DNA from: Podarcis pityusensis
Lineage: Eukaryota
Length of the DNA: 64,000 nt
Assembly: GCA_964106645.2 (NCBI GenBank)
Contig: OZ067038.1
Strand: one strand, 5' to 3'
Shown: one piece after another, positions 1-64,000 of the stretch
How positions within the stretch are numbered: the first letter of the stretch is position 1
Layout: the number at the start of each line of letters is the position of its first letter
Translations under genes and position numbers: made by a program
Notes under the pieces: generated by a model
Database searches by the model: none
Told to the model about the DNA's origin: nothing
What the model saw: the letters and a program-made list of their open reading frames with translations, nothing else

Positions 1-905
1 ACAAAATGGTTAAGTCAAAAAGGCATTCAGTCAGTTCAAAATGTCAAAAGCAAGAGAGGTAAATTTGTAGTTAGAAAAGGGTAACTAGTTTGCCTTCCTG
101 TAACTTGATTATGCAGAAATGAATTTTGAAAACAATTAGTATGGTGAAGAGCTCAGTGTAAATGGGAAGGCAGAGCGGGAAAGAGAGGAGAAAGAACCAG
201 TTGCAACCAGTTCCTTGATAAATGTCACTATGTCTTCTCCTACTGAAACACTCAAGATACCCATCACTTAAGTGGCCAAATGATGCTAGACAGAATTCCC
301 ATGTTCTAATAAATGAAATCCTACCCATTCGGAGGATGGCCCATTAAGATTTGAATAAAGCAAGAGGCCCACTTAAGTGAGCAAGAATAAATTGTTTGGA
401 TTTTCAGACCCAAGACTCAAGAAGCAACAGGTGCTCAGACTTCAAGAAGCAGATATCCCATCTGACACATAATTAAGCCCATTCACAACAATGGTCTTAA
501 GTACACTTTGTGTTGGCTTGTGGCTAGTGTGTCTCTGAACATGTACAGAATGCCTTTCACCACAGCCAGGTTCACTGAGCACTCCTCCAACCAGTAGGTA
601 GGTGGGTATAGCAGGGGTCATAATTTTGTCAGTTACTACTACTACTACTACTATTTTATCCTCTTGGTCCATTTCTGTCTGCTCAGCATTAAATGGGTCT
701 ATATTCTCCTCTCAAGGTGCACAGAAAGTAGATCTTAAAGCTAATGGATGTTAAAGCCCAAGTAATACTAGAGGAATGCCATACTAAGGATGAAGTTGAT
801 GATAGCATGTTAGCAGGGGCAAGAGATGTCTGTTTAGTAAGGTGAACAGCACACTGTTACTGCCCAGTGCACACACAAATCAGCATAGAAAATATCAGCC
901 ACTAC

Positions 906-998
906 CGAGCTGATGTGCTTCTGTGTCTCCTTGACACGTTTTACTTCGGGAAGATCAGAAATGGGAGTTCCTTTTCCAATTTGATCCTTGTACTTAAT
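906..998 (-). CDS. NEB: NEB exon, 93 nt, Z-disc simple repeat
   Basis: [31 protein letters not shown]; tag/gtagtg. Confidence 0.93.
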
Positions 999-1886
999 CT
1001 ACAAAGTGGTATTCAGTTCAGAAAACAAGACAAAACAATAATGACTTACATTATGTACATGAAACACATCCATTTCGCGTAAAAAGAACAAGAGTAAACA
1101 AATATAATCACGATTGTAGGAGCTGAAAGCATTGCATGCACCCATGTTGAAACAGACATCTGCGGAAAACGAGTTTCTGCAAAGATTTAAAATTCGATGT
1201 ATAAAACCCAATCTCCAATTTGATAGTGGAGGAAGAGCCATGGATGGACACCTTGACTCAACAATCTTACCAATGTAGTAGAAACAGGAGGATTAAAGCT
1301 TTCCACCAGGTTCCTTGCTTTAAAAGCTATTTTAATCATCAGTAAACAAGTATGAGATAATTTTATTTTGCAGCTCAAGTGCAACCTGGCCGAAAAAAAT
1401 AGATTTTTGATCATGGCATCCATCACAGAGCTTCTCCTTTTTAAGCCCCTGGCCCTGTTTTACAACTACCTTGTGTTGACAATGCCAGGCAAATCTTCAG
1501 AGAGTAGCCTGGAGTGGCCATGCATCTCCTCAGCTGCATCCCAAGGGACATTGTTATTGGGATGCTGTTATGAGACCTTCCCATGGCCACTGTCAATATT
1601 GGGCCCCTTGCAATTGTGCTGGCTGCTGATATCAATCAAATTTTCAGTCCAGCTTAGGAGAGTGTGCCTAAATTGTTTCAACTCTAGTAACTTTCTTTGG
1701 ATTCATTCCCACTAGATTCCGGAACCTAGACTTGTGGCCATAGGTTTTGTATGCCGTGGGGTTTTTCCCTCACACAGGAAATAGGTAATGTGCACTGAAA
1801 CACACGACACTGGCCAACGCAGAAGCAGATGAATGAGCCTCTGCAAACTGGAACCTCTGCCTATTCAGAGGAGACACTGGGCTAGG

Positions 1887-1933
<47 letters not shown>

Positions 1934-4900
1934 TAGTCTCCAATATGCATTATAGACCTATTGAAACCAAACAGCTCATCCTTATTCAGTGAAGTCCCAT
2001 TGAAACCAGTGGCATAAACCAACCTATATTACTTTTTAAGTCCAATTGCTTTTCAGTGGGATTTCGTCGTGAATGGAGCAGGATTCTGTTCTGGATTCAA
2101 ATGTTTATCAGATAATCTGAAATGAATAAACTAGATTTTCCTCAAAAAATTGAAACGAGTAATATCGGTGCTTCCTATCCACCTCCCGTTCTATCCAGCA
2201 TGGGTGACAATACATGTACAACATTCAATAAAAACATTTTTTACCTCTTTTTTTAACGAAATGTCAAAAAAGGAAAGTAAGACATTGTGCAGAACACAAT
2301 CAAATGAAAAATAATTTTGGCAATCCTACCATACGTACTGGGGTTTGGGGGGAGATGAAGTAGAGAGAGAAAACAAAAAATATCAGAAATAATTCTCTAA
2401 AATTATTGTTAGTTTTAAAACGTGGTCACTATATTTGCTACCATGAGTATCTCATCGACATTTCGGACAAGATCAAAATGTGAATTTAGTTTCAGTATTT
2501 TGTGAAATGATAAACATTAGTTGAACATTAGAAAATGTTAATAGTTAGAGTTTTTGAAATGTGGAGACTATTTTACATAGGAAAGTAAAAGTAGAATGGA
2601 AGAGCTAGTTAGCAAATTATGTTTTGATTAATTATGAAAAGCCTTGACTTTTCAAGTTATTCCAGAATTGCTGTTAGGATCATGTAAGGCAAATGAAGTT
2701 TTATAAGTTGGGAACAGCACAGGTAAGAGTGTTAACAATCCACTGGGTTTTGTACCGTGCTTATTGCATCCTGCGTTTGTTTAATTCTCTGCATCTCGGG
2801 CGTCTTTTCAATAGCTGTTCCTGTTCCAATATCTTCTTTATATAAAATCTTAACCAAGACAACAAGATTGAGCATAGAAAAACAACAACATTGTCATTTG
2901 CTACAGAAAGACTACAAAACAGTGGAATATTAAGAAACCTCTAACTGGTTCCTTGATCATCAGTGCATTCACTCACACAGAAGTCATTCCCATTGATTTC
3001 AGAAGCTTTTGCTTCCAAGCAAGATTATCCTTAAGTAAAATGTGTACTTCTCCATATTTTGTGACGTAGTTCTCCAACAAAAAAAATAGTGTGCAAAATG
3101 TGTATATTTGGGGGAAAGTATGCATAAAACGCACAACTGAGTGAAAATATTTTTAAATGCACCAGATATTTGCTAAAATGTATATATTAGGCAAAATTGC
3201 ACAGCAAAATGCATACAATGGGAGAAAGCACATTGAAATGCTGGTGAGTTTTTTGAGGGTGTTCTTTTTTATTTTTTAAAGCAAATGAATGCAAATATGT
3301 AGTAAACTGAACTTAAGAAAAATGTTAACTCAAAATTAGACAGATTCATCCATCCCTGTTTTCAGGATCTTGGGAACTTGTGGAGGAGGGAATTTCTGCT
3401 TCAACTATCCTGGTTCATGCATGCCTGTTACACTGTCTAAGTAAAATGGGAATGGCACTGATTTTAACGTAGACATGGCTTTCCACTGTTTTGATCAGAC
3501 ATCCATGGAATAATCATGACCAATAAACACATCACATAATGACAATATTTAGCATCCTTTGAAGATCTTCATGGTTAAACTTGCTAATTAAGAACAAAGC
3601 AGGGCATACACGAATTAGCTGCTAAAAGACGACACAGCAAGCCTATAAACAGCTACAAACTCATAGCCACATTGCAAAACAAGGGCAGATATTTTGTACT
3701 TCTACTGTCAGATGTGGGGTACACAACCCACTGTGCAATGGTGGAAGCTGTTGAAGGAGAGATTGTGTAAAGGAAAAGCAACACCTGCACATATAATAAG
3801 GTACACATAATTAGTGTAAAATTGCAAGGCCTTGACCACCGACATACAAGCCTGGATATGCATAGTAAACAAGAAGCACCATTCATATCAAGGAAGATTC
3901 CTGTATGCTGAAAGATCTGCAAAAGTAGGACAACAAAATTAAGGATTCACTTTGTGGTGTAAAATAAGGTTACCGTGCTGAAGTTCTTCTGGTTTTCTTT
4001 CACTCTTAATATCTCTGGTGTTTCATGTACAACTGTGACTTTTCCTTTGCTGTCCTGTAGATCATGCTGGTACTTGAGCTGTTTAGGAGAACACAATTTT
4101 TTTTGTTTATTGCCCTTGCAATAAAGAATTCAGTCTTGCGCCTTTATTTCTTTGGTATTCTATGCGGCTTTCTTATAAATAAATAAATAAAGCATTTAGG
4201 AATACTGAAATCTGAAGTCGCACCTTTCACCCGGGTCATCTAAATTCAGCTGCTGTTTGCACACATGGGATTTCTAGTGGGCACCCAGATAATAGGACAG
4301 AATCTTCAATCATTATGAGGCATTCGCTCTGCATTTACAGAGAATGGAGAACCCCATGCATCGTGGGGTAGGGGCTCTGGGTGCACAGAAGATTTTGCAA
4401 TTGGGGCCCACATTTACCTATTCATGTTTCCATCAGCTGGTGCTGCTTTCAAACACATGCGACCTCAGGTAAACTGCACTGCCATCTGCACATACGCTGT
4501 ATCCTCACCATCCACCCGCATTTTTGTAACCTTGTATTCTACCTGTCCTGGATCCCAGCCACCCAATTTTCAGTTTTGCACTGTAAGGTATGATGCACAG
4601 AGACAAAGGCAGTGCTGAAACGGTCATGAGGAACAGTGTACTACACCCTTCTTGAAAGGGGAGACTTTGACTGAAACCATGCCTCTCCTCTAAGCCACAC
4701 ACACAAACATGCACATACAAAATGGGTAAGCTCATACAAGACCCCACGGCCCTTCAGGTCTTGCTAGACTCCAGCTCCCATCAGGCCCAGCCAACATGAC
4801 CAGTGGTCAAGGATGGTGGGAGATAGAGTCCAAAAACATCTGCAGGGCCACAGACTCCCCATCCATAATGACACGTTGCCTGACACCACCTCTGATGTTG

Positions 4901-7900
4901 AGCGAGGAAGAATAAAAGACAAATAAAACCTTCCCATGCATCCTGAGAGCTGGTTAAGCCAGGACAGTGCAATGCAAGAAAACAGCATGTTCTGCTTTAG
5001 TGCCATTGCTTCCAAACAGGAATCTCATCTCTGCTTGCACAGTCACCATGGAGATTTCTATCCATCTATCTGTAAATGTGTGTACACACGCTTTTACATC
5101 TTCAGACCTTACACAATTACTTTTATCTTGACCCAGGCAAGCAAGAGGCATTCTTACAGCTCTGGGATGTGTTCCAGCCATGCAAAAGCTCTTGAGGAGT
5201 GTGTGAGGGATGTAGGAGGCGGAATATTTGTCCTGAAAAGCGGAATCTTCCATCCTATGATCTGCATGGGTCTGAGCAAGGTGTAAAACCCAATTTATCA
5301 ATGGATGTAAAGGTAAAGGGACCCCTGACCATTAGGTCCAGTCGTGGCCGACTCTGGGGTTGCGGCGCTCATCTCACTTTACTGGCCGAGGGAGCCGGCG
5401 TACAGCTTCCGGGTCATGTGGCCAGCATGACTAAGCCGCTTCTGGCGAACCAGAACAGCGCACGGAAATGCCCTTTACCTTCCCGCCGGAGCGGTATCTA
5501 TTTATCTACTTGCACTTTGATGTGCTTTCAAACTGCTAGGTGGGCAGGAGCAGGGACCGAGCAACGGGAGCTCACCCTGTGGCAGGGATTCGAACCGCCG
5601 ACCTTCTGATTGGCAAGTCCTAGGCTCTGTGGTTTAACCCACAGCACCACCCACGCCCCTTATCAATGGATGAGCAAGGGTTAAACCCTGCCGTGTTGGC
5701 TGTGGGGCATGGCAGGAGCTGCAAACACAGAACTGAACCCTGCCCATCAACTGATTGTCAGGTGGGTGTGTGGGGTTTTTTTTGGGGGGGGGGTCTCAGG
5801 AGTCAAATTGGACCCTGCCAAGCTTGGCCCGTGGGCTGGAGTTTTCCCACCTCTGGCCTACATTCTGCACAGGACTTCACAGCATCACATATTTTTAAAT
5901 AATCACACTTTTCACTTTGTGTACGATACATTAATACCTACCATGCTGAAATTCTTTTGGTTCTCCCGGACTCTCTGCATTTCTGGTGTGTCTAGAACAG
6001 GCACATAGTAAGACATAGTTCTCTCTGCATCCTCCTTATATTTTTTCTGTTGGTGGTGCGGAAGGCGAGAGAGAGGAACAAGATTTATTGTTGTGAATAA
6101 AAAAAACCCCAAAACGAAATATATACGCTCAATGTCCAAGAGGCAATTTGCACAAAAACATGTTTATGGTTATCTGTTCACCCTGGAGTTGAGATATGTG
6201 TGAAATAGTTCCTACGTGAAAGAAGCTCCTATCAATAGGGAGCAAGACCCTCCTTTTAAAAATATATTTAAAAATCTGGCAAAGCTAGTTGAAAACAAAT
6301 ACAATAATTACCTGACTTGAAAAGTTCTTCACGTGGTGGGCGTGGATGATGTCTGGAGTGTCAACCACCGTGGTATAGTTGGCTTTTTCCATTTCTGCAG
6401 ACTGCTTATATTTGATCTGTTGGGGGAAAGGTCACAAGCAAATATCCACAGTGAGTACATTTATGAACACAGCTTTCTCTTGATTTCCCCTTAGGAAAAA
6501 TATAGAGGAAGTTCCCTTTAAAATTACTCCCAATTGTTATTAGTGCCTGGCTGTTCTCACTGACCTGGCTAGCGATGTCCATAGCATTCTTTGCCCTCAT
6601 ATAATCAGGCGTTTCTGTGGCATGGCCTGTCAAGCCTCTTCCTTTGATTTCCATCTCTAGAGATTTCTTGTATTCTTTCTGTTGTGGTTTTTTTTAAAAA
6701 AAGGATTAATAGAGATGAGACCATCACAATGGGGCAGGTTTTTCAAAAGTGACACTTATCCCAATTCACCCAGGGTGATCTTGATGTGACTCAAGCTGCT
6801 GCCCATACAACGTGCAAAAAAAGTCTGCCCCACAGGAGAGAAACTTATGCAGTCAAAGAAGCATTCACTCTTCACAGACAGTCTAAGTCATTTGATCATT
6901 TGTGTTACCTAAAAAGCTCATCTCCTGGCTAACACCTCAAAAGGAAATTATCTAACTTAATTAGCTATCAACACATGTTGATTTCCTAAGATTTAAAAAG
7001 GTAAAGGGGACCCCTGACCATTAGGTCCAGTCGTGACCGACTCTGGGGTTGCGGCGCTCATCTCGCTTTATTGGCCGAGGGAGCCGGTGTACAGCTTCCG
7101 GGTCATGTGGCCAGCATGACTAAGCCGCTTCTGGTAAACCAGAGCAGCGCACGGAAACGGCGTTTACCTTCCCGCCGGAGCAGTACCTATTTATCTACTT
7201 GCACTTTGACGTGCTTTTGAATTGCTAGGTTGGCAGGAACAGGTACCGAGCAACGGGAGCTCACCTCGTCGCGGAGATTCGAACCGCTGACCTTCTGATC
7301 AGCAAGTCCTAGGCTCTGTGGTTTAACCCACAGCGCCACCCGTGTCCCCTCCTAAGATTTAAGAAGTGTCCAATACACAGTTTAGGAAGTTTGCTTAACT
7401 TAATTAGCTTTTCATACACGCCAATTTCAGAGGATTAAAAACGTCTGACTAGCTAGACACAAGGGTCTAGCTATTGCCTTGCACAGGACACGAGCTTAAT
7501 TAGCTGTATGTTTTCTAGCACCTACAAACCCATTAGAAAAATTGACCTGGGAAAGTAAATGGGATCTGACTCTGAGATATAGTCAATGCTTCAGAAATTG
7601 CTAGAGCCCAGGCCTATAATTTCTCTTTATAGATAGCTTTGCGGGAATTCTTCTTATGAAAGGCCAGTTCTAACCTTATCCAAGCAGCCTGGGAGGGATG
7701 CTGCAACACTGCTCATTACCATGCCAATGTTGTCCTTCTTCTGGGAGTCATAGGGTGGAGCCACATCATGCATTTCTCCCCAATGTCTGGGGCTTTTGAC
7801 ATTAATCCAGTGCAGAAGAAGGGGGCCATGCTGCGGTGGCCCCCAAGGGAAGTTAGCCTAGCTATGTGCCTCACCTCATTCAAGATATAGGTTGCATTCT

Positions 7901-10900
7901 TTGCTCTGAGTAGGTCTGGGGTCTCTTCCAAAATGGTTAGGCCTTTACCTTTAACACCTTCTTCCAAATCTCTCCTGTATTCTTTCTAGAGGGGGTGGGG
8001 AGAAAAAGAAAACTGAGGAAACCAAAGAGAGAGAGAGCTTCAAGAGGGAGGAGGATGAAGGAGACCCCCTCCCCTAAAAAGAGTTAGTAAATAGCCTTCA
8101 GATTATCTTAAAGCAACACTTAGTTAGGGTGTTCAAGGTTTAACCTTCTAGATAGTCACACAGCTTGACACAACAACTTCAGTAAAGAACACAACATATA
8201 GTGAAACAATGATGTCTGTTCCACCAACAGGAAAACATTAATGCTGCTAATACAATTAACAATTAGTGATTTTTTAAAAAAACACCAATGGACTAGAACA
8301 AGCAACAAACACAGATTAAACCATGCACTTAAGAGAAATGTTTAAGGCTAGTAAAGACGGTAGTGAAGGGACTGCTTTGGTAAGGACAATTAATGAAACT
8401 AGTAGGGTGGTTCACAGCAGAAGACAACAGAGGAGCTGCTACCTCGCTTGCTATTTTGGTGGCATATCTGACATGCAAAAGAGATGGCGTGACCTCCAGG
8501 CCAGTAAGGTTCCTGCCTTTCATGGACTCTTCAAAGTCTTTTTTATATTCTTTCTAACAGGAGTAGGAAGAAGAAGAAGAGAAGGGGGAAAAACAGAATT
8601 TATTTTGGATCTGTGCAGGAAGAATATTTTCAAGTACTGTACTGTTAGTTTTGGGTCCTGTCTTGCCCTTGTTGTGTCAAGTTTGCTGGTCAGCCATTCG
8701 GAGTTGGGTGGGGTTTAGCAGCGTGGTGTAGTGGTTAGAGCGTTGGACAATGGCCTGGGAGACAAATTCAAATCCCCACTCAGCTATGCAAATCACTGGG
8801 TGGCCTTGGGACAGTCCCTGGGACTAAAATGGAGAGGGCAGAACCGTGTACCCCAACTTGAGCTCCTGGAGGAAAAGGTGGTGTATAAACGTAAGGAACA
8901 GATAAAATAAAAATACATTGCAAGCGCCCACTTTGTGTCTCTGACAGCAACAAGGCTTTGGATGAACATGTGATTCACAAAAGGTAGGGCTCCAGTCTTC
9001 CAGTGATCACCAGTGTGCTCAGTTGGTAAGATGCCCTTAAAGCCCACAATAGTGTCATTCCTATGCTTTAGTGCTCACTAATTGTTAGGATCAGTCTATG
9101 GAAGGGAAAATCCCAGAGCCAAAAGGGTAGGCATCCCATAAACCCCAGGCGGGGGGGAATGTCTAATTGCATTTTGAATGGCAATATATTGAAACAATTG
9201 ACAGAATCACCCAAAGGACCTTATACCAGTATTTTTGCCTTGTATAAGTTTCGCTCTTGGACAGAACAATGTGGACACTTCGATCAGGCTATGAAATCAG
9301 TGTATGGTTAAACAAAAAGCTAATATCAAGGGGAAGGGGCTGCTGTAACACTTAAAACAAGCAGGGATTTTCAGTGCTGAAGCACAACAGTTTCACAACT
9401 AATCTTGCTGATATAAAAGGATTAAATATTAAGGCAAACGTTAACTCTGATTTAGCACTGGCTTGTAAGAAGCAAGGTGGACTTTGCACCCTTTCAATCG
9501 CTGTTCAGGCACTGTATTGGGAAATGATGGGCAGAGGCGGCTTTGAAAAAGTGCAGTTGAAAAGTGTTTCAAAAGACACATGAGAGGATGCTTGGCAAAG
9601 CCTCCAGGGAATGAGAAAGGGTAAAAGAATTGCGTTCTCTGACTGCTTATCTTCCTTTTCTTTAGAAAAATGTGAGAGGCCTCCTGGGCTCAAACCCAGG
9701 GCTCAAACTTCCCTGTATCCAGACCCCTTGCACTTGCATAATGGGGGATTGTTCTTTATCAGGTATGGCAAACACCTGCAGCAAGGTGTCAATGGCTGCA
9801 CATGGCAAAGACAGCAAGGATCTGTAGAGGAGGGAGCAGGCAAGCCCCTGGGCCTGGCTATTGCGGGGAATCAGGTCTGTACTCCTGCTTGTCTCTGCAG
9901 TGCTGTGTTACTTCCTGCTTTGGAGACCAGAAGCAAGCACACCTTAAAGCACAGATGGTTGGTTATGGACCGAACTGTGCAACAGAGTCTTTATCTAGTC
10001 AACAGATGGTTGTGCGGTGAAATACTGGGGGGGAACCTACCCTGAAACAATTGACAGAACCACCCAAATGTTATCGACCGAACACCTTATACAAGTATAT
10101 TTCACCTTGTATAAATTTCACATTTGGGACAGAACACTGACAAAACTGAGTTCAGGAAGGTCAATGGAAAAACTATAACTGGACACAAACAAGGCTTGAA
10201 TGGTGTCAGCGAAAGTTGTTTATTACAAATTATATACTGCTACTTTTAGCAGCCAGTCTAATCTTCTGGTAGCCCAGGGGAAACTGACAAACTGCAAGTC
10301 CTTTTATGAACCAACACTTCTGTTATCACCTTAATTCCACAAATTCAAAGTAAATTAATAGCTTAAGAGTCTGTAGCCTTGCTCCTAAACTTCTTTTATT
10401 TGGCAACCGTGAATCAGATTGTAATAAAGTGCAGCCTGTGTTGCCCCTCAGAGGTTTTGACTACAACCTCCATCATCCCTGATCCTTAGTCATCTGACTG
10501 GGGCTGATGGAAGCTGTATGTCCCCCCCCCCCAAAAAAAAAAACCATGGAGGGCACCAGGTTGAACAAGGCTGCTATAGGGTGAACAGAGGCATGATTAT
10601 TTCAATTCTAGTTATACCTACAGAAAGCATCTTCCCCACTAACTGCCTGAACCTGAATGGAAATAATACAATACCATGTTGTCGGGCCTTCATTTTCCAA
10701 CATGAAACCAGGCTGCATTCTGCCACAAAGCACCTCACCTCGCTTTGCATGTGCTGAGACTCCTTAGCCGTGAGGTATGTTGGTGTTTCAAAGTCCAGCA
10801 TGGGCTTCCCTCTTTCCTTTTCATATTTTTCCTTGTACTTCACCTGCCGAGAGGGAGATAAATGTTATCTCCAGTGCATTGCTAGATATAGAACAGAAAT

Positions 10901-13262
10901 GTACAGGGGTGGCCCTGGAATGTGGAAGGGAATTAGGTCTCTTCCCCAAGCCACACTCAAGAAACAATTATGTCAGTCATGAAAACCGCATGTCACGGTG
11001 AGTGACTTGTTGGGTGCCCCCAACACAGTCTGCAGCACCTCACAGAGGAGGGCCCAGAAGCACTGAAATGCTGCTACCAGATGTCAAGGGTCAAGGCCAA
11101 TTTCTATGCTCCAATGGCAACACGGTTGCCGTCCACTTCTTCACATGTCAGGGCCCCATTTTGCAGCCGTAAAGATATGAAGCCACAACTGCGTGGTTTG
11201 CATGGCTAGTTCACACAGCATTACCTATGTGGAATTATGGCAATTTATAAATAAGGGTGCGGAGAACAGTCTGAAAACCAATGTACAAGAGTTTTTTGTT
11301 CAGTCGGAAAATAGCACAGATAGTTAGAGAGAACATTAACAAGAGGCATGTCCCAAAACATTTTCAGACCTGGGTTTAAGGCAAATTTTGAATTAACAAA
11401 TAAACAATTCATTTGTAACCATGTGCATGTGAGGCAGCTATATCTCACATGCAAGAAGTGTGCAAAGCTATATATCCACAACAAACTTTAAAATGACATT
11501 CAATTTCATTTAAGTGCCAAGGCTTTTTCCCGGCAAATTCTGTGAAGGGAGCTAGGAGCTCTAATTGGAGGATTCTAAGCATCTTTATAAAACGTATTAT
11601 TCCCAGAATTCCTTGGGAAAAACAACTTCTTCATTTATATTGTAAATGTACTCCAAGATCAAAAGGAGTTTAATGTTGAAATAACTTTACAGCAATACTT
11701 TTTTAAAAAGCATTTCCCCCTTCTTGGCAGACTTACCCTTCTAGATTCTAGAATGCAATGCAATGGGTTGTGAACGAGAAATAAAAAGCAGGAAACACTT
11801 ATCTATGACTTACTATGCTCTGAAGTTCTGAGGCCTCCTTTAGATGGATCTGTTCAAGGTTATCTGGAACCACATGGTAGTGACCTTTACTCTTCTCATA
11901 TTTCTTCTTGTACTGGTACTAAAGGGGAAGGTGTCAAAAACCACCTCAATAACAAAAAGGCCTAACCTGATCAGCTTTCTAGCTCCAGCCAATCCAACCA
12001 TTTCAACAGAAAAACAAGAAACCCAAAGCATTTTTTAAAAAAAGGAAAAGAAGAAGAAGAAGAAGAAAAAGGAATACATAAAGGGGTGGGGGAGGGAGAA
12101 AAAAATCTCAGACTAATGCCGAAGCACTTGTGATAGCTACTTTTCCCTTGCAATATTATGCAAGAAGGAACAAGATATCGTAAGTAAATAAAAAGAAAAC
12201 CCCCAAAAAAGAAAGAAGGAAGAACAAAAGAAATATAGTGAATATGTGATACAATTAAAATGGAAGACAACGCCACATCTTCTCTTGTTAGCATATTCAT
12301 CATTCTGTGGTCTAACAGCAGGATGATAAAAGTTCAGCAAAAGCAGAATTAATTTTGAAAAGGTTTTAAAAAGTTAAAAGAAGAAGAATGTTGAAATAAC
12401 ATTAAGCATAAAAAATATTGAAATCAAAAGGAAGAAAATGGTATTCCTGTTAGTCAAAAAGGAAAGTTAAAAAGGCCAAAAAAAAAAAAAAAGCCATTTA
12501 CATGTGGTTAGAGGTTTTACGATATTAGCAGTTCTACAGCTAATAGAAAATGCTTGAGAGACTAGGGGTATTAATTAGTCCGCATGAGGAACACTCATTA
12601 GGCAGGGGAGAAGAGAGATCACTACCAGGTGATTTCCTAGGAACAGTCAAGGAGGAAAGCTGTTACAGAAATTGTTAGCGGATATTATCTCAGAAAGGCA
12701 GATGGATGAAATGCTAAAGTGAATATGGTCTGAGATGAGCTAAGAGGCTTACAGAACTGGCGAGCTGGCTGGTGTTCAAGACATGATGCATCGACAGGGA
12801 TTCAGACATGTCTGTCACTGGTTTGTGAAGTTTCTTCAGGTCCGCCTTATATTTAATCTGATGGGGGAAGTTCAAAGAAACGCAATAAAGGAAAAGGCAA
12901 ACAACACTTAGAAATCGGATGCATTAAAAAGGAACAGGACTCAGTCAGACTTTGCATCAAAATGTTGTGGGGGCAGGGCACTGGGGCAAGAGGTGGTTAA
13001 TGAGATCAGCATTACTGCAAATGTTCCTTAAATGATTTGTAGCAAAGTTGCCAGGCACATGTTCCCTTAGGGAAATTCAGGTACATGGCCCAACAAGGCT
13101 AGGAGATGGTTGAAGGTGACAACTCATCATCACTATTTTCTGTGGTTGTGCCTGCTTGTGGAATGTGCTCATCTGACACCTTCATTACATAACCTTAGGT
13201 GCCAGGCAAAAAAAATCCTCTTCTCCTAGCCCTTTGGCTAATTAAACAATCTGTGGCCTTTT

Positions 13263-13303
<41 letters not shown>

Positions 13304-13391
13304 TGTTGTTTGATACTAAAGCATGTATTTTTGTATTTTTATATTGTAAACTGCCCTATGATCCTCAGATGAAAGTTGGTATAGAAATGTA

Positions 13392-13435
<44 letters not shown>

Positions 13436-16400
13436 TATCCCTCCCTTCGGCCAGTATTATGTTCAGGGGCTCAACTCCCAGTTCTGCCTCATACTCTGTT
13501 TCATGGACAAGCTGCTTGTCCCTTATGAATAGCTACTTCCCTCAAGGCAGACATTTTGTGACTAGTCATGGTCTCCCAGCTGCCATTATGTGGTGATACT
13601 CATAAGCTTTTCCAAATGGGCCCATGAGCCTGAAAAGGGTTGGTAACTACTGGCCTAAAGGCCCACACATACCTCGCTAGCGATGTGGTGGGCATCTTTT
13701 AAGGTCTTGTAGATCTTGGCTTCCTTCAGGTCGTATTGCGGCTTATTGCCCTTCTCCTTGTCAAACTTCTCTTTGTATTTGATCTAATTCCAAGAGGAAC
13801 AAGTGTTAAAACAAGGTCCTGAATTTTAGCTTGTCTGGTGCCAAGGGAGAAAGAGTCCACATTCAGATTGTCAAAACTGATCCCAATTGCAAGCAGACAG
13901 GTCGAACAATGCAAGCCATAAGACCTCTTTGAAAAGAAGATACCATTAACGAAGGCCAGGAAAATTCACGTGATGCAGCAATGAACTTGGCACACACTGC
14001 ATTTACAAGATTTCATGTTGCGTCTTTCATTCAGTAGTTGTGTTTCAGCTCCACATTTGAAATATATAACTCATTCATGGGGGGCGGTCCTGAATGTTGT
14101 GTGTGTGTAGCATGGCTATCAAGAGACACAAGAGCTAAATTATGACTGCATTGTGCATTTTTCTGTGGCCTAAAATGGGCCTAAAATAGAAACATCTGAC
14201 TTTCTAAATACTTCTTTCCTGCCTTCCCTCCAAGGGATTTTGAGCAGCATTCAAGTCTCAGGGTAGATCTACACACAGGGGGAAAAACGCTATAAATACT
14301 GTAAGTCAGAAACTAGATCGTTGTAACAAAAAATTTAAAAACCCCTATGGGAAATTTTCCTGCTCTCTGGCGTCATCTGGTGTTGCATGTTTATAGTGCA
14401 TGCAAATCATTTTTTCTTTACTAATGATGAAAGTAGGTTTGACGGAGACTGTAATTTGCCCAAGACTCCTCCCCCTACTAAATTTTACAGCTCAGCATGG
14501 TTTTAAACCAAGATTTGCTACACTGGAGCCCAGTGTTCTCCCAATACACTGCCTAATCAAAGAGGCAGCTGCATTTGATCTGATAACTATAATTATTGGC
14601 TTTAAGAGAAATTGCAAAAAGACTGTGATTTTAAATAAAAAGACATGTTCATGATAGAGAATAAAGGTCCTGCTAGATGCTCTATTCTCTCAGTACTAGA
14701 ATTCAGAAGAATACTATACTGCACTTTTATTTACAATGACTTTCCTATGCCCTCTGATGGACAGTCCAGTTCTGCCTGACAATTGAAGTGAGCAAATGCA
14801 GCTTGGTTACTTTCATTCTAATGGAGGAATAAACAGATTCACCATGTTTTCAGTCGAAGAACTTGCCAGGGGATATTACTGCTTACTAGTACTTTGCACT
14901 GTTAGTGTGCAAAGCACATAGAGCAAGGTTCTTAAGACTGAAAAGCTTCATTATCAAATGCTCCATAAAAGAAGAGGTAAGATATTAGTCATTTGCTAAA
15001 GAGAGAGAAAATAGCAGTTATACAAATCCTGGCATGAACCAGCAAAAATTAAGCACCTGGATTCCAAATGATTTCAACGAGAGCTTATGATGTATTTTAG
15101 CCCTCTCATGTTGAAATCAATGGTTTGATATGCTTAATGTTACAGGGATGGCACCCAGTCTTCACCCCACCCCTGGCAAGAGCTGATTGACGTAACTGAT
15201 GAAAGGAATAGATCATGCTAGGGAGCAATGCACATGGCTGAAAAGAAGAAAAGTTTAACGTTAGAAAACGGGAAGATGCCGCAGTGCAGATTTCAATCCC
15301 ATTCCACGATTCTGGATGTCTAAAACATGTTGGCATGTTTTTATCCACACAACCCTGTATCCTTCATGCTGGATAGCCTCATCTTTGGGACATGGGTTGC
15401 CAAAAGATGCCAGTGGTCAATATTCAAGTGACAGTCAAGTATACTGTTTATGTTTACTTTTTAAAAAATGCCGGACACTCTGGGCACTGACGCTCTTGAG
15501 AAGGAAAAGACTCTTCCTACAATGACACAGACACACACAAACACAAATGACGTATTACAGGTAGGTGGGGACCATTATGGGCCACCACAATTCAGATATG
15601 CATTTTGTGCCTGAATAGTGGCTCCACAGGGCACAAGCTACTTTCTTAGAATACTCTGTGGGTTTCAAAAGCATTTTGACAATTGTCGTGAGGACCCACT
15701 AGATCAAAATGCAAGTCTCTCGTTAATACTTGCGATTTCCATCAGGATTCCGTACTTGCTAAACAAGATTTGTTAATGGATATGAGATAATGAACAAAAA
15801 ACTATGGATGATTGGCAGAGAAGCTGAGGGAAGTCCAAAAGTTGAAATTTGTGAAAATGTTTGATATGGTGATATTTGTATAATGGAAAATTTAATAAAA
15901 ATTATTATATAAAAAAGAGATAATGAACAAAAAACAAGAGGCAAAGGGACTTGTTTCAATATTAAAACAAAAAGCAGCAACAAAACCATAAGACACAGTA
16001 TACAAGAGTATCAATAGCAGTGACAACATAGATGACATAAGACACTGTGTAGATGGTGTTTTGACAGTTTTCATGGCAAATTCCTGCTGTTTCTCACAAG
16101 TAGAGAAAGACGGTTTCTCTGACATGCAGCTGTCCCATGCAACAATCACAAAGAGAAATGGGAAATAAAGCACCCCCTTTTATTCCTTATGAAATTTCTG
16201 TCCATAACCTGTAGAAAATTGGTGCAAATATGTCATTTACTTTCTAAGCAATTTGAAAGCGAGTGAAGAATCATCTGAAAATGTCTGTCCGCAAATAACA
16301 GTAGTTAAGGAGCTATTTGCAAGAGTTTAGGAATTTGTTTGAAGGTAATTCATCAGAAGCCTTTCCCCTAAATTGGTGGCTTTTAATAGGGGTGTCCACA

Positions 16401-16849
16401 TTGTTATATTCAATGAATGTAGACTTTGAGGACTGTGTACAGAAATAGTTGAGCTGTTCACTCGTACAATTTTTTACATGCAGCATTCCACAAGAGCATA
16501 TTTTGTGTACCTGCAGCAGTTGAGCTATAAGAGCTTGTACCTGTGCTCAGTGCAATGTGTGGACAAGCTTATTCTGTTTCAAGAAACTCTGGGTTCTTAG
16601 TGAGAAGGTCAGTAATGATGAACTAGCTTCCCTGAACAACAGCTTGTCCACTGCTACTGCTCCTCCTCTGCGATCCTGGAGAGGATTGGGAATGTTCCAG
16701 GATATATTCTCAGTTAATTCAGGGCAACAAAAGTGGTTCCTGAAGTCTGGGCAGCATTCTACATCAACTGACTGTGCACATGAACTGGGGAGAAAGCACA
16801 CTGCAGAGTGCACAGTTGTATTCAAGTGCAGATAGCTGCCACAGTTCCC

Positions 16850-16885
<36 letters not shown>

Positions 16886-18113
16886 CAGAGCATGGGTTGT
16901 GCTCTTAACACACTGACATGAAAACTAGTGAATGCTTCAGGAATTGCCACCAATGTCATATAGAGGGAAGTGTAAATGTTTGACTAAATTCCCCACTTTC
17001 ATGTATTTTGGACAACTCAAGCTTTTCCTTGAAGCCGAGACATTCTCAGAACAAATTCCCAAGCAGAACTTTGCATAAGGAAGAAAGGGGAGGGCTCACA
17101 AATCCACAAGGTTTTAATGTTCTTTTTCAAAAATAAAAATAGAAGCAGTGCCTCGAACACTTAGGATTGTGCCAAGAATATAGAATCTAGCAAGAGACTC
17201 ATGAAATTGGTAGCAGCATAGGAGAGCCGCTTAAAATCCATCTTACATGGCTACTTAGGACATTAGCTTTCTTAACGTGTCTCATCATGGGCGTGTCGTA
17301 TGATGCAGCCCCATGGCCCCTCATGCGTCCTTTGATGTATTCTGCCTACAAAGCGTAGCAAGATAGCAAGATTAGAATGGCAAACCTCCAAGATGGACAA
17401 AGCAAGAAGCTGAGGTAGAAGAGCCGGTGATATTCTTGTCTTTGTGGGGGGCAGGGAGTCTCGTGGGAAGCAGCATGGGTCAGAAACGCACCAAGTGAAG
17501 TCGGTCAGTGTTTGTCAGAGAGGAAAGAGGCATACGCTAGCACCAAAACGCAAAAAGTTAACACGTTGTTTGAAGTGTTTTCCCTGAGGGGAAAGTCCAG
17601 TGCTGCTACCCTCACTATAGAAATATATAACAGCACAAACATTAAAATGTCTGCCAAAGAAAATTGATAAGGGAAGAACTGGAGAGAAGACAATAAAAAG
17701 AAACATTTTACCTCCCAGTATACAGCAAATGACCAAACATTTACGGCATGTTTTTTAACACAAAAATTGTTTCAGGTCATTGGTATGGGAGCCCGGTGCC
17801 TTCCATATGTTGTTGGACTCCAGTTCAACTCTTAGCATCAAAGTTTGGCATGGTCAGGGATCTGCTAAGGACCAGCACTCCAGCAGGGCACCCGCTGAAC
17901 CTCCCTTCACCACAACCAACCTGCTTGTTCACTCATCTTTTGCTCTGGCTCAGACAATACTGGTGATGTAAAGGATGAGATGAACCCTTGGGGGGTTTTG
18001 TGGGGGATTTTTGCGGGGGGGGGGTGTTTTCCATTGTATTCAAAACAGAAATAAATCATTTTAAATGCCAGGTAAGAGTTTAGTAATATAAACCAAAGAG
18101 AGAGAGAAAGGGA

Positions 18114-18165
<52 letters not shown>

Positions 18166-21100
18166 CAGACAAGCCCAGGCCCATGGAAACATGAATCTGG
18201 ATTACTTCGATCAGTGCTACTTTGTGAGAACAGAGACTCTGATTACACAAGGAGTTCCTCTCCCACTCAGTATAATGGGTGAGGCAGCTCCCTGTGTGTA
18301 AAGGGCTCAGTAATTGTTTCTTCAATGAGCTAAATAGGAAGCTCACCTACATAGGGACACAATACACAGAGTATAGCATCCACGTACCGCAGCAGACTTC
18401 AAAGGCCGTCAATACCTTTCAGAACAATCTAACCCCTAGGTCAAGAGCTTGATCAGGGATGGTAGAGTTGGAAGGGACCACGAGGGCCATCTAGCCCAAA
18501 CCCCTGCAAGGCAGGAATCTTTTTGCCCGGCGTGGGGCTCGAACCCACAATCCTGAGATTAAGAGACACAAGCTCTACTGACTTCGCTAACTTTCGGGAC
18601 GGGGTGGGTGAGAGGCTTTGGTGGCAGCAGTAAAACAAGGAGATATTGAAGTACATACACCAGAGTCCAGCACCCAGATGTGGATGCAAATTGCCCACTC
18701 CCCAGATATCAGATTGATGATTGGATGACCAGAGATAAGGAAATAATCTCCTCCCTCATTGGATCTGTATAGAATAGTGGAGGGGGGGGGTAGGCTCTTT
18801 GCTTGTACCGTATATTTATGTGCATATGAGATGGTGAGGTGGCCACAACCACGATTGACAGACAGCCCTGGAAGATTTGGCCAGAAAATATTAACCACCC
18901 CGATCTCAAATAAATTATCTCTAAAGCTGCTTTATCTGTAAAGTCAACATTACATCAAAATGATTGCAAAAGAAAATGTATGCCATATGGTTATAAGTTG
19001 AAGCAGCCACCTGTTCATACCTGGCTTGTAAGTTTGGACACCTCCTTGGCAAGTTCAATATCTGGACGTCCAAGCATGCTGACTCCCAGACCAGCTTCTC
19101 CACGAGCTTTGGCTTTATATTCAATCTAAGACGAATATATGAAATGTCAAGGGGTTAAAAAAACCAAAAACAAAACCCCCCTCTGGCTTCTACATACTGA
19201 AATGAAACTATTTATATGCATGCTGTCATATTGCCACAAGTTGCTGAACAGTTACACTGATAAAGTACTTACATCACTGACTAAATGGGAGACTTGGGTG
19301 GCTTTCTTAATATCAGGGCGATCCGCCACACTAGTGTAATGGAGCTTGGATTTGGCATCCTTTTTGTATTGGATCTAGGTGAACACAAGGATAAAGAGAA
19401 GCAGTTACTGTTGTGTTTTCTTTTTAAGGAAAGAACAAGATCCTTTGGATGATAATGTTTTCACCAGAGCTATTGTTGATGCCCACCACCCATGCAAAAA
19501 CTGCATACGTTTCACTGTAATGAAACAAAGTCTGCATGGAAAAGCTACAGCCACCCATGTCAGCGTGTGTTTCTCCTATAGCCCACGGCTTCGAAAGGAT
19601 TATTCCTTAGATTGCCCATCCAGGGTTTAAATGAGGTAACTGGAGGAAGAACTTACAGTGCTCTGATTCTTTGCAACTTCCATGGCGTGTTTCACATCAG
19701 GAGGCTCCAGCATGATTGAATAGTCTGACTTGCCTTTCTCCTTGTGGAATTTCTTTTTATAATTTGTCTGTTTCGGAACAGAAGAGAGTTGTGTCACACA
19801 TTCTTCACCTGAGGCTTACTTTGCCGACATTTATAATAAGAAACATAGGTGATGACTTCTACGCTTAAGGAAGACAGGTGCGCATTCGTGTGGGCGCTCA
19901 CACATGCACTTGTAGGTTAACTAGCTTTGTTTCCTGATCTGCTGCAAGTTTTCCTCTACGGTCAGAAGCTCTCCACATTAAAAAGAGAGAGGGAGAGATT
20001 CAAAGGGCAGCTACATAAACGAGAATAAAGTTGACTGTAAGGACTGGTCCCTATGTGGAAAGCCCATCAGTCAAAAACACTTTGCTTACAGCTGTCAACA
20101 AACAGATATTGCATTGAATGGGTGTTCCCCTGATGATTTATGGCTATTTAATCCAGCAGAGATTTTCGTCAGTCAAACAAAGATCAAGGTGATCTTCAGT
20201 GATTGCTCCTTCCTCCACCAACCCCATGCTCCTGCGTGCTGGGGAACCCTTTGGAAGAATATAAAAGATGGGACACGTACCCAAAATCATAGGGGGCGAG
20301 CACCAAGCAATTACTTAACCTATATCTCAATTGCTCCATCCATATTCTATTTACAGTTATTTTAAAATGACTAGAAATAATTAACTGCAATGAACCCAAT
20401 TTTGCATATGTTTATACACACACACACACACACACTGTTGTAGTTCTTCAGCCGCTACCAATGCCACTCATTTCTATCACACTCTTTAATTTGTAAAGCG
20501 TTTCAAAACCTTTGCTCTATGTTCATAATCAGGTCCCTTACCAACAATTAATTCAAACAGGCATGGATCGCGCAAACTCATGTCAGAAGAAACAATTTCT
20601 AGATTTGACAGCCTACAGAAATATATTTGAAGGCATTCTCTCTTTTTTTCAACACGCTAAGCTTCCATCTACACACGATTTCAGAAACTCTGTTCAACCA
20701 CGTTATTAAACTTATGCTGATATTTAACTATGTGAGCTGACAGGCTGGTGTAAGTAACATCAGCCCTGGTGAACAGGGAGCAGCACCATTTTAGTAAGGC
20801 GTAATTAGCATGAAGTATAATTTATAATAGAGCAACAACAGTTTCCATCACCGAGTAAACAAAACAAATGCAAGCGTCAACTCAACCGGTGATGTGACTA
20901 TAGTAATGCAAAAGCAGTTTACCTCACTGACGTTCTTGGTTACGTTTTTGACATGAACAGTGTCTCGTGTTTCTGGCAATTTTGTAAAGGAGCCATGTGG
21001 CAGGTGCTTCTTAACATGTTCTTTGTATTTGTTCTGGTGATGAAGAGAAACAACAGTTATTGAAGTAATATATATTTAATAAGGAATAAATGCTGAAAAC

Positions 21101-24100
21101 TGGAGAATTACATACACACATACATACATACATATATAAATAATAAATTACCTCAGACACAAGAGCACTAACAGTCTTTGCAAGAAGGATCTGAGGAGTA
21201 TCTGGAACTGGGTGGATAGTTCCCCTTTCCTTGTTATGCTTCTCTTTATATTTTAACTGGGAAATGAAATGGAAAGGTATTAGTTTCAAGCAGTGTATAA
21301 TAAACAGGGCTACACAAATGGGCTCGCCAAAGCCAAGAGCATGTGTTTTATTCTGGTGTGAGTCTCCATCCTTCTCTGGACTACAGAAAGGCAGGAGCTA
21401 GCTCAAATTTTGCATTAACTATTGGAGAGATTGGAGGACTCTGTTCTAAAGTCAGAACATAGTCTGGGGAAATGTCTGCCCTTCTTCCAGTATGAGAGAA
21501 GAGTGGTGGATTTCCTGACATTGTACTGAGACCTGGTGATGTTCAGTGTGGCAGAGACAACTCTATGCCCTTCAACCAGTTTGGAGTAGGGGCACTGGAT
21601 GGCTTTAACAATGCAATTGTGCTGGGCCCTGGAGATGTTTGAAGTACATCCAGAACCCAGAAAGGCACTAGTAAGAAGACAGTGACTTGGGCTGGTTACA
21701 AAGGCTACAGGAAATTTGAGGACCCCTGTAAATCATGGTAGGTATTTCTTTCCTTACCACTATTACCAGAACTGAACCTGACATTAAAAGGTGTTTTTGT
21801 TATCCAGTACTGAAAATGTTTCTCGGTGTGATTTGTTTGCCACACCTATTTAGAAAAGTACAATCATTTGCTAAGGTTTACATGCTGATCTGAGTGTCCA
21901 AGACTTAAAAAGGGGTGGGGGGTGGGGAAGCTTCCATTAAAAGGATTTTAGAATACTCACATCACTCGCCAAGATTGCATTCTGCAAAGCCAACACTGTG
22001 TTTTTGTCATCTGTTACAGATAGCTTGCATCCTCTATAGTACTCTCGGTCATATTTGTAATCATACTACAAAGAAACAGGAGAATAAAAAGTGTCAGAAG
22101 TGCAGCCTATGGCACCAGAGGCATGTCTTGCTATGTCAGGAAATAAAATGGGTGCATGTGGTTTTAGTTTCCTTACATCACTCTGTTGCAAAGATGATTT
22201 GGCAGCTTGGATGAAGTCCGGTCTGTCCACAGTCCAGTGCCAGTGAGCCTTGGCAGCTTCATATTTCTTCTTGTAATCCAGCTGTTCAAAGAGAAATAGA
22301 TAAACAATGTAAACGTAGACTCAAGCCATTCTTGTAAAAGGGTCACCATAAAACAAGAGTGAAAAGGATATTTTTGATTCCCCAAAATAAATACGTAACT
22401 AAATGTTTGGTGGTGCAGATGCAAACTTCTATGTCTAGGAATTCTGACACTCCCCATAAAGTTTCACTTTCCCTTAGCCATTTATGTTGGCCATCCAAAG
22501 TTGAGCAGTTGATAAATCTCCTATTTTTACCAGTAAGCTGGGAGCGCAACCCCCCCCCCCTACAATATGAGTGGGCTATGTTTGCCATGGCTTGCGGACT
22601 GTACAAGGCTGCAGACAAACAGGTCTGCCACTTTCTACTTTTCCATCCATATCTGCCTTTTTCTCGCTCTTCTACAGAATTTTAGCTCTGCTTGTGCTGC
22701 TGTGGAACAAGCATGGGAAAAGGCATAGCCTTAAAAGGAAAAAGACAAAAGATTAAACAGGTAGTGGGTTTTATGTTTGGAACGACCACATTTTCTTAGC
22801 TGTCAGGAATACAGCATGTTAAAAAGGATGGTTTGTTCGTACATGGCTCTTTCAGGAAGTTGGAACCTTGGGATTTGCACCACCTACAATTTGTACTCTG
22901 CCCAAAGGGATGGGGGTGGACATTTCTCTATCCCACACATATCTAAAGTTGGCATGAGATGCACTGCCTCATCCGATCTGGCTAGGAGTTTCCGTAAGCG
23001 TATGGAAATTAGGCACCGAAAGAGGCCTCAGCTGAGTGGGACCTGGGAGCCCTACTCCCTCAGTTTCCTTTGTAAGGCTTAGTCACCAGCAACAATAGCA
23101 CTGGACTCACATTGCTGTTTACTTTGTAGGCCTGCTTGGCAGCTTTGATATGAACAGAATCCGGTACAACGTTGCAGTGAGACTTATTCTGTTGATAGAC
23201 TTCTTTGTATTTCAGCTGTCGAAAGAACAAGAAGGTTAACGTTGCACATCTCTTTACACGGCTAAACAGAAATCACCCCAGGGAAAATTGTGTTAATCTG
23301 CCCTGGTAGGTCCAAGGAGGCACTGAATTTAGCGAACATCTGAGCAGTGGAGCCCCATTTGCCCTAAGAGAACAACCTTCGCTGCATTAAGGGTCCTCCT
23401 CCACTGGCAGCCCCCAGCCCCACCTCCCACACTGTTCCAGAAGGTTCCCCACAGCCCATCAGAATTGCATGAGGGTTGTGTTGGGAGCTGCAGGAGAGAA
23501 ACAGGGATTTGGCAAATGTCACTTCCGATTTTCTGCCAAATGGGAGAGCCTGCTCCTGCTGGTGGAAACAAAGTCTAGTACCAACCCATAATACGTAAGC
23601 CTATGGGCATTTCTCTTAATCCCCATAAAAAGGTAAGCAATCTGAGTGGTACATAATGTGTAAATATGAGAAAATTCATTAATAAATTCATTCATTCATT
23701 CTCCTACCATGAATCTATTGTTTCAACAAGTATTGGCTTACAGCAAATAACCATACTTATAAACACTGCTATGAAATGTGAGCTACCTTGAAAATAAAGA
23801 ATTATATTTAAATAGTCTAAGGCTTAGCTTTTATAGTGACGCAAACAAAATCTAATATGTATCATCTTACAGACTAATGAGCAAAAAATGAATTTGGAAC
23901 TTTGCTAGACACAGTTTATATAGAACGATTGGTCTCACCTGAAGTGTAGATTTGCAAGTAGGGATGCTGGAGCCAATGAGCTGAGTCATGTCCTATCCCA
24001 TTGGCTCCAGCATCCTGCGAGGTAAATGATAATGTTTACTTACATCGCTTATTCTGTCCTTGACCTTCCGTACGTGGAGTAACATGGGAGTATCATGGAT

Positions 24101-27100
24101 TGTGGTATATCCCTTTGGTTTGGCCTTGTTATATTCCAGTTTGTAGAGGATCTGGCAGCAAGAAAGGGCCAAGTTAAGTACAAGCAGTCATTAGAAATAG
24201 CATTTTAATTTCTTTTTAAAAAATACCCAGAGTGAACAAATATGTATACAACAATATGTATTGTTGTAGTTTACCGTAGACTATCTGAAGGAACTGGAGA
24301 AGGCCTGCTCCATCCTCTTTCCCATTCACTCCCATGGGTTTTCCACTGATGTGCTGAACAGGACTGGATTGGAGGATATATCTCCCCAGTCAGAACCTTA
24401 CCCACCCAGTGCACTGTCCCAGCCTCCAAGCTGGTCCTGCTTGTGGATTTCACAGCTGGTTGGCCAGGATGCTGGACTGTGATGGGCCTTTTGACCCGAT
24501 CCGGCGGGCTTCTTCTTACGTTCTTCTATCCTTAACCCACCCTCCATTTGCAGGAGGAAGCACACAGTTCCTCCCCATCTCCTAGTGAGCTGTCTCCTAC
24601 TTGTAAACATGGGGACAGGATGTCCAAATGCTGCCCAGGTACACACAGTCTTGCTCAGGTGAAAAACTGCATGCTTGATTGCGGCACTAAAGTAGGAAAT
24701 CAGCTAGGCAGTTTTCACCTTCACGATCTGAGCACTCGCTACACAGGCAGCATTGGGATGTTCTGCTTCGGCAGGTGGAACTGGTAGAGAGAGGGATGAT
24801 GTGCTAAGTGTTTAGGGTCATAATCATGGCTATTGGGCTTGGACTGCAACCCTTCCAACCATTGCCACTTATCTTATCTGGACCTGCTTTTTACTCAAAA
24901 GTCTGCATGAGCGCATCCTCCTGGTAAGCTTTCCACTTTCCTAACGTATGCTTTGAAGAGTAGGAAGAGCAATGGAGAAAGCATGGTACATTGTTTCTTA
25001 CACTAAGTATGTAACCTCTCACATGTGGGTGTGCTACTTGTGCCCAGCCAGTGGCTTCCTATCTACAATGGAGAGAAGGCAGAGGGTCAGGGCAGATTGT
25101 GGATGGAAACATGGGTCGGGTGGTGTAGGAGGATACTGGCTAGTATAAGGAAGACGCCAGGCTCAATCCCTCCATAGGTAAAGGTAAAGGTAAAGGGACC
25201 CCTGACCATTAGGTCCAGTCGTGGCCGACTCTGGGGTTGCGGCGCTCATCTCGTTTTATTGGCTGAGGGAGTTGGCGTACTGTTCCGGGTCATGTGGCCA
25301 GCATGACTAAGCCACTTCTGGCAAACCAGAGCAGCGCACAGAAACGCTGTTCACCTTCCCGCTGGAGAGGTACCTATTTATCTACTTGCACTTTGACGTG
25401 CTTTTGAACTGCTAGGTTGGCAGGAGCAGGGACCGAGCAATGGGAGCTCACCCCATCGCGGGGATTCAAACCGCCAACCTTCTGATCGACAAGTCCTAGG
25501 CTCTGTGGTTTAACCCACAGCGCCACCTGCGTCCCTCCCCCCCTCCATAGGTAATTGACCAATTTTTGGGTTAGTCACTCTTTCTCAGCCTAACCTACCT
25601 TACAGGGTTGTTGGGATAAATTAGACAAAGCCAATTTCACCACTCTGTGCAACTTGGAAGAAGAGTTGGATGGGTGTGGAGCTGTCCCAGCTACCCCCAG
25701 CCACACAATGCATCTGTCTTCCATAACACGGTGCGTCCCAGATGTTGTCAGACTGCAACTCCCATTGACCTCAGCCAGCATGGCCAATAGTGAGAGAGGA
25801 TGGGAGTTGTAGTCCAGCAGCTTCTGGAGGGCACCAGGCTGGGGGAGACTGCACTAAGCAATTGGTGGTTGCTGAAGTTCCCAAACTCACTCATTTGCCT
25901 GAGCATTTTTAGGCAGACAGTCCTTGTTGCTGTTTCCCTCAGCTTCGCAGTTCCTAACACCAGCTCTGACCCCAAACTGGCAAGCTGTGTTTCTCTTACT
26001 GTCCTCTTCCTCTCCCATGCCATCAGTCCGAAGAAAAACCCTGGCTATCCCCATTGTTGTCACACAAAGATTAGTCCAGAAAGACACCATACTGTTCCTC
26101 CCCCCCCCCCATTGGTCATGACAATTTCCACACTTACATCACTGATTTGCTTGTTGACTTTCGTCGTCCGCAGGTGTTCCGGAGTATCCACAATCGATGT
26201 AAACTTGTCCTTCTGCTTTTCATACAGCTGTTTGTATTTGTACTGTGGAATTTTTTTTAAAAAAAGCAGCAGTGAATGGTGGGGAATGACAGCAAATCAA
26301 CAACAACACCCCACCACAAATGCACATTTTAAGAAGAGTCCTAGCCTTAGCCTGCCTGTTCCAGCAGCTGTCATAGAAGTCAACCGAAACTGTGTACGTG
26401 GGGGGAGCCAAGCCCACACGATGGAAATGCCGGAGTTAAGCTTGCTTTTGGTTACGCTGACTTCTAAACAGGTCAAGTGTGGGGCAGTGGCTGGAGGACT
26501 AGATTTGGACATGGGAACTTGTATCTAAACACCCTTCAGCTATGTGCTTCCAGGGTTGGCCTTTGGCAAGTCATCATCTTTAACTTATCCCACAGACTTG
26601 ATGCGAGGATAAAAATGGGATAATCCTTTGCATCACCCTTCCCCGGGCCGGAAGCAAACACAGTTCCAATAAAGGAACTAAACTAGCAGGGTTTGCCGCT
26701 AGTGGATAAAACCCCAAGCTCTACGATCGCACTAAGAAATCAAAGGAGCCACTTAGCCGAATAAGAAGAGTGGGTGAGTAAGCATTTAAAAAATGGGTTT
26801 AAGAAGAGTTTCCCCCTCCCCCCGCTCAGTCAAGCCCACAAAGTCTACTGCAGGGGTAGGCAAACTAAGGCTCGGAGGCCGGATCTGGTCCAATCGCCTT
26901 CTAAATCCGGCCCATGGACGATCCGGGAATCAGCGTGTTTTTACATGAGTAGAATGTGTCCTTTTATTTAAAATGCATCTCTGGATTATTTGTGGGGCAT
27001 AAGAATTCGTTCATTATTTTTTCCAAAATATAGTCCAGCCCCCCACATGGTCTGAGGGGCGATGGACCAGCCCACGGCTCAAAAAGGTTGCTGACCCCTG

Positions 27101-29446
27101 GTCTACTGAGATGAATGAGGTTCTACCAGTTTATGACTGTGGACGGCAGCCCTGTAGAAACTCTGGTAAAGTTTACTGAGTTGATTTGTACCTTTGGCTA
27201 GTCTCTTCATACAACAGTAAGATAGCTTTGGTTAACCATGCACCCAATCGACATTTAAATTGTAGCATGGGGGTGGGGAGCCTTTGCAATGTAAAACTGT
27301 TACTGGTGATTATGCTGATGACTTAAAATATATGAAGTAATGCAATGAAATGTATTCATGGGCATTTCTCTGCAGAACATTCTGTGCAGCTGAAAATCTT
27401 GGTCTAGCTTATAGAAAAATTGGGAAGCCTTAGCAGTTGTCTAAAAACGATGCAAAAAACCCCGCTTTTTAAAATGTTGCTTCATTTTCACTGCATGCAA
27501 ATACAGAGCATGCAAGACAACATATAGCATGCGTAAAAGAGGGGGAAGAAATGCATGGACAAGGAATCGCAACACATACAAAATAATGTCAAGAATGCTC
27601 TAAGCAGGGCTTGGTGATCAGTACCACAAGTAAGAAGACATTTGTATAGGTTGGATACAGAGAACCCAGTCTGTGTTATAGTTAATCCGGTGTATTTTGC
27701 TTGAAGGAGGCTGGCACTCCAAACCTAACCATATCTCCATGCAAATAAATTTCATTGATTTCAATGCAAGTTACTTTTAAGTGAATGTGCTTAAGAACAC
27801 AGCCTGGCACCCTGATTTTTCCTTTTGCTTGGAAGATCAAGAGGGTTCTCTGGCTGCAGATCAAGAGGGTTCTCCTGCCCAACAGAATTTTACCATTTTA
27901 TGTCCAAATACTTGCATCTTAATTTGATTGTGAATCCCAAACCTCTAGAGTTTGAGTGCTATCTAATGCACCTGGTATTGGAGCTTTTCATGGATCCACA
28001 TGTTAACTTACGTCCAATTTTGTAACAAGAAGCCTACAATCCTATGCACACTTACCTGGCTCTCCTGAATTGTGTTGTACAATGCTGTCAGCATATCTGG
28101 TCGCAGAATTTCATTACATCCATGTTGCAGGAACAACTTGGCACTAGCCTTATATTTTTTCTGTGCATGCAAACAGCAACGAAGCACAAAAAGGACTTAT
28201 GAAGACAAAGAACTACAAAAAAAGCTCTAGATCCCAGAACAATGAGATTTAGGCCTTTGGGATACTTGTGTATTCTCAGAACTGCACCAATGCACAGCAT
28301 TCACCAGGGGCAACAGAATCAACAGACACAGAACTGAATTTTAAAAATGGAAAAACGAGAGTATTATGGTGCCATCATTATGTAATAATCTGGTTTCCAC
28401 GCCATTTTCCTTGTAGCACATTTTTGCCTTTGAGCTAAATGGCGCAGAGTTCATTCGTTTCTAGGTTATCTTTGCAACTCGACTGACATTTGGTGGAGTG
28501 ACTTTGACAGTAGATTGGTGCATAGTTTGTGAGATCACAAAGTATGAATAGGCTCACTCAAAAAGCTGCTATGCTCTTTTGGGTGGCAAAGTACAGATAG
28601 GCTCACTCAAAAAGCTGTTGTGCTGTTTTGAGTGGCAAAGTATAGATAGTTCCAGATACAAACAGAGGGGAAACCTTTGTCAATATCATAGGCAAAACCT
28701 ATGACATCTTTGACTCCAGGCATTTCAGGCAGGTAAAGAAGTGGTCATCCAAGAGTGACAATAGCCAGATTCTGGGTGTTCTGGCCAGCTCTGTCACAGT
28801 ACCTGACTGCTTAGTTCGCCTCCCAATTTGGCCAGCAAGGTTCTAGGGTCATCCACCACAAGGGAATACTTATCCTTCTTCTTCTCATAATCAGATTTGT
28901 ACAATTTCTGTTCACATCGAACAGTAGCAAAGTGAAAAAGTGGAGGCACAAAGATACATTGAGATCAATGCAAAAACCCATTAAACAAATCCACCCACTT
29001 ACAGAGTAACACCATAAAAAGGAGAACGGATATAGGCAATAGAAAACACAGAGCTATAATAGCTTTTACAGAGCAATACTGTGCAAGTATTACTGAAACG
29101 TAAAACTTGCTGGTGGATCTTACTCCTAAGTAATCACGTAAAGGGTTGGAGCCTTAAATGTATAACACTAAAAGCCCTTTAAATCCTGCACTGCCATCCT
29201 CCATTTAGTTATAGTTATAGTTATAGTTACAGTTATAACTCTATGCATTTATCACTTGCATAAATTTAGTATAAAATATATGCACATGCTATACTATAGT
29301 TCTGCATATAGTCTAGATTGGGACCTAGCTACTATTTATCATTCTTTATGTCTAAAGTCAATGGATAGAACAAACACCATTAGATGTACTGTTGGATAAG
29401 TGTTAAATGGTTCTTGTCCTTGTATTTGTATTTAAAAAAAAACAAT

Positions 29447-29502
<56 letters not shown>

Positions 29503-32500
29503 GTACTATGTGTAAAGACCACAATCTAGGTAAAAGGTAAAGGTAAAGGACCCCTGGACAGTTAAGTCCAGTCAAAGGTGACTATGGGGTTGTGGTGCTC
29601 ATCTCACTTTCAGGCTGAGAGAGCCAGCGTTTTTCCACAGACAGCTTTCTGGGTCATGTGGCCAGCATGACTAAACCACTTCTGGCACAACGGGACACCG
29701 TGATGGAAACCAGAGGCTTTACTCAGAAATATATCCCATTTAATGGAATTTGCAGTCCTAGATTCTCTTTCTTATTTTGTCTAACAAATTTAAATGGAAT
29801 TGCAATTTAGAAGCCTATAGTTCTACTTACCTCATTCACCAGCTGAGTAGCATACTTAAAATGCCTATTAATTGGACTGTCAGCAACATACTTGAACTTG
29901 GACTTTATCTTCTCAAATGACTCCTTGTATTTACACTAGAGGGACATAAAAGACATTTTTTCTAAAAAAAAACCCAACCAACTAATCACTATATGGGTGT
30001 GATAAAAACACAAAAAGCATACATTTAAAAAATCAATCAGGTGTAAAGGCGTGAAAGAAACATTGCAGTTACTTCATGTAATTATCATGTCAGTAAGTGT
30101 GATATTTACTGATTTGTTGCTGTAACTGCATCTGTTTATCTGACAGCGCCGGTCTGTACGGCACTGCAAAACTGGAATATGATACAGTGTTCCAAAAACC
30201 TGCTAAAGCTCGTTATGTTGATAATTACATAAATATTGCAATCCCATGCAGATTTGCTCAGAACTAATATTCAGTGGAGATCACTCCTAGGTAAGAGAGC
30301 ATAGGATTGCAGCAGAGAACAGTTCAGACCAGACATAGTAGAGGATAGACTCAATTACCAGGGAAATGACACCATCCCCTATTTATAAAAGGATATGCTG
30401 ATGTGTAAATAGCACCTCCAAAAATAGAAGGCACAGTGGGTTTTTCACAGTGCTTTTTTTTTGTTTTTAAAACAAGGTGCTAGCAATCATATCTTGTTAT
30501 GCATATACTTTGTTTAAAGTAATGTGTGATCTTGCACTGTTGCCCTTTGTTTCTGTGGAGCCTCAGTAGATATTCCCAGATAGCTGGGCACTTTATATGT
30601 TACCATACCAATGATCTTTCGCCTCTGCAGTTATTGGGCAGTTCAGTCAAGCTGTGCATGCTTAGGTTGGCTGCGGACAGTTAAAACTAATGACAAATCT
30701 TGTTTGTTCTGAGCAGAGAACTGCTTTATAACCATGGTCGACAAAAGAGGTTTAAAGACTGTCTCAAGGCAAATCTTAAAAAAATGTAGTATAAACACTG
30801 ACAACTGGGAAACACTGGCCTGCGAGCGCTCCAGTTGGAGAACAGCCTTTACCAAAGGTGTCATGGGCTTTGAAGACACTTGAACTCAGGACACAAGGGA
30901 GAAACGTGCTAAGAGGAAGGCACGCTTGGCAAATCCACAACGTGATAAACTCCCACCCGGGAACCAATGTTCCCACTGTGGAAGGACGTGTGGATCCAGA
31001 ATAAGCCTCCACAGTCACTTACGGACTCATTGTTAAAACTGTGTTTATGAAAGACAATCTTATTTGGCTACGAGTGATCGCCAAAGAAAGAAGCAGAAAC
31101 ATGGTCTCAAACTTTTTGTCTGTATTTGCATGCATCCATCCCTACATGCAGTGCCTCACCTCAAATAAATATAAAATATGTGTGCAGAGCAAGTTGGGGA
31201 ACAGACAGAGAGAAATTACCCTCTTTAAGATACCAGGCAATATAGAACCACACATACCGGACTGTACAATGTCTTATTCTTTTCTGCAAGAAGAAGATCA
31301 GGAGTATCCCATGCATAACAGCCAATGCCTCTGAGCCACGTTAAATCTTCCTTATATTTAAACTGTAAAAGCAAAATAACAAGAGCAAGGTTTACCACAA
31401 CATGAGACAATTACAGGAGAGCACAATTTTTTTATATTTATATCTCAAAGCCAGTAGAAAAATCTCAGGCATGGGATTATGTGGATACTTGGGATCGTAA
31501 TGATCTAAGTATACAAACTTGGAGGTAAGAACAATGGCTGTCACTAGAATAAAGTTCAAGGTAAATGTGCTTAAGGGTTGAGGTGACAAAATGACAACTC
31601 CAATCCACATAGTCCTATTAGGCTCAATGGGACTTTTCGCTGCTCTGATGGAACAAGATGAAATCACAAGTATGTGCTGTTTCTATCTGGTTGCAAATGT
31701 GGGCATTTCTGTCAATAGAAATAGATTTGACTGAATTAACTTCCCTACAAATTAAATTGGGGGAGGGGGTGATAGTACAAATGGGCAGTGTTTATTGTTG
31801 TCGTTTCAACCCCCATGGCCATAGGTATCAATGGGTATTCTCAGCTAGATAAATGTAGGGCTAGATCAGTTTTTAAATATTTGCATTTAGCAGAGCAATG
31901 GCCTTTAAAAGCTGTAACAACAACATAAAGACTCCCCCCCCCAAAGAAAACCAAGAAAGACCATGCGGCTTTCATGCTTGCTTCTGCAGCAGCTGCTCAC
32001 ACCTCCCTTTGAAAAAGAAAAGCTACCTCTAAGAGTTAGTGGCTGAATATGGACAAGGGAGGCAGCAGAACTTCTCTTTGTGCAAGTGAAATATGCCTTC
32101 TGCTTGAGCAAAGGGGCTCTTTAGATTCCCACCCAATCCTCCTTTCAACATATCTGCTGTTAAACAAGGAAAACTAAATTGCTGTTAGCTGCTCCTCATT
32201 ATGTGGCTTAGATATTCTTGATAGAAGTGAAGTTTAAATTCAGAATTCAGTTTAACGATCCAGGGGAGCCTGTCTCCAAAAGGCAGAAAACTATTAATCA
32301 TTTTTTCAATGCATTTTGCTCCCCTCAAATAACGCATTACAGCCTATTATTTTGGAAGTCTATCAGCATGCAATACCCAAGTGTCAAGGTTGATCCACAC
32401 TCACATCACTGACTGCATCGGTGACGGCACGGTGGTGGAAATGGTCTGGTCGATCTGGGATAGACCTCCAGATTCCTAATTGACTCATGTAGTTTTCTTT

Positions 32501-35500
32501 GTATTTCACCTACAAAAAAAAAGCATTTGATTTTTAAAATAAGCAACACACTAATCGCCTGATATTACAGGGTTGACATCAGTGATGGTGTAATCCTATA
32601 CATGCGTACTCAGAGAAGCAACTCCCATTGTGTTATTTATCCGTTAAACTTCTATCCTGCCCTTCTCCTGAAGGAGCTTCAAAGAGGCAATGGGACTTGC
32701 TTTCTAACATTCAGTGGAACTTGCTTCCCAATAAGTGGATTTAGGTTTGAAACCAGAATGTCCTGGCACAGCTACGCCACTTTATATAGACAACAGAGCT
32801 TAGTGCATGTAGGAATTTCTGGCCAGTCCATGTAACACACGGGGAAACAGTCAGAAGAAGTGGAAGTGTGACAGAAGCTCAGGTGGAGAATGGGGCCAGA
32901 GCACAAAGTATAAGGGAAACAAATGCTATAAAACATAAAAAGAGGCAGGGTGGGCCAGAATTAGCTGAGGCTTTGTGTTAGGAGGACCAGGTGTCAAGTA
33001 GACTATAAGGCCTGATAAGACAGGGGTTGTACCTGAGGTCACCCCTGCTTTCTCTCTGAAAGGAATCACATCCACCAGAGGCATGACCAGGGGTACTTAC
33101 ATTATATAGGAAAAGGGGAGGTAAAGGAGTCTGAAGTAGTGGGGAGAGAGAATAACCAGTGCCCCATAGTATATATAAATAAGGTAAAAGGTAAGGGTAA
33201 AGGGACCCCTGACCACCAGGTCTAGTCGTGACCGACTCTGGGGTTGCGATGCTCATCTTGCTTTATTGGCCGAGGGAGCCAGCATACAGCTTCCGGGTCA
33301 TGTGGCCAGCATGACTAAGCCGCTTCTGGCGAACCAGAGCAGCGCCCGGAAACGCCGTTTACCTTCCCGCCGGAGCGGTACCTATTTATCTACTTGCACT
33401 TTTGACGTGCTTTTGAACTGCTAGGTTGGCAGGAGCAAGGACCGAGCAACGGGAGCTCACCACGCCGCAGGGATTCGAACCGCTGACCTTCTGATCGGCA
33501 AGCCCTAGGCTCTGGTTTAACCCACAGCGCCACCCGTGTCCCTACTCAGGAATATGCATATATATATCCAATATACATACTTTGCTGATATCATCAGTGA
33601 CCTTGCGGTGATACACAATATCCAAGGCATCTTTCACTGTGTGGTATTTACCCTTGGCTTTCTCAAATGTTTCTTTGTAGCGCAGCTGATAAAAACAAAA
33701 TAAAACAAAAAAGTATGAAGGCATCAGTTTTAAAATGTAGCAAACATTATTTTCACATTTTCCTCAGAGGTTGTAATAGACAGGTAGAAAAAGCAGACCA
33801 TCAAGTCCGCTTTATGCATATTATAAACAGCCAAACAATCCTAGCTTACTCCATGGTGCTCCTTGTAAATGTAAATCCTACTCCCCATTTAAGTATAGCT
33901 TTAATTTATTTAACTTTCTATTATAACCCGAGTTTTGCATATTCTCCTGTCTATTTCAAGACAAGAGTCCAGATCAAGAAACCATATTATCTAACTCCCC
34001 CCCTCCTCAATTTCTTCATTCTTCTTCTGCTGCCAACACAATTATACTCAAAAGTATCCATGTGGACAGAAAGGGTTGCGTCCATCTGAAACATGGTCAG
34101 AGCAGACCCACTGGAACATGACTAAAGTCCATTGGTTTTTAGTGATTCTACTCTGAGTATGTTTTAGCTGGATAAAACCCAAGAAGCCAGATTCAACTAG
34201 CCTAGTGCAAGGACTCCCACCAGTTCAATGGGGCATTCCCCCTCCCCTTGCATGCCCCCCACCTTTCCTAAATCTGCCTTGGAACATCGAGAGAACCCAC
34301 AGCCTAGTGCCCAGGAGGAGGAGAGGAGAGACTGAACAAATTAGTATGATGTTGATCTTTACCCCAACAATCTTGTGTCAAAACAGATTTATATAATTTT
34401 TTATGCATTATTTGTATTAATGTTAGTATGTAAGATTTCACAGGCAATGAGAAATAGACTCCATATGAATGTCAGACCAAAGAAACTTGATCTTATGTGC
34501 AGTTGGCTCACTCCTCTGTGCCACTGCTTCTCAGGAAGAACTCCGTCACAATTGTTATAGAACTATGAATAGTTGTCTAATGGCTGCTGACTCTTTTGAT
34601 CCCTTTCCATATTAAAAAAAAATGCACCATGAGTATATAAGCCATACAGAGCTAGAGAATAATCCAAATAAGTAAATGATCTGGAAGAATTCTCACTGGT
34701 TTCAGGTTCAGTTCACAGACCTTTCCTGAACATTACTCTACATTCATATCTAGACCACATAAAAAACCCCAAACCATTCCATTTTCATCGGATACTTACA
34801 TCACTGGCATTCAAGTAGGCCTTCTTAGCTCTAATCAGGATTGGTGTATCAGCGACAGTTACATACTTGTGCTTCAGTTTCTCATATTGGGATTTGTATT
34901 TATTCTAAATTAAGCAGGGGGAAATGGAAGAAAAAAATAAGTACACCAAGGTGCTCACGCGATACAGCATTAACTGCATGCAAGTGGGCACTTAAAAAGA
35001 CACTCGGATGTATGAGTTAACTAAAATAAATTTATTCATCATGCCAACGATTTGTTTTTCCTTCCAATAAAGTCAGCTAGAGGCCTGCGGCTGGTATATT
35101 CACTGGCAAATTGCAAAGCATACCACCCTAATCTGCAGACAATCTCCCTGCCATTTCCATGTGTGCCCTTCCCGCCTCTGTGATGCTTGCCTAAATCAGC
35201 CTTCTCCAATGAGGTGCCATCCAGCTGTTTGGGGCTACAGCTCTCATCAGCCCCAGACAGCATTGCCAGCAGTCAAGGATGATGGGAACTGTAATCCAAT
35301 CAGCGGCAGAGGAAGGGGGGTGCAGTGGGGGCAGTCCACCCTGGGTGTCACCACTGAGGGGGGTGACAAAATGCCCGGCAGCACTCACCGCGGGGCCTGC
35401 AGTGTGCCCAAGCCACGTGTCTCTCCTGGGAGTGACGTGGTGGCTCTGCGCTGCCCCAAATGGTCTGCCCATTGTCTCCCCCTCAGCTGCAGGGCAGCTG

Positions 35501-38500
35501 AGTGGGATGAGGCAGGCAGACTCCTCAGAGGCCCCACGGAGCATCCTGCCCCAGCTGGCCCCGCCCCTGCGTGCAGAGCACACACGCTGCCCCAAAGCGC
35601 CCAATCGGCTTGCTCCGCCGCTGAATCCAATTACATTTGCCAGATGACCTCTCACTTAAACGCCACCCCCGGAAATGAACAGTACAGAAGAAACCGATAC
35701 CTAAACGGAAAAAGTAAACGAATAAAAACAAAGCTAGGTTGTGGCTTAACACGTATGAACAGCAGATTTAATAAAGATTCTGTAAAACAGTTTTGATACA
35801 CTGCATTGAATGTGTTTGCCACACTCATTGTCTAGTCTAGACTTTAACGGTCTGGAGTGTGCAGTCTGTTTGCCATAGTAATAAAAAGAAGAGAAGGAAA
35901 GGTGCTCAAATCTTACCTCACTGACCAAGTCCTTCACATGCTTAGCAAGTTTCAAGGCCGGTGTCTGATCCCCAGCATGGTGATGGGGTCTTTCCTTGGT
36001 TGCAAGTTCGACGTACAAGTACTGGAGAAAGAGAAGAACCATAAATTGTCAAATTATGCTCCACACACACAAGAGGCCTTGGATATAAGCGATTCAGTCC
36101 TTCGCTCACTGCTTTTTGCAAACTGAATCAGTATATTCCTGATTCAGTATATCCATTCTGACTGGCAGCACCTCTCTGAGGTCTCAAGAAGAAATCCTTT
36201 ATTGCCCTGTTATCTTTAGACCATTTAATGAACGATGCTGACGAGACCTTCTGCACGCAAGGAATGTGCTCTATCACTGAGCCACAGCCCCTTCAACTTA
36301 ATTTTTCCCCTAATTAATTTTTATTGATTTTCAAAATTTTAACATCCAATTAATTCAAATTTAACATAAATTTTAAAAGTTGGTTTCCCAGCCCTTCACC
36401 CTTGATGCTTCTTCACCCACCCTCCTTGCTGCATTGTATAACAGTATTTTTATCTCTTTCCCAATTAAGACAAATAACATTCCTGGAGGTGGCAGACACC
36501 CTGAATAATCTACTAGGTAATGGGGACAATTACAAAGCACAGGAAACCATCTAGGCTATGACAAAGGACAGGAAATGATTTGTAATTGTATCCACACAGT
36601 TTCAAAGCACATATTGATGGGAGGAGGAAGAGCTCTGAATATATCCATTTTGATGTGCTGAACAGATTCAACAGTGGTAGTTGGTGCTGCAGTCACATGG
36701 CATAAGCTCCAGTAGGAGACGATACAAAATCTGGCAAGTTCTTCATTCCTTATTGGAAATGAAGAACGGCCCTCCAGCTGTTTTGGGACTACAATTCCCA
36801 TCATCCCTGACCACTGGTCCTGTTAGCTAGGGATGATGGGAGTTGTAGTCCCAAAACAACAGGAGGGCCACGTTTGGCCACCACTGCCTTATTACTTTGA
36901 CAACATTAGAAGAAGATTGGAGAACTGTGCCAGAGTTATGTTTTGACGAGGTTTCAATAATATTACAGTTAGTGTTGGGGGAGAAATTCAGTTCAGTTAG
37001 TATTTTTAAGTGAAATTAACTAAATCTCGCTTCCTCAAATGGTACACAAAGCCAAAGACAGCTATCCTTTGAAAGCAGCACTTCGCTTAATTTTGCAATG
37101 GAGTTTTCCTACCAAATAGTGGGCCGGTTCACACCCAGCACTAAACTAAACCATGGCTAAGCTCAACATACATAGGCATGCAGGTTCCCAGAGTGGAGAT
37201 TGCAATTGCATCGCTCCTGTTCTGTTCCTGTGGCTGCCGTAAGCCAAGACATAGTTTGGCTCCGCATGCTATTTAAACCCAGGCTCAACGTTGCAAAAAC
37301 ATATGTGTCAAGAGAAATGTGCGCTAAGATACTGACATATTCATGCAAAGGCAAATTGAGGTGGAAATATGGAAAACTGGACTTAAGCTTGGCAATATGA
37401 GAAACAGACAGAAACCAAAGCTGACAGATTTGTCCATCCACCCCTAAGTGCAATGGAAGTTTATGAACATATTGATTACCTATCAATATTTACTAATTTG
37501 GGTGGAAACATTTGTTAAGGATATGGTGCTATCACAAAGACAGCTTGTATAATGAATGGGCAAGTGCAGATTGCTTTGTATCAGACGCCCCAGAAAATAT
37601 CTAGAAAGAGTTGTGCATTATTGAATGAGAATTCCGCATGTACTATCCAGCTTCATTTCTGTTCAGTAATGGTTCTTACCTTACTCTGTAGTTTTTGCCC
37701 TCTTTTGGCCCTGTTGAAATCTGGTGTATCAAGAATAGATGTGTACTTGGTCTTTTGCTCCTTGCCTGCGGCTCTGTACACAAGCTAGAAAGAGAAACAA
37801 CAATGCACTTTCGTCTTCCGTAGCTGGATCTAACATAGCCACATCCATTACTTTCTGTGGTTCAACTCTGAGTGAATCCGAGTTGGATATCACCCAATGT
37901 GATTAGAAGACTTTCACCCTCCACAAGTGCTTTATGACAGCTATTTGAAAAGTCTACAAATCGCTGCATACAAGATATTATTTTGATAGCTTGGTGTTCT
38001 TGTGCGGGTTCCCCACAGGCATCTAGTTGGCCACTATGAGAACAGGATGCTGGACTTGATGGGCCATTGGCCTGATCCAGCAGGTTCTTCTTATGTTCTT
38101 ACATTTTGAACTTGGAGCTCCCTTGACATCACTGCTGCTTCTCACTGCCCTATTCCTATCCCAGCAAGTGGCAGCACTGCTAGTGGGTGCCTGAAGCTCC
38201 ATACACACACCCTCCACCTCACACAGCTCAGTCAGTAAAGCATGAGACTCTTACTTTCAGGGTTGTGGGTTCAAGCCCCATGTTGAGCAAAAGATTCCTG
38301 CATTGTAGGTGGACTAGATGGTCCTTGTGATTCCTTCCAACTTTGCAGTTCAACTGCAAATCATAATCCTATTATTCTATATGCTGCTGCTGGCTGTAAA
38401 ACTAGCTCAGCCAAAATATTCTGCATAGCATGAACCTTAACCGTGGTCTCTTGCTAAAGAACAGAGAACTTCCATCGTGCTTCTCTTCATCTGCAAGTCT

Positions 38501-40347
38501 ACTTTAGAGCAGCTGCCGCAGAAGCACACTTAAAACGATCCAAGCATCCCTTTAAATTCACTTTAAAATGTTTCAGTGCAGAAAGGTTAAAGAACATCAA
38601 TCTTACATCACTCAAATGGGTCTTCAGCTCCTGAACAGTCCTGTACACGGGAGTGTCCAGAACCACACGATATTTATCTTGTGACTTCTTTGCAGCTTCA
38701 GTGTAGACGTAATTAGACTGAAAAAGAAATGTGCTTGTGTCAAAAGAACATGCAGTCTCCATCAGACAAACAACAAAACTTTGAATCCTAACAAAGAAGA
38801 TTAATGAAGTCACAGCCCCTTGCTATAACTCCACAAGAATCTCTGGAATGTACAGGTTAACAGTACAATGTAAAACATCACTTTAGTTGCTTTGTAAGTG
38901 GGCCATAACATAACATCCATTCAAACACATTAGGGTGGCTTCTGTAGAAAACGTTAGAGCCAAGTCACTAAGCATAGAGCAACAATATCTTAAAATCTGC
39001 ACCCATACATCCAGTAGCGAACCTTGGGGCCTCAAATTTCAGTGGGATGCCAAAATTCCACATGCCCCTACTTCTCACCTTCCATTCTACATAATAGCTG
39101 TGGCACCCCATGCAACCATACTGATAGCTCTCCCCTAAATCTGCCTCTGATACATCTGCTTCTCTATAGCTGTAAATGGGAGGAAGTGGGGGAGATGTGC
39201 TATGGAAGAGATACTAATCAGCACACACATTTGAAACTGTAGCTCATGATTTGGCACACACACTGGTTCTGTTAGTCCAGTTGTACCAGCAGAAACCAAC
39301 ACAGGAATGTAGCTTGCAAGTGACATGTAGTTTGCAGGTGTTGGATTCACTGATTGCACACACTTGCTACTTGCAAAGGACAATGTCCATGTTCAGACAT
39401 CATGGCAAGCCTGCTTACTATGCACAACCCAAATCAAGCCGCCTTTGCTCTTGCTCATTCCTCCTGGCTTGTGCTAGGAGATAACAAACCATAATTCCAG
39501 AGATCATTGTTTTGTTTTGTTCCAATAAAGCACAATCAGTAAGCCAAGAACAAGCCTTGGCTAGAGATCATGGTTTCTTGGGAACAAAACAAACCATAAA
39601 CCCTGGTTTGGATGTAACAGGAAGCCAGGAATTGTGGAGCAAAGCACAGCAAAGTGGGACTGATTTTGCTCATGCACAGTGTTTATGTCTTACTGTGATG
39701 CGTGAACAGAGTCAGTGATGGGGTGGCACTTTTAGTTACTAATGAACATTATGACAAAGGACTGCTGTGGGATAAAGAGACCCAACACATCTAACCAAGC
39801 ATAGGGCCTCACTTCCAAGAACAATGTCCACAGCATATCTAATAACCACACATAAACCTTGGTATGGCATTGCCTAGTCTGATCTCATGTCCAGCATAGT
39901 ACAGTTCACAGTTTATTGTGGGAAAGAACCTCACTTTTAAATATAAAAAGGTATAACTTAAATCAAGTCAAACCAATCAAACAACAAAAAGCAATACTTG
40001 AAAATGGCAGTGTTTCACCTCTTGATTATTTGTCAGCAAAATATCAAGGAGTCGTCCAACAGAGATGGTCATGGAAAAAGAAACATACCCAGAGCTTGCG
40101 CAAATGTCGAGCACGGACCATATCAGGGGTATCATAGAGGAAGCAGCCCAGGCCTCTCAGCCACTGCAGATCAGTTTTATATTTAACCTGCCAAACAATG
40201 ATAAGGATGTAATACCATATCTATTACATAAATAAACCATCATATTATGTGTTCTAATCATAGTGTTTTGAATAATTATGCAATAACTAAATAGTTTTAA
40301 AAGATGGCAAAGAAAAGATGAAAAAGAATATAGAATGAGTGCATGAG

Positions 40348-40397
<50 letters not shown>

Positions 40398-43300
40398 TAA
40401 CTAAGTAAGAGTAGGAATTGAGCCACTAATGCTACTAAGTCCAAAAGCTTACATCGCTTGTAATCTCTCCAACGTAACGGTTATGTATTGTCTCCGGTGT
40501 ATATGGCAAGGAAATCATGTGCCCCTGCATCTTAAAGAAGTCAGTCTTGTAGATCAGCTGAGATACAAAAACAAAGGGGGTGGGTGGAGAATTAAGGTGA
40601 TTTTCCCCCCATCACATCAGACATTACTGGAATTTATCTATTTATTTATTTTTAAATGTATAAGAGAGGCATACATCACTGATGGATTCCTGGTTCGTTT
40701 TAACTTGGCGAATCTCAGGCGTGTCGGGCGTGGTATGAATCTTATCCTTGTTTTTGTGATATACTTCCCTATAGAGCCTCTGTAACAAAAGAGAGGGAGT
40801 TATTGCAGATGGTACTGAAACCAATAAAACAAAAGACACCTTGATCTAGAATTCCATGGCCTGCCTACCACTGCTGGGAATCCTGCAGGCAATACTTCTG
40901 CTCACCCGCCCATTCAGTCAGTAGAACATGCTACTCTGCACCATCAGAGTGAGGCTGGCATAAGTCCATGAATGGAGGCCGGCAGAGCTGAGTAGAGGGA
41001 TATCTCAGCCCAATCCAATCCCCCAGTGCAAAAGAGGTTTGAACTGCAACAGCAATTTCTTGGGAGTAAGCCCCATTGAACTCAGTAGGACTTACTTCTG
41101 AGCAGGCATGTGATTGTGCTGCAAAGTCTACCTTCGACAGCGAACATTTGTTTTCTTTCTTGCAAAACAACTTTCTATTTCTTTTGTTGATTCAAGTAAG
41201 TATGCTTCTTTAATTTGCACTCTGGAGCAAATTGGTTAAGTTTTTGCCTGGTTATGGGATCTTCTCTGTTCACATTGCTTGGCCAGTTTGGCCAGGCTCT
41301 AAGATTTCAATGAGAGTGACTAGAATTGCACATTGGACACTGACCACCTGTAACAAGGCAGGAGCCTGGAAATATACTGACCTCAGTAGGGAGAATAAAA
41401 CTACCATAAGTCTGTATCTCTTTCTACCCAGGCCCAGGCAGTGAATCAGGAAAGTTGTAGCAGCATTGCCCATCAAGAAGGAACCAAAGAGTGCTTCACA
41501 CTTGATCTCATGGGATCAGTGTAAGTGTGCCCCTTTCATTACATACCCCAATAACAAACATTTATAATAAGGGGAGAGTCATCATTCAAACTATGTTTAC
41601 ATTTAAGTCATTAACTATAAAAAAAACTTACGTGCTTATTAAGAGATTTTACAGAACATGGGGTCCGGAGTGTCTGACAAAATCATACCATGGTTTTATA
41701 ATGAGTTGCATAAGATTCCAACAGTGATCTTATTTTTTAATTTTTGCATCATCAAGTACCATATAAATGCCAGTTTCCTTAAATACTATTCACATTACCT
41801 CATTGAGAATTTTGTTGACTTTCCTTATGTTTACAAATGGAACAGCTTTGGGTCCAAAATTGTAACCTTTATCCTTGATGTGTTCATAGACTTCCTTGTA
41901 TTTCAGCTGAAATCATACAAAAAAAAATCAGAAAGGTATGTATTTTAGACACAATAGCTGTTTATAATAGAACCTAAAAATGAAGTCATACCATTTAGCA
42001 GAACATGAATATATACTTACATCCATGCTAACTTTTAAGGTATCTAGGATTGTAGTTCAGCCCTCTTGTCCATTTCCTGATACCTCCCCATTCCCTTTCC
42101 TTGCCTTATTAACACCCCCCAAGATCCTATGGTTTGGTTGCATTTTCCCATTTTTATAAAATAATATAAAATTTATATGGTCATGTTTTCAATAAGTATA
42201 ATATTGCAACCACAATTTTTGTAACTGAACATGTATCTATTTATTCATGCAACTATATTTATTTGGAATAGTAGTATGAGTTAAAAAACGATCCACCACT
42301 CACATAACTGCCAAGGTATTGGGCATGTTTAGCATGCTTGAAACCAGGGGTATCTGGTGGGAGTTTGTATCCAGTGGGAAGTGCATGCCAGCCAGCTTTT
42401 CGGTAGAGACCCTGCCAAAGAAAAGAAAATTCATGACAATGTTTAAATACTGATTTTGCAATGAAGTGCAACACTATGAATACATTCCCTCTCAATTAGG
42501 TATTGAGCATTCATTCTCATTTGCTTGGGGGTGGTTATATGATATTGTGTCAAGCGGTGGCTATCCCATACTTCCTGTTGCTTTCCTTTCCACAAAAAGT
42601 CTAGGGTTGTTGTTGTTGTTTTAATGGATTTGTTGCACAAGAGCACCAATAATTGCTCAACTTGAATTTTCGAGTATGCACTTGAACCCCACCCACAAAG
42701 CAGGAAAAAACTGGGGGTAGCTCCAGCCCCAGCACTTACTTCATTCTGTATCCTGTAAGCATGAGTTGCCCGCTCCAAATCCACCGTCTTATCTGTTGGG
42801 GTGTATTTCCCTTTGACATTGTGCACATAGTCATGGCGGTAAACGGCCTAAGGAACATAGAAAATGTAAAACGGATGCTGAGTGATATAGCAAAAGCTTA
42901 TGTGCTGAATATGGGCTGGGCATAAATCTGGAGAAAGCAAAGTATCAGTAACATTAACAGTAATAGTAATAGTAATTTGTACCCTGCCCATCTGACTGGG
43001 CTGCCCCAGCCACTCTGGGCAGCTTCCAGCATATATAAGACCATAATAAAACATTACACATTAAAAACTTGATTGCTGGGGTAGAGGTATGGCACCACCC
43101 AACCACAGAGGTATTGTGGGGATTAAAGGAGGAAAAGTGAGAGCCAAGTACACCACTTTGAGTTCCTCAGAGAAAAAGGTGAGCCGCCAATGCAATAAAT
43201 AACTAAATAATAAAACAACAAATAAAATAGGAATCTGCATACAACTGTAAACTGGATCTGGTGATTAAGGGGGGTGGATGGCTATGAATGCTGACTGAAT

Positions 43301-45280
43301 CTCTGAACTATCTCTGAACAGGATACATAGCCTACTAACTAATTGGCTGGTTTGATGTGCATTACTAAGGCACTGCTACTATTGTTAATGAGAGCATAAT
43401 TGAAATGTGGGGGGGGGGGAGAGGAACAAATATTATGATTAAGCTGCAGTGAACAGAAATGGAGATCCTTACCTCACTCAGATTCATGGCACTCTGGACA
43501 TTCTGAACATAGAGAGGTGTGTCGGTGACCACGGTGTAGTTGCTCTCCATTTTCTTGGCCTTTGACTTGTATTTCAACTACAAGAAAGAGAGAGAAAGCA
43601 CCTGAACCTTCCCTTTCTCATTCCCACCACTGACTTTGTCAAATGTCCCACCCATTCAGCAGCTTTTCTTAAGGCACTCCAACCAACCACTCCTCAAATA
43701 TGCCAGCTATACCTGGCAGCTGCCCTGAAATAAGAAGCCTCTCCTCCAACTTCCCAAGAAGCTGAAGTAAAACTCCAAGAAGAGGGAGAAGCAATAATGA
43801 TAACAACAACAATAATAAGGCTGCCACATTGTTTCAGTCCTGCCTTATCATCATGATCATCATCGTCATCATTAAACCTTTTATTGGCATCACATACAAA
43901 CATCCAAAACAAATCAGTACAGAATTACCACTTCCCCAGTGGCACAAAACATTATCAGCTGACTATTGTATCCTGCATTCAGTTAATTAGCAATTTTTAA
44001 AAAAATATCAAAGGAAGTTGAAGAGAGGGGAAAGGAGATGTGTGTATTCCTAAGTCGCCTGAATTCAGAGGAGATAATTAAGTTTACTGTTAAAGCAGTG
44101 GTGCTTCTGCTTTTATAGTAGGGAAACCACAGCAAAAAAAATAAAAACAAAAACAAATAGCAGATTGTTGTATTATGTAGGTTTTACTGAGTGGCAAAAG
44201 TGTGCAAGGCTGACTGACAAAAGTGCAGTCCGATATAAAATACATGAAGCAGACAGCAGTCAGCTTTCAATTCAACCTACTAACCATGCCCCCAAAAGAG
44301 CTGTAAGAGGAGTTTGAAGGAGAGCTAGGAAGGAAGCTTCAGAACAAGCAATTTGCTATCACCAGTTGTACTCACGTCATTACGAAGGTCATAGGCATGT
44401 TTGGCATGGAGAATTTCAGGGGTGTCCCAGACAAAGCAACCTATGCCTTTGAGCCAGTTGAGGTCATCTTTGTACACAATCTAAGGTATTGTATTAAAAA
44501 TAGAGAAGAGTGAGAATTTCATAGCAAAACATAGCAAACATTCATTATACACAAATCAAGTAATTTAATCATGATCGAAACTTTGCTACATAATGGAAAC
44601 CAGCTTAGAGCGTTAGCATTAGTTTCCGTTGGCTGCCATTATGTTGTTCGATTTTCTAAGTACTCCTTTCTTCAGCAACCCGCTGTTTCCTCAGATTCCT
44701 GCTTTTCAGCCACTTCCTATTTAGTCCTAGTAGTAAAACTTGTATTATGGTCAGGTTGATTCAAATGTCTGTCTGTCTGCACACAGACAGCAGGCGCATG
44801 AAAAACTGAAAATGTTTGCTGCAAAAACTTCCAGATTGAAACCCTGAAAAGGTTCTCTGTTCGTTAAAAGCCCAATTAATTGTCCCTTGGAAGGTAAGCA
44901 TCTCCTGCATCCACCAAAAAGGGGGGCGGTGACTGACACCGGTCGAGAGGCAATGAACACAGCCTGTAAGCTTATAGATGTACTTTGTCACACCATTAAT
45001 GCTCCTTTTCCTGTCATGTGCAAATATAATAGTTTTTCCAAAGGCAGACCTGGTATCATTTGCAAACTTACATCACTCAGCTGGTCGTTGACTTTCCGAG
45101 CAAGAGCATTGGCATGAAGATCTGGGATGTTGGCCCATTCATGGAGACGGATGCGATAATCGATTTCACTGACTTTCTTCTGAGTGCTCTTAGCTGACAC
45201 TATGTCCACCATGTCTGGTGCAGTATGGATTTTGGCCTTGTTCTTTTCATAGCCTTCTCTATATAAGCGCTAGGGTAAAA

Positions 45281-45316
<36 letters not shown>

Positions 45317-48300
45317 TACTACTACTACTACAATTATTTCTTCTAACCCACCCTTTATCCTAAGGTCCCACAGCAGGTTACAACCACTAAAAAATTATAT
45401 ATTAAAAACAGTCTAAAACAAATTACAATCCCATGAGTTAGCTAACAACTAACAAACAATTCATGAAGTCGTATCTGAGTAGACCAGAATATTAGCTTTC
45501 AGTATTTTTTTATAATAATAATGGGAAGCTTCTAATAATGGGGGGGGGTTATAAATAAGATATTAAACCACGTGAAGGGTGACAATCTGGCACAAGCATG
45601 ACATCATAGGAAACTACAACTCTAAGGGGGGAGACAGCAGAGTGGAGTGCCTGCTTGACCCTTTTGGTTCCAGCCATTCTTCTGCTCAGAATCCCAGGTT
45701 TTTCCATCCGTGAGAACGGAAAACCAACCCATAATGAAATCCAATGGCACCTGCCTTCTTTTAGAACAGATACCACTAATAGAATAGATTTCTCCTCCCA
45801 CCTGCAGCTCTTCATATGCCTTCAAAACCTGCTCTGGAGGGTTGGGAGAATGTCTGGAGCAGATTTAGAGCTTGAGTTTGGACTGCAAGGCAGGAGGTGG
45901 GAAGAAAAATTGGCATTGATGTCATACTATGGAACTCTGTGTACCTGTACATTTAGTTTGGCCCTTAGTGATCTACATGCACTTGTGTGAATGAAGGTGA
46001 CCTACATCAACATATTGTTATAGCTCCTGGGTAAATCACCCTTTGTTAAGCTGATTATCTGATACCTGCAATGATCAGCTGACTTTCCGTGAATGGATAC
46101 AGCTAATGAATTGAAATTACTTTTTCCAACCCATCACCAAGTAGAGGGGCAGAAAACTATGATGCTGCAGTTTGAGCAGTTAAGAGAGACAGAGAGTTGG
46201 AAGTTCTTCTGCTGAACTATGCCTGAGCAAGAAGCAGCCTGCAGGAGGCTACAGAAATCTGGGCAGTTGCCGTCTTTGTGAATCTGATGCATGACTCGTG
46301 GTTGTGCTGACCACTATGGCAGTCTCTTGCTTCCAATAAGTTCTCCTCTGGGCACAATAAGTCCCCAGCATGCTCTCTTCCAATGAACACTAAATCCTGT
46401 AGCACTCCCATCTCTTGGGGAAGTGAGGGGTGCTAAATAACATAGCCTTTCAGTATCTAAAACCAGCTATTAACGGAAATAATCTGATTTAAAAAGTGTA
46501 AGACGGCACTTTTCTTATTAGATGTTATATCAGAAATAAACCTTACATCAATATTCAGCTTGCCAACCCTTAGGCATCTGGCAGTGTTGGGATCATCCTG
46601 AACCCCTCTGGGTAGAGTATAAAGCGCTTTAAACCGATCATACTCCTCTCGATACTTTACCTATGTGGAAAAAGAAAATGGAAATCCAAGTTACTTAGAA
46701 TGATACATCATTCGTACGACATCTTTAGGAATGTGTTGCTTGGGTACACTTACAATACTGGCATTGTGCTTCAGTTCTTTGGCACGGACAAAAGGCACAG
46801 CATCGGGAGGCAATGTGAAACCAGTGGCCTTCACTTTATCCCAGGCGTCCTTGTACAGGTTCTGTAGAGGTGAGAATCAAAGCACTGCGGTCTATATATG
46901 CTACTATACACTAAGGCTTTGTCTACACTGGAGCACCTGCCTGTCTCCCCATTAATGTAGGTGTGTCTACAGGACGTCCTCCCCATCAAAGTGTTCTCCT
47001 GTCCTCTTCTTTAAATGTGGGGCCTTTTGTTCCTGGGAAACGTTGAAATCCAAGGATTAAAAATCCCACATTTAAAGGGGGGGGGGGCGGATCTGGGGAA
47101 ATGTTGGGCTGCTGAAGATGTCATGTAGATGCCCTTACTGTTAATGGGGACAGGAAGGTGCAAATCCATTTTTTGCTCTGGTGTAGACAAGCCCAAATAT
47201 TTTGAGCTGCTTTAGAGTCATCTTCTATGAGGCCCCAAAGCAGTAAGAACCATGAGTAAGAACCAAATATTAAGACACCTTTTCTGCCTTTTAAAGCAGA
47301 AAGGCCTAGAGCTACACGTTCTTTCACATAGTCAGGGAAGGAAACAATTGCTTAAATTCACACAAACAAAATGGATACTAAAAATCATGGCCTTCCACAC
47401 CCCAACTTAGAAAAGGCAACCCAAAAGGAAAGAAATTTCAACACTAAACCTCAAGCTCAGGTTTGATCTGTCATCCTTCAGGATGGGGAAATTCCATAAC
47501 TTTTGGAGCAGGGCTGAAAAACTTCACTTTCTCCTAAGTGTATTGTGATTAGCCACAGGTGGCAATTTCAAGAGGCATGCCAGATTGTAGGGATGTAAAC
47601 CCAGGTATGCTAGCCCCAAGTCATGCTGTGTTCCAACGTCAGGTGAAAACATTCCCCTTTTGCTGGGTCCTCAGACAGCAGTAGCAATATGCTGTTAATC
47701 AGAGACCTGTGTACTGTGAATTTTAATTGAAATAGTTCTAATCTGTGTACAGCACTCTGCATTGTTGCTCCGTACTTTGGGTTAAGCCTCCCTGACACCG
47801 TGTGAAGAGAAGAAATAAATATTGGCTAGCATACTCAGGTACTTATAGCTAAAAGAATTCCAAGATAAACCACCACCCAAAAACAGCCCATCTCATTAGC
47901 CCCTGAAAATAAAGTTTAAACACTCACACTACTGAAAAGGTGCTTGAGGTTCTGAATCCTATCATGATCAACTGTTTCCAAAACTGTGGTATATTGGTCC
48001 TTCATTTTATGGTATTGTTCTTTGTATTTCACCTATAATCAAAGGCAGATTCAGTCATTACTGTAGTTCCCTTTACAATTAAAGGGAAGGGAAGAGAATG
48101 AACCAGGACAAAGGAAAGGATGAGAATGACTCACGTCGCTAGCATTGATACCACTCTCGATAGCAGTTATATAAACTGGAGTGTCCATAACCACACCGTA
48201 GTTCTGTAAATTGTCTTTTCCTGCTTTTGTGTAGAGCAACTGTGAAACCAAGGCAAAAAGAAGGCATTAGGACAGAGAACAGCTACACTGGATTTTTAAG

Positions 48301-51300
48301 CAACTCTAAGCACACTGTGTAGCAATGGGATTCCTTCTTTGGTTTCTTTGAGGTCCCCTTGGCAGGTATGGGGAATAAATCGCCTTAATGTGCTACTAAT
48401 CAGATGTGGTTTTTTAAAATGTTAGTTAGTGCACTTAGCACTTTCAAGGAAGCTAACGGCTGTTTTAAGTACAGTGGCTTGCTTTATTCTCTGGAAGGAA
48501 AGATGGCCGCTGTCATATTTTAATGAATTTATGCCCGCATTTATCCACAAGTGGGAAATTCCAACAGTTCTAAGGACTTGTCTGATACTGAGTCAGGATG
48601 TAGTTCAGTACTGTCTATGACTCTGATTGAAAAGAGCTCTCTGAGGCAGGCATCTTTCCTAATCCAGCTACCCAATATTCTTTAGCACATCTATGAATGG
48701 GAAATGGTGCAAACCCCGAACTGATCAAATAAAGAAACCTTATAGAGAGACATGGTTCCCAGTTCCAGCACCACCACCACCACCACTATCCCTGTATTAG
48801 GCGAGATCCATTTGCTTACTTGACTCTGAAGATCATAAGACTTCTTAGCATGCAGGATTTGAGGTGTGTCCCACACATAGCATCCAATTCCCTTCAGCCA
48901 TGTTAAGTCATCCTTGTACACAACCTGCACATGACAGTAGTGGGGGGGACACACACAAATGCAATGAACACATTATGCATTGTTTCAAACATCTCCAGTC
49001 ATACTAATGCTTTGGTCCAGTGCAGAAAAGTGAGGAGTGGAAGTGATATAAGAGATATACGTGTATTCTGGGGCTGCCTGCATGGGTTCCAGATGACTAC
49101 TACCATTCCCACTTTGAGAATTCTCTTAGAATAACAGTTAGTATTTCAATAGAGCTATAGAGTTCTTCAGGCATGTTACATACATCATCTAAGGCTGCTG
49201 TCCAAACCTGCCGCTGCAGAGCAACCACTGCAGCTGCAACCAAGACATTCACGGTGGTGGCAGAAGGTGGAGCAAGCAGATCAGGACTCATTCCTGTACC
49301 AGCTTCAGGCTGCCATAGCAACTGGACCTGGAACATGCCTGATGTGAGAGCAACTCAGGATCCAGAAAATCCTGGGCCAGTTCAGCTCCTCTCTACCTTT
49401 GCAACTCTTCATCTCGTGGCTGTTTGGCAGGTTAGTGGAGGGGGGGGCATGTGCTGGTGAAGAATCCAGCACCACCACCCCCGGCCAAAGCCTGGACTAC
49501 AGCCTTGTTCCCCAAAGCATAAAATCATAAGAAGAGCCTGATTAGATCGCATCAAGGTTGACTATCCTATATCCCACTAGGTGTTTCTGTTGTCTCTAAG
49601 CAGGGCATGGAGACAACAGCCCTTCTCCTGAGGGTTTTCCCTTCCTCCACTTAACAATTGGAATTTTAGTGCCACACCGCCTCTGTACATTCTGTACATT
49701 TCGCCATAATGGCTATTAGAACTTGGTAGACCTATCCTTCACCAAATTTTCCATTGGGCTAGGATAGGAGGAGTGACTTGCCCAATGCCTTCCTATGACT
49801 TTATGGATCCGGCAAGATTTGGGTTGGATGTTTCTTCTTCACAAACCACACTACCCCAATTTGTAAAGCAAAAGGGCAAGCTACTCACACCACCACCTTT
49901 TCCTGCTTCTCTATAGCAAATTAAATGGTTCTCAATTTGATCGGGGAAATACATACATCGCTTAGAATTTCCTGGGCTCTTTTAGCCATAATAACATCGT
50001 GCTCCTCAGGTGAACAGTTCCACTGATGAAGGTAAGTTCGGTATTCGAGGTCACTAAGGATGTACTGGCATTTCTTAGCCAACACGTGGTTTATCATGTC
50101 GCTCGGGATATGAATGTGTGCCTTGGTGTCCTCATAATTCTTCCTGTAAGCCAGCTAGAAATCAGGAGATTAAGATGGAAAATGTAAGTTTGTTTTTTTC
50201 ACATTATTCAGACTCAAGGAAGAGCCCCACCCAACAACAACAACAACAACAACACTACTTACCGCACTCCTTATCTTTTGGAAAGCAAGAGAATGGACAA
50301 CACTTGGGAAATCATTTATTTGTGTCCCAGCCAGATAATGGCCCTTCTGCTTCTCATACACTTCTTTATATTTGAGCTGTGAAGTGCAAACATGGGACAC
50401 ATTAGATAAGACACATAGCAGCCCCACAAGCAAACAGTGGCAAAGTAGTTAACGAGGGAAAAGTCACACTTACCTCGCTGTTAATGTAATCGGCATGTTT
50501 GGCACCGACAATAGGGATGTAGTCTGGAGGCAGAGTGTACCCAATGGCCTTGGTGGATTCCCATGAATCCTTGTACAGGTTCTAGACGGCAAAAGGTGCA
50601 CATGGGATATAAATGAGCAGGATGTTTTCCAACAGATGTAATCATTGAAGAGCAAAAACAAATCAACTAAACCACTATGCATTCTCTACAGCACTCTGCC
50701 TCTAGGACTCTTTCAATTTTTCCATAGCACAACACTATATAAATACTTTCCTGAATTAAATTTCATTACCTTCACAGGGTTGTCTACTATATGTCTACTA
50801 TATGTCTAACTATATATGGCAGCAGCCCTCAAGGGTCTCAATGAGATGTTCTTTCCAGCTATACCTGGAGCTCCCTGGAGCAGAACCAAAGATGTTCTGC
50901 ACTATGTCCTAGTGCTGTACCACTAAGATATGGCACTTTCCCAATGGGTGAAGCTAGTAGATGGGGACTTGTCTAAGCTAGGGACCTAAAGTTCCCTAAC
51001 TGTAGCACCTATTTTCATACAATATCCTCAATGTGCTGTTCACCCAGAAGCCTGAAACTTTATCACTGAAAAGAAACACTTCCTAATTTTGTGAAATAGT
51101 TGTACAGTAGGCTACATTCCAGTCGTGCAGAAGTCAGGGCTTTCTACACATGCACAAGCAAGAGGATTGTTGCAATTAAGCAATCAAGGAGAAGGTGGAG
51201 AAGGATCACAGGCCTGGAAGGGATCACAAGTGGCCTGAGGTTCCCTACCCCTGTAGTAACACGAAGAGACATTGAATTTTCATTATTAGATGCAAGAACA

Positions 51301-54300
51301 GCAAGAAACTTACATCACTGTACAGTTTAGCCATATCTCTAGAATGACTCAGGGCTGGAGTGTCATCAGAACCAATGTAGTGACCTCTTTCAAGGTTAAA
51401 GGTTTCTTTGTATTTCAGCTAGAGAGAGAGAGAAATTAAATAAGAGTGTTAACCCATCATTCCATGTGCTACCACACACACACCAGCCTGACATATTCAG
51501 TATGCTGTGCTTCTTAAGGGATAAATGTCTTAATCAGCTTCTTGATGCATGAGGTGAACATACTAAATGCTTCATGCTGGGGTGTTTTCTTTTATCCTTC
51601 AAATTCACTAAGTTATGAAGATCATTCTGAGCTCCTTTGGGGTGTCTCGTTGTTTACCTATGTTTGTCATCACTTCTGAATGATATAGGAAATTCAATGT
51701 CATACCATCATTTTGACAGAATTATTCTATTTATTTATTCTAATATCTTTCTCCCAAGACAGCTCATGTTAAAACAAATTATACAACACATATTCTGTTT
51801 AAACATTTCATTCTTCATGAATTGTGAGGCAACTCTTCCATACGCCATCTTAAGGGATATCCCACAAAAAATTATTTACACAAAAACACTGTCATTTCCT
51901 TTCGCAGGACTACTTTGGCATGTGGTCGTTTTTAAAATATTGTTGTATGTTCCTGAACATTTGAGCTACACAAATACCTTCATAGTTCTAGCTGTGGTCA
52001 TCAAGAGATATGATACTTTTATAATATATGAAAGTATGTATTTACTCAGAAATTCTGATTTAAAGGATACTTACATCACTCTGATTGATTGCGTTTGCCT
52101 TTGCCAGAACAATAGCTGGAGGGTCTTCCACAGGTGTGAAATTGGCAAAATTATTAATAGCCTCTTTTGTGTAGAGTCTCTGTAGGCAGACATGATTAGA
52201 TTATCATAAATAACAGTAATAGGAAATGAATATGATGCTGCCACAAATGCATGAAAATTGCATCTTACCTTATCAATCAAGTTCTGAGCGTTCTTCACTT
52301 TCCGGTGCTCCACTGAATCTAAGGGAATCCAGCCACAGCCGCGGATCCATTCCAGATCAGATTTATAAATATTCTGTACATATTAAAAAAGTTGAAGAAT
52401 ATTATTCACACCTATGCAGACCAAAAGACAAGCTGAGCCTTGATTTCCCTTCCCAGGCAATTGCTCTTGGGTATACCAATATCAAACTCTTAAATTGGTG
52501 CGATCTGACTGCATAAATCACTTACATCGCTTTGAAGGTCATATGCTTTCTTTGCCTGGATGCAGTCATTCTGATCAGGGTGGCAAGTCCATTCATGAAG
52601 GTAATGGCGATACGGAATTTCACTGACAACATGCTGGCAGTCTCTGGCTGCAATGACGGACAGTATATCTGGAGGTATATGAATTTTGGACTTGGTTTTG
52701 TTATACGCCTGTTTATACAATCTGTCGTTCTGGATCTTGCCGGCATGTTCAAACCACACCAGTTTCGGATCCTCTCTCATATTATTGACACCGACGTAGT
52801 GACCTCTTTGGTGGACATAGTCTGCCTTGTATTTCAGCTGAAAGGGGAAAACACAGGTTCTTTAAATATCCACACTGGATCTTTCCTAATCCTAATTCTC
52901 TGGGTTATCCTTACTGAGGTAAATGATTTCATGAAAGCATATCTGCTTTGTTTACTTGGTGGTCTTCCATCTCTGGGAATAGCATGCAAGAGTTTTCTTT
53001 AAAAGAAGATGAACCACCGAAACGAAAGATATGAAGGATGGGCTCTTTGATAGCGCAGAAATCTGTGTGATTTTAAAGCTAAAGAGTGTTTACCTCGCTT
53101 TGGACATCACTTGAATGCTTGGCATGGCGGATAGGCACACTGTCGTGAGGCAAAAGATAACCAGTAGCTTTCTCTCTTTCCCAATTCTCCTTGTACAGAT
53201 GCTGTAAAACAGAGAATTTAAGGGTTAGCACCTGTCAGAAGCATAAGGACTGTCACTGCTGTCCATTAAAACAAAACATGGAAAGTACATACATGATTAA
53301 GAATCCTGGCTGCTTCTTTAGCTGCATCTAATTGTGGCGTGTCTGTCAGCGTATAGTTTGTCTTGATGTTATTCCATTCCTGGTGGTACTTAATCTGAAA
53401 AAGTAAAACATATATAATAAAAGTCTTTTAGATTTACGAGTTATATATGTATAACTAGACTCACACAATAAAACTCGGTGAATTTTTAAGGCCCCAGTTT
53501 TCCACAGATATATGGTTTAGTTTTTGTGGATGAAGAAAATCTGTCTGACGTGTGTACATTGAACCGAATCAAAATAAGAGGTAATACTTACATCACTTAG
53601 TATTTCCCCGCCTTGTTTGGCTGTGATATAATCAACCCTGTCAGCCACTGGTGTAAACGGTTGTTTGTCAACTTTTGTGCGATACAGTCTCTGTGCAGAA
53701 ATAAAAGAAAAGCAATGAGGCTATACAATTGATCGCACCAGCAATAAGTGAAAAGAAACAGAATTGAGGGGGAAATATTCAAGGACAGGGACTGTTTCTT
53801 TGTTAATGCTTGTCTTGCTTTCTGTCCTCTCCAGACCACACTCAGTAACAGAACTACCACTGCTGTGTTAGGATCTCTCATATGAGAATGAGGCACTAAC
53901 TTTCCAAAAAGGTTTTTCCCCCAAGTATAAAATACCCAGACCTTAATATCAAGGCTAGATATTGCCTATCCAAGCCCAAAGTGCTGGCTGAATGAGCCAA
54001 AACATATGTGGGGAAACTCGACCTTGTTTCCCCCCCAAACAAAATTACTTTTGGAACCACAAAATAACAATAATAAAATAATAATAAATAATTATTTATA
54101 TCCCGCCCTCCCCAGCCGAAGTCGGGCTCAGAGCAGCTAACAACAGTAAAATGATACATTCTAAAATCATTTCATTATAAAATCAGTTCAAATCAGATTA
54201 ATGGCAACCATTGGGCTCTGTGAGGATTGCCAAAGGAGGGGGTCAGGTTGTGCCCTGGCTAAAGGCCTGGTGGAACAGCTCTATCTTGCAGGCCCTGCGG

Positions 54301-57300
54301 AAAGATGTCAAGTCCCGCAGGGCCCTGGTCTCTTGTGACAGAGTGTTCCACCAGATCGGAGCCACAGCTGAAAAGGTCCTGGCTCTAGTTGAGGCCAGCC
54401 TAACCTCTCTGTGGCCCGGGACCTCCAAGATGCTTTTGTGGGCGGAGGGAGGGGAAGATAATCCTGCCTCAGGAAATAGCTACGTGAAGGATAAGGTATA
54501 GTAACAAACAAGAAATGTCAGGGGCAGGGTTAGTGTTAATAAGCATCATTCTTTCCCAAATATGGGGACACAAGGTGGGGACATTAATGCCAGAAAGTGG
54601 AGCCTCCTTGTTGAAGAAATTATCATGGTTCTAGACTGCAATCCTATGTACATTTACATAAGAGTAAGTTTTATTGATCTCAGTGGGAATTATTTCCGAA
54701 TATACACTTATAAGATTGCGCAGATAACAGGTCTTTTGTATACTTGACAATATTTTGACATGAATTTGCTTTGACTTGCTTTCTATTTTGCTAGATGCCT
54801 TGTTTTGTTATACTGACATGCATTTTGCTATTTTGTGCTAGTTGTGTTGCTTTCTGCTTTGCTTTTAGCCACTTTGGGCTTCCTTTGGGAACATAAAAAA
54901 TATAAACATAAATGAAATGCAAACAAAAGAAGGCCAATTTAAGAAGGTGGTGGACTCTCCTTCCTTGGAGGCTTTTAAGCAGAGGTTGGATGGCCATCTG
55001 TCATGGAAGCTTTAGCTGAGATTCCTGCATTGAAGGGGGTTGGATTAGATGACCCTTGAGTCCATTCCAACTCTAGGATTCTATGAAAATCTCTGCGATT
55101 GATACTTTTAACTAGTTGTTATTACCTCACTTAAAATGTCCTGAGCGTGTTTGACGTGATTGACAGAGACAGAGTCATTTGGCATCCAGCCAATTCCACG
55201 CAGCCATTCCAAGTCGGATTTATAAACAGCCTGCAGAGTCAGGGGAAAACAAGAACAGTTATTTGCAGCACTTTTTTCCCTGCATGGAGTGTTTCATACC
55301 AAACTTGATTGCTTTTAACTGAAAGGGAAAAGAGGGCTTGTTTTCCAATGGCCTACAAAAAGAATGGGATAATAGAAAACTGAAAGAAGGAACTATTCAG
55401 GCACAGAATATACCAGGAACAAATATTTCACTCCCCACTTTGATTATGCTGTGCCTACCACCATCTTGCCTTCTGCAAGGTGGTGCTATATCCTATGTTT
55501 GCTCGACATATTCAAATCAGGTAATACAATCATGAAAAGAATGAGAGCTCAAATCTATACATAATGGAAAGCAATTATGTGCAATTATATGCATGTGCAT
55601 AATTGAGGCCTCAATGTCCTGTGTGCTTTCTTAAAGACATCTGATGATTGTCCAAACATTACTGAATTTCTATATTAAAAAAATCACATATAGTATGGAT
55701 CTTACCTGTTCACACAAGTATTCTAAATATTTATTATTTTTTATGAAAAGGAATGTAATAATTGTGGAGACAAAATATCAAACACTTATCATTGTAGAGG
55801 CAAATGAGAGACGAAAGAGGGCGATAGACAAGAAGCTATCAAGAAAGAGGAATTTCAACAACAACCAAAGCACTCACGTCACTCTGTAATTCATACGCTT
55901 TCCTGGCCTGGATGACATCATTCTGGTCAGGGAGACACGTCCATTCATGCAGGTAGCGGCGGTAATCAATGTCACTAACAAGCTTCTGACAGTTCTTGGC
56001 CAGCAAGACGGACAGCATGTCAACAGGGCTGTGGATCTTCGTCTTCAATTGATTATATACTTTCTTGTACTCCCGCTCACTTTGCATTTTAGCGACGTGC
56101 ATAGCCAGTACCATCTTGGGATCGTCGTTAACGTCTCGGCATCCCACATGGTGTCCAAGTTGCTTACGGTAGCCTTCCTTGTATTTGTACTAATAGGATT
56201 TGAAAAAATACATATACAATTAGAATCTTCATCTTCGTTATCTCAGAGTGTAGAAAGATTGATAACATTGGCAAGAGTTTTCCATTTAACTCCGTTCCTA
56301 AGATGCTAAACAAAGGCTGCATTCATGCTCACATTTACTTGCAATCCAACTATTGAGCAAATCACATATTTTTGAATTCTGCACATCACCTATCCTTTAC
56401 CTGACCTTTTTTTGACCAATGGCAGAGCTTAATATTTCATCAGGATAGTTGACAATTTATTTGGAGCACGTGAATAGCCTTCGCCAAGATGGCACCCTTC
56501 ACATGTTTCGGACAACAACTTCTATCAGTCATGTTGGATGAGGCTGATGGATGTTTTAGTTCAAAACATCTGGAGGGCACTATGTTAGTGAAAGCTGGCC
56601 CATAATGTCCTTATATCTTGCCTTGAACTGAGAACTTTAATATATATTTTCTTTCCTGCATTTTAATTCCATTAGATACAAAAGTCTAGAGACAATGGAT
56701 TACCAAACACTATCAAATTCGATTTGCATACTTACATCACTGGCAATTTCTCTTGAGGCTTTGGCTGTTTTGATTGGGACTGCATCTGCTCTCAGGTCAA
56801 TATATTTCTTCATGTCATCCCAAGATTCCCTATAAAGTTTCTACAATAAAAAAACCAACAACATTATATTGTCATTATCCTTTTTCAGCACTTACATATA
56901 TGAAAGCTCACTGTCAATCAGCTTTTACTTTTTCCTAATCACTCCTGTTTTTTCAGGTAAGAGTTACAGATTATCTCCATATAAAATCATGTAAGGAAAA
57001 GTATTTAAACTGCATGTAAGTAATTGTGGATAACAAGTGCTAACATCTGTTTTGTGGCATCTCCACAAGCACAATAGATTGCCAGTTTGCACCTATGCAG
57101 GTGCAATAACCCACATAGAATTTACATGGGTGCTTGCTGCATAATGAACTTGTAACATCCAAAGCCCCCTTCATCTGAGTAACTGAAGAAGGTTGTAGAG
57201 TTGTATCATAAGAAGAATGTTAGTGATTTACTTACATGGCTCACATTGATAGCATTAGCCCTGGAAAGCACGATTTCTGGTGTGTCTGGCATCACATGGA

Positions 57301-60300
57301 TCATAACTTTATCTTTATCCCAAGCTTCTCTGTACTTTGCCTGAAAAAAACATCGAAATTATCTTGTAATTTCTTTTGCACCAGTGCTCATATTCCTACA
57401 TAATTTCTCTTTAACTGTAGGAACATGAATAACTTTTCTTTTAATACAAATAGATGCTCCATGCTACAAACTGATAGGGAGGTTTGTAGCATACTTAAAA
57501 TAATGTCACATTACTCAAAGGAGATACATACAAGACTCAGTTGCTCAGCGTTAGTTTTGGCAAGGACAACTTCAGGTGTGTCGACGATGTTGGTAAATTT
57601 CAAACGATCCCGAGGAGTGCGATAAACGTTGTCACTCAGAATTTCCTGGGCAAATTTCACCCTCTTCACTATTGGAGACTCATGTGGGATCCATCCAACC
57701 CCCCGGAGCCATTCCAGATCTGATTTATACACAGCCTATGAGAGAAAATTTCAGGGAGGGAGAGCAAGATATTTCAGTTCAATTCAAAAGAAATACTCTA
57801 TGTGGTAAATAGAATGAATGGAACTTCAGAAAGTCAGGACAAACTTGTCTCAGTTACTTCATCAGGATCTAAGCAGTACTATCTCTCTGGACTAGGCCAC
57901 AATGTTTCTTTGACCTCCAGTCATATTTCACACCAGCATTTATAGCTTCGATCAGCACTATGCTGGCTGGGGAGTTGGGGACCAAAACATCTGGAGAGTT
58001 CCAGACTTGTGTAGATTGGGCTAGATAGAGTGGGCAGAAAGATCATCAAATCCATACATATGATGGATTCGGTTATGGATTCATTAGCTATTTTTAGATA
58101 TGCCATGTCTATCACGTCACTCTTGTCTGCATGATGTGTTGGACATTCTGAATTAAAAATCTTTCAGTTCTTCCTCCCAAGGTACTCATGATGAAATCAA
58201 GTGAAGATTAAATTACATGAAAATGTGACAAGGCCAGTTTTCATTAACACAACAAAGTAAAAATTAAGAAAAGGAAATCTTCCACAACTATCTATCACGA
58301 TGTCTCTTTTGCCTTCTGTCCTAGCAGTAATGTGTGTTTGCAAAGGACAGATATATCGCTTTGCAGAGGACAGATATACTTACATCACTCTGTAGTTCGT
58401 AGGCCTTCCTTGCCTGGATCACATCATTCTGGTCGGGCAGACAGGACCACTGGTGCAGATGTTGACGATAGTCCACCTCACTTACTAAAGACTGGCATAG
58501 CTTGGCTGCTTGGACAGACAGCATGTCCACAGGTATAGTAATATTGGCTTTGGATTTGTTGTAAGCTTGCTTATACAACCGGTCATTCTGCATCTTCAAT
58601 ACTTTGGCAGCAAATGAAAGTTTAGGGTCCTCCTTCACTGAAGGGCATCCAATGTAGTGGCCTTTCTGTTTCTCATGAGCTTCTTTGTACTTGTACTGAG
58701 CAGGAAAGAGAATTGGAAGTTACAGTTATTTGAACAATTTCCAGGAGATAAGTTAGAAATTCTTGATGCTTCAGTTTTTAAGGGATTTAGCTATGGAATA
58801 ATGAGAGGGTAAATAAAACATAGTAAGGCTCCCTAAGTCTGTCTTTATGAAATATTTACCTGGATTTGTTATTAGGGATGAGAGGGAAATGCGGTTCATT
58901 TTGCATTTAAAGTCACACTTCCATAATTCACACTTTATGAATACTGTATACAGACATGTATACGTATTAGGAAAAATTCACATGAAAATCCTAATGAATT
59001 TTTATTAGAACTACAAAAAAAACAAAAACAAGTCAATGTGGAAATGTGGAGAATTGATAGTTTTGCCACCCCAATTGCATACATCCTAAGCCTAAGTAAA
59101 AAGATCTATTTTTTTCAAATAACTGAATAATATATATGTGGTTGCAAATTTTACAAAGTCACAATGTCTTTTGAAAAGCACAGCCCACTTTGTGTAATAG
59201 TGAAAAGCTACTGATGAAATTTGGCTATCCAAATAAATAGTTCAGAAATGGCAATCATATGCATTTTTACTTGGAACAAAGCCCAGTTGGGCATGGTGGA
59301 ATTTACCTATCGGAGTAAAAATGCATAGGATGGTGTGCTCAGGGTGCTAAACTTGATTTGGAAACTATGCAAGATTATTTTATTATTATTATTTAATTAA
59401 TTTATATACCACCCTATACCCAGAGGTCTCTGACATTCCACAACTTAAGAGAAAACTTTAAAGTGGTTGTAAAGAAAGGGGAAGGGGGGGGGGAAGAAAC
59501 ACTTGGGTGTCTTTAACAACAGGAAGCAACAGATTTAATTATTGTAAAGTCTTTACAGTGCCAAGTATCTCCAAATTTATCACAGTTAGCTCTTTGGCAT
59601 TTAAAATAATGGACTATATTAAACTTTCTGATTGTTTGAAAGAAGACACTTTCATAAATTGTAAAAGAATGGAAAGAATGATGTCATGGACATGCAGTAG
59701 AGGAACTTGTGTAAGGCTGGATAAATACGGTTTTGAGGCTGAATTATCAATTGTTCATATACTTTGACATGTGCACTCATCATATGAAAAGATATAGCCA
59801 TTTGAGAAGTAAATGTTAAATAAAAGAGATTGTACCTCACTGGCAATTTCTCTGGAGGCTTTGGCATGCTTGACTGAAATAGCATCACCTCTTATGTCAT
59901 ATCCTTTTGCTTTGGCCTCGTCCCAGGCTCCAGTGTAATGTTTCTGCAATCAGAATAAAATTCACAGTTTTCAATGTAATAAAATACATGATGAAAACCA
60001 ACTATAGACATTCCTCAACCAACACTGCGATCCAATGCCAGTTTACTTAGAAGTAAATTCAACTGTGCTCAATGGGCCTTACTCCGAAGTAAATATGGAA
60101 TGCATAGGACTGCAGCCAAAAGAGTAAAAATGTGAATATACAAACACTGCATAAATATAGCTTATACAGATATATTTGTTTGCATGCATGCATACGTCTT
60201 ATATAACTGACGCCGACAATTTATTGGGGTCTAGATAAGAAACAGAATGATTGTGGGGAAGTACAATTTAGTAATAATAAAGCTTGATAGGCAGAAGATA

Positions 60301-63300
60301 TTGAAGAGAGACTGACATTATCCAAATCACAAAATCATCAAAGCGTGTAACAATGAAACACTCTGACAACGTTGGGATTTGGAACAAGTCAGTCTCTTTT
60401 TAATATCTTCTGTCCATGAAGTTCAGTTAATTCTCTTTATTACGTCTGAATAAAAACTCACAAGTAAGAGCCAAATGCCTTCTTGTTTTTAAGAACAGTT
60501 AATGATGGGAAGTTGCATTTGACACAGTTGAATAGGTACAGATGCATCACTACACACATTCCACTCATGGGTATATAGTTAGTTAATTCTCTTACATTGC
60601 TGATATTCAGAGCATTAATCTTGGACTGCAGCATCCCAGGGGTGTCTGAAGGAAGATGGAACTGAGTCTTCTCTTTATCCCAGGCTTCACGATACAGATT
60701 CTAAGAAGGAAGTGAAGGCATAAATGATTGCACTGCATTACAAAAACCTCTTATTTTTCAAAGGTATGCAACTATAACTCACGCGTTCCCAATACCAATT
60801 TGTCAACATAATGAATACAATAACTGGGTAATTCCCAAGCTTACCTCACTGACTTGTTGGGCATTGATCTTAGCCAGGACAACGGGTGGTGGGTCAGCAA
60901 TACTTGTAAATTTCAGTGCATCTGGACGTTGCTTATACAATCTGTCATTCAGGATATCTTGGGCGTGCTTCACTTTGAGCACTTCCACAGAGCCCTCTGG
61001 CATCCAGCCAATACCACGCAGCCATTCTAGGTCTTGTTTGTAGACGTTCTGCAAAGGAAACAATTGGGCTATTAACATTATGGCTGAAAATCTTTCTTCC
61101 AATTTATTAAGAAGGCTGTTGCTGCGGCTCGGCCCGTCATAATACAGAACTGCTCAGCTTCCATGGCTGGCCAATCACAAGAAGTGCATACCACTAATGT
61201 GGGTATTAATAAACAGCCCTCTTTTTATCCCCTTTCAAGCTGTATATGGCAGAACAGCAACAGTACTGGCCATGAGTTATACAGATTCTAGTAAAGAACT
61301 CCAACTCAGGCAATCCAGTCAAGGAAAAATAGGCTGCTTAATGCAGCTTAAATGAATTCTTTTCACACCTAAAATTCTCTGGAATAGAAAGTAAAAGACC
61401 AATGGAAATGGACACCTCTAGAAGTGTTTAGTTCTATGCAGCTGCCACAAATTCAGGTTTTGGTGCCTTACTTCTTCAGATCATGGTAGAGTGAATTAGC
61501 CTTGTATGCATGGATACATGTGTTGAATTGAGGTCTCAATGCCCCCTTGTGTTCTTTCTTAAAGAAGTATGATGATTGTCCAAACAATACCAAATTTATA
61601 TGTTAAAAAATTCACATGTACTATGACTCTTAATATGTGACACGTGTTCACAGAAGTAAAACATTTATTACTTTTTAATGAAAATATATGTAAAAATTGT
61701 GGAGACAAAATATAATTGTAGAGCCAACAGTAATAATCCACCAAATGTCATGACAGAGGAAAGAGAGTGATAGACAAGAAGCCATCATAAAAGAGATATT
61801 GCACCAATAACAAAATCACTCACATCGCTCTGTAACTCATAGGCTTTCCTGGCTTGGATGACATCATTCTGGTCAGGCAGGCAGGTCCATTCATGCAAGT
61901 AGTGGCGGTAATCAATGTCACTAACAAGCTTCTGACAGTTCTTGGCCAGCAAGACGGACAGCATGTCAACAGGACTGTGGATCTTCGTCTTCAATTGATG
62001 ATATACTTTCTTGTACTCCCGCTCACTCTGCATTTTAGCTACGTGCATAGCCAATACCAACTTGGGATCGTCGTTAATGTCTCGGCATCCCACATGGTGT
62101 CCAAGTTGCTTACGGTAGCCTTCCTTGTATTTGTACTGATGGGATTTGAAAAAATACATATACAATTAGAATCTTCACCAAAGGTATCTCAGATTCAGAG
62201 CTTTTTTTCAGCTGCAACTCACTTCTGGCACTTCTGAGGTGGGTGCCATTATATTGGTAATGTAAATATTCAGCACATGCATAGATCTTTGAATTTCACA
62301 CATCCTTCATCTGACATTTTTTTGACCAACAAGATCAAAGCTTTGGTCCTGAGAGATTAATATTCTACTTCAGAAACCTTCATCAGGATGCTGGACATTT
62401 TACTTGGAGCATATTTAAAGCAAACAGCAGCCTTCGCCAAGATGGCACCCTTCACATGTTTTGGACAACAACGTCCATCAGTCATGCTGGATGAGGCTAA
62501 TGGATGTTTTAGTTCAAAACATCTGGAGGGCACTATGTTAGTGAAAGCTGGCCCATAATGTCTCTATATCTTGCCTTGAAAATAAAACTTTAATATATTT
62601 TCTGTTTCCTGCATTTTAATTCCATTAGATACAAAAGTCCAGAGACAATGGATTTCCAAACACTATCAAATTCTATTTGCATACTTACATCACTGGCAAT
62701 TTCTCTTGAGGCTCTGGCTGTTTTGATTGGGACTGCATCTGCTCTCAGGTCAATATTTTTCTTCATGTCATCCCATGATTCCCTATAAAGTTTCTACAAT
62801 AAAAAACCAACAACATTATATTGTCATTAACCTCTTTCAGCACTTATATATTTATGAAAGCTCACTGTTCATCAGCTTTTACTTTTTTCTAACCACTCCT
62901 GTTTTTTGCAGGTAAGAGATGCCTTAAACATTACAGATTATCTACATATAAAACTATGTAAGGAAAAGTATTTAAAGTGCATGTAAGTAATTATGGATAA
63001 CAAGTGCTAACACATCTGTTTTGTGGAATCTCCACAAACACAATAGATTGCCAGTTTGCATACAAACAGCTAAATAAATTCCTTCCAGTAGCACCTTAGA
63101 GACCAACTAAATTTGACATTGGTATGAGCTTTTGTGTGTATGCACACTTCTTCAGATATGGAGTGTGCATGCACACGAAAGCTCATACCAATGTTAAACT
63201 TAGTTGGTCTCTAAGGTGCTACTGGAAGGACTTTTTAAATTTTGTTTCGACTATGGCAGACCAACACAGTTACCTACCTGTAACTAGCTAAATAAATGCA

Positions 63301-63824
63301 GGTGCAATACCCCACCTAGAATTTACATGGGTGCTTGCTGCACCCAACTTATAACATCCAAAGCCCCCTTCATCTGAGTAACTGAAGAAGGTTGTAGAGT
63401 TGCATCGTAAGAAGAATGGTAGTGATTTACTTACATTGCTCACATTGATAGCATTAGCCCTGGAAAGCATGATTTCTGGTGTGTCTGGCATCACATGGAT
63501 CGTAGTTTTATCTTTATCCCACGCTTCTCTGTATTTCGCCTACAAAAATACAGAATTATCTGTTAATTCCTTCCGCAGAATAATTAAAATAATGTCACAT
63601 TGCTGAAAGGAGCTACATACAAGACTCAGTTGCTCAGCGTTGGTTTTGGCAAGGACAACTTCAGGCGTGTCAACGATGTGGGTAAATTTCAAACGATCCC
63701 GAGGAGTGCGATAAACGTTGTCACTCAGAATTTCCTGCGCATATTTCACCTTCTTCACTTCTGGAGATTCATTGGGGATCCATCCAATCCCTCGGAGCCA
63801 TTCCAGATCTGATTTATACACAGC
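906..63824 (-). CDS. NEB: Nebulin gene, partial (70 traced coding exons; gene extends beyond both window ends)
   Basis: Spliced minus-strand exons give continuous SDxxYK modules with WLxGxG every 7 modules; order and sequence match recalled vertebrate nebulin (e.g. [49 protein letters not shown]). Confidence 0.98.
1892..1931. repeat. (GT)n microsatellite
   Basis: direct. Confidence 0.95.
2756..2848 (-). CDS. NEB: NEB exon, 93 nt, Z-disc simple repeat
   Basis: [31 protein letters not shown]; AG/GT. Confidence 0.93.
3974..4078 (-). CDS. NEB: NEB exon, 105 nt
   Basis: [35 protein letters not shown]. Confidence 0.93.
5308..5659 (-). mobile_element. Sauria SINE, full length
   Basis: Minus strand: tRNA-like head with A box and GGTTCGAATCC B box, (ACCTTT)n tail; TSD TTATCAATGGATG at 5295-5307 and 5660-5672. 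Confidence 0.9.
5942..6046 (-). CDS. NEB: NEB exon, 105 nt
   Basis: [35 protein letters not shown]. Confidence 0.94.
6312..6416 (-). CDS. NEB: NEB exon, 105 nt
   Basis: [35 protein letters not shown]. Confidence 0.94.
6565..6678 (-). CDS. NEB: NEB exon, 114 nt
   Basis: [38 protein letters not shown]. Confidence 0.94.
6997..7349 (-). mobile_element. Sauria SINE, full length
   Basis: Near-identical to 5308 copy; TSD TCCTAAGATTTAA at 6984-6996 and 7350-7362. Confidence 0.9.
7875..7985 (-). CDS. NEB: NEB exon, 111 nt
   Basis: [37 protein letters not shown]. Confidence 0.94.
8443..8553 (-). CDS. NEB: NEB exon, 111 nt
   Basis: [37 protein letters not shown]. Confidence 0.94.
8718..8915 (+). 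mobile_element. tRNA-derived SINE remnant (MIR-like/L2-tail type)
   Basis: GCAGCGTGGTGTAGTGGTTAGAGCGTTGGAC A box, TTCAAATCCCC B-box remnant, A-rich tail. Confidence 0.6.
10739..10843 (-). CDS. NEB: NEB exon, 105 nt
   Basis: [35 protein letters not shown]. Confidence 0.94.
11814..11918 (-). CDS. NEB: NEB exon, 105 nt
   Basis: [35 protein letters not shown]. Confidence 0.93.
12753..12857 (-). CDS. NEB: NEB exon, 105 nt
   Basis: [35 protein letters not shown]. Confidence 0.93.
13135..13432 (+). mobile_element. L2-like LINE 3' fragment with (TG)n and (AAT)n tail
   Basis: FSVVVPxLWN-like remnant, TTGTAAACTGCCC...GGTATAGAAAT terminus. Confidence 0.5.
13673..13783 (-). CDS. NEB: NEB exon, 111 nt
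   Basis: [37 protein letters not shown]. Confidence 0.93.
16852..16882. repeat. (AT)n microsatellite
   Basis: direct. Confidence 0.95.
17247..17345 (-). CDS. NEB: NEB extra/alternative module exon, 99 nt
   Basis: [33 protein letters not shown]; ttgtag acceptor, gtaaga donor, open and phase 0, xxY...DTP...SS module pattern. Confidence 0.82.
18112..18163. repeat. (GAAA)n microsatellite
   Basis: direct. Confidence 0.95.
18453..18590 (-). mobile_element. tRNA(Lys)-like SINE with CR1-type 3' tail
   Basis: Minus strand CTCTTAATCTCAGGATTGTGGGTTCGAGCCCCACG followed by AGATTCCTGCC...CCCTTCCAACTCT. Confidence 0.65.
19021..19125 (-). CDS. NEB: NEB exon, 105 nt
   Basis: [35 protein letters not shown]. 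Confidence 0.92.
19273..19374 (-). CDS. NEB: NEB exon, 102 nt
   Basis: [34 protein letters not shown]. Confidence 0.93.
19657..19767 (-). CDS. NEB: NEB exon, 111 nt
   Basis: [37 protein letters not shown]. Confidence 0.93.
20923..21033 (-). CDS. NEB: NEB exon, 111 nt
   Basis: [37 protein letters not shown]. Confidence 0.93.
21152..21256 (-). CDS. NEB: NEB exon, 105 nt
   Basis: [35 protein letters not shown]. Confidence 0.94.
21961..22065 (-). CDS. NEB: NEB exon, 105 nt (degenerate WLKG-position module)
   Basis: [35 protein letters not shown]. Confidence 0.93.
22177..22281 (-). CDS. NEB: NEB exon, 105 nt
   Basis: [35 protein letters not shown]. Confidence 0.93.
23111..23215 (-). CDS. NEB: NEB exon, 105 nt
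   Basis: [35 protein letters not shown]. Confidence 0.93.
24044..24151 (-). CDS. NEB: NEB exon, 108 nt
   Basis: [36 protein letters not shown]. Confidence 0.94.
25182..25540 (-). mobile_element. Sauria SINE, full length
   Basis: Same family; TSD CCCTCCATAGGTAA at 25168-25181 and 25541-25554. Confidence 0.9.
26138..26242 (-). CDS. NEB: NEB exon, 105 nt
   Basis: [35 protein letters not shown]. Confidence 0.94.
26851..27100. mobile_element. hAT-superfamily non-autonomous element (MITE)
   Basis: TIRs CAGGGGTAGGCAAAC / GGTTGCTGACCCCTG; perfect 8-bp TSD GTCTACTG (26843-26850, 27101-27108). Confidence 0.88.
28056..28160 (-). CDS. NEB: NEB mutually exclusive exon B (human exon 144-like), 105 nt
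   Basis: [35 protein letters not shown]; cag/gtaagt. Confidence 0.9.
28538..28649. repeat. 49-bp tandem repeat (2.3 copies), each unit a hairpin
   Basis: CAAAGTA..ATAGGCTCACTCAAAAAGCTG..GCT.TTTTG(G/A)GTGG twice, plus a partial third unit. Confidence 0.85.
28803..28907 (-). CDS. NEB: NEB mutually exclusive exon A (human exon 143-like), 105 nt
   Basis: [35 protein letters not shown]; cag/gtactg. Confidence 0.9.
29447..29501. repeat. (AAAG)n microsatellite
   Basis: direct. Confidence 0.95.
29529..29716 (-). mobile_element. Sauria SINE, 5'-truncated, divergent subfamily
   Basis: AGGTAAAGG tail plus GGGTCATGTGGCCAGCATGACTAA core; head absent. Confidence 0.8.
29831..29935 (-). CDS. NEB: NEB exon, 105 nt
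   Basis: [35 protein letters not shown]. Confidence 0.93.
30740..31099 (+). mobile_element. RTE-clade LINE 3' fragment
   Basis: [32 protein letters not shown]...[22 protein letters not shown]2H2 finger; frameshift and stop; (GAA)n-like tail; CATGGTC on both sides. Confidence 0.75.
31258..31362 (-). CDS. NEB: NEB exon, 105 nt (WLRGIG)
   Basis: [35 protein letters not shown]. Confidence 0.94.
32405..32509 (-). CDS. NEB: NEB exon, 105 nt
   Basis: [35 protein letters not shown]. Confidence 0.94.
33180..33542 (-). mobile_element. Sauria SINE, full length
   Basis: Same family; head ~40 nt from the donor of exon 33581-33685; no clear TSD. Confidence 0.88.
33581..33685 (-). CDS. NEB: NEB exon, 105 nt
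   Basis: [35 protein letters not shown]. Confidence 0.94.
34800..34904 (-). CDS. NEB: NEB exon, 105 nt
   Basis: [35 protein letters not shown]. Confidence 0.93.
35301..35623. mobile_element. GC-rich hAT-type non-autonomous element
   Basis: TIRs CAGCGGCAGAG / CTCCGCCGCTG; 8-bp TSD AATCCAAT (35293-35300, 35624-35631). Confidence 0.82.
35917..36021 (-). CDS. NEB: NEB exon, 105 nt
   Basis: [35 protein letters not shown]. Confidence 0.94.
36765..36888. mobile_element. Palindromic squamate MITE (GACTACAAxTCCCATC hairpin family)
   Basis: GGCCCTCC..GTTTTGGGACTACAATTCCCATCATCCCT / AGGGATGATGGGAGTTGTAGTCCCAAAAC..GGAGGGCC; decayed relatives near 10430, 25735, 35200, 56480, 62430. Confidence 0.7.
37680..37784 (-). 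CDS. NEB: NEB exon, 105 nt
   Basis: [35 protein letters not shown]. Confidence 0.93.
38222..38345 (+). mobile_element. tRNA(Lys)-like SINE with CR1-type 3' tail
   Basis: AGCTCAGTCAGTAAAGCATGAGACTCTT...GGTTCAAGCCCC...CCTTCCAAC; same family as 18453. Confidence 0.65.
38607..38717 (-). CDS. NEB: NEB exon, 111 nt
   Basis: [37 protein letters not shown]. Confidence 0.93.
40089..40187 (-). CDS. NEB: NEB exon, 99 nt (WLRGLG)
   Basis: [33 protein letters not shown]. Confidence 0.92.
40347..40394. repeat. (CA)n(GA)n compound microsatellite
   Basis: direct. Confidence 0.95.
40453..40557 (-). CDS. NEB: NEB exon, 105 nt
   Basis: [35 protein letters not shown]. Confidence 0.93.
40675..40779 (-). CDS. 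NEB: NEB exon, 105 nt
   Basis: [35 protein letters not shown]. Confidence 0.94.
41799..41906 (-). CDS. NEB: NEB exon, 108 nt
   Basis: [36 protein letters not shown]. Confidence 0.93.
42304..42411 (-). CDS. NEB: NEB exon, 108 nt
   Basis: [36 protein letters not shown]. Confidence 0.93.
42740..42847 (-). CDS. NEB: NEB exon, 108 nt
   Basis: [36 protein letters not shown]. Confidence 0.93.
43473..43577 (-). CDS. NEB: NEB exon, 105 nt
   Basis: [35 protein letters not shown]. Confidence 0.93.
44376..44480 (-). CDS. NEB: NEB exon, 105 nt (WLKGIG)
   Basis: [35 protein letters not shown]. Confidence 0.94.
45072..45269 (-). CDS. NEB: NEB exon, 198 nt (2 modules)
   Basis: [45 protein letters not shown]...QLSD. 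Confidence 0.94.
45281..45331. repeat. (TAT)n(TAC)n compound microsatellite next to the acceptor of exon 45072-45269
   Basis: direct. Confidence 0.9.
46547..46660 (-). CDS. NEB: NEB exon, 114 nt
   Basis: [38 protein letters not shown]. Confidence 0.93.
46754..46861 (-). CDS. NEB: NEB exon, 108 nt
   Basis: [36 protein letters not shown]. Confidence 0.93.
46914..47194. mobile_element. PIF/Harbinger-like MITE
   Basis: TIRs GGCTTTGTCTACACTGGAGCA / TGCTCTGGTGTAGACAAGCCC. Confidence 0.65.
47928..48032 (-). CDS. NEB: NEB exon, 105 nt
   Basis: [35 protein letters not shown]. Confidence 0.93.
48135..48239 (-). CDS. NEB: NEB exon, 105 nt
   Basis: [35 protein letters not shown]. Confidence 0.93.
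48820..48924 (-). CDS. NEB: NEB exon, 105 nt (WLKGIG)
   Basis: [35 protein letters not shown]. Confidence 0.94.
49957..50154 (-). CDS. NEB: NEB exon, 198 nt (2 modules)
   Basis: [45 protein letters not shown]...EILSD. Confidence 0.94.
50263..50376 (-). CDS. NEB: NEB exon, 114 nt
   Basis: [38 protein letters not shown]. Confidence 0.94.
50474..50581 (-). CDS. NEB: NEB exon, 108 nt
   Basis: [36 protein letters not shown]. Confidence 0.93.
51314..51418 (-). CDS. NEB: NEB exon, 105 nt
   Basis: [35 protein letters not shown]. Confidence 0.93.
52075..52179 (-). CDS. NEB: NEB exon, 105 nt
   Basis: [35 protein letters not shown]. Confidence 0.93.
52269..52373 (-). CDS. NEB: NEB exon, 105 nt (WIRGCGW)
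   Basis: [35 protein letters not shown]. Confidence 0.93.
52526..52837 (-). CDS. NEB: NEB exon, 312 nt (3 modules)
   Basis: [33 protein letters not shown]...AYDLQSD. Confidence 0.95.
53094..53201 (-). CDS. NEB: NEB exon, 108 nt
   Basis: [36 protein letters not shown]. Confidence 0.93.
53293..53394 (-). CDS. NEB: NEB exon, 102 nt
   Basis: [34 protein letters not shown]. Confidence 0.92.
53592..53690 (-). CDS. NEB: NEB exon, 99 nt
   Basis: [33 protein letters not shown]. Confidence 0.92.
54062..54430 (-). mobile_element. L2 LINE 3' end
   Basis: [45 protein letters not shown] (L2 ORF2 C-terminus), 3'UTR GGGCGGGATATAAAT. Confidence 0.8.
54930..55086 (+). mobile_element. CR1 LINE 3' end
   Basis: [18 protein letters not shown] remnant and TTCCAACTCTAGGATTCTATGA terminus. 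Confidence 0.8.
55126..55230 (-). CDS. NEB: NEB exon, 105 nt (WLRGIGW)
   Basis: [35 protein letters not shown]. Confidence 0.94.
55878..56189 (-). CDS. NEB: NEB exon, 312 nt (duplicate copy A)
   Basis: [34 protein letters not shown]...AYELQSD. Confidence 0.95.
56736..56840 (-). CDS. NEB: NEB exon, 105 nt (copy A)
   Basis: [35 protein letters not shown]. Confidence 0.94.
57236..57340 (-). CDS. NEB: NEB exon, 105 nt (copy A)
   Basis: [35 protein letters not shown]. Confidence 0.94.
57532..57735 (-). CDS. NEB: NEB exon, 204 nt (copy A)
   Basis: [21 protein letters not shown]...[12 protein letters not shown]...EQLSL. Confidence 0.94.
58384..58695 (-). CDS. NEB: NEB exon, 312 nt
   Basis: [38 protein letters not shown]...AYELQSD. 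Confidence 0.95.
59836..59943 (-). CDS. NEB: NEB exon, 108 nt
   Basis: [36 protein letters not shown]. Confidence 0.94.
60596..60700 (-). CDS. NEB: NEB exon, 105 nt
   Basis: [35 protein letters not shown]. Confidence 0.94.
60845..61048 (-). CDS. NEB: NEB exon, 204 nt
   Basis: [23 protein letters not shown]...AQQVSE. Confidence 0.95.
61824..62135 (-). CDS. NEB: NEB exon, 312 nt (duplicate copy B)
   Basis: [34 protein letters not shown]...AYELQSD. Confidence 0.95.
62689..62793 (-). CDS. NEB: NEB exon, 105 nt (copy B)
   Basis: [35 protein letters not shown]. Confidence 0.94.
63080..63285. mobile_element. Penelope-like element remnant (inverted-repeat form)
   Basis: ~70-bp inverted arms TCCTTCCAGTAGCACCTTAGAGACCAAC...; CTGAAGA...GAAAGCTC hammerhead-type core; flanking 12-bp direct repeat AGCTAAATAAAT. 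Confidence 0.75.
63435..63539 (-). CDS. NEB: NEB exon, 105 nt (copy B)
   Basis: [35 protein letters not shown]. Confidence 0.94.
63621..63824 (-). CDS. NEB: NEB exon, 204 nt (copy B)
   Basis: [21 protein letters not shown]...[12 protein letters not shown]...EQLSL. Confidence 0.94.
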
Positions 63825-64000
63825 CTGTGAGAGAAAATGTCAGAAAGGAAGAGCAAGATATTTCAGTTCAATTCAAAACAAATACTTCATGTGGTAAATA
63901 CTGTAGAATGAATGGAACTTCAGAAAGTCAGGACAAACTTGTCTCAATTACAGCATCAAGATCTAAGTAGTACTATCTCTCTGGACTAGGCCAAAATGTT

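Follow-up and report, generated by a model that had tools for sequence, protein, structure and literature searches.

The question raised by this locus was whether an open segment in the nebulin gene of Podarcis pityusensis is a true exon, whether it is optional, and whether it is new. The window, which is the whole stretch of 64,000 nucleotides analysed here, contains about 68 nebulin exons on the minus strand and runs from the late super-repeats to the first Z-repeats. At 17345-17247 (-) lies a segment of 99 nt in phase 0 that is bounded by AG and GT and encodes 33 amino acids, equal to one nebulin module. An earlier note on this DNA had described it as a clean exon with a ttgtag acceptor, a GTAAGA donor and a branch-like site, and the coordinates, the strand, the frame and the peptide were all confirmed. 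Its placement was also correct. The upstream neighbour at 19125-19021 (-) carries halves of M163 and M164 and the downstream neighbour at 13783-13673 (-) halves of M164 and M165, and both introns are long, with 1675 nt upstream (17346..19020, minus strand) and 3463 nt downstream (13784..17246, minus strand). The latter was the longest intron remaining in the window after initially missed exons had been filled in. Searched with the 301 nt around the exon, the 1.5-Gb genome gave a single match. High-copy interspersed repeat fragments with loose ends and a very high depth were observed in the flanking introns at about 18460-18565, 13170-13440, 14260-14460 and 15800-15920.

The module character was assessed by scanning all AG..GT open frames in the window, which yielded 73 candidates, with an HMM built from the window's own single-module exons. 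The exon scored 14.5 bits, within the range of the other true exons of the same scan (11.8-25.9 bits), and eight non-module candidates had 2.2 bits or less or no score. With the Pfam Nebulin model PF00880, it reached 15.2 bits and stayed under the gathering cut-off of 20.1. An annotated-type neighbour exon was likewise below it at 16.3 bits, and none of four neighbouring true exons tested singly passed, because the exons straddle the Pfam repeats. Simple-repeat exons of nebulin are in phase 0, have about 31-38 codons and carry half an actin-binding motif at both ends. The exon shares these features with 33 codons and with Tyr3 and Ser32 aligned to the invariant columns of seven neighbours, and the junction motif upstream of its module is degenerate, since Tyr is followed by Ile. 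Searches with the module returned no match in the PDB sequences and no usable match in the ESM Atlas. A word-index search with the exon and its intron read-through found nothing among proteins of up to 2000 amino acids, which is a weak result since nebulins are longer.

When the exons were counted from the 143/144 pair, assuming a one-to-one correspondence, the two neighbours corresponded to human exons 154 and 155. The same count placed the Z-repeats at exon 166, in agreement with their published numbering. [quoted passage not shown] Further upstream, 63824-61824 and 57735-55878 (-) are two near-identical runs of four exons one super-repeat apart. We take them for the product of a recent duplication of a super-repeat, such as Gohlke et al. 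describe.

Splicing was followed in sequencing runs from related organisms, which were available as assembled contigs with a guessed RNA status and without labels for tissue or stage. Out of 24 runs listed, 18 were RNA-type by this guess and six were others; seven RNA-type runs and one other were examined. The joints for inclusion, 19021>17345 and 17247>13783, and for skipping, 19021>13783, were found together in five of the seven RNA-type runs (X1, X4, X7, X8 and X15), which come from five studies and the organisms A-D. All joints were at GT-AG ends. Run X16 had the upstream inclusion joint alone, bringing 19021>17345 to six of the seven runs. Its contig over 16893-17344 has the exon joined to the upstream exon with the downstream intron still attached, a hint from a single contig that the 3.5-kb downstream intron is removed later than the upstream one. 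Run X3 showed no splice joint across the stretch and carries no weight either way, and the DNA run X20 covered all bins and showed no splice joint.

The ratios of inclusion to skipping in contig depth were 0.38, 0.30, 0.46, 0.32 and 0.25 in the five runs. These are rough values that put inclusion at about 25-46%, contig depth being a poor measure of inclusion. In X4, X7, X8 and X15, the contigs over the exon had no difference over 96-98 nt, and the neighbouring exons in X4 differed by 3/103, 3/104 and 2/113. The segment is thus a cassette exon: transcripts of related species either include it or skip it, in frame both ways. The earlier note had suggested a regulated cassette and named these three junctions among those to check, and all three were seen. 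Both its identity and its cassette status are in our judgement nearly certain.

The downstream intron contains another segment with AG/GT ends, 59 nt long, at 15516-15458 (-). Its donor was joined to 13783 in run X1 only, at a depth of 3.5, and no acceptor joint was seen in the runs examined. The segment shifts the frame and the first stop falls in the next exon, so that it may be a minor poison exon or mere noise in splicing.

The distribution of the module was determined by protein searches. Among 1.84 billion representatives, phmmer found five matches. In three of them (sea lamprey, Brienomyrus and Dissostichus), the module is flanked by the same neighbours on both sides. The matches in pig and amphioxus aligned to other modules; the pig isoform joins the two neighbouring modules directly without the cassette module. 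The sea lamprey module is 63% identical over 32 amino acids and was present in 15 of the 15 Petromyzon isoforms listed. When the search was started from the Brienomyrus region, the module was located in 115 of the best 120 of 1189 ray-finned fish matches, teleosts and gar included, and the search pattern missed it in the other five; these fish were picked by their likeness to an exon-bearing query and are uninformative on skipping in fish. Started from the lamprey region, the search yielded 53 matches, namely five lamprey, one newt, one snakehead and 46 artiodactyl entries, and the module sequence was displayed for 31 of the latter. This search was word-limited and covered cluster representatives only, so that the lack of bird, reptile, primate and rodent matches does not mean absence.

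The newt module shares 22 of 33 residues. NCBI models of oryx, buffalo, cattle, goat, sheep and camels have the module, and in those of Petromyzon (XP_032807711.1), Brienomyrus (XP_048862253.1), Danio (XP_021334584.1), Oryx dammah and Bubalus it is at the same position with the same neighbours. The teleost models have shorter copies in which the Tyr of the actin-binding motif is missing, yet their HGAAS(Y/F)DT(P/L) core is almost unchanged, whereas the artiodactyl copies are two residues longer. From its sequence and its constant neighbours, the module is orthologous from lamprey to artiodactyls and the exon is an ancestral vertebrate exon.

The exon has also been in print. Gohlke et al. (2021, J Gen Physiol, PMC7754682) place in M164 what they call a 'newly identified possible exon', in the legend of Fig. 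3 and in Data S2; the main text has the phrase once. The alignment shows it in 45 of 53 species rows, human included, and only in part for horse and carp. Rows of primates, bat, rabbit, koala and elephant are among the 45. It is absent from eight rows (four rodents, pig, cheetah, ermine and trout). In many non-primate placental rows and in tarsier, the module is two residues longer than in the simian, koala and reptile rows. The flanking modules in the window resemble those of the viper row, and the 'possible exon', with the same slot, module, HGAASYDTP core and flanking modules as the exon studied here, is its orthologue. According to the same paper, the human and mouse annotation lacks the exon, which accounts for the earlier note naming no human counterpart; an open copy nevertheless stands in the human row of Data S2 and in those of other primates. 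The exon is therefore already known, both in print and in database models. The note had treated an annotated equivalent in mammals or birds as evidence that the exon is not new, and such equivalents exist in the artiodactyl NCBI models.

In the parts of Gohlke et al. available, the exon is treated in a legend sentence and an alignment label, without expression, inclusion level or regulation. No junction or functional data on it were found in the open-licence PMC and bioRxiv literature, and the available text of PMC6200726, PMC7370890, PMC11153343, PMC11026289 and PMC11525221 does not mention it. PMC11026289 states that PSI was computed on the exons of NM_001271208. Novel mouse Neb exons reported in PMC7370890 were considered as the same exon and rejected, since that text places them between mouse exons 147 and 148. 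What is added here is the squamate joints that show the splicing to be optional, an orthologue in lamprey and a cluster of YGCY motifs.

This cluster lies in the 3' splice region (17346..17425, minus strand), which comprises the ttgtag acceptor, a CTAAT branch-like site 30 nt upstream of the exon and five YGCY motifs at -59, -37, -23, -15 and -10 that overlap the pyrimidine tract. The acceptor is fairly weak: scored out of sample at 6.9 bits, it surpasses no more than 10 of the 54 training exons. The 5' splice site GTAAGA (17241..17246, minus strand) is of average strength with 9.8 bits, above 27 of the 54. The earlier note had called the upstream intron rich in YGCY, and the counts of five in 80 nt and ten in 250 nt were indeed the highest among the 63 exons mapped; the other 62 had means of 0.84 and 2.98 and maxima of 4 and 8. 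Only 2 of 800 and 1 of 256 window tiles reached these counts. Dinucleotide shuffling gave marginal p values of 0.065 (80 nt) and 0.045 (250 nt). A single intronic contig over the cluster differed by 4/166 and other intron pieces of the same run by 4/165 and 8/207, so that no extra conservation of the cluster was seen. The excess is suggestive, not strong. MBNL bound upstream of an exon represses its inclusion. Partial inclusion would then likely result from the weak acceptor together with MBNL bound to the YGCY motifs that overlap the pyrimidine tract, and from the motifs we regard MBNL control of the exon as a tentative possibility.

The main rival explanation is that the exon is a near-neutral relic, constitutive in fish and decaying in amniotes, which is included in part through its weak acceptor and has no regulated role. 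The eight rows without the exon in the available alignment belong to separate lineages, and with its absence from several species the exon seems dispensable; the missing annotation in human and mouse fits this as well. The zebrafish counterpart, exon 118 by a count inferred from the SR20-R5 pair, is not among the skipped exons in the available part of PMC11153343. However, compared by eye with the Data S2 rows, the window peptide is identical to turtle and alligator at 29 of 33 residues each and to human at 25 of 33, more than the flanking exons are to oryx (22/35 and 19/37). The absence of nucleotide differences in the contigs of four relatives also argues against decay, and the inclusion is substantial, not a trace. 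We consider the relic explanation unlikely.

A second explanation is that the exon replaces 19125-19021 as a mutually exclusive partner, as the earlier note had offered as an alternative. The two exons are similar in length and phase, and the gene has such a pair in the counterparts of human exons 143 and 144. This reading is, however, refuted by the joints seen, since the 19021>17345 joint in six of the seven runs has both exons in one RNA, the 19273>17345 joint that would bypass 19125-19021 was found in none of the seven RNA-type runs, and database proteins carry both modules in tandem. A sauropsid-specific novelty or a loss in all mammals, both raised in the earlier note, would agree with the exon missing from the pig isoform and from the human and mouse annotation as reported, but is refuted by the presence of the module in 46 artiodactyl entries (displayed for 31), in newt, fish and lamprey, and in the primate, bat, rabbit, koala and elephant rows; of that suggestion, only the ancestral origin stands.

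The preferred reading is that of an ancestral cassette exon. A review (PMC7109182) puts a CapZ site in M160-M164 and desmin binding in M163-M170, and M160-M175 is reported to target Z-bands (PMC2175182). Skipping would give the standard M164, and inclusion would split M164 and add one module. The SxxxYK motif would be kept at the downstream junction and a degenerate S-x-x-x-Y-I-K added upstream, and nebulin would be longer by about one repeat, which is 5.5 nm according to a Table 1 note in Gohlke et al. Partial super-repeats are not tolerated in nebulin; since the slot does not belong to the seven-module register of the super-repeats, one additional module is plausibly tolerated. Very probably, then, the exon is an ancestral cassette whose inclusion is likely to add an actin-contacting module at the Z-disc edge and to alter the CapZ/desmin-binding region. 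The near-invariant HGAASYDTP core would make a sequence-specific contact beyond plain actin spacing, and its retention in teleosts that lost the Tyr suggests such a partner contact. Whether the exon slightly retunes the nebulin anchor at the Z-disc edge is a matter on which we are evenly divided.

Two known systems in the same gene are comparable. Human exons 143/144 (S21a/S21b, in the available text of PMC6200726) are likewise single-module alternative exons near the C-terminal end, but they swap a module inside a super-repeat, whereas the cassette exon adds one outside the super-repeats. The Z-repeat cassette exons (human 166-177, M176-M182) are also optional single modules that alter the length of the Z-disc end; they have 31 amino acids with an SSVLYK motif and are about eleven exons downstream, whereas the exon studied here encodes a 33-amino-acid module of the linker region.

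In conclusion, the joints show that in squamates the exon, so far a 'possible' one, is spliced and optional. Its module is closer between reptile and human than the neighbouring modules are between reptile and oryx, yet the human reference transcript of this major myopathy gene lacks it, and the joints found here define the junctions to seek in human muscle data. It is conceivable, though improbable, that M164 of human NEB contains a 184th exon that is live but unannotated. This exon would be constitutive in fish and a cassette in amniotes; MBNL would repress it in adult muscle, and its inclusion would be raised in fetal, slow or myotonic-dystrophy muscle, where it would retune the CapZ/desmin anchor. 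If this is true, nemaline-myopathy diagnostics would miss variants in the human exon, and rodents, which lack the exon, would be unable to model it.

Follow-up and report, generated by a model that had tools for sequence, protein, structure and literature searches.

A five-exon duplication in the central nebulin gene of Podarcis pityusensis and its likely gain of one super-repeat

How much of the nebulin gene was copied, and how many super-repeats were gained, is the question raised by a 64,000-nt stretch of Podarcis pityusensis DNA (contig OZ067038.1, assembly GCA_964106645.2; hereafter the window), in which a series of 204/105/105/312-nt exons recurs almost identically. The initial annotation had read this pattern as a tandemly duplicated eight-exon, two-super-repeat unit, a lizard counterpart of the human triplicate region (TRI; exons 82-89/90-97/98-105 of NEB; Sagath et al. 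2022, PMC9109913), with more copies possible past the window end. According to the survey of 53 vertebrates by Gohlke et al. 2021 (PMC7754682), super-repeats have been gained independently mainly in the central zone of nebulin, with expansion zones at human SR11-13 or 17-21 and totals of 21-31 super-repeats; in the parts of that source used here, the species set comprises three reptiles (22, 26 and 29 super-repeats) and no lizards.

The assignment to a minus-strand nebulin gene holds, as all four exons scanned contain the Pfam nebulin module (PF00880) above the cut-off, and the exons form seven-module super-repeats with a WLxGxGW motif in every 204-nt exon. The exon series is colinear with residues 491-1752 of a bird protein (P0002), whose R block is matched by exons 1-3 of both 204/105/105/312-nt blocks (68-74%) but not by their fourth exons (49%), and whose Q4 is matched by the 312-nt exons of both blocks of the other type (69-70%). 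Assignment of exons 1-3 to P or Q was not clean against a rodent protein (P0001), and orthology to viper and alligator super-repeats was judged by hand comparison with the table of Gohlke et al. (PMC7754682) rather than from a tree. In these hand counts, the second half of the exon beginning at 69625 matches viper P at 28/33 positions and viper Q at 19/33, the second half of the exon at 61048 matches viper Q at 30/33 and viper P at 21/33, and the exon at 65778 matches alligator P3 at 30/36 and alligator Q3 at 24/36. By the same approach the exons are closest to those of viper, which supports an assignment at the level of squamates, with Q4 corresponding to the human SR17-22 region and R1-R3 to human SR22. 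The comparisons suggest that P1-3 and Q1-3 represent two different ancient super-repeats, P and Q, each with a viper and alligator counterpart; P and Q are already separate in those species. Searches among proteins of up to 2000 aa returned no named squamate nebulin, and the 17 short protein matches compared reached at most 79% identity, none of them across a diagnostic junction.

Self-comparison of the window together with 200 kb beyond it recovered two copies of a tract of five neighbouring exons (312/204/105/105/312 nt) with their introns, 3353 nt long downstream and 3545 nt upstream, the last 1058 nt of the latter lying past the window end (Table 1). Between copies, exons are 92-98% and introns 84-94% identical. 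Four exon pairs lie within the window (R1'/R1, R2'/R2, R3'/R3 and the exon in the P4 position/R4), offset by 5925-6201 nt and with alignable introns; here the initial annotation was right about both the near-identical recurrence (92.4-97.1%) and the four intervening exons of 204/105/108/312 nt. The fifth pair, Q4'/Q4, completes the tract beyond the window. The match is far above chance, with a score of 951 for the Q4-R1 intron pair against a shuffle maximum of 31 and a BLAST E of ~0. Intron-level similarity stops at extended position 65058; the breakpoints are imprecise at both ends, since a weak 83-nt remnant of likeness reaches ~65350 (score 46, shuffle maximum 32) and the R3-R4 intron is gappy in its second half. 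The duplication of these five exons is real.

The remaining three exon pairs of the supposed eight-exon unit (Q1/P1, Q2/P2 and Q3/P3) are 75-76% identical at a dS of 0.89, and their introns align no better than chance, with 25, 68 and 70 of 100 shuffles equalling the observed score. Divergence as deep as that between ordinary super-repeats, which the initial annotation had named as counting against its reading, is thus found for three of the eight exons but not for the five at 92-98%. A search of the species' own genome found the tract in two places, and a 364-kb self-comparison likewise contained no third copy; 2572 nt of single-copy DNA separate the two. Extending the comparison past position 64000 upheld the duplication, but neither the eight-exon unit nor the additional copies.

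All 16 exons checked are in phase 0, stop-free and flanked by AG..GT splice sites, and across the five duplicated exons dN is 0.023 and dS 0.144. The extra exons sum to 726 nt, or 242 codons, which is seven modules in frame and hence a whole super-repeat. W, P, Q, R and S each occur once in alligator SR12-16 and pig SR15-19 (PMC7754682), and comparison of the Podarcis order W-P'-R'-Q-R-S with alligator W-P-Q-R-S yields one extra super-repeat; it is likely that nebulin gained one super-repeat here, not two. The resulting total of 24 falls inside the published range and adds one squamate point, a modest contribution, to a survey with no lizard among its reptiles. A 6-kb periodicity can thus mask a gain of one super-repeat, and counts based on self-similarity only may mislead.

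Table 1 Features of the duplicated nebulin tract and its surroundings (positions in the window; L001 is the extension past 64000).
Feature	Position	Strand	Evidence or remark
Downstream (3', ancestral-position) tract copy: Q4, R1, R2, R3, R4 and introns	55589..58941	-	Self-comparison, identities, shuffles
Exon R4, 312 nt, 3 modules	55878..56189	-	P4-like sequence, as in viper
Exon R3, 105 nt	56736..56840	-	Best match R block of bird protein P0002 (74%)
Exon R2, 105 nt	57236..57340	-	Sequence comparison
Exon R1, 204 nt, 2 modules	57532..57735	-	WLRGxGW motif present
Exon Q4, 312 nt	58384..58695	-	Sequence comparison
Exon Q3, 108 nt, single copy	59836..59943	-	Old paralog of P3
Exon Q2, 105 nt, single copy	60596..60700	-	Old paralog of P2
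Exon Q1, 204 nt, single copy	60845..61048	-	Paralog of P1, mosaic identity
Upstream (5', putatively derived) tract copy, in-window part	61514..64000	-	Self-comparison; seen in runs X2, X12
312-nt exon in ancestral P4 position, followed by Q1	61824..62135	-	94.6% to R4, dS 0.26
Extra exon R3', 105 nt	62689..62793	-	97.1% to R3
Palindromic interspersed repeat, high-copy, MITE-like, upstream copy only	63060..63296	.	Depth >1e5
Extra exon R2', 105 nt	63435..63539	-	92.4% to R2
Extra exon R1', 204 nt	63621..63824	-	93.1% to R1
Upstream tract copy beyond window	L001:1-1058	-	Contains extra exon Q4'
Extra exon Q4', 312 nt	L001:492-803 (64492-64803)	-	98.4% to Q4
Exons P3, P2, P1	L001:1671-1778, 3213-3317, 5422-5625 (65671-65778, 67213-67317, 69422-69625)	-	Ancient paralogs of Q3-Q1, outside copied tract

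We consider it probable that the two tract copies amount to a net gain of one seven-module super-repeat, by which W-P-Q-R-S became W-P'-R'-Q-R-S, with Q4-R1-R2-R3 apparently inserted between P3 and P4. An earlier conversion in squamates may have made exons P4 and R4, both 312 nt long, nearly identical; the same is seen in viper, where R4 equals P4 by eye except at one residue (PMC7754682). This likeness would have provided a homology anchor one period apart, at which ectopic recombination could have copied the block upstream of R4 to the position upstream of P4, its 5' end being joined without homology inside the P3 intron. The route may have been a single step, or a gain of two super-repeats followed by the loss of one, and a single genome cannot separate the two. 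In the latter scenario, unequal crossover at P4 and R4, for which near-identical exons one period apart are a natural substrate, doubled Q1-R4, and P4-Q1-Q2-Q3 of the first copy was then deleted, the eight-exon unit being a transient stage. This yields the observed exon order exactly and likewise leaves one additional super-repeat today, and great apes and gibbon carry duplicated units of two super-repeats (PMC7754682); however, it requires two events, and a second set of Q1-Q3 or its introns has left no trace, so that we regard it as conceivable but lean against it. Under the preferred reading, a net gain of one super-repeat, we predict that splicing includes the extra exons, which would lengthen the thin filament by ~38.5 nm according to the published ruler relation, and selection would retain whole super-repeats only.

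Divergence between the copies is uneven, with 75 mismatches at 1275 core intron sites (5.9%) and 79 at 520 flanking sites (15.2%; Fisher p=1.3e-9), and homogeneous within the core (p=0.93). Patchy gene conversion may later have re-homogenised this core of ~2.4 kb, and the greater divergence of the flanks could derive in part from older, separate conversion tracts instead of from the age of the duplication. A similar mosaic is evident between P1 and Q1, whose first halves are 87.6% identical, with 54 of 58 acceptor bases matching, and whose second halves are 63% identical, suggesting a short conversion tract over the first half and the 58-nt acceptor. Identity heatmaps of super-repeats underestimate duplication age where conversion has produced such mosaics. 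The P1/Q1 similarity, together with the Y-X-Y-X alternation of exon types at an eight-exon period, would fit a true old tandem duplication of eight exons in which the first three exons and their introns diverged and the five-exon part was held alike by conversion. This is very improbable, being contradicted by the dS of 0.89, introns at shuffle level, hand counts that place the three exons nearer to different viper and alligator super-repeats than to one another, and the distinctness of P and Q in both of those species.

Two of the 20 sequencing runs carrying the sequence, X2 and X12, were examined as DNA, with contig depth not to be read as true copy number. Run X2, a second sample from the best-matching species, contains separate contigs for the two copies at a depth ratio of ~1:1 (20.7 and 24.7), a collapsed Q4 (52.4), and a 1516-nt contig (23.8) that spans from Q4' to beyond P3 with 2 differences. 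Run X12, from another species at a distance of ~1.3% (17 differences across 1340 nt of three contigs), shares the 5' junction and has a Q4 depth of 69.5 compared to 33-34 for single copy; among the X12 contigs listed, one over the site of the palindromic repeat has the insert-free form (46.8). By contig depth, both samples, from two species, look two-copy. A recent copy-number variant that still segregates, as in the human triplicate, could be entertained given the 98.4% identity of the Q4 copies and the two DNA runs examined, but it is hard to reconcile with an intron divergence of 6-16%, numerous indels, a repeat insertion specific to one copy, a junction common to both species, or the two-copy depths, and we consider it very unlikely. 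The divergence between copies is 4-12 times the distance between species, and the diverged introns argue for an old, settled state. An early duplication on which gene conversion acted afterwards fits this layered divergence better than a copy-number variant of the human type. An assembly or haplotig artefact, which the initial annotation had also argued against, is rejected: although the assembly can contain such artefacts, as a 4.5-kb duplicate of 99.9% identity at another place in the extended region shows, nothing at this site suggests one, the window contains no N, the copies' introns are 84-94% alike, and both copies and their unique junction were recovered in X2 and X12. In run X16, from a third species and labelled as RNA by guess, one contig splices P3 to Q4 at the predicted sites; this join could also come from skipping one super-repeat. 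Run X15, whose RNA label is also a guess, contains a Q4-R1 join and does not cover P3.

The resemblance to the human triplicate proposed at the outset holds in part. Both are intragenic multi-exon duplications with introns in the same central part of the gene that keep frame and seven-module register, and the Podarcis block, which shares Q4-type and P4-type exons with TRI, overlaps its edge. TRI, however, consists of three 10-kb copies of an eight-exon P+Q unit with near-identical proteins and polymorphic copy number, whereas Podarcis has two copies of a 3.4-3.5-kb tract of Q4, R1-R3 and a P4-like exon, most of which belongs to the R block lying 3' of TRI, with a net gain of one super-repeat; neither an eight-exon, two-super-repeat unit nor at least three similar head-to-tail copies were found. 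No variation was seen in the two DNA runs, and the locus therefore does not serve as a natural model for copy-number disease of the human triplicate. The proposed expansion hotspot agrees with the main gain site of Gohlke et al. (PMC7754682), but the suggestion of variable copy number in lizards finds no support in the two samples examined as DNA. The event is an ordinary one in a region whose repeated expansion in vertebrates is established: like the gains in that survey, it concerns a whole super-repeat in the neighbourhood of human SR17-21 and is independent of those in other lineages, but the copied block is Q4-R1-R2-R3, with single-copy Q1-Q3 between copies.

It is possible, though we put this forward tentatively and think it rather doubtful, that exon-level gene conversion shapes the central region of nebulin as much as tandem duplication does, a squamate-wide overwriting of R4 by P4 having made the recombination anchor that allowed a non-tandem, one-sided copy of Q4-R1-R2-R3, with conversion continuing to even out the copies in ways that differ between related species. 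If true, this would explain the repeated expansion of this zone at breakpoints that differ among apes, cow, birds, viper and lizards. A literature search, with subscription papers outside its scope, found nothing on lizard nebulin repeats or nebulin gene conversion, and the text of Gohlke et al. 2021 (PMC7754682), in the parts used here, does not mention the latter. P1-3 joined to Q4-R1-R3 is absent from the arrangements compared in their Table S2. By eye, that table has Q four times in viper, which shares the P4-like R4 exon with Podarcis, repeated R1-R2 in cow, repeated Q in chicken and falcon, and an additional Q-like block ahead of P in turtle, all of which rearrange the P/Q/R neighbourhood as Podarcis does.

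The window (G000:C1:104718001-104782000 in a genome of 1.5 Gb) was analysed together with 200 kb to its right and 100 kb to its left; coordinates past 64000 extend its numbering rightward. The gene, on the minus strand, encodes nebulin: all four exons scanned matched PF00880, and a bird nebulin fragment, P0002, is colinear with the exons between 55230 and 31362. Counting super-repeat starts gave 24 super-repeats in the whole gene (some modules of the last two being without a location), inside the vertebrate range of 21-31 found in the examined parts of Gohlke et al. (PMC7754682), whose Table S2 supplied the species sheets compared here. Among those compared by hand, the viper was nearest to these exons, so the organism would be placed at squamate level; "lizard" was the word of the initial annotation.

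Successive four-exon super-repeat blocks are termed W, P, Q, R and S, with a digit for the exon and a prime for the upstream copy. The exon sizes and coordinates first annotated were correct: a 204/105/105/312-nt series recurs with identities of 93.1, 92.4, 97.1 and 94.6% and alignable introns, and the copied tract holds a further exon, 98.4% identical between copies. In a self-comparison, the match at intron level was restricted to two copies of 3353 and 3545 nt, which flank 2572 nt of single-copy DNA. The copied unit is therefore smaller than the eight exons proposed, comprising five exons and their introns. For the remaining three exons of the period, identity to their partners at 69625-65671 is only 75-76% (dS 0.89). 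Their introns align at shuffle level, with 25, 68 and 70 of 100 shuffles scoring as high, as against a score of 951 and a shuffle maximum of 31 for the Q4-R1 intron pair. The further copies suspected beyond the window did not materialize, as neither a search of the organism's own genome nor self-comparison of the extended locus found a third. Between 69625 and 55878, each of the 16 exons checked is in phase 0, free of stops and bordered by AG/GT.

In the sheets consulted, blocks W, P, Q, R and S occur once each, in that order, in alligator SR12-16 and pig SR15-19. We assigned P versus Q by hand counts of residues in the latter half of the 204-nt exons against these sheets: the exon at 69625 shares 28 of 33 residues with viper P and 19 with viper Q, and that at 61048 shares 30 with viper Q and 21 with viper P. 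For the exon at 65778, 30 of 36 residues agree with alligator P3 and 24 with Q3. Computed comparisons with P0002 matched exons 1-3 of both R-type (X) blocks to R (68-74%) and the 312-nt exons of both Q4-type (Y) blocks to Q4 (69-70%); the 312-nt exons of the X blocks did not match its R4 (49%), and in the rodent protein P0001 P was not cleanly separable from Q. By eye, the viper exon after R3 differs from viper P4 by one residue, and a P4-like R4 is thus common to both squamates. From the hand counts, the bird matches and this viper exon, the order here is therefore W, P1-3, [Q4', R1'-R3', P4], Q1-3, [Q4, R1-R3, R4], S. Set against W-P-Q-R-S, exons Q4'-R3' are the surplus; their 726 nt make up 242 codons and seven modules, or one super-repeat. 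A P4-like exon follows R3 at 55878-56189 and in viper SR22/23, whereas alligator, turtle, birds and mammals differ in the sheets seen; this is probably a squamate-shared exon overwrite, without mention in the examined parts of PMC7754682.

Beyond the exon order, copied extent, intact frames and two copies observed, the route can be proposed. P4/R4 homology may have anchored ectopic copying of the block upstream of R4, with a non-homologous 5' join within the P3 intron; an equivalent route would be the gain of two super-repeats and then the loss of one. The core may later have been smoothed by conversion. According to the parts of PMC7754682 examined, nebulin tolerates whole super-repeats only, each setting about 38.5 nm of thin filament; a filament longer by about 38.5 nm is predicted if the extra exons are included.

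Divergence between the copies falls into layers. Of 1275 core-intron sites, 75 are mismatched (5.9%; homogeneous, p=0.93), as against 79 of 520 in the two flanks (15.2%; core versus flanks, Fisher p=1.3e-9), the 81-nt R1-R2 intron (86% identical) being excluded from this test. Exon dS between copies ranges from 0.05 to 0.26; jointly, the five exons give dN 0.023 and dS 0.144, a pattern consistent with purifying selection, although conversion complicates the ratio. The copies have diverged by roughly 4 to 12 times the distance between organisms A and G, so the duplication is older than these species. Short conversion-like tracts lie near the copies: P1 and Q1 agree at 54 of 58 acceptor bases and are 87.6% identical in the first half and 62.6% in the second, and W4 is 90% alike to P4/R4 in nt 115-210 and 73-75% in module 1. 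Two 312-nt exons of different super-repeats further right, 98.4% identical with about 200 nt of alignable flanking intron and differing neighbouring exons, look like another such tract.

Part of the stretch was contained in 20 of the 24 runs listed, and four runs were compared over 62080-65800, with contig depth taken as a rough guide only to copy number. Run X2 (organism A) has the two copies on separate contigs (depth 20.7 and 24.7), a collapsed Q4 exon (52.4) and a 1516-nt contig (23.8, 2 differences) spanning Q4' to past P3. Run X12 (organism G) has this same junction on a 472-nt contig (33.9) with an adjoining contig over P3, and Q4 at 69.5; its three single-copy contigs carry 17 differences from the reference over 1340 sites (1.3%). 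In X16, putative RNA of organism H, a contig links P3 with Q4 through the predicted splice sites, although this could alternatively reflect skipping of one super-repeat. Over exon R1 (L031:7738-7792, window 63738-63792), X12 has one contig with mostly downstream-copy letters where organism A has two, which may point to homogenisation specific to the species or to bubble removal by the assembler.

The duplication works like, and belongs with, other nebulin super-repeat gains. That this central zone has gained super-repeats repeatedly and independently was already reported by Gohlke et al. (in the sheets seen, Q four times in viper, Q repeated in chicken and falcon, R1-R2 repeated in cow), and here too a whole super-repeat was added in the same zone. 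Their text mentions neither lizard nor gene conversion, and a search of the literature outside subscription papers found none on this nebulin case. The initial annotation had drawn a parallel with the human triplicate, which is P+Q three times (Table S2) in units of 8 exons and 10 kb each (PMC9109913, seen in part); that type is not represented here, since neither an eight-exon unit nor three near-identical tandem copies were found. As for varying copy number, runs X2 and X12 both look about two-copy by contig depth.

Coordinates of the duplicated tracts and of other repeats in and around the gene (window numbering, extended rightward with 64001 = L001:1, unless a segment is named)
Feature	Coordinates	Strand	Remarks
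Downstream copy	55589-58941	minus	
Upstream copy	61514-65058	minus	
204/105/105/312-nt exons	57735-55878; 63824-61824	minus	downstream; upstream
Further copied exon	58695-58384; 64803-64492	minus	downstream; upstream
High-copy palindromic repeat	63060-63296		upstream copy only
High-copy repeat	L001:1080-1330 (65080-65330)		adjoins 5' edge of upstream copy, breaks up residual homology; present in X2 and X12
312-nt exon pair	73667-73978; 77757-78068		L001, L002
Second one-super-repeat duplication	79159-81005; 82323-83831		L002
First super-repeat, duplicated	115833-119333; 120891-124399		L006, L007
Segment array	L030, about 570-7730 nt left of window start		
Interspersed repeats	5307-5652; 6997-7352; 25176-25538; 33182-33544		
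4.5-kb direct duplicate	L022:3174-7659; L022:7860-L023:2347		outside nebulin

The same gene holds a second intron-alignable duplication of one super-repeat, with three exon pairs 94-99% identical in nucleotides and 100% in amino acids and introns at about 79-88%. Its first super-repeat is also duplicated (seven exon pairs, 82-100% in nucleotides, patchy); SR1 duplication in mammals and SR2 triplication in viper are described in the parts of Gohlke et al. examined. The array of mutually similar segments of about 100 nt is likely to represent the 93-nt Z-repeat exons of nebulin. The 4.5-kb duplicates are 99.9% identical and 200 nt apart, and the fetched region contains exactly 200 N, so a spurious duplication spanning an assembly gap is probable, the placement of the N being presumed. 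Four interspersed repeats of about 350 nt in the window, about 90% alike, are SINE-like in appearance.
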